Positions 1 through 50,971 of a DNA stretch of 50,971 bases are shown piece after piece. Made by a program: the position numbers and the translations under genes. Every line of letters begins with the position of its first letter. Positions within the stretch are counted from its first letter, which is position 1. Source of the stretch: an uncultured Candidatus Saccharibacteria bacterium (GTDB taxonomy: Bacteria; Patescibacteriota; Saccharimonadia; Saccharimonadales; Saccharimonadaceae). The DNA is taken from positions 1 through 50,971 of the forward strand of contig CAYIQY010000001.1 in assembly GCA_964365665.1 (NCBI GenBank), read 5' to 3'. The notes under the pieces were generated by a model that was not told where the DNA came from, searched no databases, and saw only the letters and a list, made by a program, of their open reading frames with translations.

Positions 1-402
1 CGCAAGCGGTTCTACGGCAAGAAGTTGGAAGCCGCGAACGCCGCGTACCAGAAGGTGTCGCACGAACTGACGCTGGACGCCGAGTACAGGTGGGAAACCT
101 CCGCCATTGAGGTGGCCAAGCGCTACATCGAGAGCAGCCCGCCCGACGTGTCCGACGACATGAAGGAGCGAGCGTTGGCGCAAATCCGAGCGCACTATAT
201 CATGTACCGCGTTGGCTCTGCGATGCAAGCCCTGCACCGCGAGGTCATCACTCTGGAGGCAAAGAGCTCGACGCTCAAGCCAGAGGCGGCCGTCACCCAT
301 CTGGCCGCAATGCGTGATGTGAACCTCAACCAGATGCGTCGGATGCTCCAGGATGTGTTCAGCGAAGATCACCTGATCGTCGAGCCATTTCCCGCACACT
401 GA
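1..402 (+). CDS. hypothetical protein, 5' end cut by window edge
   Basis: The frame is open from nt 1, and the TTG at 25 is only the first start-like codon. The stretch is G+C-rich with G/C-biased third positions, unlike the next genes. No motif recognised. Confidence 0.5.
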   Translation, partial: RKRFYGKKLEAANAAYQKVSHELTLDAEYRWETSAIEVAKRYIESSPPDVSDDMKERALAQIRAHYIMYRVGSAMQALHREVITLEAKSSTLKPEAAVTHLAAMRDVNLNQMRRMLQDVFSEDHLIVEPFPAH

Positions 403-507
403 CCAGTCCGGGCTGCCCGCCCCCACCCAAGCTCTTCCTTATACGGAAGATGTCTCAGGAGGGGGCATTTTTCGTTTTTGCGGATGGCGTAGTGCTATAA
501 TTAAAGC

Positions 508-720
508 ATGATTAACTATCCCGAATGGTTACCCTTTGTCCTGATCCCTCTACTCATCTGGACGCTGTTTTGGAAAGGTTTGGCACTATGGCATGCCGCC
601 CGTCGCGGCAGTACGTTCTGGTTCATCATTCTGTTAGTGATCAATACAGCCGGCATACTAGAGATTATCTATTTGATTGTTACTGGCAAATTGAAAACGG
701 ACGAGCTGTTTAAAAAGTAA
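508..720 (+). CDS. small 2-TM membrane protein, DUF5652-like
   Basis: 70 aa. The WKGLALWHAARRG...INTAGILEIIYL pattern recalls the DUF5652 family. TGcTATAAT ends 6 nt before the ATG, suggesting a leaderless mRNA. Confidence 0.6.
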   Translation: MINYPEWLPFVLIPLLIWTLFWKGLALWHAARRGSTFWFIILLVINTAGILEIIYLIVTGKLKTDELFKK

Positions 721-730
721 TTAGCCGTAT

Positions 731-964
731 ATGAAGCGATATCTAAAACCCAAACACACTACCTATGTCATGGCGTTTTTTATGGCGCTGGCCATGAGCT
801 GTATTATGTCATTAGTTCTGACAATTTTTCGGCTTGGTTTTAGCTGGCATTCACTGTTGGTATGGCCCGCCAGCTGGTTATTAGGATTTATAGTCGGCTT
901 CCCGGTTGCGTTAGTTGTCGCGCCGATCGCGCTCAAACTAGCGCGTCGGGTGACGGGCGTGTAA
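731..964 (+). CDS. DUF2798-like membrane protein
   Basis: 77 aa with two hydrophobic helices. Layout is typical of DUF2798 (M..MS.IMS...W...W..GF.VGFPVA..VAP). Lies 10 nt after the previous gene. Confidence 0.55.
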   Translation: MKRYLKPKHTTYVMAFFMALAMSCIMSLVLTIFRLGFSWHSLLVWPASWLLGFIVGFPVALVVAPIALKLARRVTGV

Positions 965-996
965 ACCCTATCTTTTGATAGTTTGTCCAGTCGGTT

Positions 997-1554
997 TTAC
1001 TTCTCTGCTGGTTTCGACTGCTTCAGGAAGTTCTTGTCGAAGTAAAATAACAGTTTTGCTAGATCTTGCAGTGTGCTTACAAATATCATCCAGGACATGT
1101 CGCGAAATGAGTCGAAATACATTTGTGAAAGTTTATCTGTTTTCTCATTTCCAACATGAAATAATTCACCATTATTCCATAGATCGATCTGCTCGCGTAG
1201 AGACAAGTCCTTCCCGTCCATGTTGAGCGCTACACCGTGGGGTGCAGATTTGGTCTTTTTATCCCCGACTGCTCGTCTCCATGCATCGTAGAATTCATTT
1301 AATTTGTCGATATCTACATCGGGTTTTTCGCGCAGCTCGTTTACTAATGCGCGCATGATTAACGGAGAGCCTGGAGCGATAAAGTGACGAATGTCAAGCG
1401 CTGCTGATTTTATCGCCTCTCGCGACGGTATTGATGTAAAAGTCGTTTTTTCTCCATCCTTATTCCATGTCGATGTGTATTTTATGCTGACAAACAAACC
1501 TTCATTATTTCTGAGTTCGTCAATCTTTCGGCGAGCAAGTTCAGCTTTTTTCAT
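997..1554 (-). CDS. hypothetical protein
   Basis: 185-aa ORF with protein-like composition. TGaTAAGAT -10 box lies 6 nt upstream of the ATG. CCCTGTAA repeats lie further upstream. Confidence 0.6.
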   Translation of the reverse strand: MKKAELARRKIDELRNNEGLFVSIKYTSTWNKDGEKTTFTSIPSREAIKSAALDIRHFIAPGSPLIMRALVNELREKPDVDIDKLNEFYDAWRRAVGDKKTKSAPHGVALNMDGKDLSLREQIDLWNNGELFHVGNEKTDKLSQMYFDSFRDMSWMIFVSTLQDLAKLLFYFDKNFLKQSKPAEK

Positions 1555-1652
1555 AGCTTTATCTTATCATCGTTACAAATCTCACTGACAGAGAACGGTT
1601 ATGGGTATCAAGCTACCGGTGCGTGCGTTGTGCTTCATATATCCCGGGGTTT

Positions 1653-1692
1653 AACCCTGTAACCCCTGTAACCAACCCTGTAATCCCTGCGG
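1653..1692. repeat. CCCTGTAA direct repeats (3 copies plus a degenerate CCCTGC)
   Basis: CCCTGTAA at 1655-1662, 1664-1671 and 1676-1683, with CCCTGC at 1685-1690. Located between the terminator of the wHTH/HEPN operon and the promoter of the 997..1554 gene. Confidence 0.7.
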
Positions 1693-1697
1693 AACGA

Positions 1698-1730
1698 ACA
1701 AAAGGTCGCCGCTTCGGCGCGACCTTGTTT
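1698..1730 (-). terminator. rho-independent terminator of the wHTH/HEPN operon
   Basis: AAGGTCGC(1702-1709)/GCGACCTT(1719-1726) stem extended around a UUCG loop, followed on the minus strand by TTTTGTT. Begins 27 nt after the stop at 1757. Confidence 0.75.
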
Positions 1731-1756
1731 AATTAGAGGATAAGTGCATTTATTTG

Positions 1757-2560
1757 TCAGTATTTTAAAATTACATTTGCAACCATATCATGGCCGAAGG
1801 CAATTGCATGTGGTGATGAAATTGTAACAGATGACGGGTGAGCCGCTGTGTTACGTTCACCTAGACGCGTGTCTAACATTTTTCTGATACTGTTAGATAC
1901 CACACTAGCGGAACGGAGCAATTCAATGAGTATTGATTCTTTTAGATCCGTGAAGTCGTCAATGTGCCGAATGGTAAGTGTATTAACTCGACGATCGGGG
2001 TGTCTACCAATAGCTGCATTAAAGTCGCCTAAGTAATGTGTTAGGGTATAGTTTTCAAGATGATAGAGAGCAACGATCCATATCAAAATAATCATTGCTC
2101 GGTTTGATCCAGATTGGTAGCATCGCATCGCTTCTTCTAGGAGTACTTTCTCGTTATTGTCAGTAACTTGAGCAATTAATACTGCCAGGTCGTCGTCAAA
2201 TTGTTTAAGTTCTGGAATTTTCTCCAATTCCTTTTTAATTTGACCATGCATTTTGCCGTTAAGCTCGTAACCCCGCCCCTTTGCTTTAACAAATCGGCCC
2301 TTGCCTCCACGTATTTTTGATTCTTCGGCGAGAAAGGGAGAAATTCGCGGTGTGCTACGCTTTAAGTCTTTAGCAAAAACCCCTTCAAGCTCGCTCGTTG
2401 AAAAAGGGCTAATGCCATTTTCGGTAAGGTAGTATGCAATATATGTTATTTGCTCTTTGTCGGCAAGGTCGTAAAACTCAGGAATCCTCGCGACAAACTC
2501 AGTAACGGATGCGACACTAGCCATTTTGGTGGGTCGGTTTCTGTTTAGAAGGTAGAGCAC
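1757..2560 (-). CDS. winged-helix-like N-domain fused to HEPN-like C-domain (putative RNase effector)
   Basis: The C-terminal RNTAAH (R236-H241, nt 1838-1855) fits the HEPN Rx4H motif inside a predicted all-helical region. The N-terminal segment DKEQITYIAYYLTENGISPFSTSELEGVF is paralogous to the five upstream genes. An alternative start at 2524 would give an ATGGCTAG overlap with the upstream stop. Confidence 0.55.
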   Translation of the reverse strand: MLYLLNRNRPTKMASVASVTEFVARIPEFYDLADKEQITYIAYYLTENGISPFSTSELEGVFAKDLKRSTPRISPFLAEESKIRGGKGRFVKAKGRGYELNGKMHGQIKKELEKIPELKQFDDDLAVLIAQVTDNNEKVLLEEAMRCYQSGSNRAMIILIWIVALYHLENYTLTHYLGDFNAAIGRHPDRRVNTLTIRHIDDFTDLKESILIELLRSASVVSNSIRKMLDTRLGERNTAAHPSSVTISSPHAIAFGHDMVANVILKY

Positions 2561-3059
2561 TAAGGTACTGCAGACCCTCGTCAGTAATACGCATTTTACC
2601 AGTTAATGTTGATTGATTTGCGAACTCTTTATCGCGCAGTCTTTGATAATGTACGGACACGTGATTATTGGCTATGCCTGATCCAAGCGTGTCTGTAATC
2701 CACACGATATCACTGCCAACTAGGCCATCCATTCTTAGTTCTTTTGCGAGCGCTAATGTCCATAGCAGTTTATCTTGTGGGCTTTTAAGCTTTACATATG
2801 CGATACCATCAGTAAGTTTACTCGGTAGATCGATGGTTTTTAATGCGTCGGGGACTTCTATTTTTTTTGAACGTTTAGCTACTGCTTTCTTTTGAGTCTG
2901 CTTGATTGGAGGCACGGTAATACCTGGTGTCAGAGCAGTTCCCGACTTTAAGGGTATAGAGAGTTGTGGCTGGAATTCCGTGAAGTGCTTTTCTACAAAT
3001 TCTTCACTGCCCTCGACTTCAAAGACACCTTTCGATAAATCGATCGTAATCCTCGCCAT
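2517..3059 (-). CDS. wHTH-like paralog 5 (180 aa)
   Basis: A Pro/Lys-rich linker is followed by PQDKLLWTLALAKELRMDGLVGSDIVWITDTL ... GKMRITDEGLQYL (helix-turn-helix plus wing pattern). Overlaps the next gene. Confidence 0.5.
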   Translation of the reverse strand: MARITIDLSKGVFEVEGSEEFVEKHFTEFQPQLSIPLKSGTALTPGITVPPIKQTQKKAVAKRSKKIEVPDALKTIDLPSKLTDGIAYVKLKSPQDKLLWTLALAKELRMDGLVGSDIVWITDTLGSGIANNHVSVHYQRLRDKEFANQSTLTGKMRITDEGLQYLSALPSKQKPTHQNG

Positions 3060-3061
3060 GA

Positions 3062-3490
3062 TTATTTCGCCTCCGATTTAACTGGCGGTTCGTATACTTC
3101 ATGCCAACCATATGCAAGCTGGTATTCACCTGTTTTAGGGCTATTGACCCAGCCCTTTGTCTTGGATGTGGTCGGATACTTCCCATTAAACTTAGAACCG
3201 AGAAGGGAGCTAGCTGTCATTTTGTCCCACATCTGTCGGATCTCTGCGAGAGAGATATTCGTATCGAGGTTGCCTTTTGCTAGGTATGCAACAATGAGCA
3301 CAAACTTCTTCTCGGGTGATTTACCTTGTGCGTAGCGGCTTACGAATGCTCGTTCATTGAGGCTCCAGTCTAGTTGGCCAGTCGCAGGGCCATCAGTAGG
3401 CGGTGTTTTGGGCACATCATTTAGCAACATTACTTCGAGAGTCGCAACTCGTTTTTCTAGCGCGATATATTCATCACTTGCCATCTTCAT
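3062..3490 (-). CDS. wHTH-like paralog 4 (142 aa)
   Basis: An N-terminal short coiled helix (IALEKRVATLEVML) and a Pro-rich linker are followed by EKKFVLIVAYLAKGNLDTNISLAEIRQMW ... GEYQLAYGW. Confidence 0.5.
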   Translation of the reverse strand: MKMASDEYIALEKRVATLEVMLLNDVPKTPPTDGPATGQLDWSLNERAFVSRYAQGKSPEKKFVLIVAYLAKGNLDTNISLAEIRQMWDKMTASSLLGSKFNGKYPTTSKTKGWVNSPKTGEYQLAYGWHEVYEPPVKSEAK

Positions 3491-3860
3491 ACTCCTTTAA
3501 TACCTCTTTTAAAAAGTCTTCGCCATCGCGCGTCAGATCGTATAAGTTACTAGATTCAGGGTCACGCACCAAGCCCTCTGTAATGGCACGTTCTAGTTGC
3601 TTCGGATCACATTTCCTAGAGAATTTCGCGCTTATCCACTGTTCTTTGATTCGCGGAAAATTTATTGGTGGCTGTCCTAGAATAACTTCATTATAGCCAA
3701 TAATGAGCGCAACCTTTTTTTGTCCACTGGTGAGGAGACGGCTATGTGAAAGTTGTGACAGTGCAATTGGTTTGCGCGAAGTTACTGGTTTCGGGGTAGT
3801 ACCACTTCCGAACACGGCAGCTTCAAGCCGCAGTAAGCGTGTTTCGATATCAGTGTTCAT
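3474..3860 (-). CDS. wHTH-like paralog 3 (128 aa)
   Basis: The N-terminal helix IETRLLRLEAAVFG and a linker are followed by GQKKVALIIGYNEV...FPRIKEQW ... LYDLTRDGEDFL. Has a 17-nt overlap with the next gene. Confidence 0.5.
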   Translation of the reverse strand: MNTDIETRLLRLEAAVFGSGTTPKPVTSRKPIALSQLSHSRLLTSGQKKVALIIGYNEVILGQPPINFPRIKEQWISAKFSRKCDPKQLERAITEGLVRDPESSNLYDLTRDGEDFLKEVLKEYEDGK

Positions 3861-4276
3861 TATTTACCAAATCCTTCCTTAACCACTGCTTGACCGGTCA
3901 TTGTTAAGCACCATGTTTTCTTGCCGTCACGCTCGCCGACAGGCATTATCTGACCCTTTTGGACGCATTTTCCAATTTTATCGCTAATATTTGATGGCAC
4001 TTTTAACCGGCTATCAATGAATACCTGTCGTAATTCGTCAGAGGTAAAATCTGCTTGCGACCGGTAAACCTCTAGGTAGTTGGCGAGAACAAGTGTTCGC
4101 TGATTATCGTCAGATGGTTTTTTCTCCAGAACGTATTCTGTAATTGAAAGCGAACGTGGTGGTGCTTGAGGAATAGCGGAGGGCTGATTCATATTGTTGC
4201 TACCAGTTAGTAATTTTTCAATTGTTTCGAGCCGCACGTCGATTGCGTCAAGGCGAGTTATGATGTCGTTATCCAT
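3860..4276 (-). CDS. wHTH-like paralog 2 (138 aa)
   Basis: The N-terminal helix ITRLDAIDVRLETIEKLL and a Pro-rich linker are followed by DNQRTLVLANYLEVYRSQADFTSDELRQVF ... KKTWCLTMTGQAV. Has a 1-nt overlap with the next gene. Confidence 0.5.
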   Translation of the reverse strand: MDNDIITRLDAIDVRLETIEKLLTGSNNMNQPSAIPQAPPRSLSITEYVLEKKPSDDNQRTLVLANYLEVYRSQADFTSDELRQVFIDSRLKVPSNISDKIGKCVQKGQIMPVGERDGKKTWCLTMTGQAVVKEGFGK

Positions 4277-4278
4277 TG

Positions 4279-4680
4279 TTATTCTCCAACCTTAATCTTT
4301 TCATCCAGGCCATCTAATAGGTAGTTGGGAACGTAATACTTCTTGCCACTATCTTTTTTAATATCGCGCGTTTTTTCCAGTAGTCGTTTAAGGCTTGTTT
4401 TGGCGCTGCCCGCGGCCATAATATCTAATGCAATAATTTCTGATGGCGACATAGCCTCTGGAATATTATCGAACAGTAAGTGGCGCGCCTTTTGTGCCAC
4501 AAGCACAACAAGAATTTTCGCAGAATTTCCTAATTTATAGAATTCTGGCCGGAACGTCACCGTTCCCTCTTTTGAGAAGACGACGTATGTTTTCAGGAGA
4601 TTCGTTAGACGACCACGGTCAATTTCCTCGGTGCTCTCTGCTATGAGATTCTGTAGTGGATCGGTAGCTGATGTCCCCAT
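4279..4680 (-). CDS. wHTH-like paralog 1 (133 aa), first gene of operon
   Basis: A GGAGGA SD lies 7 nt upstream. The segment NSAKILVVLVAQKARHLL...MSPSEIIALDI ... KKYYVPNYLLDGL follows the same pattern as its neighbours. Confidence 0.5.
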   Translation of the reverse strand: MGTSATDPLQNLIAESTEEIDRGRLTNLLKTYVVFSKEGTVTFRPEFYKLGNSAKILVVLVAQKARHLLFDNIPEAMSPSEIIALDIMAAGSAKTSLKRLLEKTRDIKKDSGKKYYVPNYLLDGLDEKIKVGE

Positions 4681-4707
4681 AATATTTTCCTCCTTCTGGT
4701 TAACTTA

Positions 4708-4736
4708 AGTGTAATGATGATATCAAATACTGTCAA
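4708..4736 (-). promoter_or_regulatory. sigma70-like promoter of the six-gene wHTH/HEPN operon
   Basis: On the minus strand, TTGACA (fwd 4731-4736), a 17-nt spacer and TACACT (fwd 4708-4713), followed by a GGAGGA SD and the ATG at 4680. Confidence 0.6.
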
Positions 4737-5174
4737 GTATTTTCTGATTTTATCTGCCAAGAATTTCTTAGCGAGGTATTTTCCGCACTATGCTTATGAT
4801 TTATGCACCTAAAATCTTGACATATATGATGTATGCCAATTATTTAATATTAAAATATTAGCAAGTTTTCATTTTACAGATAAAAAAACTATATAATATC
4901 TACACATTAAAAAATGAGTATTTCATTATATTGTCAAGGATCTAGTTATTAAAAAGCTACAACTCTTTAAATATTAAGTGTAAGAACCAAAATAGAATAG
5001 ACCTATTGTTCTTCTGTCGTGTTACAGATATATAGATAAAGGAAAGATTTACTTGATTTAACTAGAATGAGCAACATGCATATCAATATCACAGAAGCTG
5101 AAAATCATATTTGAGTTGATTCGTCGATTGATATCATAAACATTTTTTAATATGCTTATACTTAACATTAATCT

Positions 5175-8018
5175 CTAATCCCCTAGTTGAGCTAGTAATT
5201 TTGATTGAAAATCTAGAGCAAAATCTTCCTGGCCGCGTGGGTCGGAGTTGTAGAATTTCAAACCTAGTGGCTTGATCTCTTTGTAGCCGTGTTTGCTGAT
5301 TTCTTGTAAATACTCTTTATAGTTGCGTTTATCACCTTCTTCGGTATCAAATACTATTTCGCTATTCTCAGCAAGGCTTATGAGAGCTTCTTCCTTCCAG
5401 GCGTCGTGTTCAAGCAAATGACCGCCCTTGGGTTCTATTAAGCACTGGTAGTACATTTCGCCATTCTTTACGTCATTGATTATAAGCATATAATCAGGGC
5501 TAAACCTGCGTCCGTCTTGCGGGCTAAACAGCCAATAGTCTAATTCGTTACGTATTAGGTAAATCTCAGAACCTTCATACTTAGCCTTTAAGTCGTCAAT
5601 CTGGCTCGCGATGTACTTCACGAACCGCTTTTCTTCACTTGTGCCGTAGTTTTCACTGTAAGCGTACCAGTCAGCTGTTTCAACATCGTACTGAAGTTCA
5701 GGGTTGTCATGGTCGCTTTGTGCTTTGGCGCGTTCATCGTTGCTCATAAACACCTTTTCGCCAGTAGCAGGGTTTTCAACCGGGAACGACATCAGGTAGA
5801 TATTCTTTTCCTTGCCAAAAACGGCAGATAATGACACTGGTCGGAATTTATTACTACCTGTAATTAGTGGCATATTTAGGTCAATCGTCTTCCGTACCTC
5901 AGGTAATATTACACCAACAAGTAATTGTAACTTCTCTGTAGGGTTCAGCTGACTTATGCTTTTACCTTCTTCGTACGTATATTTGATTTTGTATAGAGGC
6001 AGATACTTTTCAATCAGTTCATCAACTGTGCTTATACCCTTGATGTGCTCACGTAGGTTATTGAAGCGGAAGAAGTTACCTTCAGCCGATACTAATGCTT
6101 TTCGTATGACAGGCATTGGGAAGTATTCTTCGGTGACGCTTATTTCGTCTACCTTATAGCCGCCAGTAGTCTGGTTCTGCTCAAAGTCAGACAAGCCGGC
6201 AGCACGAAGGTTATATAGACCAGCCTTGATTATCTGATTGAAGGTTGTGTTAACTTCGTCGTCGGTAGTTTTGGTTCGTTTGGTGGTATGGTTCACTAGT
6301 ACGAAGCCTTTTTTGTAAGTATCGCTTTCAAGGAATTTCTGCTTCATCGTGATGGTCTTCTTTTCAATACCTTCGCTGATGATACCTTCGCCCAGCAAAT
6401 CACGTTGAAGGTTCTCTAGGAACGTACCCGTCTTCACAAAGTGGTAGACAAAGGTTTCTAGCACTCGCCCCCTGTCATACGGGTCGTTATCAAACTTCCG
6501 CTTGTACTTATCAAACTCAAGCCCACGACCACCAAAGAGGTCAATGGTTGAACTATCTTCATCTCGTTTGTATGAGCGTGGCAACTCGTATGGGTTGTAC
6601 CTTGCTCCACGACCAATCAGCTGTATGTCTTGCAACGATACTTTTTTGGCTTCAGATATGTCGAAGTGAATAATGTCGTACAGCCCAAGTACGTCCCAAC
6701 CCTCGTTCAACGCATTAACCGAAAAGATTGCACGGATTGAATTTCGTGGCGTGTCTAGTTGTGTGAGCAGTTCGGCTTTTTCTTTTTTCTGACTGTTGTA
6801 TATCAGCGTATTATCGTGGGCAAAACTAGTTCGTATCTCTGCCGTAAACGCCCTTAGTCCGTCTAGGTCGCCCTGTGATACCAGCCCAGCTTTGGGCGTT
6901 CTGAGCCACGCAAACATATCTGCCAGTATCTCGTGTTCACGGTTTTTGTTCTCGCGGCTCAGTTCGTGCAGACGGCTCAAGTCCTCTGGTCGTAGTGAGC
7001 CGATCACACTATCGAAGAACTTGCGGTCTTCTTCACTCTGAGCAATTTTAACCGACTTTATTAGCACGATAGGGCTTATAGAAACGTTCATCTCATGTTC
7101 TGCCAGCAGACGGCGATACTCGCTGAGGGCAACAGCATTCACTATCAGTAGACGTTTCTGGTCTTCTGTGTGCACCTCTTGGTTAAACAGGAATTTCACG
7201 TCCTTGCTGTACCCGTCTTTATTGAACTCTAGGAAGTCGTAGCGATGAACCAACTTGTCGGTGTACTTAGTGTGAATAGCCTCGTTTGCTAGGTCTACTG
7301 TGGCTGTGAACTCAAGGAGTATATTTTCCTCTCGTGCTTTGATAGCCGACATTACGGCTGTTTCCCAGTTCAGTATCTCCTCTTGGTCTTTTTTGTTCTT
7401 ACTACGGGTGTCTACGTTCAGCCTATGGGCTTCATCAGCTATAATAACCATGTTATTGTTCACAAAGTCCTCAGCTGTCAGTCCGTTCTCGCGGTCTTCT
7501 CTGAGGCGGTTATATAGCAGTGAGGTACTAAAGAACATGAAGTTGATACTATTGCGTCCAGCGTCAGCCACGCTACCAACAGATTTTACGTCCACATTCT
7601 GCCCGTTTATCTTGATACCCTTCGGATTGAACAGGTACTTTTCAAACTTGTAGTCCGTGAAGTTCCTTACGGCTTGGTCTTTTATCTGTATTTGGTGTAC
7701 TAGGAACAAGAAGTTGCGATAACCCTTTTCGTACAGATACAACACCACAGCAGCCATCACGAGGGTTTTACCCGTACCAGTTGCCATATTGAACAGCAGG
7801 TGTTTGGCACTAGCCCTGTCATGGTTATACAACCATATGAAGTGCTTTAGGGCCGTCTGCTGATATTCACGTAGTTGCTTGGTCGGGTGTAGGTTGTCTG
7901 TGATGTACTCTGGCACAGTGTAGGACTTCGCCCACGCTTGATAGTCAGGGTTGTTCTCTATCTTGTTGAACAGGAAGTCAGCAAGGGTTTCGCTAATTTT
8001 AGTTTTCTGTCGCGCCAT
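5175..8018 (-). CDS. res: Type III restriction enzyme, Res subunit (SF2 helicase plus C-terminal PD-(D/E)xK nuclease)
   Basis: 947 aa. Has Walker A NMATGTGKT, DEAH box IIADEAHRL, and C-terminal SPDYMLI...IEPKG. Overlaps mod by 20 nt. Confidence 0.9.
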   Translation of the reverse strand: MARQKTKISETLADFLFNKIENNPDYQAWAKSYTVPEYITDNLHPTKQLREYQQTALKHFIWLYNHDRASAKHLLFNMATGTGKTLVMAAVVLYLYEKGYRNFLFLVHQIQIKDQAVRNFTDYKFEKYLFNPKGIKINGQNVDVKSVGSVADAGRNSINFMFFSTSLLYNRLREDRENGLTAEDFVNNNMVIIADEAHRLNVDTRSKNKKDQEEILNWETAVMSAIKAREENILLEFTATVDLANEAIHTKYTDKLVHRYDFLEFNKDGYSKDVKFLFNQEVHTEDQKRLLIVNAVALSEYRRLLAEHEMNVSISPIVLIKSVKIAQSEEDRKFFDSVIGSLRPEDLSRLHELSRENKNREHEILADMFAWLRTPKAGLVSQGDLDGLRAFTAEIRTSFAHDNTLIYNSQKKEKAELLTQLDTPRNSIRAIFSVNALNEGWDVLGLYDIIHFDISEAKKVSLQDIQLIGRGARYNPYELPRSYKRDEDSSTIDLFGGRGLEFDKYKRKFDNDPYDRGRVLETFVYHFVKTGTFLENLQRDLLGEGIISEGIEKKTITMKQKFLESDTYKKGFVLVNHTTKRTKTTDDEVNTTFNQIIKAGLYNLRAAGLSDFEQNQTTGGYKVDEISVTEEYFPMPVIRKALVSAEGNFFRFNNLREHIKGISTVDELIEKYLPLYKIKYTYEEGKSISQLNPTEKLQLLVGVILPEVRKTIDLNMPLITGSNKFRPVSLSAVFGKEKNIYLMSFPVENPATGEKVFMSNDERAKAQSDHDNPELQYDVETADWYAYSENYGTSEEKRFVKYIASQIDDLKAKYEGSEIYLIRNELDYWLFSPQDGRRFSPDYMLIINDVKNGEMYYQCLIEPKGGHLLEHDAWKEEALISLAENSEIVFDTEEGDKRNYKEYLQEISKHGYKEIKPLGLKFYNSDPRGQEDFALDFQSKLLAQLGD

Positions 8019-9729
8019 AGAACTTGTCCGTTAAAGCTTTTTCATCTTCTGATACCTTGTGTCGTGCGTCGCTCATATCTGCGTAATTGAGGTACAATTG
8101 GTTTTCGTCCAGTACATCTGCCAGAGCCTCTTTGCGACCATCTAGGTCTAATTTGCGGAAGTCCTCGTCCTTTTCAAAGGCGTGACGGTCAAACCAGAAC
8201 TTCAAGAAGGCGTTGTTACGCATATCTACATACAGGTCTTCTAGCTCGCTCAGGCTTGTGGCTTCCATAATGCGTTCAACGTATTCTTGGTTGTACTTCT
8301 TGAGTTCAAAGTATACGAACGAACCGCCGCCGTTCCAGCCAACGTGGGTGCTTATACCGCCCTGTTCGCCAGCAACAACTTTTTTCAAGCGTTCCTTCGC
8401 CACTTCCTCAATATAGTCCATCTGCTCAATGCCAACCCAACGGCGATTCATCTTGTGAGCTACTGCTGAGGTAGTGCCAGAGCCAAGATGATAGTCTAGT
8501 ACAATATCACCTTCGCTAGAGCCCAGGGAGATTATCGTTTCTAGTAAGCCCTCTGGCTTTGGAAAATCAAATATCTTCTTGTTGCTAAAAAGTGCTTTTA
8601 TCTCAAGCGTTCCTCTGTCCGATAGCACTTCCTTGTTGTTCCAAATACTTGAGCGTGAACTTGTTTTTTCACGATACTTCTTGACGATTTGGTAGCCATT
8701 CTTTGCTTCCTTACCGAATATTATCTTATTGAGTTTTGGGCCAGCTGTTTCTTTGCTTTGTCGCCAGACTGTCTGTATGTCGCCAGACTTTTGCGGAATC
8801 ACCTCAATCCAGCCATGTTGCGGTTCAAGGCTCAACTCATAAAGACCATTTTCGTCTTTGTTATTTGGGTTCAAGTAAAAGGGGTAAAACAAGTTGGGAC
8901 GATTATCGACGTTGAAACTGGCGTTCCTATTGCGAAGTTCATAAAGGTCAAAACCACCCTCGCTATCGCTGTGCTTGAACTGCTTATCGTCATCAACTGC
9001 TTGGTGTAGTTCATATTCTGCAGTCTTAGAGTACATCAAGATAAACTCGTGTGTTTTTGATAAGGCTTCATAACTTCTGGTACGAGCGTCGGTTGCAACA
9101 GTTACAGTAGAGACAAAGTTTGAAGGCTGAAAAACCTCGTCCATAAGTACCTTGAGGTATGCCTGTTCATTATCATCGCAACTAACAAAAATAACGCCAT
9201 CCTCAGTCAGTAACTCACGAGCAACTTCTAAGCGGTTCTTCATGAACGCTAACCACGCCGAGTGATTGAAGCTGTCATTGTAGCGAAAACCATCGTTACC
9301 CGTATTATAAGGTGGGTCAATGTAGATAAGCTTTACCTGACCAGCCAGACGCTCTCGCAAAGTATAAAGCGCCAGTAGGTTATTGCCTTTGATGAGCAGG
9401 TTCTGGCTGAGGTTGCCTTCGCCATCAAAGAACTGAACATCATTGCTCGCAGTCAGCGACCTCTCACCCTCTTTATCAACGTAACTAAAGTCTGTCAGTA
9501 CCTTCGGTTCTTCTAGGGTGTCTATATCCTTGCTATCAACCTCTAGGTGTAGGAAGCGTTCTTCACGTCCGACATCTTCCTTGCTCATGCCAGCTTCAAG
9601 AATAGTGTCCTTGAAAGGAAAGTTTAGCACTACTCCAGTATCATTTTTGATAAAACCACCATTACTATACAGCCCAATTTTGTTGCTGTATTTTGTGTAT
9701 CGGCCTTTTCGTAATGAGTTATCAGACAT
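7999..9729 (-). CDS. mod: Type III DNA methyltransferase, Mod subunit (N6-adenine, beta class)
   Basis: 576 aa. The DPPYN motif (LIYIDPPYNTG) precedes the AdoMet motif LDYHLGSGTT. A GAGAGG SD is present upstream. Confidence 0.9.
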   Translation of the reverse strand: MSDNSLRKGRYTKYSNKIGLYSNGGFIKNDTGVVLNFPFKDTILEAGMSKEDVGREERFLHLEVDSKDIDTLEEPKVLTDFSYVDKEGERSLTASNDVQFFDGEGNLSQNLLIKGNNLLALYTLRERLAGQVKLIYIDPPYNTGNDGFRYNDSFNHSAWLAFMKNRLEVARELLTEDGVIFVSCDDNEQAYLKVLMDEVFQPSNFVSTVTVATDARTRSYEALSKTHEFILMYSKTAEYELHQAVDDDKQFKHSDSEGGFDLYELRNRNASFNVDNRPNLFYPFYLNPNNKDENGLYELSLEPQHGWIEVIPQKSGDIQTVWRQSKETAGPKLNKIIFGKEAKNGYQIVKKYREKTSSRSSIWNNKEVLSDRGTLEIKALFSNKKIFDFPKPEGLLETIISLGSSEGDIVLDYHLGSGTTSAVAHKMNRRWVGIEQMDYIEEVAKERLKKVVAGEQGGISTHVGWNGGGSFVYFELKKYNQEYVERIMEATSLSELEDLYVDMRNNAFLKFWFDRHAFEKDEDFRKLDLDGRKEALADVLDENQLYLNYADMSDARHKVSEDEKALTDKFYGATEN

Positions 9730-9810
9730 TCATCGCCTCTCGTATAATTATGAGTATTAAGCTGTATTAAATTATACCCTTTTCGCCTCTGTTTTGGTAT
9801 CCTTTGCTTC

Positions 9811-9854
9811 ATAAAAGAGAACGACCTCGTCTGTATGGTGGCAGACGAGGTCGT
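9811..9854 (-). terminator. rho-independent terminator
   Basis: 13-bp stem ACGACCTCGTCTG(9821-9833)/CAGACGAGGTCGT(9842-9854), followed on the minus strand by a T-rich run. Lies downstream of the 9878..10030 gene. Confidence 0.7.
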
Positions 9855-9877
9855 GGCGGGTGTTGTCTTGACTAGCG

Positions 9878-10030
9878 CTAGCGAGTCAGCCAGATGCCGA
9901 GCAGCCCGAAGGCGAATCCGACAAGCGCGATGCCGTCGCTCACGTTGTGCCCGAACGGATCCGTGAATGCGACGAACGTGCAGACGACTGACAGGACAAC
10001 GGTCAAGAATGCTTTTGTCCCAGTGGACAT
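9878..10030 (-). CDS. small 2-TM membrane peptide (about 50 aa), G+C-rich
   Basis: Sequence MSTGTKAFLTVVLSVVCTFVAF...ALVGFAFGLLGIWLTR. An AAGGG SD-like box lies upstream. The ORF track starts it at 10072, so the start is ambiguous (a GTG or an upstream ATG are possible). Confidence 0.5.
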   Translation of the reverse strand: MSTGTKAFLTVVLSVVCTFVAFTDPFGHNVSDGIALVGFAFGLLGIWLTR

Positions 10031-10232
10031 TTCATTCACCCTTTCCAAGGTGCGGGCTCCTGGACGATCCAAGACGCCTTGTATTATAAATTATAACATA
10101 AGTACTATTATAAGTCAATATACACCCTATTCACCCCCGTTATACCAGCGAAAATATTTTCATCAAGGCCTCATCTGATTTTATATATATTTCATCATTG
10201 CGCTTATGTAATGAAAGTTGTATGATTACCGC

Positions 10233-10799
10233 ATGACCACCGAGTCAGGTATGTGGCAAAACCACCCACTACCTCAAGAAACAAAAACATACGAAACCGC
10301 ACAAGAAGAGGATGTAAAACGCGTGCTTCAGCTGGGCAAGATCTTTGGGAAGATGCTGAAAGTGGCAACCGGTCCTCGTGGATTGCCGCAGATCAGGGGC
10401 AATAGTGATGAGTTCGATCTGGATACTATACTTGTCCCGAGCAAACATAAGGCGGGATACGCACGTACGGCACTATTCAAAGATGGTTTATGGCTAAGAG
10501 CGACAACCGGCGACGATGATGATTTGACCCACTCTCTTCATACTCTGATGATCCGTAAGCACGATATTGATAATGAAAGACCGGATACGTATCAAATAAC
10601 CAGACTAAATATGGGCGGTGATTCCGACCCTGTCGATAGATATATGGAAGGCGTGGATCAAATAGCGACTAGAGTGGACGATATGTATGAATTCGGCAAA
10701 ATAGTACACTCGTTTGAGCTAGAGGCTGCAAGCCGCTGGCCGCGGGCGCTCTCGCTTGGTGAATTGACCTTTGCCCGCATTGCATTAGACAAATCTTAG
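10233..10799 (+). CDS. hypothetical protein
   Basis: The ORF track starts at the TTG at 10218. The first ATG (10233) lies 6 nt after a TATGAT -10 box, matching the leaderless pattern seen elsewhere. No motif recognised. Confidence 0.5.
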   Translation: MTTESGMWQNHPLPQETKTYETAQEEDVKRVLQLGKIFGKMLKVATGPRGLPQIRGNSDEFDLDTILVPSKHKAGYARTALFKDGLWLRATTGDDDDLTHSLHTLMIRKHDIDNERPDTYQITRLNMGGDSDPVDRYMEGVDQIATRVDDMYEFGKIVHSFELEAASRWPRALSLGELTFARIALDKS

Positions 10800-10882
10800 A
10801 CATACGAACTCAGGGGACTTTAAGAGTTATAATAGATGCAGGCAATCCAACCGGATTGTCTCGTACGGTATAGGAGTTAACA

Positions 10883-11704
10883 ATGAAAGCACTGAGGGCA
10901 ATAGTATTTGCCATCGCGATTGTGCTCGGTATGCTGGTGCTTCCTGCGCCTGCAGCAAGTGCCCAGGTCTGTCCGCCACCTCCAGCAAGTAGTGGCAGTG
11001 TCGCCCCGGGTTCGATGCAGGCCAGTGGTGTCAATGCGGGCAATGTGATCGACACGGTGCCCCAGTACCTCGAATGGGTCGTCCAGGACGCAGACCGCGT
11101 GTGGACGGACTGGTTCAAGCGCAATGGCATGTGCGAGCCGGAGGTCGGCTACGCACTCGTCGGCACCACCATGTCATCGTGGACGTCGAACTGCAAGATG
11201 CCCGATGGCTCGACACTCTATGTGACGCCGGACTACCCCAACGCGTTTTACTGTCCGGTCGACGACACAACGGGGGCCAATGGCCATGTCTACGCCGGAA
11301 CTGTCATCTTGCCGGTGACTACCTTTTACAAGATGTGGTTTGGTGACATCTTCGGCAAGAACAGCGGTGTCATGGGCGATTTTGCCGCCGGTGCGATCGT
11401 GGCGCATGAGTTCGGCCACAGCGTGCAGGACGAAATGTCCCAGCAACTAGGCTGGGCAGCACCGAAAGGGAAAAACAAGGAGCTGATCGCCGATTGCTAT
11501 TCCGGCGTGTGGACATGGTCTATCAACCAACGAGGTCAATTGGAGCAAGGCGACCTCGACGAGATCGCTGCTGCGCTCAACTTGATGGGAGATGCCGAGA
11601 TCACAGACAATGATCATGGCACCGTCCAAGAGCGAATTACGGCGGTCAATGTCGGCATGCAGAATGGCGACCCCATGAACTGCGTCTCTGCCTACTGGCG
11701 CTAA
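10883..11704 (+). CDS. secreted neutral zinc metallopeptidase (YpfJ/Zn_peptidase-like)
   Basis: Signal peptide MKALRAIVFAIAIVLGMLVLPAPAASA. HExxH motif (AHEFGHSVQ), followed by KELIADCYSGVW as in the YpfJ family. AGGAG SD present. G+C-rich. Confidence 0.7.
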   Translation: MKALRAIVFAIAIVLGMLVLPAPAASAQVCPPPPASSGSVAPGSMQASGVNAGNVIDTVPQYLEWVVQDADRVWTDWFKRNGMCEPEVGYALVGTTMSSWTSNCKMPDGSTLYVTPDYPNAFYCPVDDTTGANGHVYAGTVILPVTTFYKMWFGDIFGKNSGVMGDFAAGAIVAHEFGHSVQDEMSQQLGWAAPKGKNKELIADCYSGVWTWSINQRGQLEQGDLDEIAAALNLMGDAEITDNDHGTVQERITAVNVGMQNGDPMNCVSAYWR

Positions 11705-11795
11705 CCCTTCTACCCCTACGCACACCTCCTGTCAGGCACCATCTATATAGATATATGGAATGTCCTGGCAGGAGGATATTTCATTTATGGACAAT

Positions 11796-12482
11796 CTAAT
11801 TAAAACCTTCGATATTAAGTTCGACGCCTGACATGACATTTGCGAATTCATTATCGGCCAACATAACACAGCTGTTGTACGCGTGACGAGCAATGCCCGC
11901 ACCGACTTTGAAATACTTTGGCTTGGTTTCGTCATCGTAAAGGTCGGCTAGTAACTCGTCGGCTAGGCGTTTGAGCCTATTCGGCGGCAAATCTTCGTCC
12001 AGCGTGTCAGGAACTGGCGGACAATCCATACCATGTTCGTATGTACGTAACCCAAGTTCAGTCACCTTTTGGGCGAATACCTGAGGGTATGAACAATTCA
12101 CTGCCAGCGTGTCCGCAACATGGACAACCATTCTGTCGTCGAAATCATCCGGCATTGATTTGTGACTGGCGGCCAGGCCAAAAATGAGGCCGTCTTGGAA
12201 TGGACCGGCATTCCAAAAAAGTTCAGCCGGTGCTATATCAACAGATATACCCATTGCAACCATTGATTGTCCGAAATGCGGGGACATGAGCACTCGTTTA
12301 TGATGGCCGATAGTAAAGCCTGCCGTCATATGTGCTTGCGACCCCTCGTACTGGTCACGTAAATGACTGATATATGCATGTGGTGACGGTGAATCCAGAT
12401 CAAGATAATCGTCCCGCATTGCACGGACGGCTTTTTCGGTATCAGCAACCGCCTTTTCGTATCTGAACGGACCTAATGGCAT
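11796..12482 (-). CDS. hypothetical protein
   Basis: 228-aa ORF with no recognised motif. Confidence 0.5.
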   Translation of the reverse strand: MPLGPFRYEKAVADTEKAVRAMRDDYLDLDSPSPHAYISHLRDQYEGSQAHMTAGFTIGHHKRVLMSPHFGQSMVAMGISVDIAPAELFWNAGPFQDGLIFGLAASHKSMPDDFDDRMVVHVADTLAVNCSYPQVFAQKVTELGLRTYEHGMDCPPVPDTLDEDLPPNRLKRLADELLADLYDDETKPKYFKVGAGIARHAYNSCVMLADNEFANVMSGVELNIEGFN

Positions 12483-12613
12483 ATGTTAGTAATAGTACAG
12501 AACATCACTATTGGCAAGCACAGGTGTTATGGCAGTTGATCAGCAATCAAATATATGATATAATAATAATTAACCTCCACCAAGGAGCACATTTCGTCTA
12601 TGGAAGGAGTGAA

Positions 12614-12883
12614 ATGCAATCTCTCGCCGAGCAGGTCGCAGACCAGCGCAGTGAAGCAGAACGATTGTTTACCGCATTTAAGGCAGCGTCGAGTTACCAG
12701 CGTGTCATTCGCAAGGATGAGGACATTGTGGTGTATACCATCGCTATTAAAGTGATTCTGAAGAACGTCGATGCCAGAGTGTCCGATGGGCAATATGCGG
12801 ATGCCCACGACATGCTGGGTGATCTGCTGGACAGCTTGTACGAAAAGTGCAAAGAGCTTCCCCTACCCTTCCTGTCCGCCTAA
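12614..12883 (+). CDS. hypothetical helical protein (89 aa)
   Basis: A GGAAGGAG SD lies before the ATG at 12614. The upstream part of the tracked ORF (from 12476) overlaps the divergent gene start and is A+T-rich. A terminator follows. Confidence 0.5.
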   Translation: MQSLAEQVADQRSEAERLFTAFKAASSYQRVIRKDEDIVVYTIAIKVILKNVDARVSDGQYADAHDMLGDLLDSLYEKCKELPLPFLSA

Positions 12884-12901
12884 TCCCGTTGCAGTGCCTA
12901 T

Positions 12902-12934
12902 GAAAAGGCCCCGGCAACGGGGCTTTTCATTTTT
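12902..12934. terminator. bidirectional rho-independent terminator
   Basis: GAAAAGGCCCC/GGGGCTTTTC stem with an A-run before it and a T-run after it. Sits between convergent genes ending at 12883 and 12933. Confidence 0.75.
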
Positions 12935-13628
12935 ATGCAGCTAACTGAAGCTGATATGCGACTCGGGCACCCATAATTCGCGCAAAAACCTGAGTGGATG
13001 CAGCGCGCTGAGGCGGGATCGTGTCGTAGATGACACCATACGTATTCGGTAGCGTATCACCCCATGTTTCATACATAGCCGCCAGATCAAATGTGACAGT
13101 TGGACTCCCTTGTTGTCTGGCCGTTTCCTCTAACTCGTGAATCTCTCCACTTGTTGTGAAGCCACCGTCAGGCAAGGCAACGACTTGGTTCAGCCCGCTA
13201 TAGGTCGAGGCTGCAAAATCACCGATCAACACTTCGTTTACCTGGCGGGTTGCAGTGACGATATCATACGCCGGAGCAACAACTGCTTTTTTGCCGATTT
13301 GCGGGTTTGCTCGGACTGATGCGGTTATAAGTTCAAGCGCGGCGAATCCTTCTTTGAATGAGCTAAATTCGTCCTCCGTATATTTGACGGGTATGTCTAA
13401 TAGTTTCAGCGCATGATGAGCCATAAGGTGTAGCTGCCTTTGGTTATCTTCGAGGAATTTTCCTTGAGCATCGACGCCAGCATCCATCGATAGCATCGTC
13501 CTGAGTAAATCCGCGTTGCCTTCCAAAAGATCGACGCTTGGAAAGTTTTCTTGAGGGATAATTGGCATCCCGTGTATTACCTTTGATGAGGGAGTAAAGG
13601 GAGCATTTCTTTCTGTATTGAACGCCAT
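12933..13628 (-). CDS. hypothetical protein
   Basis: 231-aa ORF with a GAGG SD 8 nt upstream. No motif recognised. Confidence 0.55.
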   Translation of the reverse strand: MAFNTERNAPFTPSSKVIHGMPIIPQENFPSVDLLEGNADLLRTMLSMDAGVDAQGKFLEDNQRQLHLMAHHALKLLDIPVKYTEDEFSSFKEGFAALELITASVRANPQIGKKAVVAPAYDIVTATRQVNEVLIGDFAASTYSGLNQVVALPDGGFTTSGEIHELEETARQQGSPTVTFDLAAMYETWGDTLPNTYGVIYDTIPPQRAASTQVFARIMGARVAYQLQLAA

Positions 13629-13683
13629 AGGGTAACCTCATATAAATTTATTAAGGTAACTATACACTCTAGTATAAGAAATT

Positions 13684-13730
13684 GCAAAAAAATGCAGAAA
13701 GCTCCGTGACATCAGTCGCGGAGCTTTCTG
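13684..13730 (-). terminator. rho-independent terminator
   Basis: 12-bp stem CAGAAAGCTCCG(13695-13706)/CGGAGCTTTCTG(13719-13730), followed on the minus strand by T7. Confidence 0.75.
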
Positions 13731-13747
13731 GGCTAGCGGTGTTGATG

Positions 13748-13942
13748 TCACGGAGCTTGGACGGGTGGCATCTTCGATCCCATCGGGATCAGTAGACTGA
13801 CCCACCCTGCGAAGATGATGCCAAATCCCCAGGTAGGCGATGCGTTCCACAGAATGGCTGCGCCGCCTACGTTGCCACCGATGAAGGTGGTGGCAACGGT
13901 GCCTATTAGGAGTCGCCGATGGGACTTCGTGGTTTCGGGCAT
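13748..13942 (-). CDS. small 2-TM membrane protein (64 aa), G+C-rich
   Basis: An AAGGGA SD lies 7 nt upstream and a strong terminator downstream. Hydrophobic segments LLIGTVATTFIGG and WGFGIIFAGWVSLLI. Confidence 0.55.
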   Translation of the reverse strand: MPETTKSHRRLLIGTVATTFIGGNVGGAAILWNASPTWGFGIIFAGWVSLLIPMGSKMPPVQAP

Positions 13943-14095
13943 TGCAATTCCCTTTCGAAAGGAGCGGACACTTCTGGACTGACGAGTACAGATTGTCAGA
14001 TGTATTAATTAGACCACTTATATCAAAAAATATCAATAGTAAACAACGAAACGCTTTTGGTATACTGGTATCAGTAACTAACAAAGGTGGAAATT

Positions 14096-14158
14096 ATGTC
14101 AAAAGATAAAGGCCGTAAAGAAACTAAAAAGAAGAAAAAAGAAAAAGTAGCAGCATAA
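14096..14158 (+). CDS. candidate 20-aa lysine-rich micropeptide (MSKDKGRKETKKKKKEKVAA)
   Basis: AAAGGTGG SD 5-6 nt upstream, a TATACT -10-like box at 14061-14066, and a canonical terminator immediately downstream. Too short for the ORF track. Confidence 0.35.
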   Translation: MSKDKGRKETKKKKKEKVAA

Positions 14159-14161
14159 GTA

Positions 14162-14190
14162 AAGAGCGGGTTCTGCCCCGCTCTTTTTAT
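14162..14190 (+). terminator. rho-independent terminator
   Basis: AGAGCGGG(14163-14170)/CCCGCTCT(14177-14184) stem followed by T5. Confidence 0.75.
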
Positions 14191-14224
14191 AGCTCTAAAG
14201 GCTCTGTAGGAATATAATGGTAGT

Positions 14225-14644
14225 ATGAGCACACTAAAGACACAGAAGAATGATGCGAGCGTCACTGATTTTATAGACGCCGTTTCGGGTGAGACAAAAA
14301 GGAAAGATAGTTATGCGCTGCTAGAAATGTTTACGCGGATAACTGGCGAACAACCAAAAATGTGGGGATCAAGCATTATCGGATTCGGTCAATACCACTA
14401 CAAATCTGATAGAAGCACACAAGAGGGCGATTGGCCGTTGACGGCATTTTCACCGCGCAAGCAAAACCTCACACTTTATATTATGTTGGGATTCGATGAT
14501 TACTCTGACCTGCTAGCTGACCTTGGCAAGCACAAAACGAGTGTCGGATGTCTATATATTAATAAGCTGTCGGATGTCGATCGGGGCGTATTAGAAAAGC
14601 TTATTGACAAGTCATATGAGCAAATGAAGAAGAAATATCTTTAA
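14225..14644 (+). CDS. DUF1801 (YdhG-like) domain protein
   Basis: 139 aa. N-terminal ...VTDFIDAV...KRKDSYALLEMF..ITGEQPKMWG.SIIGFG.YHY is typical of DUF1801. TATAAT lies 6 nt before the ATG. Confidence 0.65.
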   Translation: MSTLKTQKNDASVTDFIDAVSGETKRKDSYALLEMFTRITGEQPKMWGSSIIGFGQYHYKSDRSTQEGDWPLTAFSPRKQNLTLYIMLGFDDYSDLLADLGKHKTSVGCLYINKLSDVDRGVLEKLIDKSYEQMKKKYL

Positions 14645-14712
14645 GGGCGGAGGAATTCGCTACATGCTTCCTGGCTGAACATGCAGGTCTAGTAGCGCAT
14701 TTACCTCACTGC

Positions 14713-15498
14713 TTATGGCCTTAATGCGCCAGCAAAGACTTGCCAGGCTAAAGCGCTCTTGGCCACCAGGCTTAGAATGACGTAAACCTTTTCACCGTAG
14801 AGATAATCACGCCATTTGCCAACCTTTTTGTACTGCAAGATCATATTGACCGCAAAGCAATTAAAAAAGAGGAAGATACTGGCATAAATATAGTAAACGA
14901 AAGTTGGGATATCGCCGGATCCATAAGATTCGCCCGCCCAGAAGTAGATACCGATAACTACCCATGGCAAAATACCAGCCATCGCGCCGACATTATATGC
15001 AAGCCAACTAACCTTTGCGCGTCCCTGGTTATAGATTTCCATCGCCAGACCCATGAGGTTCATGATAGCCGTCAAGCCAAATATCATTACCAGCGAACCA
15101 AGATCGTAAATCCCTGATAGCAGTGCGATACCGATCATCATAGTACTGGCACTTAACGCATACTCGATCCACCGCACTTTATTGATACCGTGTTTTAAAT
15201 TAGCTTCATAACGTCGACGGTATATGGTAGCCACAAACAAATGCGCGATAGCGCTAAGCAGGAAAAAGACAATGACAATATACGCTAGGTTAATATCGAA
15301 TATATTGTGGCTTGCCGATACTAAAACGGGCTTATCTAATGTTGACGATGCGTCAAGTGTCAGATGGTTGACTGTTACGGCCCATATACCGCGACTCGGA
15401 TCACTCAAAATGAAAACAGCCAGGGCCTGCAACGCATGCAGCCCCGCCATAATCAGGTTGAACCTTACTAAACTTTTGGTTGTTATTTTGTTACTCAT
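14713..15498 (-). CDS. heliorhodopsin
   Basis: 261 aa, 7 TM. From memory it is collinear with heliorhodopsin 48C12: LHALQALAV (His23 equivalent), SAIAHLF (His80 equivalent), RWIEYALSAS (counterion Glu107 equivalent), FLFFN, QYKKVGKW, and YVILSLVAKSALAWQVFAG carrying the Schiff-base Lys (K247, nt 14758-14760). Confidence 0.85.
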   Translation of the reverse strand: MSNKITTKSLVRFNLIMAGLHALQALAVFILSDPSRGIWAVTVNHLTLDASSTLDKPVLVSASHNIFDINLAYIVIVFFLLSAIAHLFVATIYRRRYEANLKHGINKVRWIEYALSASTMMIGIALLSGIYDLGSLVMIFGLTAIMNLMGLAMEIYNQGRAKVSWLAYNVGAMAGILPWVVIGIYFWAGESYGSGDIPTFVYYIYASIFLFFNCFAVNMILQYKKVGKWRDYLYGEKVYVILSLVAKSALAWQVFAGALRP

Positions 15499-15516
15499 AG
15501 TAAAATCACGAAATTA

Positions 15517-15735
15517 CTACGATTTTTTAGAAGAACTGCCGAGCATCTTAACCATACTGTATATGCAGTAAAGAGACGCCATACCGACAACGGCGTATAT
15601 TACGCGCGATACAATTGATCCTGTCCCAAAAAGTGAATCAACAAGGTTGTAATCAACCCAGCCAACGAGACCCCAGTTAAATCCTCCGATAATAAGTAAA
15701 AGCATGGCTACTTTGTCTAAAGTGTTCATTTTCAT
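15517..15735 (-). CDS. DUF378 small membrane protein
   Basis: 72 aa. IIGGFNWGLVGW..YNLVDSLFG...VIYAVVGMASLY matches the DUF378 signature. GAGGA SD present. Lies 18 nt upstream of the heliorhodopsin gene. Confidence 0.7.
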   Translation of the reverse strand: MKMNTLDKVAMLLLIIGGFNWGLVGWVDYNLVDSLFGTGSIVSRVIYAVVGMASLYCIYSMVKMLGSSSKKS

Positions 15736-15882
15736 AAGGATTCCTCGACTATTGTTGGTAGGCTAAGCATAAGCTTATTGTTTATGAATAGCAAACTTAC
15801 CTGGCTGGCAGTCCCGTTCGAATCCCGGCCGACTCAAGACTATGAAAAAAGCCCTAGATCTAAAGACCTACGACTTTTTTCA

Positions 15883-15957
15883 TGGCTGGGGCGGAGGGAT
15901 TCGAACCCCCGAATGTCGGCACCAAAAGCCGATGCCTTACCACTTGGCGACGCCCCA
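15883..15957 (-). tRNA. tRNA-Gln (anticodon UUG), CCA encoded
   Basis: The reverse complement is UGGGGCGUCGCCAAGUGGUAAGGCAUCGGCUUUUGGUGCCGACAUUCGGGGGUUCGAAUCCCUCCGCCCCAGCCA. It folds as a cloverleaf with a U1-A72 pair, anticodon stem UCGGC/GCCGA, loop UUUUGGU and a TPsiC loop UUCGAAU. From memory it is nearly collinear with E. coli tRNA-Gln. Confidence 0.9.
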
Positions 15958-15996
15958 ATAGCACGTGTTATTATATCATGATTTTGACAGCTATCT

Positions 15997-17526
15997 CTAG
16001 AAAGAATCGCTATCTTCTCGTCCGTACTTTTCTATAATTTCGTCTGTATTTTTGTATATTTGGTCTCTGAACATTCCAGTAATTTCTTTTCTATAATTTG
16101 CGTTTTTTATTTTCGCATAAGCTTCCTCTACTTGAGCGCGGAGTTCCTCTGGGCTATAGGATGGGATGGGCTTTTTCTCCATCATAGTCGCAACAGCCGG
16201 GGTATGACAGTTATCAAGTGCTAAGAATAATTCACTCAGTAACTCAACCCTTTCGGAATCATCCTCTGTGTACGCTAATATGGAATCAACCGCATTACCA
16301 AAGACAGTATTCATACTCACGCTTCTTTCATCCAATTCCTCGACTAGTTTGTACGTCTCTGCATCATCAAGGGAGTTATCGATCCTGTGAAAAAGTCCTA
16401 GATGGTACTGAAGCTCCTCTGTAAAGTCACCCATTGCCTGACCTAACACTTGAATAGGATCGCCGTAAAGCGGAGTATCCGACTCATCAATCTCGTAGTA
16501 TTTCTGTACTTGCTTTATTTCATCGTCAAAGTTATTTGCGAAGATGTCGATAACTTTTTTGGCGAATCGACGCGGTGGTTTGCGATAGTAGTGCTCGGTG
16601 ATTTGTTCGCGCAATTCTTCAGGAAGGCGGCTTGCGTCTTCGCGCTCAAGGATAGCATTGGTGAGATCCAACTGGTTTGATTCTACCAATTTAAACAATC
16701 CTACAATCGCATCAATTCTTTGATCTTCATCCAGAGATTGATCGTTGTTAATCTGGTTGATACAATTTGCCGCGGTTGCAGTTATTGCTGCCTGTGTCTG
16801 ATCAAGCCGCTCCAGAACTATTGGCTTGCTTTTACCGGCGGTACCCTGCGCTAGCTGTTCGAGCCATTTTCGCTGATTCCCTAAACGGTTATTGAGTTTA
16901 TTCATCAGTGTGGTGAGTTCACTATCTTCTAGGTCTTTTACGCTATCTTCGAAGCTTTCTATGTCTGTATGAATAGGTTCACCTAGCAGTACGGCCAGAT
17001 CATTCGAAAAATCATCACGGAATAGCGCTGCAACCGTTTTGGGGAACTTGCCCTTATCCTCAAGGTATTTCTCGCCCAATGCTAGCCATAATCTCTCTGG
17101 TGAATACGTACCATTGTCGAATCCTGCACTTTCAAAAATATCTTTTTGAGAGGCTGTCCCGCTAATGAATAGATCTGATACAAGTGCCAATTGATCGTCC
17201 ATGTCATGATCTGGTGATTTTATCACCCGATCAGCGCACGCTTCGACTGCTTCGGCTAAAAAGTCATTTGATTTATCAATTACGTCAATTGTAATCCCTG
17301 ATATTTCCATTTTGTGCATAGTAAGGTTATTGTTGCGAATAAGTTGTGTGTAGTAGAAATTGTCGAGGGTTTTTATGACCATTTTGCGCTCGAGATTCGA
17401 TTTTTTCGCAATCTGAGCAAAGCCTACTTCATCTTCAGACGGTAGTACATATTGATCATGTGCAACTTCCATCCTTCTAATGTGCATGTTGGCAATTACT
17501 TTAAGGCTGAATAGATGAACTGTCAA
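15997..17526 (-). CDS. acidic helical repeat protein, function unknown
   Basis: 509-aa ORF with three roughly 45-aa internal repeats that begin SPE(E/R)L. The start codon is uncertain (Met14 and Met19 are alternatives). Confidence 0.5.
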   Translation of the reverse strand: MTVHLFSLKVIANMHIRRMEVAHDQYVLPSEDEVGFAQIAKKSNLERKMVIKTLDNFYYTQLIRNNNLTMHKMEISGITIDVIDKSNDFLAEAVEACADRVIKSPDHDMDDQLALVSDLFISGTASQKDIFESAGFDNGTYSPERLWLALGEKYLEDKGKFPKTVAALFRDDFSNDLAVLLGEPIHTDIESFEDSVKDLEDSELTTLMNKLNNRLGNQRKWLEQLAQGTAGKSKPIVLERLDQTQAAITATAANCINQINNDQSLDEDQRIDAIVGLFKLVESNQLDLTNAILEREDASRLPEELREQITEHYYRKPPRRFAKKVIDIFANNFDDEIKQVQKYYEIDESDTPLYGDPIQVLGQAMGDFTEELQYHLGLFHRIDNSLDDAETYKLVEELDERSVSMNTVFGNAVDSILAYTEDDSERVELLSELFLALDNCHTPAVATMMEKKPIPSYSPEELRAQVEEAYAKIKNANYRKEITGMFRDQIYKNTDEIIEKYGREDSDSF

Positions 17527-17545
17527 TAGTTGTTATACTAGGATT

Positions 17546-18214
17546 ATGTTAGATCATCACATCCAACGCGAAATTGTCTACGCTCTCGCTTTTAGCAAAG
17601 GGATGCGGTTCAGCGAGTTAAAACCGGACATGTTGGAAAACAAGGCATTTGATTATCATCTGAAAAAGGTAATCCTGGCTGGATATGTGATCAAAAACGA
17701 CAATGGAACGTATAGTCTGACTGCCGAGGGCAAGCGGGTTGGCAAAGGGGCGCTGAAAAAACAAAGCCGGCTGATTGACCGCGCCTACTCCACCCTCCTT
17801 CTCGCAATCCGGAGGCCGGAAGACGGAACGTGGTTATTAGTGAAGCGCAAGGCTCAACCGCTACTTGGGTTGACGGGATTTATGAACGCGCAGCCGATAG
17901 CTACTGAGGACATTGTGCAAACAGCCGCGAAAGTATGCCGGGAGCAAACGGGACTTTCCGGCGCGTTCGTAGTCCATGGTCACGGGTATTTCCGTATCAC
18001 TCGGGCTGGAGAATTGGAAAGCTTTATCCATTTTACTCTCCTGACGTGCAACGAAATTCAGGGAGAGTTGCATCAAAACAGTGAACTAGCGGAATACTAC
18101 TGGGATACGGATCCCGATTGGCAGGCACCGGATATGCTACCGAACATGCAAATACTTCACAAAATGTTGCAAGCTCGCGCGGGAACCTTTGTTGAGAAAA
18201 CGTTTGATATTTAA
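17546..18214 (+). CDS. wHTH plus Nudix-like domain protein
   Basis: The N-terminal 65 aa read as a winged helix (IVYALAFSKGMRFSELK...YHLKKVILAGYVIKNDNGTYSLTAEG). The C-terminal part has a degenerate Nudix-box-like stretch (G..NAQPIATEDIVQTAAKVCREQTGL). TGtTATACT lies 6 nt before the ATG. Confidence 0.45.
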   Translation: MLDHHIQREIVYALAFSKGMRFSELKPDMLENKAFDYHLKKVILAGYVIKNDNGTYSLTAEGKRVGKGALKKQSRLIDRAYSTLLLAIRRPEDGTWLLVKRKAQPLLGLTGFMNAQPIATEDIVQTAAKVCREQTGLSGAFVVHGHGYFRITRAGELESFIHFTLLTCNEIQGELHQNSELAEYYWDTDPDWQAPDMLPNMQILHKMLQARAGTFVEKTFDI

Positions 18215-18320
18215 TTGGTCGTTTGGTGGTTGTGTGCATGATAGCCTCCTATATGGTTAACTTCTAAATCTAGTATGATCCGAGTTGCTTAACGAAACAG
18301 TGAACAGTTTTTCACTAACT

Positions 18321-19070
18321 TTAACTGGGGTTGCCAAAGTCAGATTGTGCCTGTACGAGCGCATCATGAGCTTGATTGGTTGACGGCGCGTTATGTTTCC
18401 ACGCAATGGATAGTGGACTTTGTGGATCAGCCAGCTGAGCCACCGAAGCGTGGACGCCGTTTATTTCGTGGCTGAACCTTGATGATTCCAGAAGATCCAT
18501 AGATGTCCACATAACAATATCTTGAATTTCTCTTTCACTCATGCCCTTCGGAGCATTGCCGAGCGGTAGGGCTGCGATTGCAAGAGCGGTTGTCCCCATT
18601 TGTCTTCCTAATTGACGCTCTATGCGCGCTGTATTGAGTTCTTTTTGGTGTGCCATTGCCAATCGGTGGCCAAGTGATGCTGCACGATTGAGCCCGTTGC
18701 GGACTTTTATCATCAAGCCAGAACGAGTCTCGCGCCACTCTGCTTCGTCATCGGCAAGTTCGGGTAATTTCAGCCGTCGTCGCATGACTTCGGGACTGTC
18801 ATGGGCATAGATATACCAGGCGGCGTTCATCAGTGCACTCGCGGTGCGTCGGTTGATGAAGTTTTGGTCTTCTGCATTATCGACCGGATAATTATAAATG
18901 GCCGAGGCTACATCGAGCCCAGTTGCCTGCTGTTCGAGCACGAGTGTTCCAGCTGGCAATTGACGCCTCCGTTCTGCTTCTGCTGCGTCCCGTGTACGTG
19001 GTGGCACGTAGTCGACACCCTCTTGCAAGTGTCTGGTTGGTAAATCGAAATCTTTTCTTCCTTTATTCAT
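18321..19070 (-). CDS. hypothetical protein (about 250 aa)
   Basis: The tracked ORF starts at 19160, but Met31 (19070) follows a GGGA box, and the upstream part is an A+T-rich leader carrying a palindrome. No JAMM or other motif recognised. Confidence 0.5.
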   Translation of the reverse strand: MNKGRKDFDLPTRHLQEGVDYVPPRTRDAAEAERRRQLPAGTLVLEQQATGLDVASAIYNYPVDNAEDQNFINRRTASALMNAAWYIYAHDSPEVMRRRLKLPELADDEAEWRETRSGLMIKVRNGLNRAASLGHRLAMAHQKELNTARIERQLGRQMGTTALAIAALPLGNAPKGMSEREIQDIVMWTSMDLLESSRFSHEINGVHASVAQLADPQSPLSIAWKHNAPSTNQAHDALVQAQSDFGNPS

Positions 19071-19173
19071 ATCCCTACTATGCCTGGGATGCGAAACAAA
19101 ATCAGTGAATAATTTTTCACTAAAATTTTGGCATAAATAAAACTCCACATAGTGGAGCAAAAAAGTTGTGCGG

Positions 19174-19230
19174 GAGGCGGTGAACGAGAGTGGAGGGCGC
19201 CGTTGCCCGGTCCACTTCGTTCACCGCCTC
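19174..19230 (-). terminator. long G+C-rich hairpin terminator after the Ubl gene
   Basis: GAGGCGGTGAACGAGAGTGGA(19174-19194) pairs with TCCACTTCGTTCACCGCCTC(19211-19230), about 20 bp with 1 bulge. A T6 run follows within 10 nt on the minus strand. Confidence 0.65.
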
Positions 19231-19276
19231 ATTGTCACAGACAGCCCGACGCTGGACGCCCTACCGCTCCGGCCGG

Positions 19277-19507
19277 TTAGCCGTTCTCGGGCTTGTACGC
19301 CACGGTGACCGCCGCACCCTCCGGCACGATGGTGTCCTCGGTGGCCGGACGGCCGCCGCCGACAGGTACGTGACCGGCCGGGATCGTGGCGCCCAGTTCC
19401 TTGAGGTAGCCGCCGACCGTGGCGCCGACCTTGTAGTCCAGCGTCTCCGGTCGACCGGGGAGGCCAAATCGGATCTTGCTTGGTGCGGGTGCGAGTGCTG
19501 TACTCAT
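19277..19507 (-). CDS. ThiS/MoaD-like beta-grasp ubiquitin-like protein (76 aa) ending in Asn-Gly
   Basis: KIRFGLPGRPETLDYKVGATVGGYLKELG...VPVGGGRPATEDTIVPEGAAVTVAYKPENG follows the ThiS/MoaD pattern with a terminal Gly (nt 19280-19282). An AAGGAG SD lies 6 nt before the ATG at 19507. Very G+C-rich. Confidence 0.6.
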   Translation of the reverse strand: MSTALAPAPSKIRFGLPGRPETLDYKVGATVGGYLKELGATIPAGHVPVGGGRPATEDTIVPEGAAVTVAYKPENG

Positions 19508-19519
19508 GAACATCTCCTT

Positions 19520-20185
19520 TTAGGGGATTTGAACGACGGGAGTTGCCCCGCCGGGTGGTGCTACGATCGACAGATCTCCGTGGAGGATTTCTGCCGGTCG
19601 CCTCCCTCGTGCGAACGAGGTGAGGTTCTTGAGAATGAGACCGTCGAGCGTCAGCGCCGTATGAAAATCACTGCGGACAGTGCACGGTGCTTCAGCAGCC
19701 TCATTACTGGGGTACATCCAGTCCTCGTATAAACTGATTTGCGATGGGCTGGACGGATTGAGGGTGTATAGATGAAGTACGTCACCACCAATCCGTCCAT
19801 CCATGTACAAATCTACGAAGGTATTGAACTTCACCAGCTCCCAGATCGCCTTGCGGCTATCCATCGAGTCGACTCCACTGATCACGACGCCGCTGAGTTC
19901 CAGTTGGCTGGTCTCTTCGACGCGCATGACGTGGGGAACGACAATGGTGTCCAGTTCTTCACGCTCTGCAAAGGCGGCCAGTGCCTCTACCTTTGATGTG
20001 CCTACATCGCTGCGGCGGAACAGTTGGGTATGGATGTTGTGTTCTTCCACGACATCATCGTCGTAGAAGTGGATCTTGGGGAGGTCGTTCTTCATCAGAA
20101 AGAATGCCAACCAAGAACCAATACCTCCACAACCTACGACGTGCACTTCCCGGACCCATCGAGACGGGTCGAAAATGTGCGTCAT
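19520..20185 (-). CDS. minimal E1-like (ThiF/MoeB/HesA family) adenylyltransferase
   Basis: 221 aa. Rossmann loop VVGCGGIGS, then YDDDVVEEHNIHTQLF (equivalent to DxDxVexSNLnRQ with the Arg position changed), GTSKVEA and SGVDSMDSR. No CxxC zinc pairs or rhodanese domain. The start overlaps the upstream stop as ATGA. Confidence 0.7.
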   Translation of the reverse strand: MTHIFDPSRWVREVHVVGCGGIGSWLAFFLMKNDLPKIHFYDDDVVEEHNIHTQLFRRSDVGTSKVEALAAFAEREELDTIVVPHVMRVEETSQLELSGVVISGVDSMDSRKAIWELVKFNTFVDLYMDGRIGGDVLHLYTLNPSSPSQISLYEDWMYPSNEAAEAPCTVRSDFHTALTLDGLILKNLTSFARGRRPAEILHGDLSIVAPPGGATPVVQIP

Positions 20186-20955
20186 GACTCACCTTCTTTC
20201 TTATGGATCTTGAACGCTTTGGGTATCTCTTGACGTTTTCCGAGCTTGATCGTCGACAGGTACATGATCATGGCCTGGATTCCGTGCAGGAAATCTCGAG
20301 ATTTGGCGTAGTTGTTCACTGTGCCATAGTTGGTTCCGAAGCAGAAACTGTCATCGTCCCAATTATGAAACTCGGTGACGCTGGATGCCCTGGTTAGGCC
20401 ACTGACGACACGTTTAACTCTGTAAGAATCCCTATCGCCGCTTCCTTTCGTCAGGTGTCGAGCACTCTCTACGTTTCCGAAGAAAATGTCCCATGTACCC
20501 AAATGATAGGTCACGTCTTTGTGTTCTGTCGTTGCAACGACCGTAAAGGCTATAACGTCAGGTGTTTCCGCTCTCACTGCGATGACCTGCGGGAGGCAGA
20601 GGATATCCTCCAGCTCCTGTATTGCCATCTTCCGATCTTCCACTTGCTGTTTAGCCTGTTCGTTAACGCTAGCGAGCTTTTGCTTTGCCTTGTTGCGATC
20701 CGCCTGGAGGTTTTCAAGTAGTGCGACATCGCTTTCCTCGCCGCTCTTCAGCAGTTCGCCCAACTGTTTGCAACGGTCGTTGAGGCACGCAATGTCCGCT
20801 TCGAGCTTTTGCCGCTGTTCCTGGATCATTTGCTTGTCAGGGTACTGTTTGATGCGCCAAAAGCAATCAGCAACATCATAGTCATCGTGCAAGTTCCTTC
20901 GTACTGCTCGCATCGCGACGATAGCGAGGTTACTGCCTAGATTGTAAAGTGACAT
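20182..20955 (-). CDS. coiled-coil protein with candidate E2/UBC-like C-terminal domain
   Basis: A GAGAGGA SD lies before the ATG at 20955 (the track starts it at 20997). About 90 aa of heptad-like Q/E/K-rich sequence are followed by four predicted beta strands, then FHNWDDDSFCFG (His211 at nt 20365-20367, Cys219 at nt 20341-20343) and a helix. This resembles the HPN...C layout of E2 enzymes. The assignment is inference only. Confidence 0.35.
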   Translation of the reverse strand: MSLYNLGSNLAIVAMRAVRRNLHDDYDVADCFWRIKQYPDKQMIQEQRQKLEADIACLNDRCKQLGELLKSGEESDVALLENLQADRNKAKQKLASVNEQAKQQVEDRKMAIQELEDILCLPQVIAVRAETPDVIAFTVVATTEHKDVTYHLGTWDIFFGNVESARHLTKGSGDRDSYRVKRVVSGLTRASSVTEFHNWDDDSFCFGTNYGTVNNYAKSRDFLHGIQAMIMYLSTIKLGKRQEIPKAFKIHKKEGES

Positions 20956-21074
20956 CTCGCCACATCCTCTCGGGTTGTCTGTGATGTGAATTTGCAAGGA
21001 ACCTCTAAGGTATTACTCCACGGGCTCACTTGTTGTGCCAATCTTATTCCATCTTGTGTAGTATTGTCAATAAT

Positions 21075-21101
21075 AAAACGCTTCTGCGTAAGAAGCGTTT
21101 T
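21075..21101 (-). terminator. rho-independent terminator (bidirectional shape)
   Basis: AAAACGCTTCT/AGAAGCGTTTT 11-bp stem followed on the minus strand by a TTTTATTATT tail. Lies downstream of the GreA-like gene. Confidence 0.75.
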
Positions 21102-21127
21102 ACCTGTGAGTGAGAGCGGTCAGTGTG

Positions 21128-21595
21128 CTATGAAATGCGTACGAGTTGCAACTGGGTTCTGCGAAGATCGTTACCCCAGTTGATCGTATCGGTGATCGTT
21201 TTGCCAATCAGGTTCTGCCCTAATGGGCTTTTGATGCTGATGCGACCGTCGCTAGGATCGGCTTCGATGGTGTCCACCACCGTGTATACAAACCGGCGAC
21301 CGTTTTTATCGATGAGTTCGACTACCGAACCGATAGCCACTCGCAGTGCATCGCGTTTGCGTGGGAACAGCTGGGCGCTGTCCATCAGTGTCTGCTTGTC
21401 GGCTAGTTCAGACTCGATCAATTCGAGTTGTGCTAGCTTTTCAACACGTGCTAGTCGTTCGTCGTGGCCGTCGCTTTTATCCTGTTCGTGTAATTCGAAA
21501 ATAGTTTTGCGCCGATCACGTTCAAGTAAGCTAATCGACTTCTTTAACTCTTTCATACCTTTTTTGCTCAAATAAATTGTTTCGGTGGTGTTCAC
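21128..21595 (-). CDS. GreA/GreB-family transcription elongation factor-like protein
   Basis: 155 aa. N-terminal coiled coil plus C-terminal GSVVEL......ISIKSPLGQNLIGKTITD (GreA C-domain signature). GTG start with an AAGGAGGG SD. The usual acidic tip motif is not obvious. Confidence 0.65.
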   Translation of the reverse strand: MNTTETIYLSKKGMKELKKSISLLERDRRKTIFELHEQDKSDGHDERLARVEKLAQLELIESELADKQTLMDSAQLFPRKRDALRVAIGSVVELIDKNGRRFVYTVVDTIEADPSDGRISIKSPLGQNLIGKTITDTINWGNDLRRTQLQLVRIS

Positions 21596-21858
21596 AATAT
21601 GATCCCTCCTTCTTTCTCTTTTTACCGACTTATGCCGGTCATGGTTTCCAGTATGCTACCTTTGCCTGAGAAAACAGTGAGAATTCTCACTTTCTGCCAG
21701 AATTCGTCTCAGAACCCTTTTCATTTGCGAAAACTATGTTCTGTCGATGCCAGTGGGCAGTTCTCGTGACAAGACGTATGTGAATACGTCGCGAAGCGAA
21801 ACTGGACACTGGCGCGGCAGGCATAGATTGCAGCAGAAAGGGGGTTCTGTGACGAGTT

Positions 21859-22539
21859 CTATCTTTTGTATGTAATTAGTTTGCCATCACTGAGTTGATA
21901 GGTGTGATCGGTGCGTCCGGCAATATCCAAATCGTGCGTGACGACAATGATTGTCGTGTTGTGGCTACGTGACAAATCGTGCAATAGGTCAAATATTGCC
22001 TGTCCTGTGTCACTGTCCAAATTACCGGTCGGTTCGTCAGCCAGGATCAGTGCCGGTTGGTTTGCAAGGGCGCGGGCAATGCTGACACGCTGCTGCTGGC
22101 CACCAGACAGCTTGCCTGGCCGTCGGCGTGCCTGATCGTCATCAATGCCTACTGATTCCAATAGATCCAATGCACGCTCCTTGCGCTCGCCTGATGGAGC
22201 GCCGCCGAATTCCAATGCCAACATAACGTTTTCAAGTGCCGTCAGATTAGGAATGAGGTTGTATTGCTGAAAGACAAAACCGATTTTGCGTGATCGATAG
22301 GCGGTTTGTTTGCTACCCGACAGGCGCGTGATATCTTGTTTGTCGACCATGATCTCGCCTTTGGTCGGTTGGTCAAGTGCGCCTAGCTGGCTGAGCAGAG
22401 TTGATTTGCCGCTACCCGATTTGCCGATAATGCTGACGAATTGACCCGTTTTGACGGTGAAGTTGATATCGTTCAATGCGTGGACGTCACCGCCGGGCGC
22501 GTGGAACGTTTTTGTGAGGTTAGTTACTTGTATAGACAT
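21859..22539 (-). CDS. ABC transporter ATP-binding protein (MacB/LolD type)
   Basis: Walker A GKSGSGKST, signature LSGGQQQRV, Walker B ILADEPT. Confidence 0.9.
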   Translation of the reverse strand: MSIQVTNLTKTFHAPGGDVHALNDINFTVKTGQFVSIIGKSGSGKSTLLSQLGALDQPTKGEIMVDKQDITRLSGSKQTAYRSRKIGFVFQQYNLIPNLTALENVMLALEFGGAPSGERKERALDLLESVGIDDDQARRRPGKLSGGQQQRVSIARALANQPALILADEPTGNLDSDTGQAIFDLLHDLSRSHNTTIIVVTHDLDIAGRTDHTYQLSDGKLITYKR

Positions 22540-22550
22540 AGTTTTCCTTT

Positions 22551-23918
22551 CTATTCTGACCTTAGTACTTCTGCTGGACGGATGCGAGCAATGAGCCAGG
22601 CTGGGAGTGCGCTGCCGACAATCGCTATGAGCAACGTGAGACCGATGCCGTAACCAATCGTTGCCGGGTTGACCGAACTAGTGATTGCTTGGAGGCCACG
22701 GTCTGCGGTGCCGCCAGGTCCAAAGGCACGGGTGATACCGCCGCCGGCACCACCCATCATACGAGGTGCTTGCTGGTTAGAAGAGGATTGTGCGTCGACA
22801 AGGCCTTGGGTGATACCGCCGCTGACGGCGATACCAAGTGCCAGGCCGATGATGCCCCCAATGATAGTCAGCGTCAGGGCTTCGGTCATGAACTGTGTGA
22901 TGACTTTGAAATTGGTGCCGCCGATGGCTTTGATGACACCGATTTCGCGCCGGCGTTCACGGACGATCATCGTCATGGTTAGCAGGACGATGACGGCTGC
23001 AGCGACGGTCGCCGCTACGACGCCAGTGGTTGCAAGACTACTGATACTTCCGAGTGACGTCACACTGGATTGTGCCTGTTCCTGGGCGCTGGTGATGTCG
23101 GCTTTGTCACCGAGGGACGATTTGAGACTGCTGACGACAGCCGCAACATTGTCGCTGCTGTCGGCCGTAACGGCTAATGACGTAACGGCACCGGCTTGGC
23201 TGGTCGCTGTCTGCAAGGTTGCGAGCGGGACGATCAATCCACTGTCTTGGAATTTGTTGTCCGTCTTGAAAATGCCTTTGACAGTGAATGTTTTGGTGTA
23301 TGCAGTAAAAGTACTGCCGACTTTGAGATTGTTTTTGGTTGCCAGATCAGTGCCGACAAGTGCTTCTAACGCACTCCCTGTTCCGTCGATCGTCGATCCG
23401 CTCGTAATCGTCAGGCTACCGCCGTTCGTCGCGACGCTATCCGGATCAGTCGTTCCGGTGACACTGGTACGCGGTGTCGGTGCTGCGCGAACGACATCTG
23501 CGCCGCCTTCTCCTGGTGGAGGCATATTAGACGTCGATCCGCTTGAACTTTCGAAACGCATCTGACGTTGGCCGAAAGAGCCGAGTTCAAGTGATGGCGT
23601 CAGATTCGTGTCGTCTGTTCCCAACTGATCAGTCAGGCTGCTGACGCTGCTTGCAACATGGGCTGTTTTGGTCACTGTTGCTACCTGGGCTGCCGTGAGG
23701 GGATCACCACCCCCACCAAAGCCAGAAATACCGGCTGGCCGAACCGTGATACCAGTAGCCGCGGTTGATTTGACCTCGCTAATCTTATTTTCGACACCTG
23801 CCCTTGCCGCTAACATAGCAACAATAAGCCCAATGCTGATTGCCAGCATGATGACAATCGCGCCCGAGCGCAATGGACTTCGCACTGCACCGCGGATGCC
23901 GCGAGTTATAACGTTCAT
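22551..23918 (-). CDS. ABC transporter permease, FtsX/MacB-like with large Ser/Thr/Gly-rich extracytoplasmic domain
   Basis: 455 aa. N-terminal TM, a long extracellular segment and a C-terminal 3-TM FtsX-type block (RERRREIGVIKAIGG...). Adjacent to the ATPase gene. Confidence 0.8.
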   Translation of the reverse strand: MNVITRGIRGAVRSPLRSGAIVIMLAISIGLIVAMLAARAGVENKISEVKSTAATGITVRPAGISGFGGGGDPLTAAQVATVTKTAHVASSVSSLTDQLGTDDTNLTPSLELGSFGQRQMRFESSSGSTSNMPPPGEGGADVVRAAPTPRTSVTGTTDPDSVATNGGSLTITSGSTIDGTGSALEALVGTDLATKNNLKVGSTFTAYTKTFTVKGIFKTDNKFQDSGLIVPLATLQTATSQAGAVTSLAVTADSSDNVAAVVSSLKSSLGDKADITSAQEQAQSSVTSLGSISSLATTGVVAATVAAAVIVLLTMTMIVRERRREIGVIKAIGGTNFKVITQFMTEALTLTIIGGIIGLALGIAVSGGITQGLVDAQSSSNQQAPRMMGGAGGGITRAFGPGGTADRGLQAITSSVNPATIGYGIGLTLLIAIVGSALPAWLIARIRPAEVLRSE

Positions 23919-23991
23919 AGTTTATTATTCTCCGTCTATCGTTTATTACTGAGTACGGAGGATACTATAAACGTGCAAACTGATATTTGCC

Positions 23992-24993
23992 TTAGCCCTT
24001 TTTACTGATTGGCAGCAAAAATCGAAAGGTAGTATCTTGGTTGGCTGCACTACTGACGGATAACTCGCCTTTATGAAGGGCAACGATGTCTTTGGCGAGT
24101 GCCAGTCCCAGACCTGTTCCAGTATCAGAACGCGCGTCATCGATGCGGTAAAAACGGTCAAAAACATGGGGTAAATTCTCACTCGCAATGCCCTTGCCGG
24201 TGTTCGTGATGACAAACTGGGCTTGTCTGCCCATCCGTGACAGTGACGCAGTGATTTTTGAATTTGCAGGACTGTATTTGAGGGCGTTATCGATCAGAAT
24301 TGTGAGAAGTTCTTCGATGCTCGCCGGGTTAGCTTTCACGACCACGGACTGAGAAGGAAGTGACAGTTTAATGCGTTTGGCATTTTTGTCATAACGTTGG
24401 ACGACTTCGTTGGCGATATCGCCCAGATTGACCGATTCGATATCCAGGCTGGCGTAATCTAGTTTGGATAATTGCAATAAAGTCTTTGATAACGCCGTTA
24501 ATTTGTTGACTTCTTCGAGGTTGCTTGCCAGTAGTTCGCGCATATCCTGTTTTGATAATTGTTTGTCGCGCATGGCAACTTCTAATTCGGTTTTCATCGC
24601 CGCCAATGGCGTACGGAGTTCGTGGCTGGCATCACTTGTGAATCGTGATTGTGCTTCGTGCGTGTGTTCAATTTGGCGCAGAGTGCGTCGTGCCAGCAAA
24701 TAGCTGAGGACTCCACCACCAAAAAAGATCAGCAGATTAACATAGACGAGCGTCGACAATAGATTGCGATTGGCGGTGTCGCGCTGGTTATCGCGAAGGG
24801 CTGAAAATAGTCGATTGTTTGGAGCAGAATAAGCTCCATTGCCAGGTTGTTCGAATTGGCTTTGAAAATCAGTCAGTCGGTTGCCGATTTCGCCAGTTGC
24901 CGCGCTGTAGATAGTAACACTGAATATAAGACTAATACTCATCAAGATGAGCAAATACCAGCCAGTCAGTTTCAATGTGGCGGAATGAAACAT
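23992..24993 (-). CDS. sensor histidine kinase
   Basis: Two N-terminal TM helices, H box SHELRTPL, N box DNALKY and G box GTGLGLALA. Has a 1-nt overlap with the response regulator gene. Confidence 0.9.
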   Translation of the reverse strand: MFHSATLKLTGWYLLILMSISLIFSVTIYSAATGEIGNRLTDFQSQFEQPGNGAYSAPNNRLFSALRDNQRDTANRNLLSTLVYVNLLIFFGGGVLSYLLARRTLRQIEHTHEAQSRFTSDASHELRTPLAAMKTELEVAMRDKQLSKQDMRELLASNLEEVNKLTALSKTLLQLSKLDYASLDIESVNLGDIANEVVQRYDKNAKRIKLSLPSQSVVVKANPASIEELLTILIDNALKYSPANSKITASLSRMGRQAQFVITNTGKGIASENLPHVFDRFYRIDDARSDTGTGLGLALAKDIVALHKGELSVSSAANQDTTFRFLLPISKKG

Positions 24994-25664
24994 TATGCTT
25001 CGATTTTATAACCGAATCCACGGACGGTTTTGATGAGTGGCTTGCCGAATGGTTCATCGACTTTTGCACGCAGGTATTTGATGTAGACTTCGACGGTGTT
25101 CAGTAGGATGTCGGCGTCGTAATCCCATACATGAGACACAATTGTTTCTTTGCTGGACGGTCGGCCTTGATTGCGCAAAAGGAATTCAAGCAACGCAAAT
25201 TCTTTACTGGTCAGACGGATTTCTGTATCGTCGCGCGTGACCGTAAAGGTTGTCGTGTCGAGTTCGAGGCCATCGGCCGTTAAAACAACGCCTTTTTGTT
25301 CGGCTGGGCGCCGCAAAAGTGCACGGACGCGTGCTAATAATTCTTCGAGTGCGAAGGGTTTGACTAAATAGTCGTCAGCACCGCTATCCAGGCCTTTGGT
25401 TTTGTCGGCAGTCGTACCGAGTGCGGTCAACAAAAGGACGGGGGTGTGGATCTTGGCTTCGCGCATGGCGGTAACGATGCCAATACCGTCGTGATCGCCG
25501 GGAATCATACGGTCAATAATCGCAAGATCGTAGGGTTCGGTCGTGGCCATCGCATAGCCTTCGTCCCCGTCATATGCAACATCAACAGCGTAACTTTCCT
25601 GTTCCAAAGCCTTCCCGACCGCACGGGCAATCTTGTGCTCATCTTCCACAACTAATATTCTCAT
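24993..25664 (-). CDS. OmpR/PhoB-family response regulator
   Basis: Receiver domain (MRILVVEDE...DLAIID...) plus a winged-helix output domain (...LRAKVD...TVRGFGYKIE). Confidence 0.9.
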   Translation of the reverse strand: MRILVVEDEHKIARAVGKALEQESYAVDVAYDGDEGYAMATTEPYDLAIIDRMIPGDHDGIGIVTAMREAKIHTPVLLLTALGTTADKTKGLDSGADDYLVKPFALEELLARVRALLRRPAEQKGVVLTADGLELDTTTFTVTRDDTEIRLTSKEFALLEFLLRNQGRPSSKETIVSHVWDYDADILLNTVEVYIKYLRAKVDEPFGKPLIKTVRGFGYKIEA

Positions 25665-25705
25665 ACTATCTATTATACTCCCCTTTTCTGATAGTCAACT
25701 TATCC

Positions 25706-26047
25706 TCAGGTAGTTTGCAGGGATGGGTATTTGGTGCTCCAAGACTCCATTGACTGAAGTACGGGCATCAAGTCGTGGCCTTTGCCGGTCAGCTTGTAGG
25801 CGCTACGGCTACCTTCGGTTGCGGGCTGTTTAACAATAACGCCAGCCGCTTCCAATTGGTCTAATCGAGCACAAAGTGTTCGTGGATTAATACCACCGAC
25901 CAATTCTTGAATCTGGCAAAAATGCACTGATTCTTCGTTGATAAAATACCGCAGTAATTGCGGCGTCCATTTGTTGCCAAGTATTGCAGTGGCACTGTCG
26001 ACACAACCGATGGTATCCGAAGCTGTTTTCATGCTATTACTATACAT
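25706..26047 (-). CDS. HxlR-family transcriptional regulator
   Basis: 113 aa. ILGNKWTPQLLRYF......F.QIQELVGGINPRTLCARLDQLEAAGVI is the typical HxlR wHTH. Confidence 0.8.
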   Translation of the reverse strand: MYSNSMKTASDTIGCVDSATAILGNKWTPQLLRYFINEESVHFCQIQELVGGINPRTLCARLDQLEAAGVIVKQPATEGSRSAYKLTGKGHDLMPVLQSMESWSTKYPSLQTT

Positions 26048-26068
26048 TAGATAGTGACTTTTGGCAAC

Positions 26069-27076
26069 CTATTCGGATGAAGATGGGGGGAGGTTTCGCA
26101 GTACCCGCATTATCGTTTCGTGAATCTTATCAGTCCTCCGGATGAGGGAATCTTTTGACTCGTGCAGCATTTCTTCGACAGCAGTAAGGATAACCGCTAA
26201 GTGATTATCGATGACATCAGCCGCTTTTAGCATTTGCGAAAAACGATGTTCAAAGTGGGCATCGAGAACTTCAGTAACTCGGTCTGCCTTTTCTGGAAAG
26301 AATTTCAAAATACCACGATGCAGATCGATATCGAGTCTTTCCAGGAAAGGCTTTTCCGATTGCAATAACTTCTTTACTGAATCTTTTACGAGCGTGACGT
26401 TCTTTGATCCCTGATCGGAATATTCTGTCGATAATCGACTAAGGTCACGTATATTAACATCAAGATCCTCAAAGAATGCGTTGCCCGTATCTGCTGTTGT
26501 GATCACCCATCCCGTCCAGTGTCTACCTGGTTCGAATACTTTTGGACGCAGTACTTGTCCGTCCTGATGCTCGACTTCAGTCACCTCGATTCCGCTATAA
26601 ACGAACGATCTTTCTTCGTGAATAAAGCCGTTCGGATCACCGGGATATCTTTGCAGTGGCATGTGCTGCAAGGCGAGATCTGCGCTTAGTTGTTCGACTG
26701 ATTTGTCAGCATCTTCCGGATCCAAATCTACAGGTTTACGCACGATACCGTCGTGAAATGTCGTTGCGATGCCGACGACCTCGTAGTGGCATGTCTGGAC
26801 ATCGACTCCAGCCTCTTTTAGCAGACCCAGCAGGCTGTATGCGCGTTGGACCATTCCAAAAGGATGCTCGTCATTATGATAATCTTTGTAGTTTTCACTT
26901 TCGGGGTCGCCACCGTTATTTTGACGAGAGATGTCGAGGCCGGCGACCATGGCATCGAATGAACGTTTGGGCAAAATCAGGTTCGGGAACTCATGTTCCA
27001 AGAGATCGGCTAGTTTTTGATTGTAGTCGGGTGATTGATCTGAGGAGTCATACGGTATGTCGTGTGAGTGAGTCAT
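26069..27076 (-). CDS. HD-domain-like protein (putative phosphohydrolase)
   Basis: DEHPFGM...(38 aa)...TFHDGIV fits an H...HD arrangement. The tracked ORF (to 27322) would overlap the upstream gene by 215 nt. Met83 at 27076 follows an AGGGA box. The start remains uncertain. Confidence 0.4.
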   Translation of the reverse strand: MTHSHDIPYDSSDQSPDYNQKLADLLEHEFPNLILPKRSFDAMVAGLDISRQNNGGDPESENYKDYHNDEHPFGMVQRAYSLLGLLKEAGVDVQTCHYEVVGIATTFHDGIVRKPVDLDPEDADKSVEQLSADLALQHMPLQRYPGDPNGFIHEERSFVYSGIEVTEVEHQDGQVLRPKVFEPGRHWTGWVITTADTGNAFFEDLDVNIRDLSRLSTEYSDQGSKNVTLVKDSVKKLLQSEKPFLERLDIDLHRGILKFFPEKADRVTEVLDAHFEHRFSQMLKAADVIDNHLAVILTAVEEMLHESKDSLIRRTDKIHETIMRVLRNLPPSSSE

Positions 27077-27107
27077 ATATCCCTGCGGTAAGGATATTAT
27101 ATCATAA

Positions 27108-28223
27108 TTACGCTGATCGCTGTTCCGAAGAAAGCTCCTTGTATTTTTGAGCCACAACATCGCTTTTGTGAAATTTGGTCTGTGTTCGAATTGTTTTGAA
27201 CTCATCTGGACAGTCACCTTTTTGATAGAGTGCCAAAAGATCACGAATGGTCGAAGTCGCATGACCGACAATACGCTGATCCTGCATTGACGCAGATCCC
27301 TCGTAGCAGCGGGCAAACGCATCAGTAGTGTTCAAGGGATCATACTTGCCCGGAACTGTTAAATGCATCTTGCCGCGCACAATGAGCGCTTTGTAACGTT
27401 GCCGATCGCGAAGCGAAGCAGCAGCCTTGATTTCCGCTGGATAGAATCGATGGATTTCTCCCCAGTGTTGGTTGATGATTGTCACATCATGTGTTTGTGT
27501 TCGGTGTTCATAGCCGCTCCCTGCACGATACGAAGATGGGATTGGTACATAGTTAGGGTCATTGACGTAAAGGAGTGCAAGAAGTGCGTTGCATTCATGT
27601 CCAAGGCCCAGATGATCTCCGACGGCTTCCATCTCGCGGTTCTTGCTGGCTAGTGATAGCTGCACGGCGCTTGTCTGAGCAATGGCAAGGGTATCGGCAA
27701 ATGTCCGTTCGCGCGTTTGCGGAGTGACGTTTCCAATAACGATGGATTTCATGAGTGGTGTAAATGCAAGGTTAAGGGCGAGACGAAATTCTTTCGTATC
27801 CTCAGATAAATACTCCCGATCCCATTTTTCATTAAGCACAGCCTGGTTAGTAAGTGCACGTTGCCAATAATCTTCGGCTGTTTCCAGTAAACTTAGCCGT
27901 TCACTCGTGAGCATGTCGTCGCCAACTAGACTCGCCTCGGCCGCTGCCCATCCCCCGGCGTCTAAGTAGTCAGGTAGCCATTCTTCCTTCAATCCTTCCG
28001 CGATTGTAACCAATTCTTGACTATCCTTACGTTCAACGAAAACTTTTGGCATGTTCATGTATACCGAGTAATGAGGATTGGGCGAAAAACCCTCGTATGT
28101 GTTCATGTCTTCACGATTCCCACGAGCCTGCTGAAGAAAATCGTAACCTTGTAGGGGTGTAAAATCGGGCGTTGAATGACGAGTAATCGGTGGGTCTTCG
28201 CGTGTACTAGACCGCTCGCCCAT
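27108..28223 (-). CDS. hypothetical protein with PD-(D/E)xK-like motif set
   Basis: GHECNALLAL ... THDVTII ...(19 aa)... AEIKAA resembles the E / D / ExK core of restriction-endonuclease-fold proteins. The ATG at 28223 follows a GGGGA SD (the track starts it at TTG 28235). Confidence 0.4.
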   Translation of the reverse strand: MGERSSTREDPPITRHSTPDFTPLQGYDFLQQARGNREDMNTYEGFSPNPHYSVYMNMPKVFVERKDSQELVTIAEGLKEEWLPDYLDAGGWAAAEASLVGDDMLTSERLSLLETAEDYWQRALTNQAVLNEKWDREYLSEDTKEFRLALNLAFTPLMKSIVIGNVTPQTRERTFADTLAIAQTSAVQLSLASKNREMEAVGDHLGLGHECNALLALLYVNDPNYVPIPSSYRAGSGYEHRTQTHDVTIINQHWGEIHRFYPAEIKAAASLRDRQRYKALIVRGKMHLTVPGKYDPLNTTDAFARCYEGSASMQDQRIVGHATSTIRDLLALYQKGDCPDEFKTIRTQTKFHKSDVVAQKYKELSSEQRSA

Positions 28224-28314
28224 ATTAGTCCCCAAGCTCCATGTTTGTCTTCACCATATTACCTTTGTTATATCGTACATTTTAGTACTTTGTAAAGTCT
28301 TAAATAGTTTGAGA

Positions 28315-28560
28315 TTAATTTATCCCAATAAGTGTCCAGCTGCCACCATGGTTGTCGCTGCGCAGATGAAAAGTGTGGCTGCCGTCGCTAAGTGCCAAGA
28401 TTTGTGCCATTCTCCCCTCGCGTTGAACCGTAGTGCGTAAACCATTATCAACGAAGTCAATTGATTGACCTTCGAATTCCATGCGGCGTGGGATGGCGCG
28501 GAGATCGCGGCCGAATCCCATCGATAGGATTGTTACTGGTGTGTTAAATAGATTTGTCAT
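28315..28560 (-). CDS. hypothetical small protein (81 aa)
   Basis: An AGGGGG/AAGGAA SD region lies upstream. No motif recognised. Confidence 0.5.
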   Translation of the reverse strand: MTNLFNTPVTILSMGFGRDLRAIPRRMEFEGQSIDFVDNGLRTTVQREGRMAQILALSDGSHTFHLRSDNHGGSWTLIGIN

Positions 28561-28944
28561 TTCCTTATTCCCCCTTTGGATGATAGATATAGATAAAAAC
28601 CGGCAAGAGTGCCAGTACGGATTTTGAGGGGAACTATATTGGCTAACAGATTCTACCGCTTGATCTGTATTGGTGCCTTTATAGTGATTGTTTCGTGAGT
28701 GACAGGGACGCTTGGTTACCCAGTGTGTATGCCGACGAAAATTGTATATTAAGTCTGTAGGTGGAAAGGTTGCCCAGTACCTTCATGACTATATTCATTA
28801 TGCGCCTGCATCCAGGTGATGGTCAATAGAGTTTGTGCTTATTACAACTATCCAAATTGACAGAATTTTATGCACATGGCATCATTAGCTTAACTTCGCC
28901 TCCGGCGGAGATGGACATTGAGAGATACACGAGAAGGGATAGGT

Positions 28945-29367
28945 ATGACGAACGATACGGCAATTGGTCGAAACTTCGAAATCCGACCCGATTACGTCGA
29001 TGTGTTTGGATCGAGGGCGAGACGACTTGTGGACGGCGACTGGGAAGTTAATGCGAAGTCGCCGAATAGGTTTAGCAGGCTTCTCGTCAACGACATCAGG
29101 GATGATCTTCGGACATTGCTCGACAAGGCTGTCGAGAGCGGCGAGATCCATCGTGTAGAGATGATCATGATCAGCCCCTGGGTGACGGTTTTCATGTGTC
29201 TCGAGGGGCTCATTACGCCTCGGCATTTCGGCAGCATCGTGAATGAACGCTCGTGCTACTTCGACATCAGTGGCGTACAGCTCGGCACTTACTCGTTTCC
29301 ACTGAGGATCGCGCAGATTCCGAGGTATGACCTTGAGACTGTCAACCGCTTTGGGCACCCGTTATAA
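28945..29367 (+). CDS. hypothetical protein, coding strand uncertain
   Basis: The + ORF has a GGGATAGG box before the ATG at 28945. A nearly co-extensive minus ORF (28885..29358, GTG start, no SD) contains an HD-like FIHDAAE stretch. The correct strand cannot be decided by eye. Confidence 0.3.
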   Translation: MTNDTAIGRNFEIRPDYVDVFGSRARRLVDGDWEVNAKSPNRFSRLLVNDIRDDLRTLLDKAVESGEIHRVEMIMISPWVTVFMCLEGLITPRHFGSIVNERSCYFDISGVQLGTYSFPLRIAQIPRYDLETVNRFGHPL

Positions 29368-29538
29368 CTGCGCAAATAGGCAAGCCGGCTGTAGTGTGTA
29401 CGTTGCGCTGCAGCTGGCTTCCTATGCGCCACATTCTCGGAGTTATCTCTCACGCTTTTCATGAATGCGTATTCATGCTGATGAGCTGGAAACAGCGAAA
29501 AAGCGAACTTTTTTCATCTGTGATAACCTATATCACAG

Positions 29539-30744
29539 ATGAGCGAAGCACTAAAATTTGAGATTCACGAACGTCTGGACGGTGCTTTGGCACGGACCGG
29601 GACGATGACGACACCGCACGGTGTGATCGAGACACCGGCTTTTATTCCTGTTGGAACCAAGGCAGCGCTGAAGGCTTTGACACCAGAACAGTTAGCGGCG
29701 ACAGGCGCACAGTCGTTGTTGGTGAATGCGTATCACTTGTATTTGCGACCTGGTCACGACGTGATTGACGAAGCTGGTGGCATCAATACATTCATGCATT
29801 GGGATAAACCGACATTTAGCGACAGCGGCGGGTTCCAGGTGATGTCGCTAGGTGTTGGGTTTAAAAAAGTGATTGATATGAGCGGGACGACTGACGAAAA
29901 ACAGCTAGCGAAGAAGGAAAAGTTGGCCTGGATCAGTGACGAAGGTGTTCGGTTCAAGTCACACTTGGACGGCAGTATGCATACTTTTACACCCGAACTG
30001 TCGATGCAGATCCAGCATAGTATCGGTGCTGATATTACCTTTGCTTTTGACGAATTAACGACGCTTCACCACGATTATTATTACCAGATCGAATCGCTCG
30101 ATAAACGAACCCATCCATGGGCAGTACGGAGTCTGGCTGAACACCAGCGGCTGAACGCTGAACGATCACATCGCCCACCGCAGGCACTATTCGGAGTGAT
30201 CCAAGGTGCTGATTACGAAGATTTACGGCGCAAAAGCGCCAAATTCTTGGGTGAAATGGATTTCGACGGTTATGGATTGGGCGGTGCTTTGCGCAAAGAA
30301 AACATCGGTGACATCGTGCGTTGGATGAACGAAGAATTGCCTGAAGACAAACCTCGTCATATGCTCGGCATCAGCGAACCTGATGATATCTTTGCCTGTA
30401 TCGAAAACGGCGCCGATACCTTCGACTGCGTCTCGCCTGCCCGCGTGGCTAGGAACGGTGCGCTATATCGACGCAGCGGCAGGGTCAACATCACCCGCGC
30501 AGAGTTCGCTCGTGATTTCACGCCGTTCGATACTGACTGCGATTGTTACACCTGCGCCAATTACACGTCAGCTTATCTACATCACCTCTTCCAGTCAGGC
30601 GAAATACTCAGCAAGACACTGGCTACGATTCATAACGAACGGTTCATCGTTCGTTTGGTTGATAATATTCGCGCAAGTATCGCTAATGGAACATTCTTTG
30701 ATTTTAAGCGCGAATTTCTTACAAATTACTACTCTAAAAAATAA
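29539..30744 (+). CDS. tgt: tRNA-guanine transglycosylase (queuine tRNA-ribosyltransferase)
   Basis: TPAFIPVGT, catalytic FSDSGGFQVMS, and zinc site CDCYTCANYTSAYLHHL. Confidence 0.9.
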   Translation: MSEALKFEIHERLDGALARTGTMTTPHGVIETPAFIPVGTKAALKALTPEQLAATGAQSLLVNAYHLYLRPGHDVIDEAGGINTFMHWDKPTFSDSGGFQVMSLGVGFKKVIDMSGTTDEKQLAKKEKLAWISDEGVRFKSHLDGSMHTFTPELSMQIQHSIGADITFAFDELTTLHHDYYYQIESLDKRTHPWAVRSLAEHQRLNAERSHRPPQALFGVIQGADYEDLRRKSAKFLGEMDFDGYGLGGALRKENIGDIVRWMNEELPEDKPRHMLGISEPDDIFACIENGADTFDCVSPARVARNGALYRRSGRVNITRAEFARDFTPFDTDCDCYTCANYTSAYLHHLFQSGEILSKTLATIHNERFIVRLVDNIRASIANGTFFDFKREFLTNYYSKK

Positions 30745-30788
30745 TACTATCGGTACCCAAGCACAAGCGCGTCTGGTACAATAGTTGC

Positions 30789-31100
30789 ATGCATACAATC
30801 ATTGTCATTATTCACGTAATTGCCATGATGATATCTCTGGGGCTGATGAGTACGGCTGTTGTGATGGGGCTATTCGGCAAGCAATCTGCTGTTAATGTTG
30901 CGACTCTTGGACTGGGAGCGACTGCAGTCGGTGGCGTCAGTGGAACCTTCTTGCTACTGGGCGCTCCGTTGACTATCCAATGCGCAATTTTGACCGCGTA
31001 TCTTATCGGTGTCACCGCTCTGTATGTGTTTGGATTTGCCTTAGGAGACGCGGAAAACGCCCGTCTGATCCGCAAGACCTCGCCTATTCAAAACCGCTAA
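30789..31100 (+). CDS. small 3-TM membrane protein
   Basis: 103 aa, hydrophobic. TGgTACAAT lies 6 nt before the ATG. Confidence 0.55.
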   Translation: MHTIIVIIHVIAMMISLGLMSTAVVMGLFGKQSAVNVATLGLGATAVGGVSGTFLLLGAPLTIQCAILTAYLIGVTALYVFGFALGDAENARLIRKTSPIQNR

Positions 31101-31120
31101 TTTAGGTTATACTTCAACCA

Positions 31121-32260
31121 ATGAAAACCCGCATCGAAATCGACACCAAGACATTTATCCGTTTTTGGCTAGTAGTGGTAGGGTTTATACTGGCATTTTT
31201 CGTTATTATCAGCGCGCAGACAGCACTTATTATTCTGGGCATAGCGTTTTTCCTCGCCTTAGCACTTAACCGTCCCGTTAGCGCGCTCGCCAATATTCTG
31301 CCCGGCAAAAGCCGAGCCGGCGGCACAGCGATTGCTTATATCATCGTCATCGTACTACTTGGCACCTTTTTGTTTCTTGTTGTCCCACCGGTGATTGAAC
31401 AGTCCGCAAAGGTTGCCGAATCAATACCTTCATTAATCGATCAAGTGCAGACACAATGGCATGGCCTATCAAGCCTCGCCCAACACTATGGCCTGGAGTC
31501 GCAAGTTAACCATGCACTGGATTCGATCAAGCAAAACGCATCTAGCTGGGCCGCCAACTGGGCGACTAACGTCGGTAGTAGTGTCGTATCGAGTGTCGGA
31601 TCACTCTTCGGTTTCTTTACGGCGGCGCTTCTAGTATTAGTCTTGTCGTTTTTGATGCTCATCGAAGCGCCACTTTGGCTAGGGCGTATCTGGGGAATCT
31701 ATAACGACCAAGAGCGTATGGAAAACCACAAAAAACTGGCAACTCGTATGTATAATGTCGTCACCGGCTATGTCACTGGCCAGTTGGCGGTATCGGGTCT
31801 TGGTGCGTTTTTTGCTGGTTTGACAGTGTTTATTCTCAGCTGGGTGTTCAATGTGCCGCACAATCTTGCTTTGCCTGCAGCCGCAATCGCCTTTTTGCTA
31901 TCACTCATCCCAATGTTCGGAGCGACGATCGCCGGAGTTTTGATTTGTATCCTCCTGGCATTCAATGACGTGACCGCGGCGCTTATATTTGCTGTCTACT
32001 TTGTCATTTACCAACAGATCGAAAACAACTTTATTTCGCCTACGATTCAGTCCAAGACGGTTGAGTTGTCGGCGCTTGCCGTACTCGGTTCAGTCACGGT
32101 CGGTCTGTATTTATTCGGTATCGCAGGTGGTATCATCTCGATCCCAATCGCTGGATGTGTAAAAGTATTACTAGAAGATTATCTTGAACGCGCCAAACTT
32201 CAGCGCAAGAAGAGTGGTAATCTGGTTCATAAACTAGCCAAATCAATCGAAAAAGCATAA
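31121..32260 (+). CDS. AI-2E family transporter (PerM/YhhT-like)
   Basis: 379 aa, about 8 TM. Family-typical layout including ...GQLAVSGL..., LIPMFGATIAGV and QQIENNFISP. Confidence 0.8.
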   Translation: MKTRIEIDTKTFIRFWLVVVGFILAFFVIISAQTALIILGIAFFLALALNRPVSALANILPGKSRAGGTAIAYIIVIVLLGTFLFLVVPPVIEQSAKVAESIPSLIDQVQTQWHGLSSLAQHYGLESQVNHALDSIKQNASSWAANWATNVGSSVVSSVGSLFGFFTAALLVLVLSFLMLIEAPLWLGRIWGIYNDQERMENHKKLATRMYNVVTGYVTGQLAVSGLGAFFAGLTVFILSWVFNVPHNLALPAAAIAFLLSLIPMFGATIAGVLICILLAFNDVTAALIFAVYFVIYQQIENNFISPTIQSKTVELSALAVLGSVTVGLYLFGIAGGIISIPIAGCVKVLLEDYLERAKLQRKKSGNLVHKLAKSIEKA

Positions 32261-32270
32261 AACAATCTCA

Positions 32271-32802
32271 GTTCTTGTCTGACCAAGAACCAAGTCACTT
32301 CTTTTCGTGTCAACGAAAAGAAGCAAAAGGTTCGTGACGGCTTCACGTCGCGGCGCAATGAAACAACTTGTCCTCTTGGGCGTCTGCGGAACTCGCGCCC
32401 TGACATATCAGGGGCTCAAACAGTCCTCGACACGCCACGATGCCAAGTTGTTCCATTACCCGGCCGCTGCAGATGTCACACTGGAAATAAATGTATTTCA
32501 ACGCGCCGCAGGCGCGAATAACAACAAATCACCTCATCGTGACCCCTGCAGCCAACCGAGGGCGCTGGCAACAGAAAACCGGAATCATTTGCGAGGACTG
32601 TCAAAATCAAATAACTAAAGAAATGGATTTTGACTTCCCGGAGGGAATTCCGCAGCAACCGGTTTTCTGCTGTCAGAGACCACGGCTTGGTGAAGCCGTC
32701 ACAGAGTTTTTTGTTTCTTTTTGACGGTTCAAAAAGAAAGCCTTTTGGTTCTTGGGCACAAAAGAACATTAAGCACTTTGCTACTTTGGTGCCACAAAGT
32801 AG
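32271..32802 (+). ncRNA. large structured element, copy A (candidate novel ncRNA or structured MITE; transcribed strand unknown)
   Basis: Flanking hairpins at 32271-32290, 32298-32323, 32714-32739, 32748-32767 and 32781-32802. Closing helix GTGACGGCTTCAC(32334-32346)/GTGAAGCCGTCAC(32690-32702). Internal helices are listed in the findings. A diverged inverted copy lies at 38409-38880. Tracked ORFs here are short and overlap in several frames. Confidence 0.5.
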
Positions 32803-32805
32803 GGG

Positions 32806-34182
32806 TTATTTGTATTCCCAAACAGTGCCATGTGCCGTATCTCGTACGACGATGTTTTCCTTGGCGAGTTGATCACGGAGCTCGTCTGACTTATTCCAGT
32901 CTTTTGCTTCGCGGGCCTGCTCACGTTTGCGGATTAGGGCTTTTTGTTCGTCATTAATGTCATAGTCCAGCAGATCAATTCCTAAGCTATCACGAACAGT
33001 GAGGAGTGTTTCTCGTGATGGCATGGCACCGGCAGCTTCGATTTGGTTAAAATACGCATCAATCTTTGCGATGGCATCAGGGGTGTCGAGATCATTTCGA
33101 AGTGATTCCAATATCTCTTCTGAAATATCCGGCTGATCATTTGTCAGTACTTCAAGCTGCCATCTGCGATTGAACATCGCGCGCCAGTTGTTCAGGTGGT
33201 TCTGGGCGGCTTCGAGGATTTCCCAAGTAAAGTTCCCCTCGGTACGATAGTGTTTACTGAGCACTAATAATTTGAAAGCTTGCAGGTCGTAACCTTTGTC
33301 TTTGATATCCTGCAATGTATATATATTGCCCAGACTTTTACTCATTTTAGTTCCGTCTACTTTGATGTGGTTGGCGTGTAACCAAATATTACTGAAGCGT
33401 TTGCCGGTGACGGCTTCTGTCTGCGCGATTTCATTCGTGTGGTGAACCGGGATGTGGTCGATACCCCCGGTATGGATGTCTATTTGATCACCTAATAACT
33501 CACGAGCCATGACGCTGCATTCAAGGTGCCAGCCTGGGAACCCTGTACCCCATGGACTACCCCATTCCATATCTCGGTTTTCGGCGGGGTCAGAGAATTT
33601 CCATACTGCGAAGTCGGTCGGGTTCTTTTTGCCGGTGTCCGCGACGCGGGCGCCAAACTGCAATCCTTTTATGTCTAAACGAGCAAGTTTGCCATAGTCG
33701 GTCAGCTTGCTGGTATCGAAGTACACACCGTCTGTAATGGTGTATGTAAACCCCTTGGCTTCAAGCTCTTTCACAAAATCAATCTGTTGGGGAATGTATT
33801 CGGTAGCGCGCGGCATATGGTCGGGGCGGACAAGTCCCAGCTGGTTGTAGGCTTCATCATCGGCGATAGCTATATATTTGTCGGCGACTTGCCACGCGGT
33901 CATACCCTCACTGAGAGCACCCTTGAGCATCTTGTCTTCACCGGCATCTTCGTCGCTTGTCAGGTGACCAACATCGGTGATGTTCTGTACACGATTAACC
34001 TCATAACCGCTGGCGCGTAACGTACGAACCAAGACATCCCAATAGATATAACTGACCCAGTTACCGATATGCGGTTGGCTATAAACCGTCAGGCCGCATG
34101 TGTATATGCTCACCTTGTTATCGTCGAGCGGTTTCAACTCGTCGGTGTTTCTCGTCAGCGTGTTATGAAGTTTGATTGTCAT
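32806..34182 (-). CDS. cysS: cysteine--tRNA ligase
   Basis: HIGN motif (QPHIGNW) and KMSKS motif (TKMSKSLGN). 458 aa. Confidence 0.95.
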   Translation of the reverse strand: MTIKLHNTLTRNTDELKPLDDNKVSIYTCGLTVYSQPHIGNWVSYIYWDVLVRTLRASGYEVNRVQNITDVGHLTSDEDAGEDKMLKGALSEGMTAWQVADKYIAIADDEAYNQLGLVRPDHMPRATEYIPQQIDFVKELEAKGFTYTITDGVYFDTSKLTDYGKLARLDIKGLQFGARVADTGKKNPTDFAVWKFSDPAENRDMEWGSPWGTGFPGWHLECSVMARELLGDQIDIHTGGIDHIPVHHTNEIAQTEAVTGKRFSNIWLHANHIKVDGTKMSKSLGNIYTLQDIKDKGYDLQAFKLLVLSKHYRTEGNFTWEILEAAQNHLNNWRAMFNRRWQLEVLTNDQPDISEEILESLRNDLDTPDAIAKIDAYFNQIEAAGAMPSRETLLTVRDSLGIDLLDYDINDEQKALIRKREQAREAKDWNKSDELRDQLAKENIVVRDTAHGTVWEYK

Positions 34183-34187
34183 ATTCT

Positions 34188-35177
34188 TTAGTTTTCTTCT
34201 TGATACATTCGTATGGCCTTGTCGGTAGCATCAATTAATTCTTTGACAATTGTATCGTAGTCTTCGTACGCACGAAAGCCAGATGCGTATTTGTGGCCGC
34301 CGCCGCCGAAAAACCCTGCGACTGTTTCGGCAATTGGGATATTGGCGCGCAGCTTGCCGGTGATTTTGCCGTCAGGGTATGTTTTGATCGCAACGCCGAT
34401 TTGAACACCTTCAACTAATCGCATTTCGTCGAGCACCAATACACTTGGGTTGTACTGATCACTGTATTTTTGGATATCTTCCCATGGGATGTGGACAATA
34501 GCTAGTTTGCCATCCAATAGATATTCGATACGGCCGATTAATTCGCCTTTGTAAGCCAAAATCTCTGGTGATTTCTTCATGAACTCACGGCGGCGTTCTT
34601 CGATGACGGAATTATGCGCGCCGAGTTCGGTCAATTTGCCCGCGACAAAAAAGGCATTCGGCGTGACATTTTGCGTTGTCAGCCCCAAGCTGTCACTCAT
34701 GATAGCGATCAACATATCTTCGGCCGCCTGCGCACTGATCGCCCAGCCGTTGTCGGACGCCAATTTGTAGATAATCTCGCTGGTCGCCACGGCATCTTCG
34801 CCTAGCATTGTGTGGTCGAACGTTAGGTTAGAATCGGTTGTATGATGGTCGATGACCAAAACCGGATGTGATTCCAGAAAGTGCCGTACACCAGACGTTT
34901 CGAGGACTTTGGTGATCAATACGTCAGCAGCAGTATCGACGATAATTGCCAGGTCAGCGCTTGTGTCAAAATCAGTCACTACCCTGTCCCATCCATTGAT
35001 ATAGCGCATATATTTGGGGATTTCAACGGGACAATACAGGACGATATCTTTGCCTAGGTCGCCCAGGATTTCTTCGAGCGCAAGCGAACTACCCAAACTA
35101 TCGCCGTCAGGGTTTTCGGCCTGAATGACAATTATTTTTTTGGCATCAGTAATCAGTTTGGTAGCGGTATTGTACAT
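34188..35177 (-). CDS. nrnA: DHH/DHHA1 phosphoesterase, NrnA-like oligoribonuclease/pAp phosphatase
   Basis: DGDSLGS, DTAAD, IDHH and DHHA1 GGGGHKYASG. TGaTACAAT lies 7 nt before the ATG. Confidence 0.75.
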   Translation of the reverse strand: MYNTATKLITDAKKIIVIQAENPDGDSLGSSLALEEILGDLGKDIVLYCPVEIPKYMRYINGWDRVVTDFDTSADLAIIVDTAADVLITKVLETSGVRHFLESHPVLVIDHHTTDSNLTFDHTMLGEDAVATSEIIYKLASDNGWAISAQAAEDMLIAIMSDSLGLTTQNVTPNAFFVAGKLTELGAHNSVIEERRREFMKKSPEILAYKGELIGRIEYLLDGKLAIVHIPWEDIQKYSDQYNPSVLVLDEMRLVEGVQIGVAIKTYPDGKITGKLRANIPIAETVAGFFGGGGHKYASGFRAYEDYDTIVKELIDATDKAIRMYQEEN

Positions 35178-35215
35178 TTAATCTATTGTATCAGAGGTAT
35201 CCCAGATAGAATACA

Positions 35216-35244
35216 TTGACAAATATAAGTAAAAGTAGTATAAA
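35216..35244 (+). promoter_or_regulatory. sigma70-like promoter of peptide cassette 1
   Basis: TTGACA (35216-35221), a 17-nt spacer, and TATAAA (35239-35244). Confidence 0.65.
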
Positions 35245-35323
35245 TTAAACATAACCTTTGGGTTACGTAAGATTGAAGGCTGATCCAAATTCACCAGTAC
35301 CACTTCCCTGAGAGAGTGATGAA

Positions 35324-35476
35324 ATGAATAACATCATACGTGTTGCTGTTGGAACACCAGTCGTCGTACTATTGGTTGGAGTGGCGGAAAAGTACCAGGA
35401 ACCAGTACTGTTGGTGCCTGCTGCCTGGATAACGGTAGTCGTTATACGTAGCGTTATCGCTGCCTTTCGCAAGTAG
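35324..35476 (+). CDS. small hydrophobic peptide 1 (50 aa: MNNIIRVAVGTPVVVLLVGVAEKYQEPVLLVPAAWITVVVIRSVIAAFRK)
   Basis: Own promoter and terminator, and predicted to have two hydrophobic helices. Not in the ORF track (under 60 aa). The antisense 69-aa ORF 35263..35472 lacks expression signals. Confidence 0.45.
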   Translation: MNNIIRVAVGTPVVVLLVGVAEKYQEPVLLVPAAWITVVVIRSVIAAFRK

Positions 35477-35510
35477 CACTGCCCGCCTACGGATCAAGCT
35501 TACACAGAAA

Positions 35511-35545
35511 GCCCCTCGCCTCACGGCAGGGGCTGATTCTTTTCT
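35511..35545 (+). terminator. rho-independent terminator of cassette 1
   Basis: GCCCCT(C)GCC/GGCAGGGGC stem with a UCAC loop, then TGATTCTTTTCT. Confidence 0.7.
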
Positions 35546-35551
35546 ATGACA

Positions 35552-35580
35552 TTGACAAATATAAGCATATGTAGTATAAT
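35552..35580 (+). promoter_or_regulatory. sigma70 consensus promoter of peptide cassette 2
   Basis: TTGACA (35552-35557), a 17-nt spacer, and TATAAT (35575-35580). The surrounding 30 nt are nearly identical to the cassette 1 promoter. Confidence 0.7.
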
Positions 35581-35637
35581 TAATTTATAGTCACAATCGT
35601 GGCTCGTAAGCCTGGTTCTATATTCAAGGAGAAGAAA

Positions 35638-35778
35638 ATGAAGACGAAAACGATCGTTGTGATCGTGCTCGTAATTCTGGCAGTGGCCTGCGTAGGCTGG
35701 GCACTTACCCCTGGCAATCACCAGGCGGGGTTCCTGGCAGCAATACCACTCTCCATCATCTGGGTGATGAATCAATAG
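35638..35778 (+). CDS. small hydrophobic peptide 2 (46 aa: MKTKTIVVIVLVILAVACVGWALTPGNHQAGFLAAIPLSIIWVMNQ)
   Basis: An AAGGAGA SD lies 7 nt upstream. Has its own promoter and terminator. The antisense 87-aa ORF looks spurious. Confidence 0.5.
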   Translation: MKTKTIVVIVLVILAVACVGWALTPGNHQAGFLAAIPLSIIWVMNQ

Positions 35779-35804
35779 GAACAAAGGATCAAGCTTACAC
35801 GGAA

Positions 35805-35836
35805 CCCCCGTCTTCGGATGGGGGTGATTCTTTTTT
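35805..35836 (+). terminator. rho-independent terminator of cassette 2
   Basis: CCCCCGTC/GATGGGGG stem with a UUCG loop, then TGATTCTTTTTT. Abuts the recR stop codon. Confidence 0.75.
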
Positions 35837-36449
35837 ACAGGAGTCGTCGGCCTTCGAGGGCGTGGGACAGTGTGATTTGATCGGCGTATTCCAGGTCGAC
35901 TCCAACAGGGATACCGCGAGCCAGACGAGACATCTTGACTTCAATACCGGCGTCTTGGATCTGGCGCTGCAAGAATAATGCTGTTGATTCGCCTTCGACA
36001 CTGGCATTGGTCGCGATAATCAGCTCGACGACTTTATCATCGGTCAGGCGTTTCATGAGTTCGGGAATATGTAATTGTTCGGGCGTGACGCCGTCAATCG
36101 GGCTGATTGCCCCACCTAATACATGATAGGTTCCGTGGAACTGCCCTGTTCGTTCCAATGACACGATATCAAGCGGTTCTTCGACGACGGCAATCGTCGT
36201 ACGATCCCGTGAAGGGTCGCTATATAGCGGCGATACGTCCTGATTGGCGTCGATCAATGCAAACGTTATTGGACATGATTTGACGCCTGTATGAAGCGCT
36301 GTCAGGCTATGCGCTAGCTTGTCGGTTACATTTGGTTGCGCCTTCAACAAATAATACGCATAGCGTTCTGCTGTGCGTGCTCCGACGCCTGGCAAGCGGC
36401 CAAGCTCGTCGATAACGTCGAGCAAAGCCTTGGGAAGAAGGCCGCTCAT
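35835..36449 (-). CDS. recR: recombination protein RecR (zinc-finger cysteines not conserved)
   Basis: N-terminal HhH LGRLPGVGARTAERYAYYLL. Toprim-like core (TIAVVEEPLDIVSLE, ELIIATNASVEGE). Confidence 0.85.
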   Translation of the reverse strand: MSGLLPKALLDVIDELGRLPGVGARTAERYAYYLLKAQPNVTDKLAHSLTALHTGVKSCPITFALIDANQDVSPLYSDPSRDRTTIAVVEEPLDIVSLERTGQFHGTYHVLGGAISPIDGVTPEQLHIPELMKRLTDDKVVELIIATNASVEGESTALFLQRQIQDAGIEVKMSRLARGIPVGVDLEYADQITLSHALEGRRLL

Positions 36450-36452
36450 AAA

Positions 36453-36755
36453 CTACAGTCCGAGGTTGCCTAGTCCGCCCATCAGCGGTTTCATTTTTTC
36501 TGCGGCGATTTCCTGGGCTTTTTGCATGCCATCTCGGATTGCGATTTCGATGTTGTTTTCCAGATCTTCGATGTCGTTCAGGTCAACATAATCAGGGTTG
36601 ATAGTCACCTTTTCGACTTTCAGTTCGCCGTTAATCGTGATTTCGACCGCTGGATCATCGTCCTCGCCACCAGCAACAACGACAACCTTTTGTTTTTTCA
36701 AATCTTTTTGCGCTTTACGCAAGTCATTTAGCATCTTCATTTGGTCAAAAGCCAT
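36453..36755 (-). CDS. ybaB: YbaB/EbfC family nucleoid-associated protein
   Basis: 100 aa. MLNDLRKAQKDLKK...ITINGELKVEKVTINPD...AIRDGMQKAQE. Shows the classic ybaB-recR linkage. Confidence 0.85.
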   Translation of the reverse strand: MAFDQMKMLNDLRKAQKDLKKQKVVVVAGGEDDDPAVEITINGELKVEKVTINPDYVDLNDIEDLENNIEIAIRDGMQKAQEIAAEKMKPLMGGLGNLGL

Positions 36756-36932
36756 ATTGGTTCTCCTTCATAATAGTACCCAGTTTTCTCTTTGGCACAT
36801 TTCGGGCGTTGCCCTGTGCTCCGATGCTCACGTACTTGTGCGTACGCTGCGCTTCGTTGCTCGGCCACCACTCCGAACTGCACTCAAAGAAAAAACTGCT
36901 TCGTTTCCTGATACAATCATACATTATTTTGT

Positions 36933-38378
36933 CTACTTTTTATAGATATAGAACCGATCGCTGTCTTTGCTGTCGTCGGTTGTGATGATCCGTTCGATAG
37001 TGGCGCCCGAAACATTGTTATGCGCGGCACGCGTAGCAGCAAATTCGCCACTTGCCGGTGCCGAGGACATGATAATCGGCGGATTCGTGTGGTCATAACT
37101 TGTCAGTGCAATATAAAACGGTTTTTCGTCAGGGCTGACGACAAGTTTGGTGATATTTTTTGCCTTTATGTGGTCGTTATACAGTGTGACATCATGACTA
37201 AAACTAGATGCCGTGACAGGGTCGTAACGATAACCGTCAAAATAGCGGTTAAGGCCTGACACCACCAACCCACCCACCAAAATCGTCAACGGAACAACTC
37301 CGACAAATCTGGCATATGGGTTGAGTGGGAATAGATTGTACCACGATCGCAGGAGATAGCTCAGTCCGCTTGCGAGGAGGAGTAGCAAAGGAACAAAGGT
37401 GACACTTGTATACGTCGGGTTGATGATGAGTACGGGTAGTAGCAAAATCACCCATGCGGTTAACGTATAACTTCGTGCCGTGTAGCGTATGGTAAATAGT
37501 TGCCATATACCGAGGAGAATCAGCGCGATTGATCCTAGTCCTAGAACGGGCGTCATGAGCGTGCCACTTTGCGGCCATATAAAGTTAAGATATTGTTGCG
37601 ACAATGTTTGCAGGTTTGCAATGATATTCGGCGGCCAGGTTGACGGTGCTCCGAGTAACTGAAGGCCTAAATTGGGATAACGGTAAATCAAATAGCCGAG
37701 AGGCGCCATTATGACGAGACTGAGGAGCGATAGAAGTGCCAGGTGGGTCCGTGGCATTCTCTTGAGGACATAGCGTACATGCGGATGTAACAGGCCTGCG
37801 CTACAAATCGCCAGTACGAGGTAAATGCTCAGCGGTGTGTAGAGACTCATTGGCATGACAATAAAAAACAGCAATTTCCAGAATCGTTTGTGACGCTGCG
37901 ATGTCGTGATCATTGTGGCGGTTAGCAGTAGCCAGATCGGCCACATGATGAATGTAATGCTGGCCATGCCAGATTGGGCAACATATAAAAACTGGCCGGT
38001 CGAAATCATAATGACGGTCGCCAGTAATGCGATATTCGGGCGGAACCAGCGTCGGAGTAACAGCACTGCGCCGATACCCGCAATGAACGCACAGACCATT
38101 GCTGAGTATTTGAACGCAAACAGACTCGGGCCGAACACATCCATTCTTATTCGCTGAGATGCGTAAAACGGCAGATTGGGAATCGCGAGTGTACTGAGGT
38201 CTTGTTTGTCGATGGCCGCCGTCCTCACAAAACTTGTGATCTCGCCTTGGCTTAGGCCACCCGGTACATACAAACCAGCCATGATCAAGAGGCCGATGAA
38301 TGTAAGGATAATGATGCCGTAACCGATTTGGTAACGGAAACGATAGGATAAAAAATTAGTAAAAAGCAGTTTTGCCAT
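36933..38378 (-). CDS. polytopic membrane protein, GT-C (ArnT/PMT-like) glycosyltransferase candidate
   Basis: 481 aa with about 11 TM and a soluble C-terminal domain. The family call rests on topology only. TGcTATAAT lies 8 nt before the ATG. Confidence 0.4.
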   Translation of the reverse strand: MAKLLFTNFLSYRFRYQIGYGIIILTFIGLLIMAGLYVPGGLSQGEITSFVRTAAIDKQDLSTLAIPNLPFYASQRIRMDVFGPSLFAFKYSAMVCAFIAGIGAVLLLRRWFRPNIALLATVIMISTGQFLYVAQSGMASITFIMWPIWLLLTATMITTSQRHKRFWKLLFFIVMPMSLYTPLSIYLVLAICSAGLLHPHVRYVLKRMPRTHLALLSLLSLVIMAPLGYLIYRYPNLGLQLLGAPSTWPPNIIANLQTLSQQYLNFIWPQSGTLMTPVLGLGSIALILLGIWQLFTIRYTARSYTLTAWVILLLPVLIINPTYTSVTFVPLLLLLASGLSYLLRSWYNLFPLNPYARFVGVVPLTILVGGLVVSGLNRYFDGYRYDPVTASSFSHDVTLYNDHIKAKNITKLVVSPDEKPFYIALTSYDHTNPPIIMSSAPASGEFAATRAAHNNVSGATIERIITTDDSKDSDRFYIYKK

Positions 38379-38408
38379 TTCGTTTTATTATAGCAGATAA
38401 AGGTTAAT

Positions 38409-38880
38409 GTACTTTGTGGCGCCAAAGTACCAAAGCGCCTTCCTTTTTACCGATAAAAGGAAGCAAAAACCTCGTGACGGCTTCCCTCCTCCGGGATGTA
38501 TTCGTCGAAAAAGTCGGTTGCTGCGGAATTCCCTTCGGGAAGTCACGGATATTGATTTTAGTTATTCATCCGTGACAGGTCCTCGCAAATGATTCCGACT
38601 TTTTCGCCTCACCCATCTCGGGTCGGTGCAGGGGTCACAGTTAATTGATTTTATTGTTTTCGTAGCCATTGTGACATCTGCAGAATCCGGATAAATTGAG
38701 GATTGCTTATTTGGCGTATCGAGGACTGTTTGAGCCCCTGATATGTCAGGGCGCGAGTTCCGCAGATACCCAATTAAGCAATTCGAAATTTTTACCGCGA
38801 TTCGAAGCCGTCACGAGGTTTTCGCTTCCTTTTATCGGTAAAAAGGAAGGCACTTTGGTTCTTTGGTGCCACAAAGAACA
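38409..38880 (-). ncRNA. large structured element, copy B (inverted relative to copy A)
   Basis: About 75-nt imperfect terminal inverted repeats (38411-38484 vs 38804-38880). Closing helix CCTCGTGACGGCTTC(38470-38484)/GAAGCCGTCACGAGG(38804-38818). The 48-nt block 38719-38766 is the exact reverse complement of 32383-32430. Confidence 0.5.
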
Positions 38881-38886
38881 TTGAGC

Positions 38887-40233
38887 TTATTCGTGTCGCT
38901 TGTCGAGTGACATAAATCGCAGTCGTTCTGGGTGGAAGTACAGTTCGATCTTGCCGGTTGGTCCGTTACGATGTTTAGCGATAATGATATCGGTGATATT
39001 TTCGCGGTCGGTGTCGGGGTTGTAATAGTTTTCGCGGTAGATAAACATGACGATGTCGGCATCTTGCTCGATTGACCCTGATTCACGCAGATCAGCCAGT
39101 TGCGGAATCTGCGGGCTACGCGATTCAACGCTACGTGACAACTGTGAAAGCGCGATGACTGGTACGTTCAGTTCACGTGCGAGCAGTTTCAACCCACGGC
39201 TGATCTCACTCACCTCTTGGACGCGATTGCCATCACTGCGGCCACTAGCCTGAATCAGCTGCAAGTAGTCAACTACCACCAGCCCTAGTGGTGCCTGGTG
39301 GGCTGCACGGCGGGCTTTGGTACGCATTTCCAGCACAGTCAGGCCTGGAGTGTCATCGATAAAGATCGGTGCTTCGGCCATCTCGCCTGATGCTTCGGAC
39401 AGTTTGCTGAAATCCTCGTCGCTGAGGTTGCCGGTACGGATATTCCAGGCATCGACACCACTGACATCAGCCAGCATACGGTCGATCAACTGTTCTTTGC
39501 TCATTTCCAGGCTAAAAAACAGCACGGATTGTTTATTCAGCGTGGCGACGTTATATGCCAGGTTGGTCACAAGTGCGGTTTTACCCATTGCTGGTCGCGC
39601 CGCGAGGATGATTAGGTCGCTGCGTTGCAGTCCGGCCGTCATGTTGTCCATGTCGCGGTAACCTGTTTTGACGCCGCGGAGGGCGCCTTTGTTGCGGTGC
39701 ATTTCTTCCAGACGGTCAAAACTTTCCAGCAGAATTGATTCAAGACTGGCCAAATCTTGTTTCAGGCTTTGGTCGCTGACTGAACACAGTTCGGCTTCGG
39801 CTCGTTCCAGTAGTTCTTGGACATTGAAATCTTCGTCATAACCGAGTTCCGAGATATCGCCGCTGGCTTTGATCAGACGCCGGCGGACGGCCTTTTGAGC
39901 GACCATATCTGCGTAGGTCGCACCATGGGCAGCGGTCGGAACGTAATTTGTCAGTTCGGTCAGGTATGCCGACCCTCCGATCATGTCCAAATGATCTTTC
40001 TTTTTCAATTCGTCGGTCAGCGTTAACAAATCAACAGGTTTGTGATGTTCATATAATCGCATCATGGCATCAAAGATCGTCGCATGACGTTTGTCATAAA
40101 AATCTCGGACAGTGACTAGTTCGGAGACATCAGCCAACACTTCCTCGTCAATCAATACCGCACCGATCAAACTCATCTCGGCATCGACATTTTGTGGGGG
40201 GATTTTGGCGTCTATGGACTTTTTAGCGCTCAT
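38887..40233 (-). CDS. dnaB: replicative DNA helicase DnaB
   Basis: 448 aa. PQNVDAEMSLIGAVL N-domain and Walker A ARPAMGKTA. RecA-like C-domain with LVVVDYLQL. Confidence 0.95.
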   Translation of the reverse strand: MSAKKSIDAKIPPQNVDAEMSLIGAVLIDEEVLADVSELVTVRDFYDKRHATIFDAMMRLYEHHKPVDLLTLTDELKKKDHLDMIGGSAYLTELTNYVPTAAHGATYADMVAQKAVRRRLIKASGDISELGYDEDFNVQELLERAEAELCSVSDQSLKQDLASLESILLESFDRLEEMHRNKGALRGVKTGYRDMDNMTAGLQRSDLIILAARPAMGKTALVTNLAYNVATLNKQSVLFFSLEMSKEQLIDRMLADVSGVDAWNIRTGNLSDEDFSKLSEASGEMAEAPIFIDDTPGLTVLEMRTKARRAAHQAPLGLVVVDYLQLIQASGRSDGNRVQEVSEISRGLKLLARELNVPVIALSQLSRSVESRSPQIPQLADLRESGSIEQDADIVMFIYRENYYNPDTDRENITDIIIAKHRNGPTGKIELYFHPERLRFMSLDKRHE

Positions 40234-41666
40234 ACGGCCTCTCCTGCTTCAGTTAACGGCACCTCTTGGCCTCCTCCCATCATAGCAGCTACTTTTGCAA
40301 GTTGCTCGTCTGCTGGTGGAGTGGCGGTGGGAACAGTGACGATCGTCAGGCTTTGGGTTCCGATTGCGGATAGCGCTTCGTGCAATTGTGCCTGATATTT
40401 TGCCTCGTCCAGTTTGGTCTTGTTGAATTTGAGTCCAGTATATAGTGTCAATGTGTCGCCGTCGAGTTGGTGGCCGCATTTGTTGAGGACACTGTGCAAC
40501 GCAAGTTGGTGTTTTTTGGTATGGGCAAGTAATTTTGCCCAGTCAAAATTTCCAGGAGTCGCAGGTTTTTTAGATGGTTTAGGAACTGGTTCGGCAGGTT
40601 GCTTTTTCGCTACCTTGGGAGGAACGACAGGCGGCAGCGGAACTTCAATCACGGCAATTGGTGGCGTGCTGACGCGAGCCGCAGCTGTTTTTGGTTTGAT
40701 CGCACCAACAAGTACTGTCAAGAGTTTCAATTGCGGTTGCGATGAACTGGTGACCGACAATAGCGAATCTAATAATGTGACTGACTGTGGTTGTTCGGCG
40801 AGTTGTTGGCGAACGGCACTAATCAACTGATCGGCGAGGACAGTCGGCTGGATGCCTTCTTGTTCGAGCGTATCTAGTTTGGTGATAACAGCTGATACAT
40901 CACGGTCGGCAACCGCTGTCAGTAGCGCGTCGACAGCCTCGGTCGGCGCTAGCCCTAGCGTCGTTTGCACCAGATCTAGCGTAATCCCCTCTTTGTCATC
41001 GGCAAAACTGGACAGTTGATCCAACAGGCTGATACTGTCGCGAAAGCTACCGTCGCCGCGGGTGGCGATGGCTGCCAGGGCATCATCACTGATTTTCAGC
41101 TTTTCCGCATCGGCGATCTTTCGGAGTTGCGTTATGAGATCAGTTGGGCTGATAGAGTGAAAGGCAAAATGTTGCGTACGGCTGATAATCGTCGCAGGAA
41201 CTTTGTGCAGATCAGTTGTCGCCAAGATGAATACGACATGGGCTGGTGGTTCTTCGAGGGTCTTCAACAGCGCATTAAATGCTTGTTTGGACAGCATATG
41301 CACCTCGTCGATGATGTAGACCTTTTTACTGGCGGCAATCGGTGCTAGCTGTACCTTGTCGCGCAGGTCGCGGACATCGTCGACACCGTTGTTACTGGCA
41401 GCATCGATCTCGATAATGTCCAGATGCGTATCTTCGCTGCCGTATGGCAACTGATTGATTTCGTGCGCCAAGATTCGGGCAATTGAGGTTTTGCCGACGC
41501 CACGCGGACCGGTCAACAGATAGGCATGCGCAACTTTACCCTGATCAATACTGCGGCGCAGTACATCAGTCACCTGCGACTGACCCACTACCTCGTCCAG
41601 TGACCGGCTACGATATTTGCGGTAGAGAGCGGTACGCCCCTCGCTTTTCTCCCCTTTTTTCTGCAT
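40230..41666 (-). CDS. dnaX: DNA polymerase III subunit gamma/tau
   Basis: Walker A GPRGVGKTS, IIDEVHMLS and SRTQHF (sensor). Has a 4-nt overlap with dnaB. Confidence 0.9.
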   Translation of the reverse strand: MQKKGEKSEGRTALYRKYRSRSLDEVVGQSQVTDVLRRSIDQGKVAHAYLLTGPRGVGKTSIARILAHEINQLPYGSEDTHLDIIEIDAASNNGVDDVRDLRDKVQLAPIAASKKVYIIDEVHMLSKQAFNALLKTLEEPPAHVVFILATTDLHKVPATIISRTQHFAFHSISPTDLITQLRKIADAEKLKISDDALAAIATRGDGSFRDSISLLDQLSSFADDKEGITLDLVQTTLGLAPTEAVDALLTAVADRDVSAVITKLDTLEQEGIQPTVLADQLISAVRQQLAEQPQSVTLLDSLLSVTSSSQPQLKLLTVLVGAIKPKTAAARVSTPPIAVIEVPLPPVVPPKVAKKQPAEPVPKPSKKPATPGNFDWAKLLAHTKKHQLALHSVLNKCGHQLDGDTLTLYTGLKFNKTKLDEAKYQAQLHEALSAIGTQSLTIVTVPTATPPADEQLAKVAAMMGGGQEVPLTEAGEAV

Positions 41667-41739
41667 AACTAATCCTATTGTACGCTGTTTTGCGTATGAG
41701 TGCGTTGTAGATTTGGCACCTACTGTGTAAAATCCATAT

Positions 41740-43104
41740 ATGAATGCGCGGCGCGAAATGGAGGAACGCTCATCACGGGAACGTGGATGGCGTCGATGGG
41801 GTGCCGCAGCAGCCTTGGGGCCTCTCGCTTTGTCACTTGTCTTTGCTTCGCCTGCCGATGCCCTTGCCAGTTCTCGTTATCCTTGCGACCCTCAGGGCGC
41901 GGGATTTTCCGAATCTGCCCGACAGACACTTGCCCAGCAGTGTATTGACGACCGTCATGGCACGATTGCGTTAATTGCGAATCCAGATGAAATAGACAGC
42001 TTCCGGCTCGAAGACATAGCTTCGCGTACCGAAAAGCTGTTACGGCGCGCAACCGGGAACCTCATAGCCCCCGATCTGGTTCCTCTGGCCGCGTCACCCG
42101 AGGCAATTGCCCGGTTCCGTCAAATGAATCCTTTTTGCGTCGATACCAGCAGAGTCCAGACTGGCGGGACGGAGATGACCGACCAGCTTATGGGACTTGA
42201 ATATCGGGATGATATTGACCATGTGTATGTCTTGACTAATCTTCCTGCATGCAATGATACCCCTGGGCGTCGGATAGACGGTCTCATATGGGGTGACAAG
42301 GCTATTAGATACGGTGAAGTGCTTTCTGCGAGCGTTTCGAGCAACACCAAAGATCCTGATGGCGTACCGAAAACATTAGCCCATGAAATCGGACATATGC
42401 AGGGCTACGGTCACGCTGGTGCATTGACGGGGCAGGACAAGTTAGTGACACTTAATCATTTCAAAACGTACCCTAATTTATCGAATGATACTGAAATCGA
42501 CCTGGACCAAGTAATCGCCGAATACCCTGCCGACCAATATGGATCGCAGTCCAATATTATGGGCGCGACGTTTTTTGACAACAACGGGGCTGGCTACTCT
42601 CTTAACGGGCTTCAGCGAAAACGCCTCAGATGGGCAGAAACAGTACTGAATCCCAAGAGCGCCGCTAGCGTGAAGGGTGACTTCCTGAATCAGATAAACG
42701 GCTACAGCTATGTGTCTATTCCGAAACCGACCTCCGTAGATTATGGGTTTGCCGTTATGAATCTCGACGAGACCGTCGTTCTCCATGATTCGGACGGTGA
42801 ATTATTGACTGATCCGCAATTTCAATTCAAACGGCTGGTTATTGACCCTGTTTACGACAAGCGCGGGTACCAAACTCATTTTATAGAGGTTTATTTGGCG
42901 ACTGATGATCCTTACGAATCACTGTCAACGATGTCGCTGGGCTTTTTGGACCTGTCAAAGCCAGAAAATTCCAACCGGACGTTGGAATTAAATGGTCAAA
43001 AGATACGAATTCGTGCCATGGCAGGCGGCGGCTTCGTCGCGAATGATGAAGCCGTGAATGTACGAACCGATACTATAGCGGTGCTTCAACAGCAGCCCAG
43101 GTAG
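41740..43104 (+). CDS. secreted metzincin-like zinc metalloprotease
   Basis: Signal-like N-terminus (...AAAALGPLALSLVFASPADALA). HEIGHMQGYGH matches HExxHxxGxxH. A TAAAAT -10 box lies 6 nt before the ATG. Confidence 0.6.
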   Translation: MNARREMEERSSRERGWRRWGAAAALGPLALSLVFASPADALASSRYPCDPQGAGFSESARQTLAQQCIDDRHGTIALIANPDEIDSFRLEDIASRTEKLLRRATGNLIAPDLVPLAASPEAIARFRQMNPFCVDTSRVQTGGTEMTDQLMGLEYRDDIDHVYVLTNLPACNDTPGRRIDGLIWGDKAIRYGEVLSASVSSNTKDPDGVPKTLAHEIGHMQGYGHAGALTGQDKLVTLNHFKTYPNLSNDTEIDLDQVIAEYPADQYGSQSNIMGATFFDNNGAGYSLNGLQRKRLRWAETVLNPKSAASVKGDFLNQINGYSYVSIPKPTSVDYGFAVMNLDETVVLHDSDGELLTDPQFQFKRLVIDPVYDKRGYQTHFIEVYLATDDPYESLSTMSLGFLDLSKPENSNRTLELNGQKIRIRAMAGGGFVANDEAVNVRTDTIAVLQQQPR

Positions 43105-43588
43105 CATCTGGGTTGTCTTCGGGGATGATGATGGTGACTTGGTCGCCTTCTTTGACATGGAAGAATGTAACGCTGGCAAGCAGGATTCGGTACTCTTTAC
43201 CGCCGGCTTCCACGTAGTACGCGCCGTCGTGTTGGACTAATGTTCCGATAACTTGTCGGCGTTCTATTGGACCGATTTGTTTGTAGATGAATGAACCGTC
43301 GTCAGCAATCGTCAATTTCAATACGTCGCCTTCAAGGAGTTTTGATTTGCTGGCGTAGTTAGCAGGAACAGGATAGTTTTTGCCATCAGGTCCGACCATG
43401 ACTTGGCCGTCAAAGACGCCTTCGATGACTTTGCCACTGACATTTTCTTGGCTAGAACGTGGTGTTAACACTGTGCCGTCGTCGCCGATGATGCTAATCA
43501 ATAGCTCTTTTGCTGCGGCCAAATTGGTCTCAGCTTCTTGGATTAATGATGTTAGTCGTTTGACTTGTTTTTCTGGTAAATCAGACAT
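43073..43588 (-). CDS. hypothetical protein
   Basis: 171-aa ORF. Convergent with the protease gene, with a 32-nt 3' overlap. No motif recognised. Confidence 0.55.
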   Translation of the reverse strand: MSDLPEKQVKRLTSLIQEAETNLAAAKELLISIIGDDGTVLTPRSSQENVSGKVIEGVFDGQVMVGPDGKNYPVPANYASKSKLLEGDVLKLTIADDGSFIYKQIGPIERRQVIGTLVQHDGAYYVEAGGKEYRILLASVTFFHVKEGDQVTIIIPEDNPDATWAAVEAPL

Positions 43589-43715
43589 GAGCTCGCATTT
43601 CCTTGTCTGTGTTTGGTGATATTACCTTTATGTATATCAGCCTCGGCGTAAACTGTCAATGGTTTGTCCACAGCCCTAACTGATATGACGATATTTTTGT
43701 TGTAGAAACGACGGT

Positions 43716-43742
43716 ACAAAAACCGCCCTCTTGCAAGGGCGG
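43716..43742 (-). terminator. rho-independent terminator of rplJL
   Basis: CCGCCCT/AGGGCGG stem (43723-43742) followed on the minus strand by T5. Confidence 0.75.
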
Positions 43743-43785
43743 CAATTGAATTGACTTGGATCGAATGATTGATTCAGTGATCTGA

Positions 43786-44163
43786 CTACGCGACTTCGAC
43801 AGCAGCGCCAGCTTCTTCAAGAAGTTTCTTGGCGTTGTCAGCTTCGTCTTTGGTAGCTTTTTCTTTAACGGCCATAGGTGCGCCGTCAACGATTGCTTTT
43901 GCTTCACCAAGACCAAGGCCGGTGATTTCTTTGACTGCTTTGATAACAGCAACTTTCTGAGTACCAGCGTCTTTCAATGTAACGGTGAATTCAGTTTTTG
44001 CGTCTTCTGCAGGGCCAGCTTCAGCGGCAGGACCAGCAGCGACAGCGACAGCTGCAGCAGCTGGCTCGATGCCGTATTCATCTTTTAGTACGGTTTTTAG
44101 TTCGTTTACTTCTAGGACAGTAAGAGCGGTTAGCTCTTTTGCCAGTTTCTTTACATCAGCCAT
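43786..44163 (-). CDS. rplL: 50S ribosomal protein L7/L12
   Basis: 125 aa with an Ala/Pro hinge. C-terminal domain [27 protein letters not shown]. Confidence 0.95.
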
Positions 44164-44210
44164 AATATGACTCCTTTATGATTCAGTTAGTTTGGTGGGG
44201 TTGCATGAAG

Positions 44211-44735
44211 TTACGCTGTAGCCTTGGCCTCTACTCCGTCCAATAGGGCGTGTAGATTGCCAGACAATGCGTTGGTGACGTCGTGTACTGGTGACAGTAA
44301 TTGTGCGACGACTTGGCCGATGAGCTCGTTCTTGCTTGGCAATGTTGCCAATGCTTTCACGGCTGCAGCGTCTAGTAGTTCGCCTTCCATGCCGAAAGCG
44401 CCGACGAATTGCAAGGCATCATGTGTCTTGGCAAAATCGTTGAGTACTTTCGCAGGAGCGACTTCGTCTTCGCTACTAACTGCGTAGAGCAGTTGTCCGG
44501 TCAGCAGAGCGGTGTCCGTACCTTTGTAGGTAGGGTTTTCGCTCATGGCGACGCGCACAAGGCGGTTTTTGACCACCTTGATAACGACGCCTGATTCACG
44601 GGCGGCACGACGAAGTGTTTGAATGTCAGCAACGGTTAATCCGTTATAGCTGGCAAACACTGTCAGTTTTGACGTAGTCAGCAGGTCTGAAACTTCAGCA
44701 ACCAATTCGTTCTTTTTCGATTTAGTAATCGCCAT
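44211..44735 (-). CDS. rplJ: 50S ribosomal protein L10
   Basis: An AAGGAG SD lies before the ATG at 44735 (the track extends to 44798). MAITKSKKNELVAEV...FASYNGLTVADIQTLRR. Confidence 0.9.
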   Translation of the reverse strand: MAITKSKKNELVAEVSDLLTTSKLTVFASYNGLTVADIQTLRRAARESGVVIKVVKNRLVRVAMSENPTYKGTDTALLTGQLLYAVSSEDEVAPAKVLNDFAKTHDALQFVGAFGMEGELLDAAAVKALATLPSKNELIGQVVAQLLSPVHDVTNALSGNLHALLDGVEAKATA

Positions 44736-44933
44736 AGAAACTCCTTGATTTAGTTGTTTGATTCGATCCAAATTGTCAATGTGCACATTACATTCCATCT
44801 AGATAATGTGAGAAAAGAAAAAGTCCTTGATTCTCGCATTATCAAAGACTTCTTTCGGTTGAAACGGTGGATAGTTTGTTTCACCTCGGTAGCTGATTAA
44901 GTCTTTCGACCGCTACTGTCTTTGGTAATGTCT
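44736..44933 (-). promoter_or_regulatory. ribosomal protein L10 leader-like 5' UTR with attenuator hairpin
   Basis: About 200-nt leader downstream of a strong promoter. Contains a GUC-GAAA-GAC hairpin nested in an AGUAGC/GCUAC helix. An AGUCUUUGAU/AUCAAGGACU hairpin (fwd 44822-44850) is followed by UUUUUCUUUUC. Confidence 0.5.
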
Positions 44934-44939
44934 ATAGAA

Positions 44940-44967
44940 AGTATAGCAAATGGAGGTGAAATGTCAA
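44940..44967 (-). promoter_or_regulatory. sigma70-like promoter of rplJL
   Basis: On the minus strand, TTGACA (fwd 44962-44967), a 16-nt spacer, and TATACT (fwd 44940-44945). Confidence 0.6.
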
Positions 44968-45046
44968 CTCCCGCAATGGCCGCAATCATTTACTAATAAA
45001 TAATTCTGGTCATTGCCCGAGATTATGCGCTCTCGGGCGGCGCTGA

Positions 45047-45193
45047 TTACATGTAGCAGCTTGCTTGCGGTCTTTGGCAGTGGATACCCGAGCCGGCGCG
45101 ACACTTGTCGCAATAGCAAAAGCATTGCGCCCACTTGCCCTCTTTGGCGTCGATCATGTGCGGATGTAGTTGCTCGAAGAGCGCTACGACCAT
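45047..45193 (-). CDS. candidate 48-aa Cys-rich peptide (MVVALFEQLHPHMIDAKEGKWAQCFCYCDKCRAGSGIHCQRPQASCYM)
   Basis: The ATG lies 4 nt after the stop of the upstream 85-aa ORF, with an AAGGG box 9 nt upstream. Six Cys occur in the last 25 residues. The GCCCGAGA/TCTCGGGC hairpin (45014-45037) lies downstream. The region is G+C-rich and has ORFs in several frames, so this call is tentative. Confidence 0.3.
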   Translation of the reverse strand: MVVALFEQLHPHMIDAKEGKWAQCFCYCDKCRAGSGIHCQRPQASCYM

Positions 45194-45197
45194 CGGT

Positions 45198-45455
45198 TCA
45201 ACCCTTTCCCAGGACTGTTTCGATAATGCGTTCCACGCGTGTTGCATTCTGCGGTGTAGTGAATGTCGGCGTGACGGTGACTTTGAGTTCCACTCGCCCG
45301 AGCCCTCCACCACCGAGAATGTTGATCAACTCCTGAAGCTGTTCGGCGCTGATATTGCCGAGGCTCCAACGGTGGAGATCCTGCCTTGAGTGGCCATGAA
45401 TCCCTTCTGGAACAGTCATGCGATCACTACCCAGTTCAACTGCGACTTGCATCAT
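45198..45455 (-). CDS. hypothetical protein (85 aa), G+C-rich
   Basis: A strong TAGGAG SD lies 4-5 nt before the ATGATG. No motif recognised. Confidence 0.5.
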   Translation of the reverse strand: MMQVAVELGSDRMTVPEGIHGHSRQDLHRWSLGNISAEQLQELINILGGGGLGRVELKVTVTPTFTTPQNATRVERIIETVLGKG

Positions 45456-45647
45456 TACTCCTAATTGTTGGTAACGTGGTACTTATGGTTCCCTCGTTCG
45501 CTACGTCTTGTCGGAGTCACCTCACGAAAAGTATGTGTATTTTATAATGATAAACAAATAAAGTCAATTTTGTTGTTCAGTAAATGGGGATGAATGTCAA
45601 TGACGTAGAAGTAAACTTATTGAGAACTAATTAATCGTTTCGTCAGA

Positions 45648-46454
45648 TTAAGGCTTAGGCTGCTTAGTGATGCTAATAAGATATTCCGCGTTTGTATCAG
45701 TCGCAATATCAAATATTTCATTGTTATATTCTGCGCGTACATGCAGGTCTTGGGGGAAGTTACCAGATAGATATTGATCAACAAATGTAACTTGTGGTAG
45801 CTTCGTAAAACCATTTGCATCGATAGCTAATTTAATCGCCCGCTCTACGCGGGTACGATTATTATATTTCCATTGGTTATTATTGTCGCTAAGTTTTTTA
45901 TAGATTGTGAGCATCAGTGCCGCGAATGACACAATAAGTACGTATGCAATGGACTGTACGCAGAGGATGTACCCTTCTTGACTTTTAGTAAATGAAAGAC
46001 CGATAAAAACTAATGCACTTAGGATCACGCCAGTAACAGCAATTCTGACGTGATTATCTGGACCTATTTTTAGTGGTGCCGGGGGCAATTTAAGTTCGTG
46101 TTGCTGCTTAAATAGTTTAAGTAGAGCTTTTTGATCAAAATTAGGTACACCTAATAAGGTGTTAATTTGTACTTGCAAATTGTTGTAGGTAGTCCAGTGT
46201 GACTGTTGCTTTTCTTGTTTTTGTCGTTGACGAGGCAATAAAATTTCTCCGTATGGCTTTGCCAAGTAAGCAACTATTAAGACGTAGCTAACTACTAAGG
46301 TAATGATAGAAATGCCTAAAAAATATTCTTTTGCGAGGAATACTTTGTCGAATGCGAAACTCCACTGATTGAAGAATAGCTGGATTATAGGTAGTAGACT
46401 ACCGACGATAGCACTTATATCTTTGAGAAGCTTAGACAGAGTCAGGTCTTTCAT
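45648..46454 (-). CDS. 4-TM membrane protein with C-terminal soluble domain
   Basis: 268-aa ORF with two pairs of TM helices separated by a Gln/Lys-rich loop. Unknown family. Confidence 0.55.
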   Translation of the reverse strand: MKDLTLSKLLKDISAIVGSLLPIIQLFFNQWSFAFDKVFLAKEYFLGISIITLVVSYVLIVAYLAKPYGEILLPRQRQKQEKQQSHWTTYNNLQVQINTLLGVPNFDQKALLKLFKQQHELKLPPAPLKIGPDNHVRIAVTGVILSALVFIGLSFTKSQEGYILCVQSIAYVLIVSFAALMLTIYKKLSDNNNQWKYNNRTRVERAIKLAIDANGFTKLPQVTFVDQYLSGNFPQDLHVRAEYNNEIFDIATDTNAEYLISITKQPKP

Positions 46455-46540
46455 TTATGATAGCTTATTTCGTTTGTATATAAGAATGCAAGCACAGGCT
46501 TTATTCACCCAGCTACCAATCTGTTATCATCATTGTAAGT

Positions 46541-47143
46541 ATGGTTTTTAGGAAAAGACGCTACCGCACGAAGAAAGCACCACGAAATGATGTGCTTTTG
46601 ATTCTCGCGGTTGTATTACTTGTTTTGGGTTTTACGACAACTTCCCGGTTTGCTAGCCAGACGATCGAGCTTACGATGTTGATATTGCTTGTTATTGGTG
46701 CTGTTCTCGCTGCGATTCTCCTAGCTTTTATTGCTCAAGAAGCTCGACGTAGGAAACAAGCACTCAAAGCAGTAGACATAACTGATATTGATTCAATGAA
46801 AGGCATAGCATTTGAAAATTACATTGCTATCTTATTTGAATCTCAAGGATATAAAGTCACAAAAACACCAGCCAGTGGAGATTTTGGAGTAGATCTCCTT
46901 ATCGTGAAAGCTAAAGTGCGAACTGCAGTACAGATAAAACGATATAAGCACAATGTAGATCTAAAGGCAGTCCAGCAAGTTGTCGCAGGTATGCCACTGA
47001 AGCAATATAATGCCAGCAAATCAATAGTTGTAACAAATAGTATGTTTAAGCCGTCAGCCCGCATAGTGGCTGCCGCACATCAGTGTGAACTTGTTGATAG
47101 AGTGAAGCTTGGAGAGTGGATTATAGACTTTAAAAACAAATAG
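46541..47143 (+). CDS. membrane-anchored restriction endonuclease-like protein (Mrr_cat domain)
   Basis: Two N-terminal TM helices are followed by FENYIAILFESQGYKV...SGDFGVDLLI......VQIKRY (a D...QxK variant of the PD-(D/E)xK core typical of Mrr-like nucleases). Confidence 0.65.
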   Translation: MVFRKRRYRTKKAPRNDVLLILAVVLLVLGFTTTSRFASQTIELTMLILLVIGAVLAAILLAFIAQEARRRKQALKAVDITDIDSMKGIAFENYIAILFESQGYKVTKTPASGDFGVDLLIVKAKVRTAVQIKRYKHNVDLKAVQQVVAGMPLKQYNASKSIVVTNSMFKPSARIVAAAHQCELVDRVKLGEWIIDFKNK

Positions 47144-47149
47144 CTTATC

Positions 47150-47635
47150 TCAGTGCGACAAAATTTGATCAACCACTTGATCCTCGGTCATGCCGTCGGT
47201 GATATATCTTTCGTTAGCTATGCCAAGGCAGTCCTTCTCTACCCACCATCTCCGCATTTCTTCCTCGCCAAACTCGTCTTTGTTTGGCTTTGAATCATGT
47301 CGTCGCAACGTCTCGTCAAATGAAATATCGAAATAATAAATTGTAGCTTGCCCGTCAAAGTCATCAATGAGTTTTTTGAACATGTTTCCGTATTTATCTT
47401 TGCCCAAGATTCCTTCTACGATGACGTCATACCCAAGCTTTTTGCCGCGCATCGCGAGGTCGTAGATTAGCTGAATGCTTGGATTGCCTGGAATATCCTT
47501 CACACGCAACATCTCGCGGCGAACGGTGTCCTGGGAAATGAGCATGGTTTCGTATCCCATTTTCTCTCGCAGCTTTTTAGCTACCGTCGTCTTCCCGCTC
47601 CCAGAATTTCCTCGAAGAATAATTAATCTCGACAT
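47150..47635 (-). CDS. P-loop kinase-like protein (AAA_33/zeta-toxin-like fold)
   Basis: 161 aa with Walker A GNSGSGKTT at the N-terminus. TGaTATGAT lies 6 nt before the ATG. Confidence 0.6.
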   Translation of the reverse strand: MSRLIILRGNSGSGKTTVAKKLREKMGYETMLISQDTVRREMLRVKDIPGNPSIQLIYDLAMRGKKLGYDVIVEGILGKDKYGNMFKKLIDDFDGQATIYYFDISFDETLRRHDSKPNKDEFGEEEMRRWWVEKDCLGIANERYITDGMTEDQVVDQILSH

Positions 47636-47661
47636 GAATTAATCATATCAAGCAATTGCTA

Positions 47662-48252
47662 TCAAGAGTAGCGCTCGGCAAGTGAGGTTCTAGCCAAGTG
47701 TCGCGCAAATGACGGCGTTGTACCATCCTGTATATAGCGTTGTTCAAGTACCCTTCGCTCGGATCTCAGCTGGCGTTTGCTAATTTGCCGCGCACGTTCG
47801 CGATCTTTCCCGTAAACTTCTTCGTCAAAAAGGCTTTTGATAACCCAAGCATTTTCGGGATCTTTGTAAGCATCGAATTGCTGCTGACTGAGATTAGGTA
47901 AAACGTGATTGAGTATACCTGACACTTCGTCGTCGTCCTCGTCCGTATATTTGTCTATAACATTGGTGTTATGGGGAGCCGCCAAGTGTGATCTTTGATC
48001 AATTTGGTAGGCTGGCGGACATCCGGGTACCTGCACATTGACACATTCGGTAATGACAACGATGCCTGAAATTAAAAATCGGCTATCCTTATTGTGGTCT
48101 AGGAAGCCTGCGCGTCGAACGACACCGTGTTCTGCATTGATGTCATCTCCCAACTCTCCGAATTCGTCGAGTACATTCTGGAGACGGCCGATGAGCAACT
48201 CGGTATTATTCGTGGTAGTTTCGGGAAGGTGTGCCGCCTCAGGATTTGTCAT
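47662..48252 (-). CDS. hypothetical protein
   Basis: 196-aa ORF. A TACAAT -10 box lies 6 nt before the ATG. Confidence 0.5.
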   Translation of the reverse strand: MTNPEAAHLPETTTNNTELLIGRLQNVLDEFGELGDDINAEHGVVRRAGFLDHNKDSRFLISGIVVITECVNVQVPGCPPAYQIDQRSHLAAPHNTNVIDKYTDEDDDEVSGILNHVLPNLSQQQFDAYKDPENAWVIKSLFDEEVYGKDRERARQISKRQLRSERRVLEQRYIQDGTTPSFARHLARTSLAERYS

Positions 48253-48547
48253 AGTAGTATTGTAGTGAAAAATCGTATGAAGTCAAAGAAGCCCCGCTTT
48301 ATCAATCTCGAATCGATGATTCCGAACGATTGTCCCGGACAAATTTTTTGATGATCCGTTGACCCAAAACTGAATTGTATCCGCGACCCAAAAATAATTT
48401 TTATCGTTGCCGCCGGAACCGTGGAGTAAAACAGCTTGTTTTATATCTTAATCATATAAAAGAACAGAAGAGCTCCGACCAGCGGCCGGGAGCTTTTCTG
48501 CTCGAACCGTACTGCTGGCGCGGAGCCGTTGGGTGTGTCGCAACCGT

Positions 48548-49048
48548 TCACTCGGTACTAAGAGACACATTTGCGATGCCTGCCTGTGGCCATGGATGGC
48601 AGCCCGCGTAGGCACCGCCCTCGGGGATGCCATTGCCGTAGTTTTCATACCATCCGCCGTACAGAATATAACGTACATGCAGGCGTTCTCCGGTGATCAG
48701 CCTATCGGGGCGGTGAAACATGGGTCGATATGGGCTGGGACCGACAGCGAACTCGATGTTTGCCCTTACCCATTTCGCGGCGTCGCGTGGTTGTTTGGAC
48801 CGTCGTTGCCAGAATGACCAGCCCCGGTACATCTCTTCGGCTTGAGACCAGAGGTGTGCCACGACGTCGCCATCAGAGCGTTCTACATCAAGCAGATACA
48901 GCTCGTCGCCCAGACGCTCCCTGGTTCGATCAGGCGCACCGTGAAATATGATTTCGGCGCCGGACTCGAGCGTCACGGTCAGTGTGTCGCTTTCCTTCGT
49001 CTCCCCTCGTAGTGACCAGATGGGCAAGTTTTCCTCGTGAAGTGCCAT
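48548..49048 (-). CDS. hypothetical protein, G+C-rich
   Basis: 166-aa ORF. Other ORFs overlap it in different frames, as is typical of GC-rich DNA. An AAAGG box lies upstream. Confidence 0.45.
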   Translation of the reverse strand: MALHEENLPIWSLRGETKESDTLTVTLESGAEIIFHGAPDRTRERLGDELYLLDVERSDGDVVAHLWSQAEEMYRGWSFWQRRSKQPRDAAKWVRANIEFAVGPSPYRPMFHRPDRLITGERLHVRYILYGGWYENYGNGIPEGGAYAGCHPWPQAGIANVSLSTE

Positions 49049-49190
49049 TGTCTTCGCCTTTCATCTCTCGGACAACTACGCGAAGTATCTCATCATCTCA
49101 TATAGCAGTCAATAATAAGCAGTATAAATCAAAATATTCAAGTTTATCTTCCGCCATCCTAAACATGATTTAATAACTAATCTTGAGCGA

Positions 49191-49784
49191 TTATGAAATA
49201 TCGCGAGATATCGGGAAGAACTTGAATGCGAACCTGAGATCATGGACGGGTGGGGATTGGTTTCGTCTATGGATATTCTTGTCACGGAATTCAACGACTT
49301 CTCCTGCTGCCGGCTTGTATATCTGTGCATCGCCTCTCGCTATAGCATCATCTACGGCACGTTGGCCAACTTCTCTGAGGAAATGTTTGTTGAAATGACG
49401 CTCTTTTGTGATGTCGTGTTTGAACTTCACATCTCCGTAGACTATTTCCGTAGGATGGCTAGAGGCACCAAAACCAACATTTATTAGTTCAAAAGTGAAT
49501 TTGTTTGGATCAAAGTCGATGTGCCATAAATTCTCGCCCCCGCCCCGATCCAATTTTTCCGGGACGTGTTCAACGTATGAGGTTAGGGTGTTGGTTATGT
49601 ATGTCTGCTCAAAATCAGTACGATCACCAAAGTCTGCACTAAATTCACTAAATTGTTGCACGGCTCGATCATGCGAGCCCTCCCGAGGAATAGGTCCGAC
49701 GCTATCTGCATATGACTGAGCAGCATCTGCATCAAACGTAAATGCGACGATAGGTTCACGAGCGCGATGGATATATTCTTTCAT
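49191..49784 (-). CDS. hypothetical protein (possible Fe(II)/2OG-dioxygenase-like HxD...H)
   Basis: 197 aa. WHIDFD and a later NIHRR are reminiscent of a facial triad, but the support is weak. TGaTATTAT lies 7 nt before the ATG. Confidence 0.4.
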   Translation of the reverse strand: MKEYIHRAREPIVAFTFDADAAQSYADSVGPIPREGSHDRAVQQFSEFSADFGDRTDFEQTYITNTLTSYVEHVPEKLDRGGGENLWHIDFDPNKFTFELINVGFGASSHPTEIVYGDVKFKHDITKERHFNKHFLREVGQRAVDDAIARGDAQIYKPAAGEVVEFRDKNIHRRNQSPPVHDLRFAFKFFPISRDIS

Positions 49785-49932
49785 TTATTTAATAATATCA
49801 TTTTTATCACTGTTTGTAAAGCTTATGATTGCGCTGTTCCCTGATCACAGCAACCTAAATTAATTGACATTACAAATAAATGGTGCTGTAATAAGAGAGT
49901 TCATGTAGTATCACTACACAGAAGGCAGATAA

Positions 49933-50337
49933 ATGATCAAACTCACTCAAGAACTGCTCGACACCTATGTCGGCGGGCAACTGATCGTTCGCAACGTCTA
50001 CAAGTTCACGGTGCATGTTGGCGAAGTCAGCGGAATCACGCTGGACGAGTCGGACAGCGCCAAACGTGCGACGTTCTCGTTCGACTGGTGGACGCAGCTA
50101 GTGCGCGGCCGCTATGTGACATTCTCGTTGCCTTATGGCATCGACCTAGGTATCACCAGATACTGCATCGCCGGCAATCGCATCGAGCTAGTCTCGGACC
50201 AGTCGGGCGAATGCATGTCGCTCATACCAGCGCCATCCATAAGCGATCTGGTGGACGTCGCTGGTTTCGTACGGTGCATTCTGAGTGATCATCTTACACC
50301 CTCAGCAGGAAGCGCCGTCGTGGAGCCCCTCACCTGA
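49933..50337 (+). CDS. hypothetical protein, G+C-rich
   Basis: 134-aa ORF with a GAAGG SD upstream. No motif recognised. Confidence 0.5.
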   Translation: MIKLTQELLDTYVGGQLIVRNVYKFTVHVGEVSGITLDESDSAKRATFSFDWWTQLVRGRYVTFSLPYGIDLGITRYCIAGNRIELVSDQSGECMSLIPAPSISDLVDVAGFVRCILSDHLTPSAGSAVVEPLT

Positions 50338-50363
50338 GGGTGTCTCCATTTTTGGTTTAAGAG

Positions 50364-50384
50364 TTTTAGGGTTAAACCCTAAAA
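50364..50384. terminator. perfect palindrome between convergent genes (bidirectional terminator candidate)
   Basis: TTTTAGGGTT-A-AACCCTAAAA, with 10-nt arms. Confidence 0.5.
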
Positions 50385-50393
50385 GCATACGCT

Positions 50394-50573
50394 TTATAAA
50401 ATCTCAACGTTTTTTGCGAGGGTTTTAAGCCTGATGTCGTTTTTCTGACGGACGGTAACAGTCATCACACCTGTTTTACTAGTGTGAATGTCTTCGATCG
50501 TGCCTGATTTGCCTGTATGTGTCCCGGCAATTACCTTGCACTTCGCACCGTCTTTGAGCTGTTTGGTATTCAT
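50394..50573 (-). CDS. small KOW-like protein (59 aa)
   Basis: Met28 of the tracked ORF follows a TAGGA box and avoids overlap with the upstream gene. GAKCKVIAGTHTGKSGTIEDI resembles a KOW motif. Confidence 0.4.
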   Translation of the reverse strand: MNTKQLKDGAKCKVIAGTHTGKSGTIEDIHTSKTGVMTVTVRQKNDIRLKTLAKNVEIL

Positions 50574-50605
50574 ATTCCTATCATAGCAAATTAGGTATGT
50601 TCTAT

Positions 50606-50962
50606 TTATTTGCCTTTCGCTTCGTTCACTTTGGCTTGCACTTTGAGTAGCCACTCCAAGATTTCAGTAGGCACTTCTTGGTCGTACCGTATCTGAAAGG
50701 ACTTGCTGCCGGTTTTATACCCTATGTCTTCGAGGATCTTGCGGTCTTCGCTTTGGAGCTGACCCTCGAAAATTTCAAAGGTGATGTGGTTTGTGTATGT
50801 ATCGAACCCGGCTAGGTATCCATGGTATTTGTAGTACGGCTTGCCATAGTGGATGCCCTCGGCAGCTTCCGGCACCGCCGCTTTCACTACTTTCCGTAGC
50901 TCCTCCATGTGATGCCGGGCTACTTCCGGAGAAGCTGCTATGAATTCATCAACGTTTTTCAC
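50606..50962 (-). CDS. DUF1801 (YdhG-like) domain protein
   Basis: 118 aa. VDEFIA....VARHHMEELRKVVKAAVPEAAEGIHYGKPYYKYHG. GTG start close to the window edge. This is the second DUF1801 gene in the window. Confidence 0.6.
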   Translation of the reverse strand: MKNVDEFIAASPEVARHHMEELRKVVKAAVPEAAEGIHYGKPYYKYHGYLAGFDTYTNHITFEIFEGQLQSEDRKILEDIGYKTGSKSFQIRYDQEVPTEILEWLLKVQAKVNEAKGK

Positions 50963-50971
50963 TGAATAGTT

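Follow-up and report, generated by a model that had tools for sequence, protein, structure and literature searches.

DARNA (PD-T7-3) is an abortive-infection tRNase with an R117x4H122 motif and a HEPN site that stays occluded before activation, ssDNA acting as the activator through a non-catalytic domain (bioRxiv 10.64898/2026.02.22.705581). In RAZR (PD-T7-4), the DUF4145 domain is a catalytic HEPN RNase and the system confers RNase-dependent abortive infection (PMC13017515). A different arrangement is found in the type IX retron (Retron-Kva2), where a winged-helix (WH) protein encloses the active site of the HEPN dimer and mitigates its toxicity (bioRxiv 10.64898/2026.07.14.738597). HEPN genes embedded in R-M operons are also known (PMC3710099).

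The window analysed here, i.e., the whole stretch of 50,971 nucleotides, carries an independently transcribed operon of six genes encoding small WH proteins and a terminal predicted HEPN RNase. We infer that this cassette represents an undescribed form of HEPN module under WH regulation, of the toxin or abortive-infection kind. The system is not named by any model in PADLOC, Pfam (local), NCBIfam or PHROG, in line with the novelty proposed in an earlier note on this DNA; the g6 family, on the other hand, is already covered by Pfam PF27235.

The operon and its control region

The six genes, g1 to g6, are located on the minus strand and span positions 1757-4680. The features of the locus are the following.

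4939-4932, minus strand: second direct CCTTGACA box, in the conserved 5' region
4882-4863, minus strand: TATCTGTAAAATGAAAACTT, in the conserved 5' region
4822-4810, minus strand: inverted TGTCAAGATTTTA box, in the conserved 5' region
4798-4790, minus strand: CATAAGCAT, in the conserved 5' region
4737-4945, minus strand: conserved 5' regulatory region, from cross-locus DNA alignments and inverted repeats; outside the coordinates of the earlier note
4708-4736, minus strand: operon promoter from a consensus scan, with -35 TTGACA (4736-4731), 17-nt spacer and -10 TACACT (4713-4708)
4693-4688, minus strand: Shine-Dalgarno GGAGGA, read from the sequence
4279-4680, minus strand: g1, ORF of 133 aa, marker of the multi-gene cassette
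3860-4276, minus strand: g2, ORF of 138 aa
3474-3860, minus strand: g3, ORF of 128 aa
3062-3490, minus strand: g4, ORF of 142 aa
2517-3059, minus strand: g5, ORF of 180 aa
1757-2524, minus strand: g6, 255 aa from ATG 2524 (267 aa if GTG 2560 is used, 1757-2560)
~2255-2467, minus strand: N-terminal WH of g6, approximately residues 20-90 of 255
~1760-2212, minus strand: C-terminal HEPN domain of g6, approximately residues 105-255
1838-1855, minus strand: RNTAAH, predicted HEPN catalytic Rx4H, R224/H229 in the 255-aa numbering (R236/H241 in that of the earlier note)
~1697-1725, minus strand: intrinsic-terminator-like hairpin, GC-rich stem followed by a T-run (TTTTGTT), closing the transcription unit

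All six are real genes, since each has orthologues of ~55-70% identity in syntenic cassettes elsewhere. The previously described spacings between them (2, -1, -17, 2 and -8/-44 nt) proved exact on recheck and the ORF sizes of 133, 138, 128, 142, 180 and 267 aa were reproduced, but the length of g6 is most likely 255 and not 267 aa, given that ATG 2524 is the start both in public gene calls and in all orthologues.

The promoter, the Shine-Dalgarno sequence and the terminator were all located at about the positions proposed earlier. Promoter-like matches are not in excess in the region (10 vs 10.1 in shuffles). The promoter site is kept in seven other cassette loci encoding proteins only ~55-70% identical, and in the cross-locus DNA alignment TTGAC does not vary and the -10 reads TAnACT. 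The proposal of a self-contained operon is supported. The cassette-wide conserved 5' region extends over ~270 nt and includes three TGACA boxes, while neither a conserved RNA structure nor an Rfam match was found in it. The 5' boxes are putative operators at which the WH proteins may bind, and the conservation of the TGACA boxes suggests that these proteins bind their own promoter.

The winged-helix module and the terminal HEPN domain

It had been proposed that the six proteins are paralogues sharing one ~70-aa module. Profile comparison with hhalign confirmed a solid common module for g2, g5 and g6 (g2 vs the g6 N-domain, 96%, P 2.7e-9; g5 family vs the g6 N-domain, 96%, P 4.8e-9; g2 vs the g5 family, 86%, P 5e-6), and the family HMM of the g6 N-domain, searched against all window ORFs, matches g2 at E 9.8e-8. 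The relationship is also good between g3 and g4 (92%, P 7.8e-7), which are paralogues according to their profiles. Between these groups the signals are weak (g3 vs g2, 31%, P 5e-4; g4 vs the g5 family, P 4.7e-4; g4 vs the g6 N-domain, P 5e-4) and the link of g3/g4 to the rest is not secure. The same applies to g1, which shares the module only topologically and is not significantly similar to the g6 N-domain (P 4e-3). The g1 protein consists of an N-terminal helix and β-hairpin, a WH-like helix-helix-helix-hairpin and a C-terminal helix. Its AF2 model (pLDDT 70.9) shows the helix-helix-helix-hairpin layout, and a Foldseek search with this model returned nothing significant, the top weak matches being eS19, the ArlR DNA-binding domain and forkhead.

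Three further small proteins, g2, g3 and g4, follow a common plan of N-terminal helix, linker and WH. In g2 the conserved helix is amphipathic and the linker is rich in Pro, and its WH shares homology with the WH of g5 and g6. In g3 the helix carries DIExRLxxLE and the WH-like module closes with YDLTRDG. Orthologues of g2, g3 and g4 keep these N-terminal helices, which had already been noticed in three paralogues. The g5 protein starts with a conserved motif of ~30 aa (xKLxIDLSxGxIEVEGxEEFV), followed by a variable linker of low complexity (~40-60 aa), which is basic in those family members that were read, and a C-terminal WH; no relatives of g5 were found in Pfam, PADLOC or PDB.

In the AF2 model of g6 (pLDDT 85.9), the elements run H-(b)-H-H-b-b and then give way to an all-alpha domain; the model backs the previously suggested WH fold of the N-domain. 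The RNTAAH motif was found exactly where it had been reported and is conserved in homologues: RN[TA]AAH is invariant in 8/8 of the closest ones, RNxxAH is kept by 153/157 g6-family representatives, and R, N, A, H and P are each ≥90% conserved in the 134-sequence family alignment. The family comprises at least 1,536 clusters at 50% identity, and g6 and all its homologues bear the precomputed Pfam assignment PF27235 "AF_1680". The HEPN nature of the terminal domain was also borne out by profile searches. The g6-family profile matches the 'Dandelion-hepn' domain of the solved structure PDB 9wx2 at E 4.7e-7, 9wxf being a second 'Dandelion' entry; both entries appear to represent DARNA (PD-T7-3) or a close homologue. 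Among the 134 family members, the PADLOC PD-T7-3 model matches 83 (best 1.2e-9), DUF4145 33, HEPN_RiboL-PSP 13 and the HepT models only 2-3, weakly. The window g6 protein alone gave no significant match to HEPN models (PD-T7-3, E 0.031). Foldseek with the whole g6 model returned nothing at E < 1e-3, the HEPN entries 2hsb and Csm6 being weak matches. Membership of g6 among HEPN proteins is strongly supported by the family-level profiles and the motif, and so is its placement in the DUF4145/DARNA-like branch.

Conserved pair, variable cassette and genomic context

The six-gene array had been regarded as the unit, a view that our comparison does not sustain. Judging from gene content across genomes, the conserved evolutionary unit is the two-gene pair g5-g6, and the six-gene array is an uncommon elaboration confined to one clade, in which g4 or g5 is dispensable. 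In a g5 profile search of 99 GTDB loci, 79 had a g5-type gene as the immediate upstream neighbour of the g6 homologue, a 4-nt overlap being the modal arrangement of the junction. The pair is spread over many bacterial phyla and one archaeon and is also present on one viral contig. This widespread, uncharacterised pair most likely functions as a toxin/antitoxin-like or anti-phage module.

In contrast to the pair, g1-g4 were found only in ~10 related cassettes, whose nearest labelled relatives are Saccharibacteria, and for the window clade only 8 close homologues were found in 5.8 billion proteins. Orthologues of g1 are 53-70% identical and g1 is always the first gene of the cassette, while g3 orthologues are present in all cassettes, L038 included. 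The optional g4 occurs in the window as well as in L130, L135 and L038, and L001/2/4/5/6, L133 and L134 lack it. The g5 gene can be missing too, and in L133 and L134 the position of g6 is taken by an unrelated 260-aa protein. Modularity of this sort, with g4 and g5 optional and the terminal gene swapped, is typical of conflict systems.

R-M adjacency is frequent in the cassette clade with differing R-M types, and elsewhere the g5-g6 core shows no R-M link. R-M or Mrr genes stand beside several distinct cassette contexts, but the nearest neighbours of the pair in 100+ GTDB genomes are mostly housekeeping genes with scattered defence matches. Furthermore, no defence gene lies within 10 kb of the cassettes L130, L133, L134 and L135. 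Because of the housekeeping neighbours of the pair and these four cassettes, a defence role is not established over a plain addiction-module role.

Proposed mechanism and comparison with known systems

In our opinion, there is about an even chance that the operon functions as a mobile HEPN-RNase module that regulates itself and belongs with toxin-antitoxin or abortive-infection systems. Two g6 molecules would pair via their HEPN domains and so create a composite RNase site, in the manner of other HEPN enzymes, and g5, together with g1-g4 in the window clade, would bind g6 and/or the operator boxes, so that the predicted RNase would be silenced and the operon would control its own expression. 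During infection or under some other stress, the WH partners would be removed, titrated or rearranged, and the freed RNase would cleave tRNA, rRNA or mRNA, leading to cell arrest. The extra WH paralogues may be added regulatory or sensor subunits of a single hetero-oligomer, and the adjacency to the Type III R-M system would reflect co-residence in a defence locus with no functional dependence.

It seems unlikely that the WH modules of g1-g6 are instead activating sensors of nucleic acid, with multivalent binding of foreign DNA or RNA assembling or opening the HEPN dimer. Such a mechanism would parallel DARNA, the closest characterised HEPN, which is switched on via nucleic acid at a separate, oligomer-arrayed sensor domain. 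Moreover, binding of nucleic acids is a classical property of WH domains, multivalent recognition would agree with the flexible linkers and the multiple WH paralogues, and g1 and the g6 N-domain weakly and non-significantly resemble the RNA-binding eS19 winged helix and the RNAP delta N-domain. However, the upstream partner with its 4-nt overlap and the precedent of the type IX retron suit an antitoxin at least equally, and the TGACA boxes point to the cassette's own promoter as the target of the WH proteins.

We are also rather doubtful that the cassette is a plain type II-like toxin-antitoxin or addiction module without phage defence, in which g5 would be a DNA-binding antitoxin, g6 an RNase toxin and g1-g4 extra autoregulators. 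The antitoxin-then-toxin order with translational coupling, the conserved operator-like boxes, the very diverse phyla carrying the pair and its scattered genomic contexts, dominated by housekeeping neighbours, agree with this explanation. Yet five or six genes far exceed the needs of a toxin-antitoxin system, several cassette contexts adjoin R-M or Mrr genes, the terminal gene is exchangeable, and homologous HEPN domains work in abortive infection. The plain toxin-antitoxin and abortive-infection readings are compatible and not mutually exclusive.

The cassette had further been described as docked to the upstream Type III mod-res, as a second-line accessory functionally coupled to it. It does lie immediately downstream of this complete system on the same strand, and precedents of HEPN genes in R-M operons exist, but it does not belong to that restriction system. 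The cassette is set apart from res by an AT-rich spacer of 490 nt and by its own conserved promoter, other cassettes adjoin MmeI-type, Eco57I-like or Mrr genes or no such gene, none adjoins a Type III system, and the two-gene core occurs without R-M linkage, rendering functional coupling very improbable. A housekeeping role unrelated to conflict, as transcription factors or as an RNA-processing or ribosome-associated complex, is hardly credible either, since the many g5-g6 pairs amid metabolic genes and the weak eS19-like signals are set against a patchy distribution in varying contexts, a strictly kept catalytic HEPN motif, modular gene content and no conserved linkage to any housekeeping operon.

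The self-regulated HEPN-RNase module favoured here shares elements with several known systems. Its g6 HEPN falls in the same sequence branch as that of DARNA, with the R-x4-H motif followed by P in both. Nevertheless, DARNA is a single protein of 456 aa that has its HEPN at the N-terminus and a Pds5-like C-domain for sensing ssDNA, and it forms a homododecamer, whereas the 255-aa g6 has an N-terminal WH and a C-terminal HEPN, lacks a sensor domain and has a separate WH partner gene. With RAZR and Ishtar it has in common a DUF4145-class HEPN fused to a small non-catalytic domain, in line with the DUF4145 matches in the g6 family; RAZR, however, is a single gene with a zinc-finger N-domain, activated by assembly around phage ring proteins, and has neither a WH domain nor a partner gene. 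The two-gene, antitoxin-first order is found both in HepT-MntA (HEPN-MNT, type VII TA), with its HEPN RNase toxin HepT, and in AbiE, with its autoregulating wHTH antitoxin AbiEi, but the cassette carries no MNT nucleotidyltransferase and no AbiEii. PF27235 (AF_1680) includes g6 and its homologues, though the family that it names is of unknown function and the entry describes neither a partner gene nor a multi-gene cassette. Finally, the type IX retron requires a reverse transcriptase and msDNA, neither of which is present here, its HEPN lacks the Rx4-6H motif, and no sequence relationship was detected between its pair and g5/g6; still, it likewise requires a separate small WH protein and offers the best functional analogy for g5/g6.

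The operon and its terminal protein, a probable HEPN

An ORF check placed the six minus-strand ORFs of the earlier note, numbered here g1 to g6 in transcription order, at exactly the coordinates claimed for them, and the promoter, GGAGGA sequence, terminator and RNTAAH motif that it reported are all present as described.

Features of the operon and of the restriction-modification (R-M) genes upstream of it
4279-4680, minus strand: g1, ORF of 133 aa
3860-4276, minus strand: g2, ORF of 138 aa
3474-3860, minus strand: g3, ORF of 128 aa
3062-3490, minus strand: g4, ORF of 142 aa
2517-3059, minus strand: g5, ORF of 180 aa
1757-2560, minus strand: g6, 267 aa if the GTG start is used
4736-4708, minus strand: promoter TTGACA-17-TACACT (sequence and consensus scan)
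4693-4688, minus strand: Shine-Dalgarno GGAGGA (sequence)
about 1697-1725, minus strand: terminator-like GC hairpin with T-run (sequence scan)
1838-1855, minus strand: RNTAAH motif (sequence)
5175-8018: Res (PADLOC REase_III, 6.8e-96)
7999-9729: Mod (PADLOC MTase_III, 9e-156)

The earlier note read g6 as a protein of 267 aa. An ORF of this length does open at the GTG, but the public gene calls and every orthologue start at the ATG at 2524, and therefore g6 most likely has 255 aa (the numbering used here) and its gene overlaps g5 by 8 nt. Between the operon and res lies an AT-rich spacer of 490 nt (GC about 0.3). A tandem 9-11-nt repeat, AACCCTGTA(AC), is present in 3-4 copies (1653-1689) directly behind the operon terminator and ahead of the next ORF. 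An ORF of 185 aa on the minus strand downstream of the terminator (997-1554), unmatched in Pfam, PADLOC, NCBIfam and PHROGs, was considered as a seventh member and left out because it is not conserved beside the other cassettes, as we call the multi-gene forms headed by g1. For g1 to g6 themselves nothing significant was found in Pfam (local copy), NCBIfam, PHROGs or PADLOC 2.0, the last of which the earlier note had proposed to run.

The AlphaFold2 model of g6 (8 sequences, pLDDT 85.9) begins with H22-35, a short strand, H43-53, H61-70 and a hairpin (E78-81/E85-88), which is the H1-(b1)-H2-H3-b2-b3 topology of a winged helix (WH); a linker helix and an all-alpha C-domain (pLDDT about 90) follow. 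Over about residues 1-100 (window about 2225-2524) g6 bears weak, non-significant resemblances to winged helices that bind RNA or DNA, its wing to archaeal eS19 (phmmer E 0.44) and its model to the N-domain of RNAP delta (RpoE; 24% identity over 89 columns).

An exhaustive profile search recovered 1,536 cluster representatives (50% identity) of the g6 family at E ≤ 1e-3 and 213 at E ≤ 1e-30, most of them about 250 aa long and matched over their full length. The motif, residues 224-229 of g6, is invariant as RN[TA]AAH in 8/8 close homologues and appears as RNxxAH in 153 of the 157 family sequences examined; R, N, A, H and P are each at least 90% conserved in an alignment of 134 members. The family thus carries, towards the C-terminus of the domain, the conserved Rx4-6H motif of HEPN proteins. 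Its profile matches the PDB entries "Dandelion-hepn" (9wx2, E 4.7e-7) and "Dandelion" (9wxf, 460 aa, 12 chains), in both cases restricted to the N-terminal HEPN region (about residues 12-128 of the PDB chains). When 134 members were scanned singly, PADLOC PD-T7-3 matched 83 (best 1.2e-9), Pfam DUF4145 33 (best 4e-5), HEPN_RiboL-PSP 13, and HepT models 2-3, weakly. At family level, then, the match to bona fide HEPN domains is significant; the g6 of the window by itself is sub-threshold against PD-T7-3 (E 0.031), and Foldseek of the whole model against PDB and BFVD gave nothing below E 1e-3, the weak matches including the HEPN protein 2hsb (probability 0.93, TMt 0.52, E 0.58) and Csm6 (6tug, E 0.55).

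PD-T7-3, since renamed DARNA, measures 456 aa, bears its HEPN domain (R117x4H122) at the N-terminus, cuts tRNA anticodon loops and causes abortive infection (bioRxiv 10.64898/2026.02.22.705581). DUF4145 is a recognised HEPN branch (PMC3710099) and is catalytically required in RAZR (PMC13017515). The g6 family is homologous to defence RNases proven by experiment. We conclude from the family-level profiles and the motif, not from the single window sequence, that the C-domain of g6 is in all probability a HEPN domain of the DUF4145/DARNA-like branch, in agreement with the call made in the earlier note, and dimer-dependent RNase activity would be expected of it.

A conserved pair and a rare cassette

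The earlier note suggested analysing the gene neighbourhood of g6 across genomes. Since broad g6 alignments had no sufficiently conserved stretch, a degenerate DNA pattern for KILxx[KR]LxxRNxxAHP was made by hand and run on GTDB genomes. It retrieved at least 120 stretches, and 116 of those listed encode true members of the g6 family. Hosts among the matches listed are Alpha-, Gamma- and Zetaproteobacteria, Bacteroidota, Acidobacteriota, Planctomycetota, Cyanobacteria, Chloroflexota, Nitrospirota, Saccharibacteria, Omnitrophota, Deinococcales and one Nitrosopumilaceae archaeon; among 2.9 million viral contigs only 2 matched, one of them with g5 and g6 together.

In nearly all listed loci the g6 homologue is preceded by a same-strand gene of 190-230 aa. 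A profile of the window's g5 orthologues identified this gene in 47 listed loci in a first round (E down to 1e-23), and a 40-sequence profile found the adjacent partner in 79 of the 99 listed loci with enough upstream sequence. The two genes are translationally coupled, with a modal overlap of 4 nt (32 listed loci). The g5 family opens with a conserved motif, xKLxIDLSxGxIEVEGxEEFVxxIYxDFK, continues with about 40-60 aa of variable, low-complexity linker (basic in those members that were read) and ends in a C-terminal domain; no relatives were found in Pfam, PADLOC or, with the family profile, in PDB. Neighbourhood conservation of g6 thus holds for its g5 partner, but the six-gene form belongs to a set of cassettes of which about ten distinct ones were found, and the conserved unit is the pair of g5 and g6, not the six genes.

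Only 8 close homologues of g6 turned up among 5.8 billion proteins, and word-indexed searches returned only 6-8 close relatives per query. The contigs of the g6 homologues bear this operon too, and its proteins there are 50-70% identical to those of the window. Further cassettes were located by searching from g1; a scan of JGI metagenomes for such cassettes added a single fragment on a 2-kb contig, and megablast of window 900-10000 against plasmid and phage collections gave no match.

Gene orders of the cassettes and their neighbours
Window: g1-g2-g3-g4-g5-g6; Type III R-M
L001: g1-g2-g3-g5-g6; Eco57I-like methyltransferase and RadC
L004: g1-g2-g3-g5-g6; MmeI family
L002, L005, L006: g1-g2-g3-g5-g6; Mrr nuclease downstream
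L130, L135: g1-g2-g3-g4-g6; no R-M-type neighbour
L133, L134: g1-g2-g3-g5-X; no R-M-type neighbour
L038 (Ca. Nanogingivalis MAG): g3-g4-g5-g6; sequence upstream cut off

It follows from these orders that g1, g2 and g3 are constant, that g4 and g5 can replace or accompany each other, and that the last gene is exchangeable. The alternative terminal protein X (260 aa; L133 11821-12603, L134 10513-11301) has no detectable similarity to g6, and its two copies (260-262 aa) are 72% identical to each other. Read by eye, X has MRNRRGVGH (R-x6-H, i.e. RNx5H) in its N-terminal region and a WH-like tail; statistical support was sought for both and none was obtained. X may represent an effector swap with reversed domain order.

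The labelled genomes with g6 homologues nearest to that of the window are both Saccharibacteria, an uncultured Ca. Saccharibacteria (L013, 39% identity) and the Ca. Nanogingivalis MAG (L038, 36%). The host of the window may be a member of this group, and Saccharibacteria-like bacteria are the most likely bearers of the cassette clade. In a few loci with the two-gene form, a further protein containing this WH module is encoded upstream, as in a Porticoccus MAG (L011 4479-5009, 176 aa) and a Fimbriiglobus MAG (L012 3747-3974, 75 aa); paralogue addition has therefore occurred more than once.

The winged-helix module and the DNA upstream of g1

According to the earlier note all six proteins are paralogues sharing one WH module. 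BLAST and phmmer among them were too weak to settle paralogy, and family profiles were used instead. The hhalign figures are P-values of single comparisons and, as 21 comparisons were made, values near 5e-4 are borderline.

Profile comparisons among the six proteins (hhalign probability, P-value)
g2 and g6 N-domain: 96%, 2.7e-9
g5 family and g6 N-domain: 96%, 4.8e-9
g2 and g5 family: 86%, 5e-6
g3 and g4: 92%, 7.8e-7
g2 and g3: 31%, 5e-4
g4 and g5 family: 33%, 4.7e-4
g4 and g6 N-domain: 31%, 5e-4
g1 and g6 N-domain: 8%, 4e-3

As an independent check, broad-family HMMs were scanned over every ORF of the window. The HMM of the g6 N-domain matched g2 (9.8e-8), that of g5 matched g2 (1e-3) and g4 (4.5e-3), and that of g3 matched g4 (2e-3); no other ORF of the 51-kb window was matched by these three. 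In the AlphaFold2 model of g1 (7 sequences, pLDDT 70.9) a helix and a beta-hairpin precede a WH-like layout of H52-69, H79-88, H93-104, a hairpin at about 108-116 and a C-terminal helix. Foldseek of this model against PDB gave nothing below E 1e-3, and its top matches, all weak, were the winged-helix proteins eS19, the ArlR DNA-binding domain and forkhead. From the hhalign, HMM and model results the module is therefore established in g2, g5 and g6 (seen in the g6 model, and by homology for g2 and g5), likely in g3 and g4, which are related to each other and weakly linked to the rest, and no more than plausible in g1, so that the claim of six paralogues is not secure for g1 or for the link of g3 and g4 to the rest. 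The amphipathic N-terminal helices noticed earlier on three of the proteins are kept in the orthologues of g2, g3 and g4, with a common (D/E)I..RL..LE pattern.

Promoter-like matches are no commoner here than in shuffled sequence, but the operon promoter is conserved in seven other cassette loci; this conservation outweighs the consensus match as evidence. When seven or eight cassettes are aligned over the DNA that precedes g1, the -35 TTGAC is invariant, the -10 reads TAnACT, and three further conserved blocks appear.

Conserved blocks upstream of g1 (cassette alignment)
Window 4822-4810: TGTCAAGATTTTA, inverted copy of the -35 box
Window 4798-4790: CATAAGCAT, same block as TGTCAAGATTTTA
Window 4882-4863: TATCTGTAAAATGAAAACTT
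Window 4939-4932: CCTTGACA

The boxes pair up as inverted repeats. No RNA structure or covariation was found in this conserved 5' region, and Rfam gave no match in window 1500-5300, which includes it. An RNA antitoxin or leader was accordingly rejected and the boxes were taken as DNA-level sites, most simply candidate operators for the WH proteins.

Mechanism, alternatives and known systems

We favour, with about even confidence, a WH-regulated HEPN toxin or abortive-infection module. In such a module g6 would dimerise through its HEPN domain and act as an RNase; g5 would neutralise it, and in the clade of the window g1 to g4 would add to this neutralisation, through WH-WH contacts, the N-terminal motif of g5, or both. 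The operon would be autoregulated at the TGACA boxes, and infection would release the RNase. A precedent for a WH-controlled HEPN protein is the type IX retron, whose HEPN active site is enclosed by a separate WH protein serving as antitoxin (bioRxiv 10.64898/2026.07.14.738597).

More tentatively, the cassette might form a new kind of multi-subunit defence complex. The paralogues g1, g2, g3 and g4 and/or g5 would build a hetero-oligomeric scaffold, joined through the N-terminal helices or the g5 motif, whose WH heads on flexible linkers serve as a modular sensor platform. An exchangeable WH-tagged effector would dock there, g6 in most cassettes and the 260-aa X in two, and the pair, known from numerous bacterial phyla and from one archaeon, would represent the minimal form from which the cassette arose. 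The main rival to the WH-regulated module makes the WH array a nucleic-acid sensor that turns on the RNase. It draws on the analogy with DARNA, a dodecamer switched on by ssDNA at its C-terminal domain (bioRxiv 10.64898/2026.02.22.705581), and we consider it rather unlikely. A pure addiction module is likewise improbable, and overlaps with the WH-regulated module that we favour.

The earlier note regarded the cassette as docked to a Type III R-M system. A complete system does lie upstream in the window, which is the only locus with Type III genes. Four cassettes (L130, L133, L134, L135) show no defence gene next to them and have genes for an ABC transporter, a kinase, a tRNA synthetase and pyruvate kinase as neighbours, and the others sit beside MmeI-type, Eco57I-like or Mrr genes. 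Among the 142 nearest flanking ORFs of the pair in the listed GTDB loci, scanned singly, unrelated housekeeping families dominate and defence models, among them Type I S subunit, SoFic and AbiEii, were matched by one protein each. Association with R-M genes is therefore notable in the cassette clade, and is neither Type III-specific nor family-wide. Functional coupling to the Type III system is very unlikely, and so is a housekeeping role of the operon.

GC is 0.29-0.48 across 500-10500, the stretch with the R-M genes and the cassette, against 0.56-0.60 at 1-500 and 10750-11750, which suggests acquired DNA; no integrase and no convincing flanking direct repeats were found in the window. The contig is chromosomal, since it carries tRNA-Gln(ttg) (15883-15957) and a ribosomal L10 leader (44808-44943); the cassette of L130 likewise lies a few kb from L10/L12 genes. 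Also observed were a heliorhodopsin gene (14713-15498, minus strand, Pfam PF18761, E 1.4e-88) and, on the other side of the operon, the small membrane proteins DUF5652 (508-720) and DUF2798 (731-964).

Bacterial immunity repeatedly employs HEPN RNases as executioners, and for each of them the question arises how it stays silent until triggered. The g6 family is large (1,536 or more 50%-identity clusters, many phyla) and unstudied, and a HEPN enzyme with a partner bearing the same WH suggests WH-WH pairing or shared operator binding, a regulatory logic that would differ from MNT, RNA-antitoxin, cOA or sensor-domain solutions. The five- and six-gene forms offer a natural experiment in how such a pair grows more complex as paralogues are added and effectors exchanged. 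To our knowledge there is no experimental work on the defence repertoire of Saccharibacteria, the nearest labelled relatives of the genomes in which the cassette occurs. The system is small and easily synthesised, which makes toxicity, neutralisation and phage challenge directly accessible.

Three known systems were compared and rejected. DARNA (~450 aa) has an N-terminal HEPN domain and a C-terminal alpha-helical ssDNA sensor of ~300 aa, whereas g6 (255 aa) has an N-terminal WH and a C-terminal HEPN domain, and two or more genes are involved here. HepT-MntA type VII toxin-antitoxin systems, unlike the g1-g6 operon, combine an adjacent MNT nucleotidyltransferase antitoxin with a DUF86/HepT toxin; g1 to g5 contain no nucleotidyltransferase domain, and the HepT matches in the g6 family, 2-3 members of 134, are few and weak. 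Type IX retrons have a reverse transcriptase and an ncRNA/msDNA next to their HEPN and WH genes; a Pfam scan of the genes flanking the operon (997-1554, mod-res, 10218-15498) gave no reverse transcriptase, and the Rfam result speaks against the ncRNA. The suggestion that the system is undescribed holds in part: no description of the pair or the cassette was found in PADLOC 2.0 or the literature searched, but g6, apparently a member of the HEPN superfamily, falls with every homologue in the existing Pfam family PF27235 (AF_1680; precomputed assignment). HEPN effectors as a class, and toxin/regulator logic in general, are already familiar; what we rate as new is the paralogous WH partner logic and its rare multi-paralogue elaboration for a HEPN effector.

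Follow-up and report, generated by a model that had tools for sequence, protein, structure and literature searches.

Bacterial ubiquitination-like pathways (CBASS type II, Bil and Bub) have reportedly been shown only recently to conjugate proteins and to provide antiphage immunity, and each new family of this sort has so far brought new chemistry with it. In one prokaryotic system, four functional parts are gathered in a compact mobile operon with a small stand-alone E1 and a stand-alone Ubl, and the E2-like protein keeps its Cys without the classical His (PMC1779556). The Bil system (BilABCD) consists of a Ubl, an E2, a JAB and an E1 with no E3, its E2 is thought to choose targets directly, and its known outcome is the tagging of a phage tail protein (PMC11601596). 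The cassette described here resembles the mobile operon in its functional parts, in an E2-like protein with a Cys and no such His, and in a small stand-alone E1 and Ubl, but it lacks the JAB, the alpha-helical fifth protein and ParB, and in its family the E2-like domain comes after an N-terminal coiled coil, or after TM segments followed by a coiled coil. It is of a kind already known, a prokaryotic Ubl-conjugation operon with E1, E2 and Ubl, and the "novel" of an earlier note made from the sequence alone holds for the family and the variant, not for the kind.

The cassette lies in a 50,971-nt stretch of DNA (the window) that is seemingly Saccharibacteria chromosome, and its three small genes look like those for an E2-like carrier, a minimal E1 and a ubiquitin-like tag. 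A promoter-like site, three close-packed genes and a strong hairpin follow one another on the minus strand, all of them at the positions that the earlier note had given:

21041..21070, minus strand: promoter-like site, TTGACA (21065-21070), 18-nt spacer and TAAGAT (21041-21046); a consensus match only
20182..20955, minus strand: gene 1, 257 aa from an ATG behind AGAGGA; the frame is open to a TTG at 20997 (271 aa)
20626..20844, minus strand: gene 1 residues ~38-110, Q/E/K-rich helical region, probable coiled coil
20185..20625, minus strand: gene 1 residues 111-257, UBC-like (E2-like) domain by AF2 model, Foldseek and hhalign
20341..20343, minus strand: codon of Cys205 (F-C-F-G), candidate catalytic Cys of the E2-like domain
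19520..20185, minus strand: gene 2, 221 aa, minimal single-domain E1/ThiF-type adenylase, with an ATGA overlap with gene 1
19682..19684, minus strand: codon of Cys168 ("APC"), the only invariant cysteine, candidate E1 thioester site
19277..19507, minus strand: gene 3, 76-aa beta-grasp protein starting 6 nt after AAGGAG and ending ...KPENG-stop (Gly76 codon 19280-19282)
19159..19230, minus strand: terminator, 20-bp G+C-rich stem (19174-19230), then T6 (19159-19164), 9 nt past the stem

We consider it probable that these genes form one self-contained transcription unit and that the unit encodes a minimal ubiquitin-like protein-conjugation cascade. The spacing is that of an operon, with the ATGA shared by genes 1 and 2 and a 12-nt gap before gene 3, which has its own SD. 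Independent contigs (L001, L003, L004, L005/L014 and L046) repeat this arrangement, with genes of matching length in identical order, and the first two genes keep their order on L002, a short contig that breaks off within the E1 gene. The TTGACA box noticed earlier is present and, together with TAAGAT, matches 10 of 12 consensus positions, making it the top site within 18000-22000, and it comes immediately behind the hairpin (21075-21101) that belongs to the greA-like gene upstream; since five sites were found against 3.0 expected by chance, the promoter-like site alone is suggestive only. The hairpin terminator stands on firmer ground, folding at -68.7 kcal/mol over 136 nt (z = -4.7) with 0 of 200 shuffles equally stable, and a simple terminator scan overlooks it because the T run starts 9 nt beyond the stem. 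Gene 3 is indeed far richer in G+C (~68-70%) than genes 1 and 2 (50-54%; window mean 47%), and this richness of the Ubl gene in G+C, being conserved across the clade, is no evidence of a recent mosaic.

The surroundings are those of an ordinary chromosome, with genes for DnaB, CysS, Tgt, GreA, a heliorhodopsin and a two-component system. No recognisable phage gene or integrase turned up in the window ORFs scanned and, as the earlier note had held, no cyclase gene and none for sulfur transfer, thiamin or molybdopterin is among those scanned against Pfam or PADLOC. Near the cassette there is no gene for a target, an E3 or a peptidase. The closest recognised defence system, a type III R-M system, lies ~10 kb from the cassette, so a defence role finds no contextual support in the window.

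Gene 1 is the riskiest part of the cascade reading, and converging evidence, a predicted structure included, supports a UBC-like fold with an invariant Cys. The sole weak family matches of its Q/E/K-rich region are coiled-coil segments (SerRS N-terminal arm, E 0.002; EnvC; SMC-related; Uso1), and no TM segment is predicted in the window protein. No Pfam, NCBIfam, PADLOC or PHROG model recognises the C-terminal domain; a word-indexed search of 5.8e9 proteins returned only 3 homologues, all with the identical three-gene order, and a profile of the domain reached 137 representative clusters in 1.84e9 proteins. The fold check proposed for this part of the protein came out in its favour: the AF2 model (pLDDT 95.6, pTM 0.89) runs helix, four strands, loop, three helices (H2-9, E14-21, E24-35, E38-50, E68-75, H97-108, H112-123, H128-137 in model numbering), with the N-terminal helix, four-stranded antiparallel meander, active-site loop and two or three C-terminal helices of the UBC fold. 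The best Foldseek matches in the PDB are the Tsg101 and Vps23 UEV domains, which are weak (E 0.083, TM 0.48-0.49), and nothing falls below E 1e-3; because the best PDB matches reach only E 0.08 at these TM scores, the similarity to the UBC fold is moderate.

Cys205 is invariant in all 121 relatives, is paired with the catalytic Cys85 of UBE2D2 by all hhalign runs and sits, in the model, in the loop immediately before helix 97-108, so that gene 1 has the conserved Cys of the UBC/E2 superfamily in its loop before a long helix. Against canonical E2s, whose sequences were entered by hand, the viral set aligned with a probability of 90.5% (E 1.3e-6) and a combined alignment with the window protein as first row with 79.7% (E 1.5e-5), Cys on Cys in both; the cellular E2-like clade alone matched E2 profiles weakly (E 0.07, probability <1%), and Pfam UQ_con and Prok-E2 matched none of the 68 cellular and 10 viral E2-like members. 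These alignments support sequence homology between gene 1 and E2s that is transitive only, by way of the phage relatives.

The HPN motif is where the first description of gene 1, which had relied on an HPN ... Cys order, needs correction. The window protein has TEFHNW, and its "HN" does not occupy the HPN position: His197 aligns with the residue following HPN rather than with the HPN His, and the columns that match HPN are degenerate in the window clade. The family majority has YPxY here, and only the phage relatives show HPH(V/I), within the motif HPH(V/I)x4-6GxxC(L/W)G. The residues first reported as His211 and Cys219 exist but carry the numbering of the 271-aa frame and correspond to His197 and Cys205 of the 257-aa protein; the His-Asn is conserved in the closest clade only, whereas Cys205 is family-wide. 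Several accepted bacterial E2-like families also lack the HPN His (PMC1779556).

Gene 2 belongs to the ThiF/E1 adenylation domain, scoring 65.2 bits against Pfam ThiF PF00899 (cut-off 28.1; E 6.4e-18) and carrying the GxGxxG loop and the Mg-ATP Asp. Its family keeps G18, G20, G23, D42, D44, N50, Q54, K65, D106, R111, R131 and C168 invariant, gene 2 has an intact adenylation site, and the canonical Arg of the "NLxRQ" motif is replaced. The description of a stripped-down ThiF/E1 without CxxC pairs was accurate, but the enzyme does have one cysteine, Cys168, that is invariant in 32 of 32 aligned E1s from Saccharibacteria to phage-like contigs and is a candidate E1 thioester site.

An E1 so small and single-domained, like ThiF and MoeB, invites the reading that the cassette makes a sulfur carrier: the E1 would adenylate the beta-grasp protein to give a C-terminal thiocarboxylate, as in ThiS/ThiF, MoaD/MoeB or TtuB/TtuC, and the gene 1 Cys would relay a persulfide or act as a scaffold. 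ThiF models are the highest-scoring NCBIfam matches of gene 2, but all lie under cut-off, and the equivalog scores fall far short (ThiF 51 bits at best against 159, MoeB 20-33 against 266-449, and another ThiF/MoeB equivalog 42 against 275). The PDB matches put UBA3 first (68.8 bits), followed by UBA1, ThiF (64), UBA5 (60) and MoeB (51.6), so that eukaryotic E1s score at least as high as ThiF and above MoeB; judged by these profiles, gene 2 has no specific ThiF/MoeB affinity.

The tag also looks both ways. Its family profile reached 158 proteins, many with Pfam ThiS PF02597 and labelled "sulfur carrier protein ThiS" by annotation pipelines, which would suit a sulfur carrier; gene 3 of the window itself has no Pfam match. 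A low-confidence AF2 model (pLDDT 59) in the order beta-beta-alpha-beta-beta-beta finds TtuB, which is primarily a sulfur carrier, as its best fold match (probability 1.0, TM 0.58-0.66), along with Mth1743 and ubiquitin-like domains. Homologues of gene 3 begin with MST/MSA and finish with NG-stop, NG or GG closes most of the small ORFs that follow the E1 in 42 cellular loci, and the terminal Gly is conserved across the tag family, immediately ahead of the stop or 1-2 residues from it. Profile, fold matches and conserved Gly together support the earlier identification of gene 3 as a ThiS/MoaD/TtuB-like beta-grasp protein with a C-terminal Gly, as expected of a beta-grasp modifier.

The relatives weigh further against sulfur transfer. 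The sole recurrent genes across the 42 cellular loci are those for the E2-like protein, JAMM, E1 and Ubl; genes for a rhodanese, cysteine desulfurase, ThiG/ThiH, MoaE or a TtuA-like protein neither recur there nor appear in the annotated neighbourhoods, the JAMM isopeptidase and UBC-like protein found in most relatives have no use in sulfur pathways, and the family is abundant in phages. We therefore regard a sulfur carrier as unlikely and the E2/E1/Ubl reading as largely right, because ThiF membership, a Gly-ended tag, a model in UBC order, an invariant Cys and a phage link to E2s all point to it. Each of the findings that the earlier note had named in advance as telling against itself came out the other way: gene 1 is UBC-like with a conserved Cys, the Ubl/E1 pair has no specific ThiF/MoeB affinity, and the PRTRC models do not fit.

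The family is rare in cells (42 of 185,579 cellular species genomes), where it is concentrated in Saccharibacteria and other Patescibacteria, and far commoner in phage genomes. At least 404 IMG/VR contigs encode a related short E1 in the company of JAMM and E2-like genes, and the E1 occurs in isolated phages, e.g. Bacteroides phages and Flavobacterium phage FpV4, in which the full module surrounds it. Of the 42 cellular loci, 25 include a JAMM gene (a 26th is L050, where the E2-like match was not found), usually between the E2-like and E1 genes, and such a gene adjoins the E1 in 76 of 80 viral loci. The claim of a cassette without a deubiquitinase thus holds across the 51-kb window, where no JAMM-motif ORF of real size is present, but it describes a subclade only: absence of the peptidase is a minority state and a subclade trait.

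This distribution also gives weight to the possibility that the cassette was left behind by, or domesticated from, a phage module that would properly serve the life cycle of the phage (for example in host takeover, cross-linking or the maturation of virion proteins), with no independent cellular function. Its abundance on viral contigs, its presence in FpV4 and Bacteroides phages, the match of gene 2 to phrog_15670, a G+C content above that of the surroundings and a JAMM loss that could be decay would all fit such an origin. Against it stand the ordinary chromosome around the cassette, three intact ORFs, and catalytic residues kept in at least 6 independent loci; moreover, the L046 cassette also lies next to greA yet is only 27-36% identical to that of the window, and a shared position at this degree of divergence implies long residence. 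We consider a phage remnant improbable, slightly more so than a sulfur carrier. Still less credible is an MccB/PaaA-type adenylation of a small protein's C-terminus to make a toxin or antibiotic, with gene 1 as an unrelated accessory: MccB and PaaA are among the PDB matches of the E1, and the Saccharibacteria-clade tag ends in Asn-Gly where MccB acts on a C-terminal Asn, but the tags of other clades end in GG, what the E1 would act on is a folded beta-grasp protein and not a short peptide, no export or immunity genes recur at the 42 cellular loci, and the UBC-like fold and invariant Cys of gene 1 speak against an unrelated accessory.

For the conjugation cascade that we favour, we infer adenylation, thioesters, protein targets and E1 dimerisation as follows. 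The 76-aa tag would be made with its reactive C-terminal Gly already exposed, so that no processing peptidase would be needed. The 221-aa E1, probably a homodimer by analogy with ThiF and MoeB, would bind ATP and adenylate this Gly, and the acyl group would then pass, possibly via Cys168 of the E1, to a thioester on Cys205 of the gene 1 UBC-like domain. Held by its N-terminal coiled coil, gene 1 may attach the tag to a target protein, at an amino group, without a separate E3. As the window clade appears to have lost the JAMM peptidase of most relatives, tagging would either be permanent or be undone by a factor whose gene lies elsewhere.

Between loci, a neighbouring gene is 80-83% identical, the E2-like protein 40-51% and the Ubl 51-57%; by these comparisons, the E2-like and tag genes evolve much faster than their neighbours. 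Because of this fast evolution and because the family is mostly phage-borne, our open guess is that the cassette acts in conflict between phage and host or between genomes, with a housekeeping regulatory role in Saccharibacteria as the alternative. More speculatively, and with less than even confidence, we suggest that this is the simplest natural thioester-type E1-E2-Ubl cascade yet (a 221-aa E1, an HPN-less UBC-like E2 and a 76-aa tag, with no E3 or DUB): a resident, fast-evolving Saccharibacteria system and the cellular tip of a large, unrecognised and mainly phage-encoded family, many of whose E2s are membrane-anchored, with which phages may tag their own or host proteins and which CPR bacteria may have captured for defence or regulation.

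Patescibacteria have tiny genomes and keep few non-essential systems. The family would add an E2-like domain unrecognised by Pfam, NCBIfam, PADLOC and PHROGs and a very small stand-alone E1 that may define the minimum for Ubl activation and transfer, and the window would contribute a variant without any peptidase. Since its parts are small, soluble and separate, this cassette would be convenient for reconstitution and structural work, and the far greater abundance of the family in phage genomes raises the little-explored possibility that phages run ubiquitin-like conjugation.

No family matching this cassette was found in the profile libraries or literature searched, and comparison with each described system gives the same picture. 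The mobile four-part operon system presumably overlaps the PRTRC cassette of NCBIfam; PRTRC_ThiF scores 40.1 bits on gene 2 where its cut-off is 144.75, genes 1 and 3 are matched by none of the PRTRC A, B and C models, those models find nothing in the relatives scanned except a 13-bit PRTRC_A match at the FpV4 JAMM motif, and no ParB-like gene is among the window ORFs scanned. The small ThiS-like, Gly-ended tag and small E1 recall TtuB/TtuC of Thermus and archaeal SAMP/UbaA, whose tags double as protein modifiers reversed by a JAMM peptidase; those systems, however, have no E2 and are tied to sulfur transfer, whereas the cassette family always comes with a UBC-like protein whose Cys is invariant, and the NCBIfam model of the SAMP E1 UbaA scores 40.6 bits on the window E1, far under its cut-off of 450. 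For thiamin (ThiS/ThiF) and molybdopterin (MoaD/MoeB), scores are likewise sub-cut-off, and no pathway genes are found in the window ORFs scanned or recurring in the 42 loci.

The earlier note had also set the cassette apart from CBASS Cap2/Cap3, Bil and Bub, and it lacks the defining features of each. The PADLOC check proposed there gave no match to gene 1 and only partial ones to the E1. Bil has a JAB that is absent here, and its E1 (BilD) has tandem adenylation domains and a Cys domain, against a single domain in 221 aa; the PADLOC BilD model scores 31.7 bits over the nucleotide-binding part alone (residues 13-125), with no BilA, BilB or BilC match. In Type II CBASS, E1 and E2 chemistry likewise go together, there with a JAB partner, and Cap2 "E1-E2" models are the best PADLOC matches of the window E1, covering only its nucleotide-binding region (residues 12-120); Cap2, however, is an E2-E1 fusion that conjugates the CD-NTase with no free Ubl, whereas here the genes are separate and no cyclase or effector occurs in the window ORFs scanned or in related loci. 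Bub (6E/DUF6527) is likewise a bacterial E1/E2/Ubl operon, whose Type II form is typically without a JAB and whose compact E1, like ours, has no catalytic-Cys domain. It differs in its Ser/Tyr oxyesters, in an E2 and E1 without conserved cysteines, in its DUF6527 serine protease and in fused E2-E1 or Ubl-E2 proteins, whereas the window genes are separate, both the E2-like protein and the E1 have an invariant Cys, and no DUF6527 match occurs in the window ORFs scanned. The cassette is thus distinct from PRTRC, Bil, Bub, CBASS and the thiamin and molybdopterin pathways.

The three genes form a compact minus-strand unit at 19159-21070, which the ORF listing and direct reading of the sequence bear out as the earlier note had described it, and for which a minimal ubiquitin-like (Ubl) conjugation cascade is the best-supported reading. 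Its features are as follows.

21070-21041, minus strand: promoter-like site TTGACA-18-TAAGAT, directly after the hairpin that closes the greA-like gene
20182-20955, minus strand: gene 1, E2-like, 257 aa; ATG preceded by AGAGGA, frame open up to a TTG at 20997
19520-20185, minus strand: gene 2, E1, 221 aa; ATGA overlap with gene 1
19277-19507, minus strand: gene 3, Ubl tag, 76 aa; start 6 nt after AAGGAG, C-terminal end PENG-stop
19174-19230, minus strand: terminator hairpin, 20-bp stem followed by a T6 run

The 136-nt stretch surrounding the hairpin folds at -68.7 kcal/mol (z = -4.7). Opposite the Ubl and E1 genes, on the plus strand, is a 180-aa ORF (19190-19732) that probably results from the local high G+C and is not a gene.

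Apart from weak coiled-coil noise, gene 1 has no match in Pfam, NCBIfam, PADLOC or PHROGs. Among 5.8 billion proteins, a word-indexed search returned only three homologues (40-53% identity), and tblastn of 50,697 phage records was negative. When 1.84 billion proteins were searched with a profile of residues 111-257, 137 representative clusters were retrieved; the whole domain is present in 121 of them and is almost always C-terminal. Short proteins account for 46 of these whole-domain members, and all but one of the 46 resemble the window protein in having no predicted transmembrane segment; the remaining 75 are long, 63 of them with two or three predicted transmembrane segments. Across the alignment Cys205 is invariant (121/121) within an F-C-(F/L)-G context, and Tyr150 and Gly153 are nearly so. 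The His-Asn pair that had been proposed as an active-site motif fared differently, as His197-Asn198 is not conserved and the majority of the family reads Y-P-x-Y-R. In three members (P0153, P0194 and P0225) the domain is N-terminal and is followed by about 200-240 more residues; P0153 and P0225 contain a second HMMER-matched stretch that may be a degenerate second copy of the domain.

An AlphaFold2 model of the domain, built on a 68-sequence alignment (pLDDT 95.6, pTM 0.89), places a helix, four strands, a long Cys-bearing loop and three helices in the order of the UBC arrangement. Foldseek ranked the UEV domains of Tsg101 and Vps23 first in the PDB, weakly (E 0.083, TM 0.48-0.49), with no PDB match under E 1e-3, and its best BFVD matches were unnamed viral proteins of 474-542 aa (probability 0.96-1.0). 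Searched against PDB sequences, the profile found no E2, its sole match being a chance adhesin. Distant members encoded beside JAMM and E1 genes on phage-like and IMG/VR contigs carry HPH(V/I)-x4-6-G-x-x-C-(L/W)-G-(N/D), a motif much like the canonical active-site signature of E2s, HPN(I/V)...G.(I/V)CL. When aligned by hhalign with four eukaryotic E2s, whose sequences were entered by hand, the cellular clade alone gave a probability below 1% (E 0.07, 107 aligned columns), the viral set 90.5% (E 1.3e-6, 101 columns) and the combined set headed by the window protein 79.7% (E 1.5e-5, 112 columns); in every run the invariant Cys pairs with E2 Cys85, with helices and strands in register. None of the E2-like members scanned is recognised by Pfam, the HPH-bearing viral ones included. 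From these alignments and the predicted fold we conclude that gene 1 probably carries a divergent UBC/E2-like domain that appears to have retained the catalytic Cys, so that the E2-like assignment of the earlier note stands in its domain and Cys but not in its HPN motif, which seems to have been lost.

Gene 2 scores 65.2 bits with Pfam ThiF (cut-off 28.1) and approaches no NCBIfam equivalog cut-off: ThiF gave 51 bits of the 159 needed, the SAMP E1 41 of 450, the MoeB models 33 or less, and PRTRC_ThiF only 40 of 145, which, with the failure of PRTRC membership, removes the PRTRC identity raised beforehand as a possible refutation. The PADLOC Cap2 and BilD models cover just the nucleotide-binding part of the protein. 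In an alignment of 32 diverse E1s, G18, G20, G23, D42, D44, N50, Q54, K65, D106, R111, R131 and P144 are invariant; the absence of CxxC pairs holds throughout, and a single cysteine, C168, is invariant as well. Eukaryotic E1s reach the highest PDB scores for the family profile, with UBA3 (68.8 bits) above ThiF (64), UBA5 (60) and MoeB (51.6). Together, the low equivalog scores, the invariant residues and this PDB ranking mark gene 2 as a minimal E1-type adenylase that is not specifically tied to the thiamin or molybdopterin enzymes. A profile of the C-terminal half, aimed at placing Cys168 against the ThiF/MoeB crossover loop, had no PDB match, and the role of this residue is thus one that we infer. 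About 130 E1 relatives of 210-245 aa were found, those with names belonging to Saccharibacteria, Saccharimonadales and Patescibacteria, and tblastn of the E1 against plasmids brought up generic MoeB/ThiF genes alone, none of them PRTRC.

The window tag has no usable Pfam, NCBIfam, PADLOC or PHROG match; a ThiS/MoaD pattern is visible in its alignment, and its profile retrieved 158 proteins, many with Pfam ThiS. Its AlphaFold2 model is weak (pLDDT 59), probably owing to an alignment of database homologues drawn mostly from a distant clade, yet the model has the order beta-beta-alpha-beta-beta-beta and matches beta-grasp proteins only, TtuB first (probability 1.0, TM 0.58-0.66). Gene 3 is also G+C-rich, at about 68-70% compared with 50-54% in genes 1 and 2 and 47% in the window. 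The same comparison was made for six close loci, the window and five related contigs:

window, 19277-19507
L001, 2865-3101
L003, 2583-2810
L004, 6680-6916
L005, 5030-5263
L007, 6691-6951

These Ubl genes have a G+C of 65-72% and a GC3 of 78-91%, compared with a GC3 of 58-78% in the adjoining E2-like and E1 genes, and the excess is independent of the G+C of the host DNA. Since the contrast is present in all six, we dropped the idea of a recent horizontal mosaic as its cause; within the clade, a G+C-rich Ubl gene is a conserved feature.

All three genes occur in the same order on L001 and L003, the layout is repeated on L004 and on L005 (a Saccharibacteria MAG), and the first two are present on L002, a short contig whose end falls within the E1 gene. 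Two further contigs, L007 and L008, carry four genes: a 335-aa E2-like protein with transmembrane segments, a coiled coil and then a C-terminal domain as in gene 1, a 205-aa JAMM peptidase (motif HSHVNMPAYMSGID), an E1, and an 86-aa tag ending in NG. A search of 185,579 species-representative genomes with the E1 alignment gave 42 cellular loci, mostly Saccharibacteria/Saccharimonadia, with others in Parcubacteria, Nomurabacteria, Methylomirabilota, Chloroflexi, Rubrobacter, Gammaproteobacteria, Nitrospinae and Calditrichota MAGs. The small ORF that follows the E1 gene there has, in most cases, NG or GG at the stop or up to two residues before it. No gene with a JAMM motif occurs anywhere in the 51-kb window, the earlier note having seen none nearby, and a cassette without deubiquitinase is true of the window clade; the description does not extend to the family, in which the order E2-like, JAMM, E1 is found at 25 of the 42 loci and JAMM-less loci occur in the window clade (L014, L046), in L055 and in the Methylomirabilota clade.

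The family is also widespread in viruses. At least 404 IMG/VR contigs have a related short E1, and among the best 80 of these a JAMM gene lies beside the E1 in 76 and an E2-like gene is detectable in 45. The E1 is carried by Flavobacterium phage FpV4 (L013, KT876724) and its relatives and by 29 Bacteroides phage records. In the FpV4 module a Ubl is fused ahead of a 289-aa protein (internal KSGG) and accompanied by a JAMM protein and by a 420-aa protein that contains HSHL...FCIG; the module genes all belong to PHROGs without an assigned function, and the viral E2-like proteins are neither recognised by Pfam nor named in PHROGs. Two phage-like contigs have additional genes: on L012 a 365-aa protein resembling several beta-grasp repeats (8450-9547) adjoins an SMC-like ATPase, and on L011 a second small E2-like paralogue (FVCLGNM; 1894-2649) lies upstream of the main module.

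When neighbouring ORFs of the 42 cellular loci were clustered, only E2-like, E1, JAMM and Ubl genes recurred, with neither a fifth partner nor an E3 or sulfur enzyme among them. A sulfur-carrier system, in which the tag would serve sulfur transfer, is weakened by the lack of a sulfur-transfer partner in the window or any related locus examined, by the JAMM peptidase in most relatives, by the linkage to a UBC-like protein and by the abundance of the family in phages. Ubl conjugation remains the better reading of the cassette, the setting of which is an ordinary chromosome with genes for DnaB, CysS, Tgt, an AI-2E transporter, GreA, an ABC transporter, a two-component system, heliorhodopsin and tRNA-Gln. 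The loci relevant here are listed below.

5175-9729, minus strand: complete type III restriction-modification pair (res, 947 aa; mod, 576 aa)
14713-15498, minus strand: heliorhodopsin (Pfam PF18761, E 1.4e-88)
15997-17526, minus strand: flanking ORF, 509 aa
17546-18214, plus strand: 222-aa neighbour, no more than a few kb from the cassette here and on L004 (177-845) and L003 (3-449)
18321-19160, minus strand: flanking ORF, 279 aa
21128-21595, minus strand: greA-like gene immediately upstream of the cassette, with its own 11-bp hairpin at 21075-21101
L046, 2544-3041: greA-like gene, immediately upstream of the cassette there too

The restriction-modification pair, about 10 kb from the cassette, is the only defence system recognised among the window ORFs scanned, and the immediate neighbours match no defence model; a defence-island setting was rejected. 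Neither flanking ORF, both on the downstream side of the cassette, has a Pfam or PADLOC match or a counterpart near other cassettes, and the 279-aa ORF, which lies past the terminator, was rejected as a cassette member. The heliorhodopsin gene adjoins tRNA-Gln (15883-15957) and, by eye, a gene for a DUF378-like small membrane protein.

On L046, a Saccharimonadales MAG, a histidine kinase, greA, E2-like (284 aa), E1 and Ubl (...KLPKNG) genes are arranged as in the window, with identities of 55% for greA, 36% for the E1 and 27% for the E2-like protein. The 222-aa neighbour, in which a weak, below-cut-off N-terminal DUF7347 match is the only trace of a known domain, shows 80-83% identity in comparisons of the window with L003/L004, against 56-71% for the E1, 51-57% for the Ubl and 40-51% for the E2-like protein. 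Shared position and identity gaps thus point to an old resident cassette that evolves faster than the DNA around it. The chromosomal synteny, together with intact catalytic residues, weakens the alternative that the cassette is a phage remnant.

In the Ubl-conjugation cascade that we favour, and whose chemical steps we infer throughout, the E1 would adenylate Gly76 of the tag, which may next move to Cys168 of the E1, would become linked as a thioester to Cys205 in the UBC-like domain, and would be handed on to targets with no E3 involved and, in the window clade, with no dedicated peptidase. A chemistry of the MccB type is unlikely given the folded beta-grasp structure of the substrate and the GG ending of the tags in other clades.

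Operons of E1, E2 and Ubl genes are a kind already known, from classes 6a-6e (Iyer et al. 2006; PMC1779556) and from type II CBASS, Bil and Bub (PMC11601596). In model scans, membership of PRTRC/6d, Bil, Bub, CBASS and the cofactor pathways each failed on defining features, and we found no published description of this family in the full-text literature, a coverage that leaves out many subscription papers. We rate the family as an apparently new variant within the known E1/E2/Ubl operon kind.

Follow-up and report, generated by a model that had tools for sequence, protein, structure and literature searches.

The window, a 50,971-nucleotide stretch from an uncultured Candidatus Saccharibacteria bacterium (CPR), carries two related non-coding sequences of about 0.5 kb in its intergenic spacers, here called copies A and B (Table 1). 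Copy A lies between the stop codon of an AI-2E/PerM gene at 32260 and the stop codon of cysS at 32806, and copy B occupies the whole spacer from dnaB (stop at 38887) to a PMT_2-family gene (start at 38378), both being located within 6.6 kb of the window. The homologues of the AI-2E transporter come from Saccharibacteria, and a Firmicutes host is rejected on this ground; the first-pass annotation had not recognised the host. The block-wise alignment of A on the plus strand with B on the minus strand, proposed in the first-pass annotation, is real, with a mean column identity of 78% and one identical block of 48 nt; a 33-mer from this block has exactly two occurrences in the window, with 0 expected. 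Copy B had been placed at 38409–38880; the copy is genuine, but its 85-nt arms extend it slightly, to 38400–38888. The terminal inverted repeats, described as imperfect and about 75 nt long, are 85 nt with 92% complementarity in B and match at 59 of about 76 positions in A. No coding signal was detected in the copies, which differ by 1-nt indels, and no homologue of the longest ORF inside them came up in a protein search. As had been noted, no RT, TnpB or IscB gene is adjacent. A and B represent one non-coding repeat in two diverged versions, an imperfect palindrome of the foldback, MITE-like kind. The additional B-type terminal module that adjoins A appears to be what is left of the end of another element.

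Table 1. Coordinates of copies A and B and of their parts in the window.
Feature	Position	Strand	Evidence or remark
Copy A, whole palindromic composite element	32271..32770	+	alignment, fold, palindromy
A outer left hairpin, GTTCTTG-TCTGAC-CAAGAAC	32271..32290	+	partner 32748-32767
A left T hairpin, CTTCTTTTCG-TGTCAA-CGAAAAGAAG, then CAAAAG	32298..32329	+	59 nt upstream of h5
A closing helix, 5' strand GTGACGGCTTCAC	32334..32346	+	pairs with 32690-32702, 13/13
A canonical core motif M	32370..32443	+	covariance model 57.1 bits, E 2.7e-15
A motif M, h5 CTGCGGAACTCG	32384-32395		
A motif M, helix I hairpin	32396-32414		
A motif M, h3 CTCAAACAGTCCTCG	32415-32429		helix II flanks the motif parts
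A central hairpin, CTGCAGATGTCAC ... GTGACCCCTGCAG	32467..32551	+	stems common to A and B
A second, diverged motif copy, CTGCGGAATTCC ... ACAGTCCTCG	32578..32669	-	covariance model 25.5 bits, E 1.4e-5
A second motif copy, outer stem	32573-82/32659-68		
A second motif copy, inner hairpin, loop AATAACTAAA	32600-08/32626-34		
A second motif copy, mini-hairpin TTCCC-GGA-GGGAA	32635-32647		
A closing helix, 3' strand GTGAAGCCGTCAC	32690..32702	+	
A right T hairpin, TTTCTTTTTG-ACGGTT-CAAAAAGAAA, after GTTTTTTG	32714..32739	+	
A outer right hairpin, GTTCTT-GGGCACAA-AAGAAC	32748..32767	+	
Extra B-type terminal module GCACTTTGCTACTTTGGTGCCACAAAGTA adjoining A	32773..32801	+	90-93% match to both B ends
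Copy B, whole palindromic composite element	38400..38888	-	alignment, inverted arms, fold
B 5' terminal arm: outer hairpin, T hairpin, closing-helix strand	38804..38888	-	
B canonical core motif M	38706..38779	-	covariance model 61.8 bits, E 9.5e-17
B diverged inverted motif copy	38507..38599	+	covariance model 22.7 bits, E 1.1e-4
B 3' terminal arm	38400..38484	-	85 nt, 92% complementary to 38804-38888

Both copies fold far better than shuffled sequences, A with -217 kcal/mol (z -10.1) and B with -247.5 kcal/mol (z -22.1), and RNAalifold finds 120 pairs shared by the two, 18 of which are altered on both sides. When the minimum-energy structure of one copy is imposed on the other, 23–24 doubly changed pairs are kept and 12–13 are broken, that is 64–67% kept against about 37% for random bases by our own estimate; of the pairs changed on one side 21–22 are broken and 8–10 kept. 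The claim that the differences preserve pairing holds for the 18–24 doubly changed pairs that are retained, but not universally. One difference is a paired 1-nt indel, at the position of the outer left hairpin, where B has GTTCTTTG/CAAAGAAC. Fold scores, doubly changed pairs and the absence of a coding signal together bear out the description of the element as non-coding, highly structured and compensatorily changed. The individual helices of the first-pass annotation could also be recovered: the closing helix pairs at every position by coordinate, the hairpin inside the second motif copy at 9/9, the outer stem of that copy at 10/10, GTCCTCG/CGAGGAC at 7/7 and the CTGCAG..GTCAC helix at 11/13, all helix strings given for B are present, and the CTGCGGAA strand is found, although at 32384–32391, one base from where it had been put. 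The helices that covary between A and B are all local hairpins or terminal arms, and the minimum-energy folds of both copies form local hairpins instead of the long-range helices that had been listed as invariant.

The elements are palindromic over their full length, and the core covariance model has two matches in each copy, one per strand and convergent. Two convergent units of about 200–250 nt make up each copy, arranged around a central hairpin, the loop of which is variable and 27 nt longer in A than in B. In each unit an A/T-rich hairpin, T, with a CTTTT/AAAAG stem followed by CAAAAC, is separated by a spacer of about 57–59 nt from the long hairpin downstream, which carries the motif M at its tip. 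M is built of two covarying helices around the nearly invariant strands h5, CUGCGGAACUCG, and h3, CUCAAACAGUCCUCG. The inner helix that divides these strands, GGA(A)C/GUCC, is short and leaves two internal loops, both conserved. On the plus strand the second motif copy of A corresponds to the blocks CGAGGAC ... TTCCGCAG of the first-pass annotation. Since the motif is present in two inverted copies, the complementarity of CTGCGGAA to TTCCGCAG and of GTCCTCG to CGAGGAC is automatic, and because these helices never vary they carry no covariation evidence.

The most conserved block of the element, overlooked in the earlier reading, is a motif spread over many phyla. An exact search with a 19-mer of h3 gave 107 genome loci against about 4 expected by chance by our estimate; the invariance of h3 is partly imposed by this query, whereas h5, which was not in the query, adjoins h3 in 101 of the 107. 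M is found at about 100 loci in about 40 genomes, often in several copies, and the carriers belong to the CPR, Planctomycetes, beta-, gamma- and deltaproteobacteria, Nitrospirae, Omnitrophota and Elusimicrobia; they include the isolates Azospira oryzae, Azospira sp. I13 and Aquabacterium parvum, and one complete Saccharibacteria genome. In 48 sequences 13 of the 18 pairs of the motif helices change on both sides. The helix cells are paired in 85.7% of cases, compared to 72.5% in shuffles (0 of 500 shuffles reach the observed value), and only in 32–54% when the partners are slid. Within the core, compensatory changes replace G12:C1 by C:G in L050 and G6:C11 by C:G in L018, L020 and L075; in a single copy, L091, G6 has changed to C with no compensating change. 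M thus has both covarying helices and conserved unpaired nucleotides, as expected of a structured RNA, with h5 conserved independently of the query.

The arrangement of the motif is also recurrent. Circularly permuted forms (h3-hairpin-h5) that keep both strands are found in four lineages, and tandem arrays with a spacing of 190–260 nt in Planctomycetes. Composites of 430–560 nt recur in other CPR genomes, with the order T...M> <M...T at no fewer than 10 loci of Parcubacteria bin18, where the copies are near-identical, and twice in one Saccharimonadales MAG; convergent motif pairs are present in one betaproteobacterium as well. The left T hairpin of A has homologues in other members of the CPR and among betaproteobacteria. 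The distance from T to M is constant, at 55–60 nt in the CPR and, in betaproteobacteria, mostly at 66–77 nt (120 nt in one copy). Unit and composite constitute a family found in many phyla, with a patchy distribution, multicopy in some genomes and with no gene of its own. The subtype of the window is represented by its two copies only, and a metagenome scan with the subtype 19-mer GGGAATTCCGCAGCAACCG gave 16 chance matches, inside high-GC coding sequence.

The first-pass annotation had pointed out that the copies might turn out to be a mobile MITE, and in part they behave as one. They are small, non-coding, multicopy and variably present, with terminal inverted repeats: copy A is missing from the same syntenic spacer in three relatives (75–79% protein identity), and the spacer of copy B, examined in one of them, contains unrelated sequence. 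A target-site duplication could not be seen, there being no recognisable direct repeat at the ends of A or B. In bin18 the palindromy of the composites runs past the T hairpins, so that no precise ends could be defined, and copies are located at contig ends. Mosaic copies are seen among the family members. Within 2.5 kb of 114 motif sites no recurrent ORF family was found; the clusters obtained were only of spurious ORFs running over the repeats and of unrelated genes with housekeeping functions. In searches of phages and plasmids with copy A and the motif consensus, blastn gave no real match, a single match in Ensifer being an ordinary terminator-like hairpin, and exact scans of IMG/VR gave nothing.

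The earlier reader saw none of the hallmarks of known RNAs, and Rfam 15 agrees. At the gathering score the window contains only an L10 leader and one tRNA, both elsewhere, and no family falls on the motif in 15 motif-bearing loci; with E≤10 the regions 32000–39200, 32260–32810 and L016 7340–7825 gave only chance matches of the snoRNA/miRNA type. At the gathering score there is thus no match to RNase P, tmRNA, SRP, 6S or group I/II introns, to the large RNAs OLE, GOLLD, ROOL, HEARO and raiA, or to the hammerhead, twister, twister-sister, pistol, hatchet and hairpin ribozymes. A description of the motif was not found in the literature by exact-sequence and keyword search. A riboswitch or gene-specific leader was rejected since the genes downstream of M are diverse, unrelated housekeeping genes (MurD-like, FemAB, S1, ComEC, RNase HII, RRF, SmpB, L9, a permease and a methyltransferase), and a bidirectional 3'-end element for convergent genes since composites lie between convergent, co-directional and divergent gene pairs alike. 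Intrinsic terminators or promoters are not more numerous than in shuffled sequence, and after the T hairpin comes CAAAAC and not a U run. The searches described above likewise speak against a phage or plasmid origin and a motif-associated protein, and the unrelated sequence in both spacers of the relatives against a conserved ncRNA at a syntenic site. REP/REPIN-RAYT systems were set aside because the part conserved here, 12 and 15 nt in an asymmetric loop, is no REP and no RAYT/Y1 gene is near the copies, inverted doublets, a REPIN-type feature, being present among the motif copies; palindrome-associated transposable elements (PATE) derived from IS200/IS605 were set aside because the element, with its long inverted arms, forms a palindrome, and because T does not resemble M.

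As a short non-coding imperfect palindrome with inverted ends the element resembles ERIC/IRU, the Correia elements of Neisseria, the RPEs of Rickettsia and REPINs. Like other bacterial palindromic repeats and MITEs it is intergenic, often within transcription units, multicopy in some genomes and missing from close relatives, and would form long hairpins if transcribed. It differs from them in that the conserved part is the asymmetric centre of a hairpin and not the ends, in that this centre is near-invariant across many phyla and also circularly permuted, and in that no target-site duplication was recognised at the ends of A or B and no cognate insertion sequence or RAYT gene near the motif sites. 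None of these established families (ERIC/IRU, Correia, RPE, REPIN) is known to extend beyond a single genus, family or order.

The explanation that we prefer, at roughly even odds and judged from sequence, is a selfish repeat family in which M is functional as a folded strand, probably as RNA. The family would spread as selfish repeat DNA and be carried into neighbouring transcripts, where M would be the functional part, acting as a folded single strand; as RNA it might be a compact rod that recruits a universally conserved cellular machine, or it might process itself. The palindromic composite would present one sense motif whichever strand is transcribed. The orientation of intergenic solo copies in low-GC genomes is consistent with transcription, as 16 of 19 run in the direction of the genes on both sides and 1 is antisense, but this bias could equally be explained by insertion into the lagging-strand template. 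The strands have remained invariant while all their surroundings diverged, which may favour an invariant partner or catalysis over a co-evolving transposase. Against RNA count the placing of composites in every gene arrangement and the stems, which are long and near-perfect (25–40 bp) as is typical of DNA inverted repeats. G:U and A:C mismatches number 19 and 14 in the arms, 8 and 14 in the outer stems and 4 and 2 in helix I, and since there is no G:U/A:C strand asymmetry a strand-specific RNA constraint is not demonstrated.

The stems and the mismatch counts fit a mobile single-stranded DNA element, a somewhat unlikely alternative, in which T and M are folded-DNA hairpins recognised in trans by an HUH/Y1 transposase, a RAYT-like enzyme or a recombinase, as in REP/REPIN-RAYT, at IS200/IS605 ends or in integron attC, and the RNA structure is incidental. 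attC sites and IS608 ends work by recognition of a fold with conserved unpaired bases, and M shares with attC, IS200/IS605 ends and REP-RAYT such a fold, with specific unpaired bases and a strand-specific orientation; in these systems, too, the enzyme acts in trans. The multicopy, patchy occurrence and the absence from orthologous sites agree with mobility, as do the palindromy of the whole element with its inverted arms of 75–85 nt, the near-perfect stems that have no G:U excess, the bin18 copies at contig ends, the mosaic copies and the orphan terminal module beside A, and the strand bias is compatible with targeting of the lagging-strand template. Against the DNA element speak the lack of a transposase or recombinase recurring near any copy and the absence of the motif from phage, plasmid and viral collections. 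Moreover, 27 nt are near-invariant across phyla, unlike transposon ends that co-evolve with their enzyme, and the sequences of attC sites and IS ends are poorly conserved. Terminal inverted repeats are missing from IS200/IS605 elements, which have both hairpins on one strand, and neither such same-strand end hairpins nor AAC/GTT triplets nor an evident GTAG-type REP tetranucleotide are seen here.

A more specific proposal, which we regard as unlikely and which is again drawn from comparison of sequences, is that M is a new class of functional RNA, either a small self-cleaving or ligating ribozyme or a ligand of some universally conserved machine, for instance RNA polymerase, the ribosome or a processing RNase. 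M RNA would then be the selfish payload of rod-like and of foldback repeats that have spread among the CPR, Planctomycetes, Proteobacteria, Nitrospirae and others, the equivalent in bacteria of satellite repeats that carry ribozymes or of a viroid-like conserved central region. As in the hammerhead and twister ribozymes and in satellite-type tandem hammerhead repeats, about 25–30 near-invariant nucleotides stand between covarying helices, and M is naturally circularly permuted, multicopy and found in tandem arrays with no particular gene association. It matches no known class, however, and its topology is a rod with two internal loops, versus the three-way junction or double pseudoknot of those ribozymes. 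We take the occurrence of ACAGUCCU in h3, and of UGACAGUCCU and GGAAGUCA in the variant copy of the window, as a resemblance to the hairpin ribozyme and as a lead only; Rfam gives no Hairpin match, and the register of the single internal covariation does not fit loop A. The central conserved region (loop E) of viroids is similarly a rod with two opposed conserved strands, an internal loop, variable helices and inverted repeats, an analogy only, as M resides in chromosomal bacterial DNA and there is no evidence of a circular RNA or of replication.

The first-pass annotation regarded each 0.5-kb copy as one large ncRNA gene, with long-range pseudoknot helices between its halves, which now seems improbable. 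The extreme folding scores, the 18 compensatory pairs, the lack of an Rfam match, the sense motif running with the upstream gene in both A and B and the related architecture of similar size in other CPR genomes are in line with it, and like OLE, GOLLD, ROOL, HEARO/omega-RNA and raiA the element is several hundred nucleotides long and heavily paired, such RNAs being sometimes associated with mobile DNA. The single fold is not supported, the element being a palindrome over its whole length: its long-range helices are invariant and follow automatically from the inverted motif copies, and covariation is confined to local hairpins or terminal arms. Unlike the large ncRNAs, which no covariance model connects to it, the element has a palindromic, modular fold without a conserved large tertiary architecture, and only about 50 nt and one hairpin, M and T respectively, are conserved between lineages. 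In addition, the orthologous sites of relatives are without the element, most family members are solo units of 60–200 nt, and the promoter and terminator signal is not above background. It is very improbable that the element is a neutral remnant, decaying palindromic junk with no present function in which the motif is kept only by recent horizontal spread, as the patchy distribution, the degenerate second motif copy in the window, L022, L049 and L073 and the many broken singly changed A/B pairs might suggest, because h5 is almost unchanged where the surrounding element no longer aligns, the motif helices covary, the permuted forms retain both strands, and CPR genomes are small and keep little junk DNA.

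If the preferred reading of a selfish repeat with a functional M is true, the window brings to light a family of structured repeats that has not been described, and the core of about 50 nt has kept almost all of its unpaired positions, in ultra-small CPR bacteria as in Planctomycetes and cultured betaproteobacteria. To our knowledge, such a degree of conservation together with covariation and permutation is a trait of ribozymes and of RNAs docking to universal machinery, and not of ordinary MITEs. As the motif is short and some hosts are cultivable (Azospira, Aquabacterium), its function would be directly testable. The covariance model from this analysis would allow the family to be masked or labelled in annotation instead of being called as spurious ORFs. 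The elements also concern the biology of the CPR, whose genomes of about 1 Mb tolerate palindromes of 0.5 kb that fill entire intergenic spacers beside dnaB and cysS.

Copy A (32271–32802, forward strand) aligns block-wise with copy B (38400–38888, reverse strand) once the latter is reverse-complemented, and these two ~0.5-kb structured elements of the window have a mean column identity of 78% and an identical block of 48 nt. The window contains exactly two copies of a 33-mer from that block, with zero expected, and the kinship proposed in the first-pass annotation is upheld. Their differences include 1-nt indels and a protein search found no homologue of the longest internal ORF, so the element is non-coding. 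Rfam 15 has no match to either copy, whether at the gathering threshold or in a search at E ≤10; the sole window matches at gathering score are a ribosomal protein L10 leader (44808–44943, reverse strand, 63.7 bits) and one tRNA (15886–15957, reverse strand). A folds at −217 kcal/mol (z −10.1 against dinucleotide shuffles) and B at −247.5 kcal/mol (z −22.1), the terminal arms of B being 85 nt long and 92% complementary, and RNAalifold on the pair gives 120 common pairs, in 18 of which both bases differ between the copies. A coordinate check found all previously listed helices, with the CTGCGGAA strand at 32384–32391, 1 base from where it had been placed. With the minimum-energy structure of one copy tested on the other, 23–24 doubly changed pairs are kept and 12–13 broken, and for singly changed pairs the numbers are 8–10 and 21–22; the compensatory change claimed earlier is thus real, above our own estimate of ~37% kept doubly changed pairs at random, but not universal.

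The best homologues of the flanking AI-2E/PerM protein (identity 80% and below) come from Candidatus Saccharibacteria and Saccharimonadales, and the window derives from a CPR bacterium. In three relatives TGT and AI-2E are followed by cysS, DHH, recR and ybaB, and in the one relative read further also by a PMT_2-family gene and dnaB. The AI-2E/cysS spacers of the three (300–390 nt) and the dnaB/PMT_2 spacer of one (553 nt, modestly folding, z −2.9) are unrelated to the element, so A and B are lineage-specific, and each fills a whole intergenic spacer. In our reading of the sequence A starts ~10 nt past the AI-2E stop and leaves only a few bases before the cysS stop; B begins at the dnaB stop and ends shortly upstream of the next gene's conserved -10 box.

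Both copies show dyad symmetry over their full length when aligned with their own reverse complements, and R1, the covariance model of a core motif M (conserved strands h5 and h3 between helices I and II), has four matches in the window, two per copy on opposite strands; each element is thus a pair of inverted units. The invariant long-range helices, listed as candidates in the first-pass annotation, are the built-in complementarity of two convergent M copies and, since they never vary, give no covariation evidence; the minimum-energy folds have local hairpins in their place, and the compensatory changes in the A/B RNAalifold structure are confined to local hairpins or terminal arms. Of the single large ncRNA proposed in the first-pass annotation, the structured copies stand, and the interpretation as one ncRNA is only partly supported. 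Just beyond the right (3') end of A lies an orphan 29-nt B-type terminal module, GCACTTTGCTACTTTGGTGCCACAAAGTA (32773–32801), which would fit a nested or neighbouring insertion or elements that recombined end to end.

Helices of copy A, matches to motif M, and features of the tandem units between the DHH-family gene and recR
Feature	Coordinates	Strand	Details
Closing helix of A			13/13 pairs
Hairpin of A	32600–08/32626–34		9/9 pairs
Long-range stem of A	32573–82/32659–68		10/10 pairs
GTCCTCG/CGAGGAC helix of A			7/7 pairs
CTGCAG..GTCAC helix of A			11/13 pairs
Canonical M of A	32370–32443	+	R1, 57 bits
Canonical M of B	38706–38779	-	R1, 62 bits
Diverged opposite-strand M of A	32578–32669	-	R1, 25.5 bits, E 1e-5
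Diverged opposite-strand M of B	38507–38599	+	R1, 22.7 bits, E 1e-4
Promoter of tandem units	35552–35580; near-copy 35213–35243	+	TTGACA-17-TATAAT
Intrinsic terminators of tandem units	35518–35533; 35804–35825	+	
Small ORFs in differing bodies of tandem units	35324–35476; 35599–35778	+	~50–59 aa

The conserved block of the copies is a motif shared by many phyla. The 19-mer GGGGCTCAAACAGTCCTCG of h3 is found in 107 stretches of a one-genome-per-species collection, where we estimate ~4 loci by chance (L037, L054 and L089 look like such matches), and CTGCGGAACTCG (h5, ≤2 mismatches), which was outside the query, lies near it in 101 of the 107. The ~40 carrier genomes belong to CPR bacteria (Parcubacteria, Patescibacteria, Saccharibacteria, Uhrbacteria), Planctomycetes (Isosphaeraceae and others), Rhodocyclaceae and Comamonadaceae (including the isolates Azospira oryzae DSM 21223, Azospira sp. 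I13 and Aquabacterium parvum B6), gamma- and deltaproteobacteria, Nitrospirae, Binatia, Desulfobacterales, Elusimicrobia and Omnitrophota. No Rfam family lies on the motif in 15 carrier loci, the motif was not found in IMG/VR, GenBank phages or PLSDB plasmids, and an exact-sequence search of papers found no description.

Type 1 motifs have the order helix II, h5 CUGCGGAACUCG, helix I with a variable closing loop, h3 CUCAAACAGUCCUCG, helix II. Among 48 distinct sequences both partners vary in 13 of the 18 proposed pairs. Paired cells amount to 85.7%, which 0 of 500 shuffles reach (72.5% in shuffles) and which falls to 32–54% with the partners slid. Within the "loop" of M, G5 G6 A7 (A8 bulged) C9 form a short inner helix with G9 U10 C11 C12, where G6:C11 becomes C:G in a betaproteobacterial subfamily (L018, L020, L075) and G12:C1 becomes C:G in L050; one Omnitrophota copy (L091) has a G6-to-C change without compensation. 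Type 2 is a circular permutation (helix I, h3, helix II with closing loop, h5, helix I), of which Planctomycetes have >50 copies, often in tandem at 190–260 nt together with a 12-nt minisatellite; it also occurs in L010, a deltaproteobacterium (L024, L069) and Omnitrophota (L079, L091). Since h5 and h3 stay between the two helices in either connectivity, M would have to function as a folded single strand; a binding site in double-stranded DNA could not accommodate both orders.

The tandem permuted units (L032 90–480; L004, L053, L061, L066, L098) come from Planctomycetia and Singulisphaera MAGs, one of which has >25 permuted-motif loci, and each is preceded by 2–5 copies of the minisatellite CAGCCACGGANA; helix II of most copies contains an A.C mismatch, which on the opposite strand would read as G.U. 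Further modules recur around M in betaproteobacterial and Nitrospirae carriers (L017 7300–7560, L020 6960–7230, L018 3400–3640, L019 5500–5740), namely CCCTGCG[C/G]TGCTC... upstream and GCGCTGCTCGGCG downstream, and may be a second conserved internal loop farther out on the rod.

Composites of two convergent units are also found elsewhere, and M pairs are convergent in 10 of the 10 seen, including L018 (a betaproteobacterium), L022 and L073. In the Parcubacteria MAG 0813_bin18 the order is T hairpin (an A/T-rich hairpin upstream of M), ~90 nt, M(+), ~220 nt, M(-), ~90 nt, T hairpin, and near-identical copies of 430–450 nt occupy many loci, several at contig ends. Palindromy there extends past the T hairpins into CT-rich (ACTCCTCC...) and GA-rich (...GGAGGAGT) arms resembling anti-Shine-Dalgarno and Shine-Dalgarno sequences (L016 7330–7825, L022 1080–1650, L059 6230–6780). 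Two composites of one Saccharimonadales MAG (L049 3940–4470, L083 2200–2760) share a 100% identical 320-nt core, with diverged yet compensated T hairpins (CACACTTTG/CAAAGTGTG versus CTACTTTGG/CCAAAGTAG) and indels in the inverted motif copy, a mosaic suggestive of gene conversion between copies or of recombination. The stem of the T hairpin is CTTTT/AAAAG, and (C)CAAAA(C/G) comes after it; its distance upstream of h5 is 55–60 nt in CPR elements (three of the four window units among them) and mostly 66–77 nt (120 nt in one copy) in betaproteobacteria. Across lineages, conservation is limited to T, M and the distance between them, and the remainder does not align.

Solo copies in low-GC genomes are located in short spacers, and 16 of 19 intergenic ones are sense to both neighbours, two to the downstream gene only and one antisense. 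The downstream genes are unrelated housekeeping genes, and no recurrent protein family was found within 2.5 kb of 114 motif sites. Composites are located between gene pairs of every arrangement (convergent, co-directional and divergent). Promoter- and terminator-like sites are no commoner than in shuffles. In one Patescibacteria MAG (L080 6516–7583) a solo motif hairpin is directly upstream of smpB, followed by tmRNA and tRNA, probably by coincidence since the downstream genes differ in other genomes. Between the DHH-family gene and recR of the window, two tandem units of ~300 nt (35195–35840, forward strand) have a consensus promoter, 5' leader and intrinsic terminator in common and resemble a pair of paralogous genes for small proteins or sRNAs; at this site relatives have one gene, of 68–82 aa.

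We tentatively favour M acting as RNA, for which the sense bias, the place inside transcription units, the circular permutation and the satellite-like tandem arrays are counted, together with unpaired nucleotides that are near-invariant although the carriers have diverged beyond alignment; such near-invariance would point to an invariant partner or to catalysis rather than to a co-evolving transposase. That the element acts as single-stranded DNA we consider less likely; in its favour are the palindromy with long near-perfect arms, the multicopy and mosaic behaviour, and G:U against A:C mismatches (19 vs 14, 8 vs 14, 4 vs 2) that show no G:U excess. The sense bias would equally be expected for elements using the lagging-strand template, as IS200/IS605 elements do. 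Acting as RNA or not, the element resembles in kind the bacterial palindromic intergenic repeats. The description that suits it best is a foldback, MITE-like member of a structured-repeat family of many phyla that had not been annotated before and whose functional core would be M, and there is a realistic chance that this core represents a new functional RNA class.
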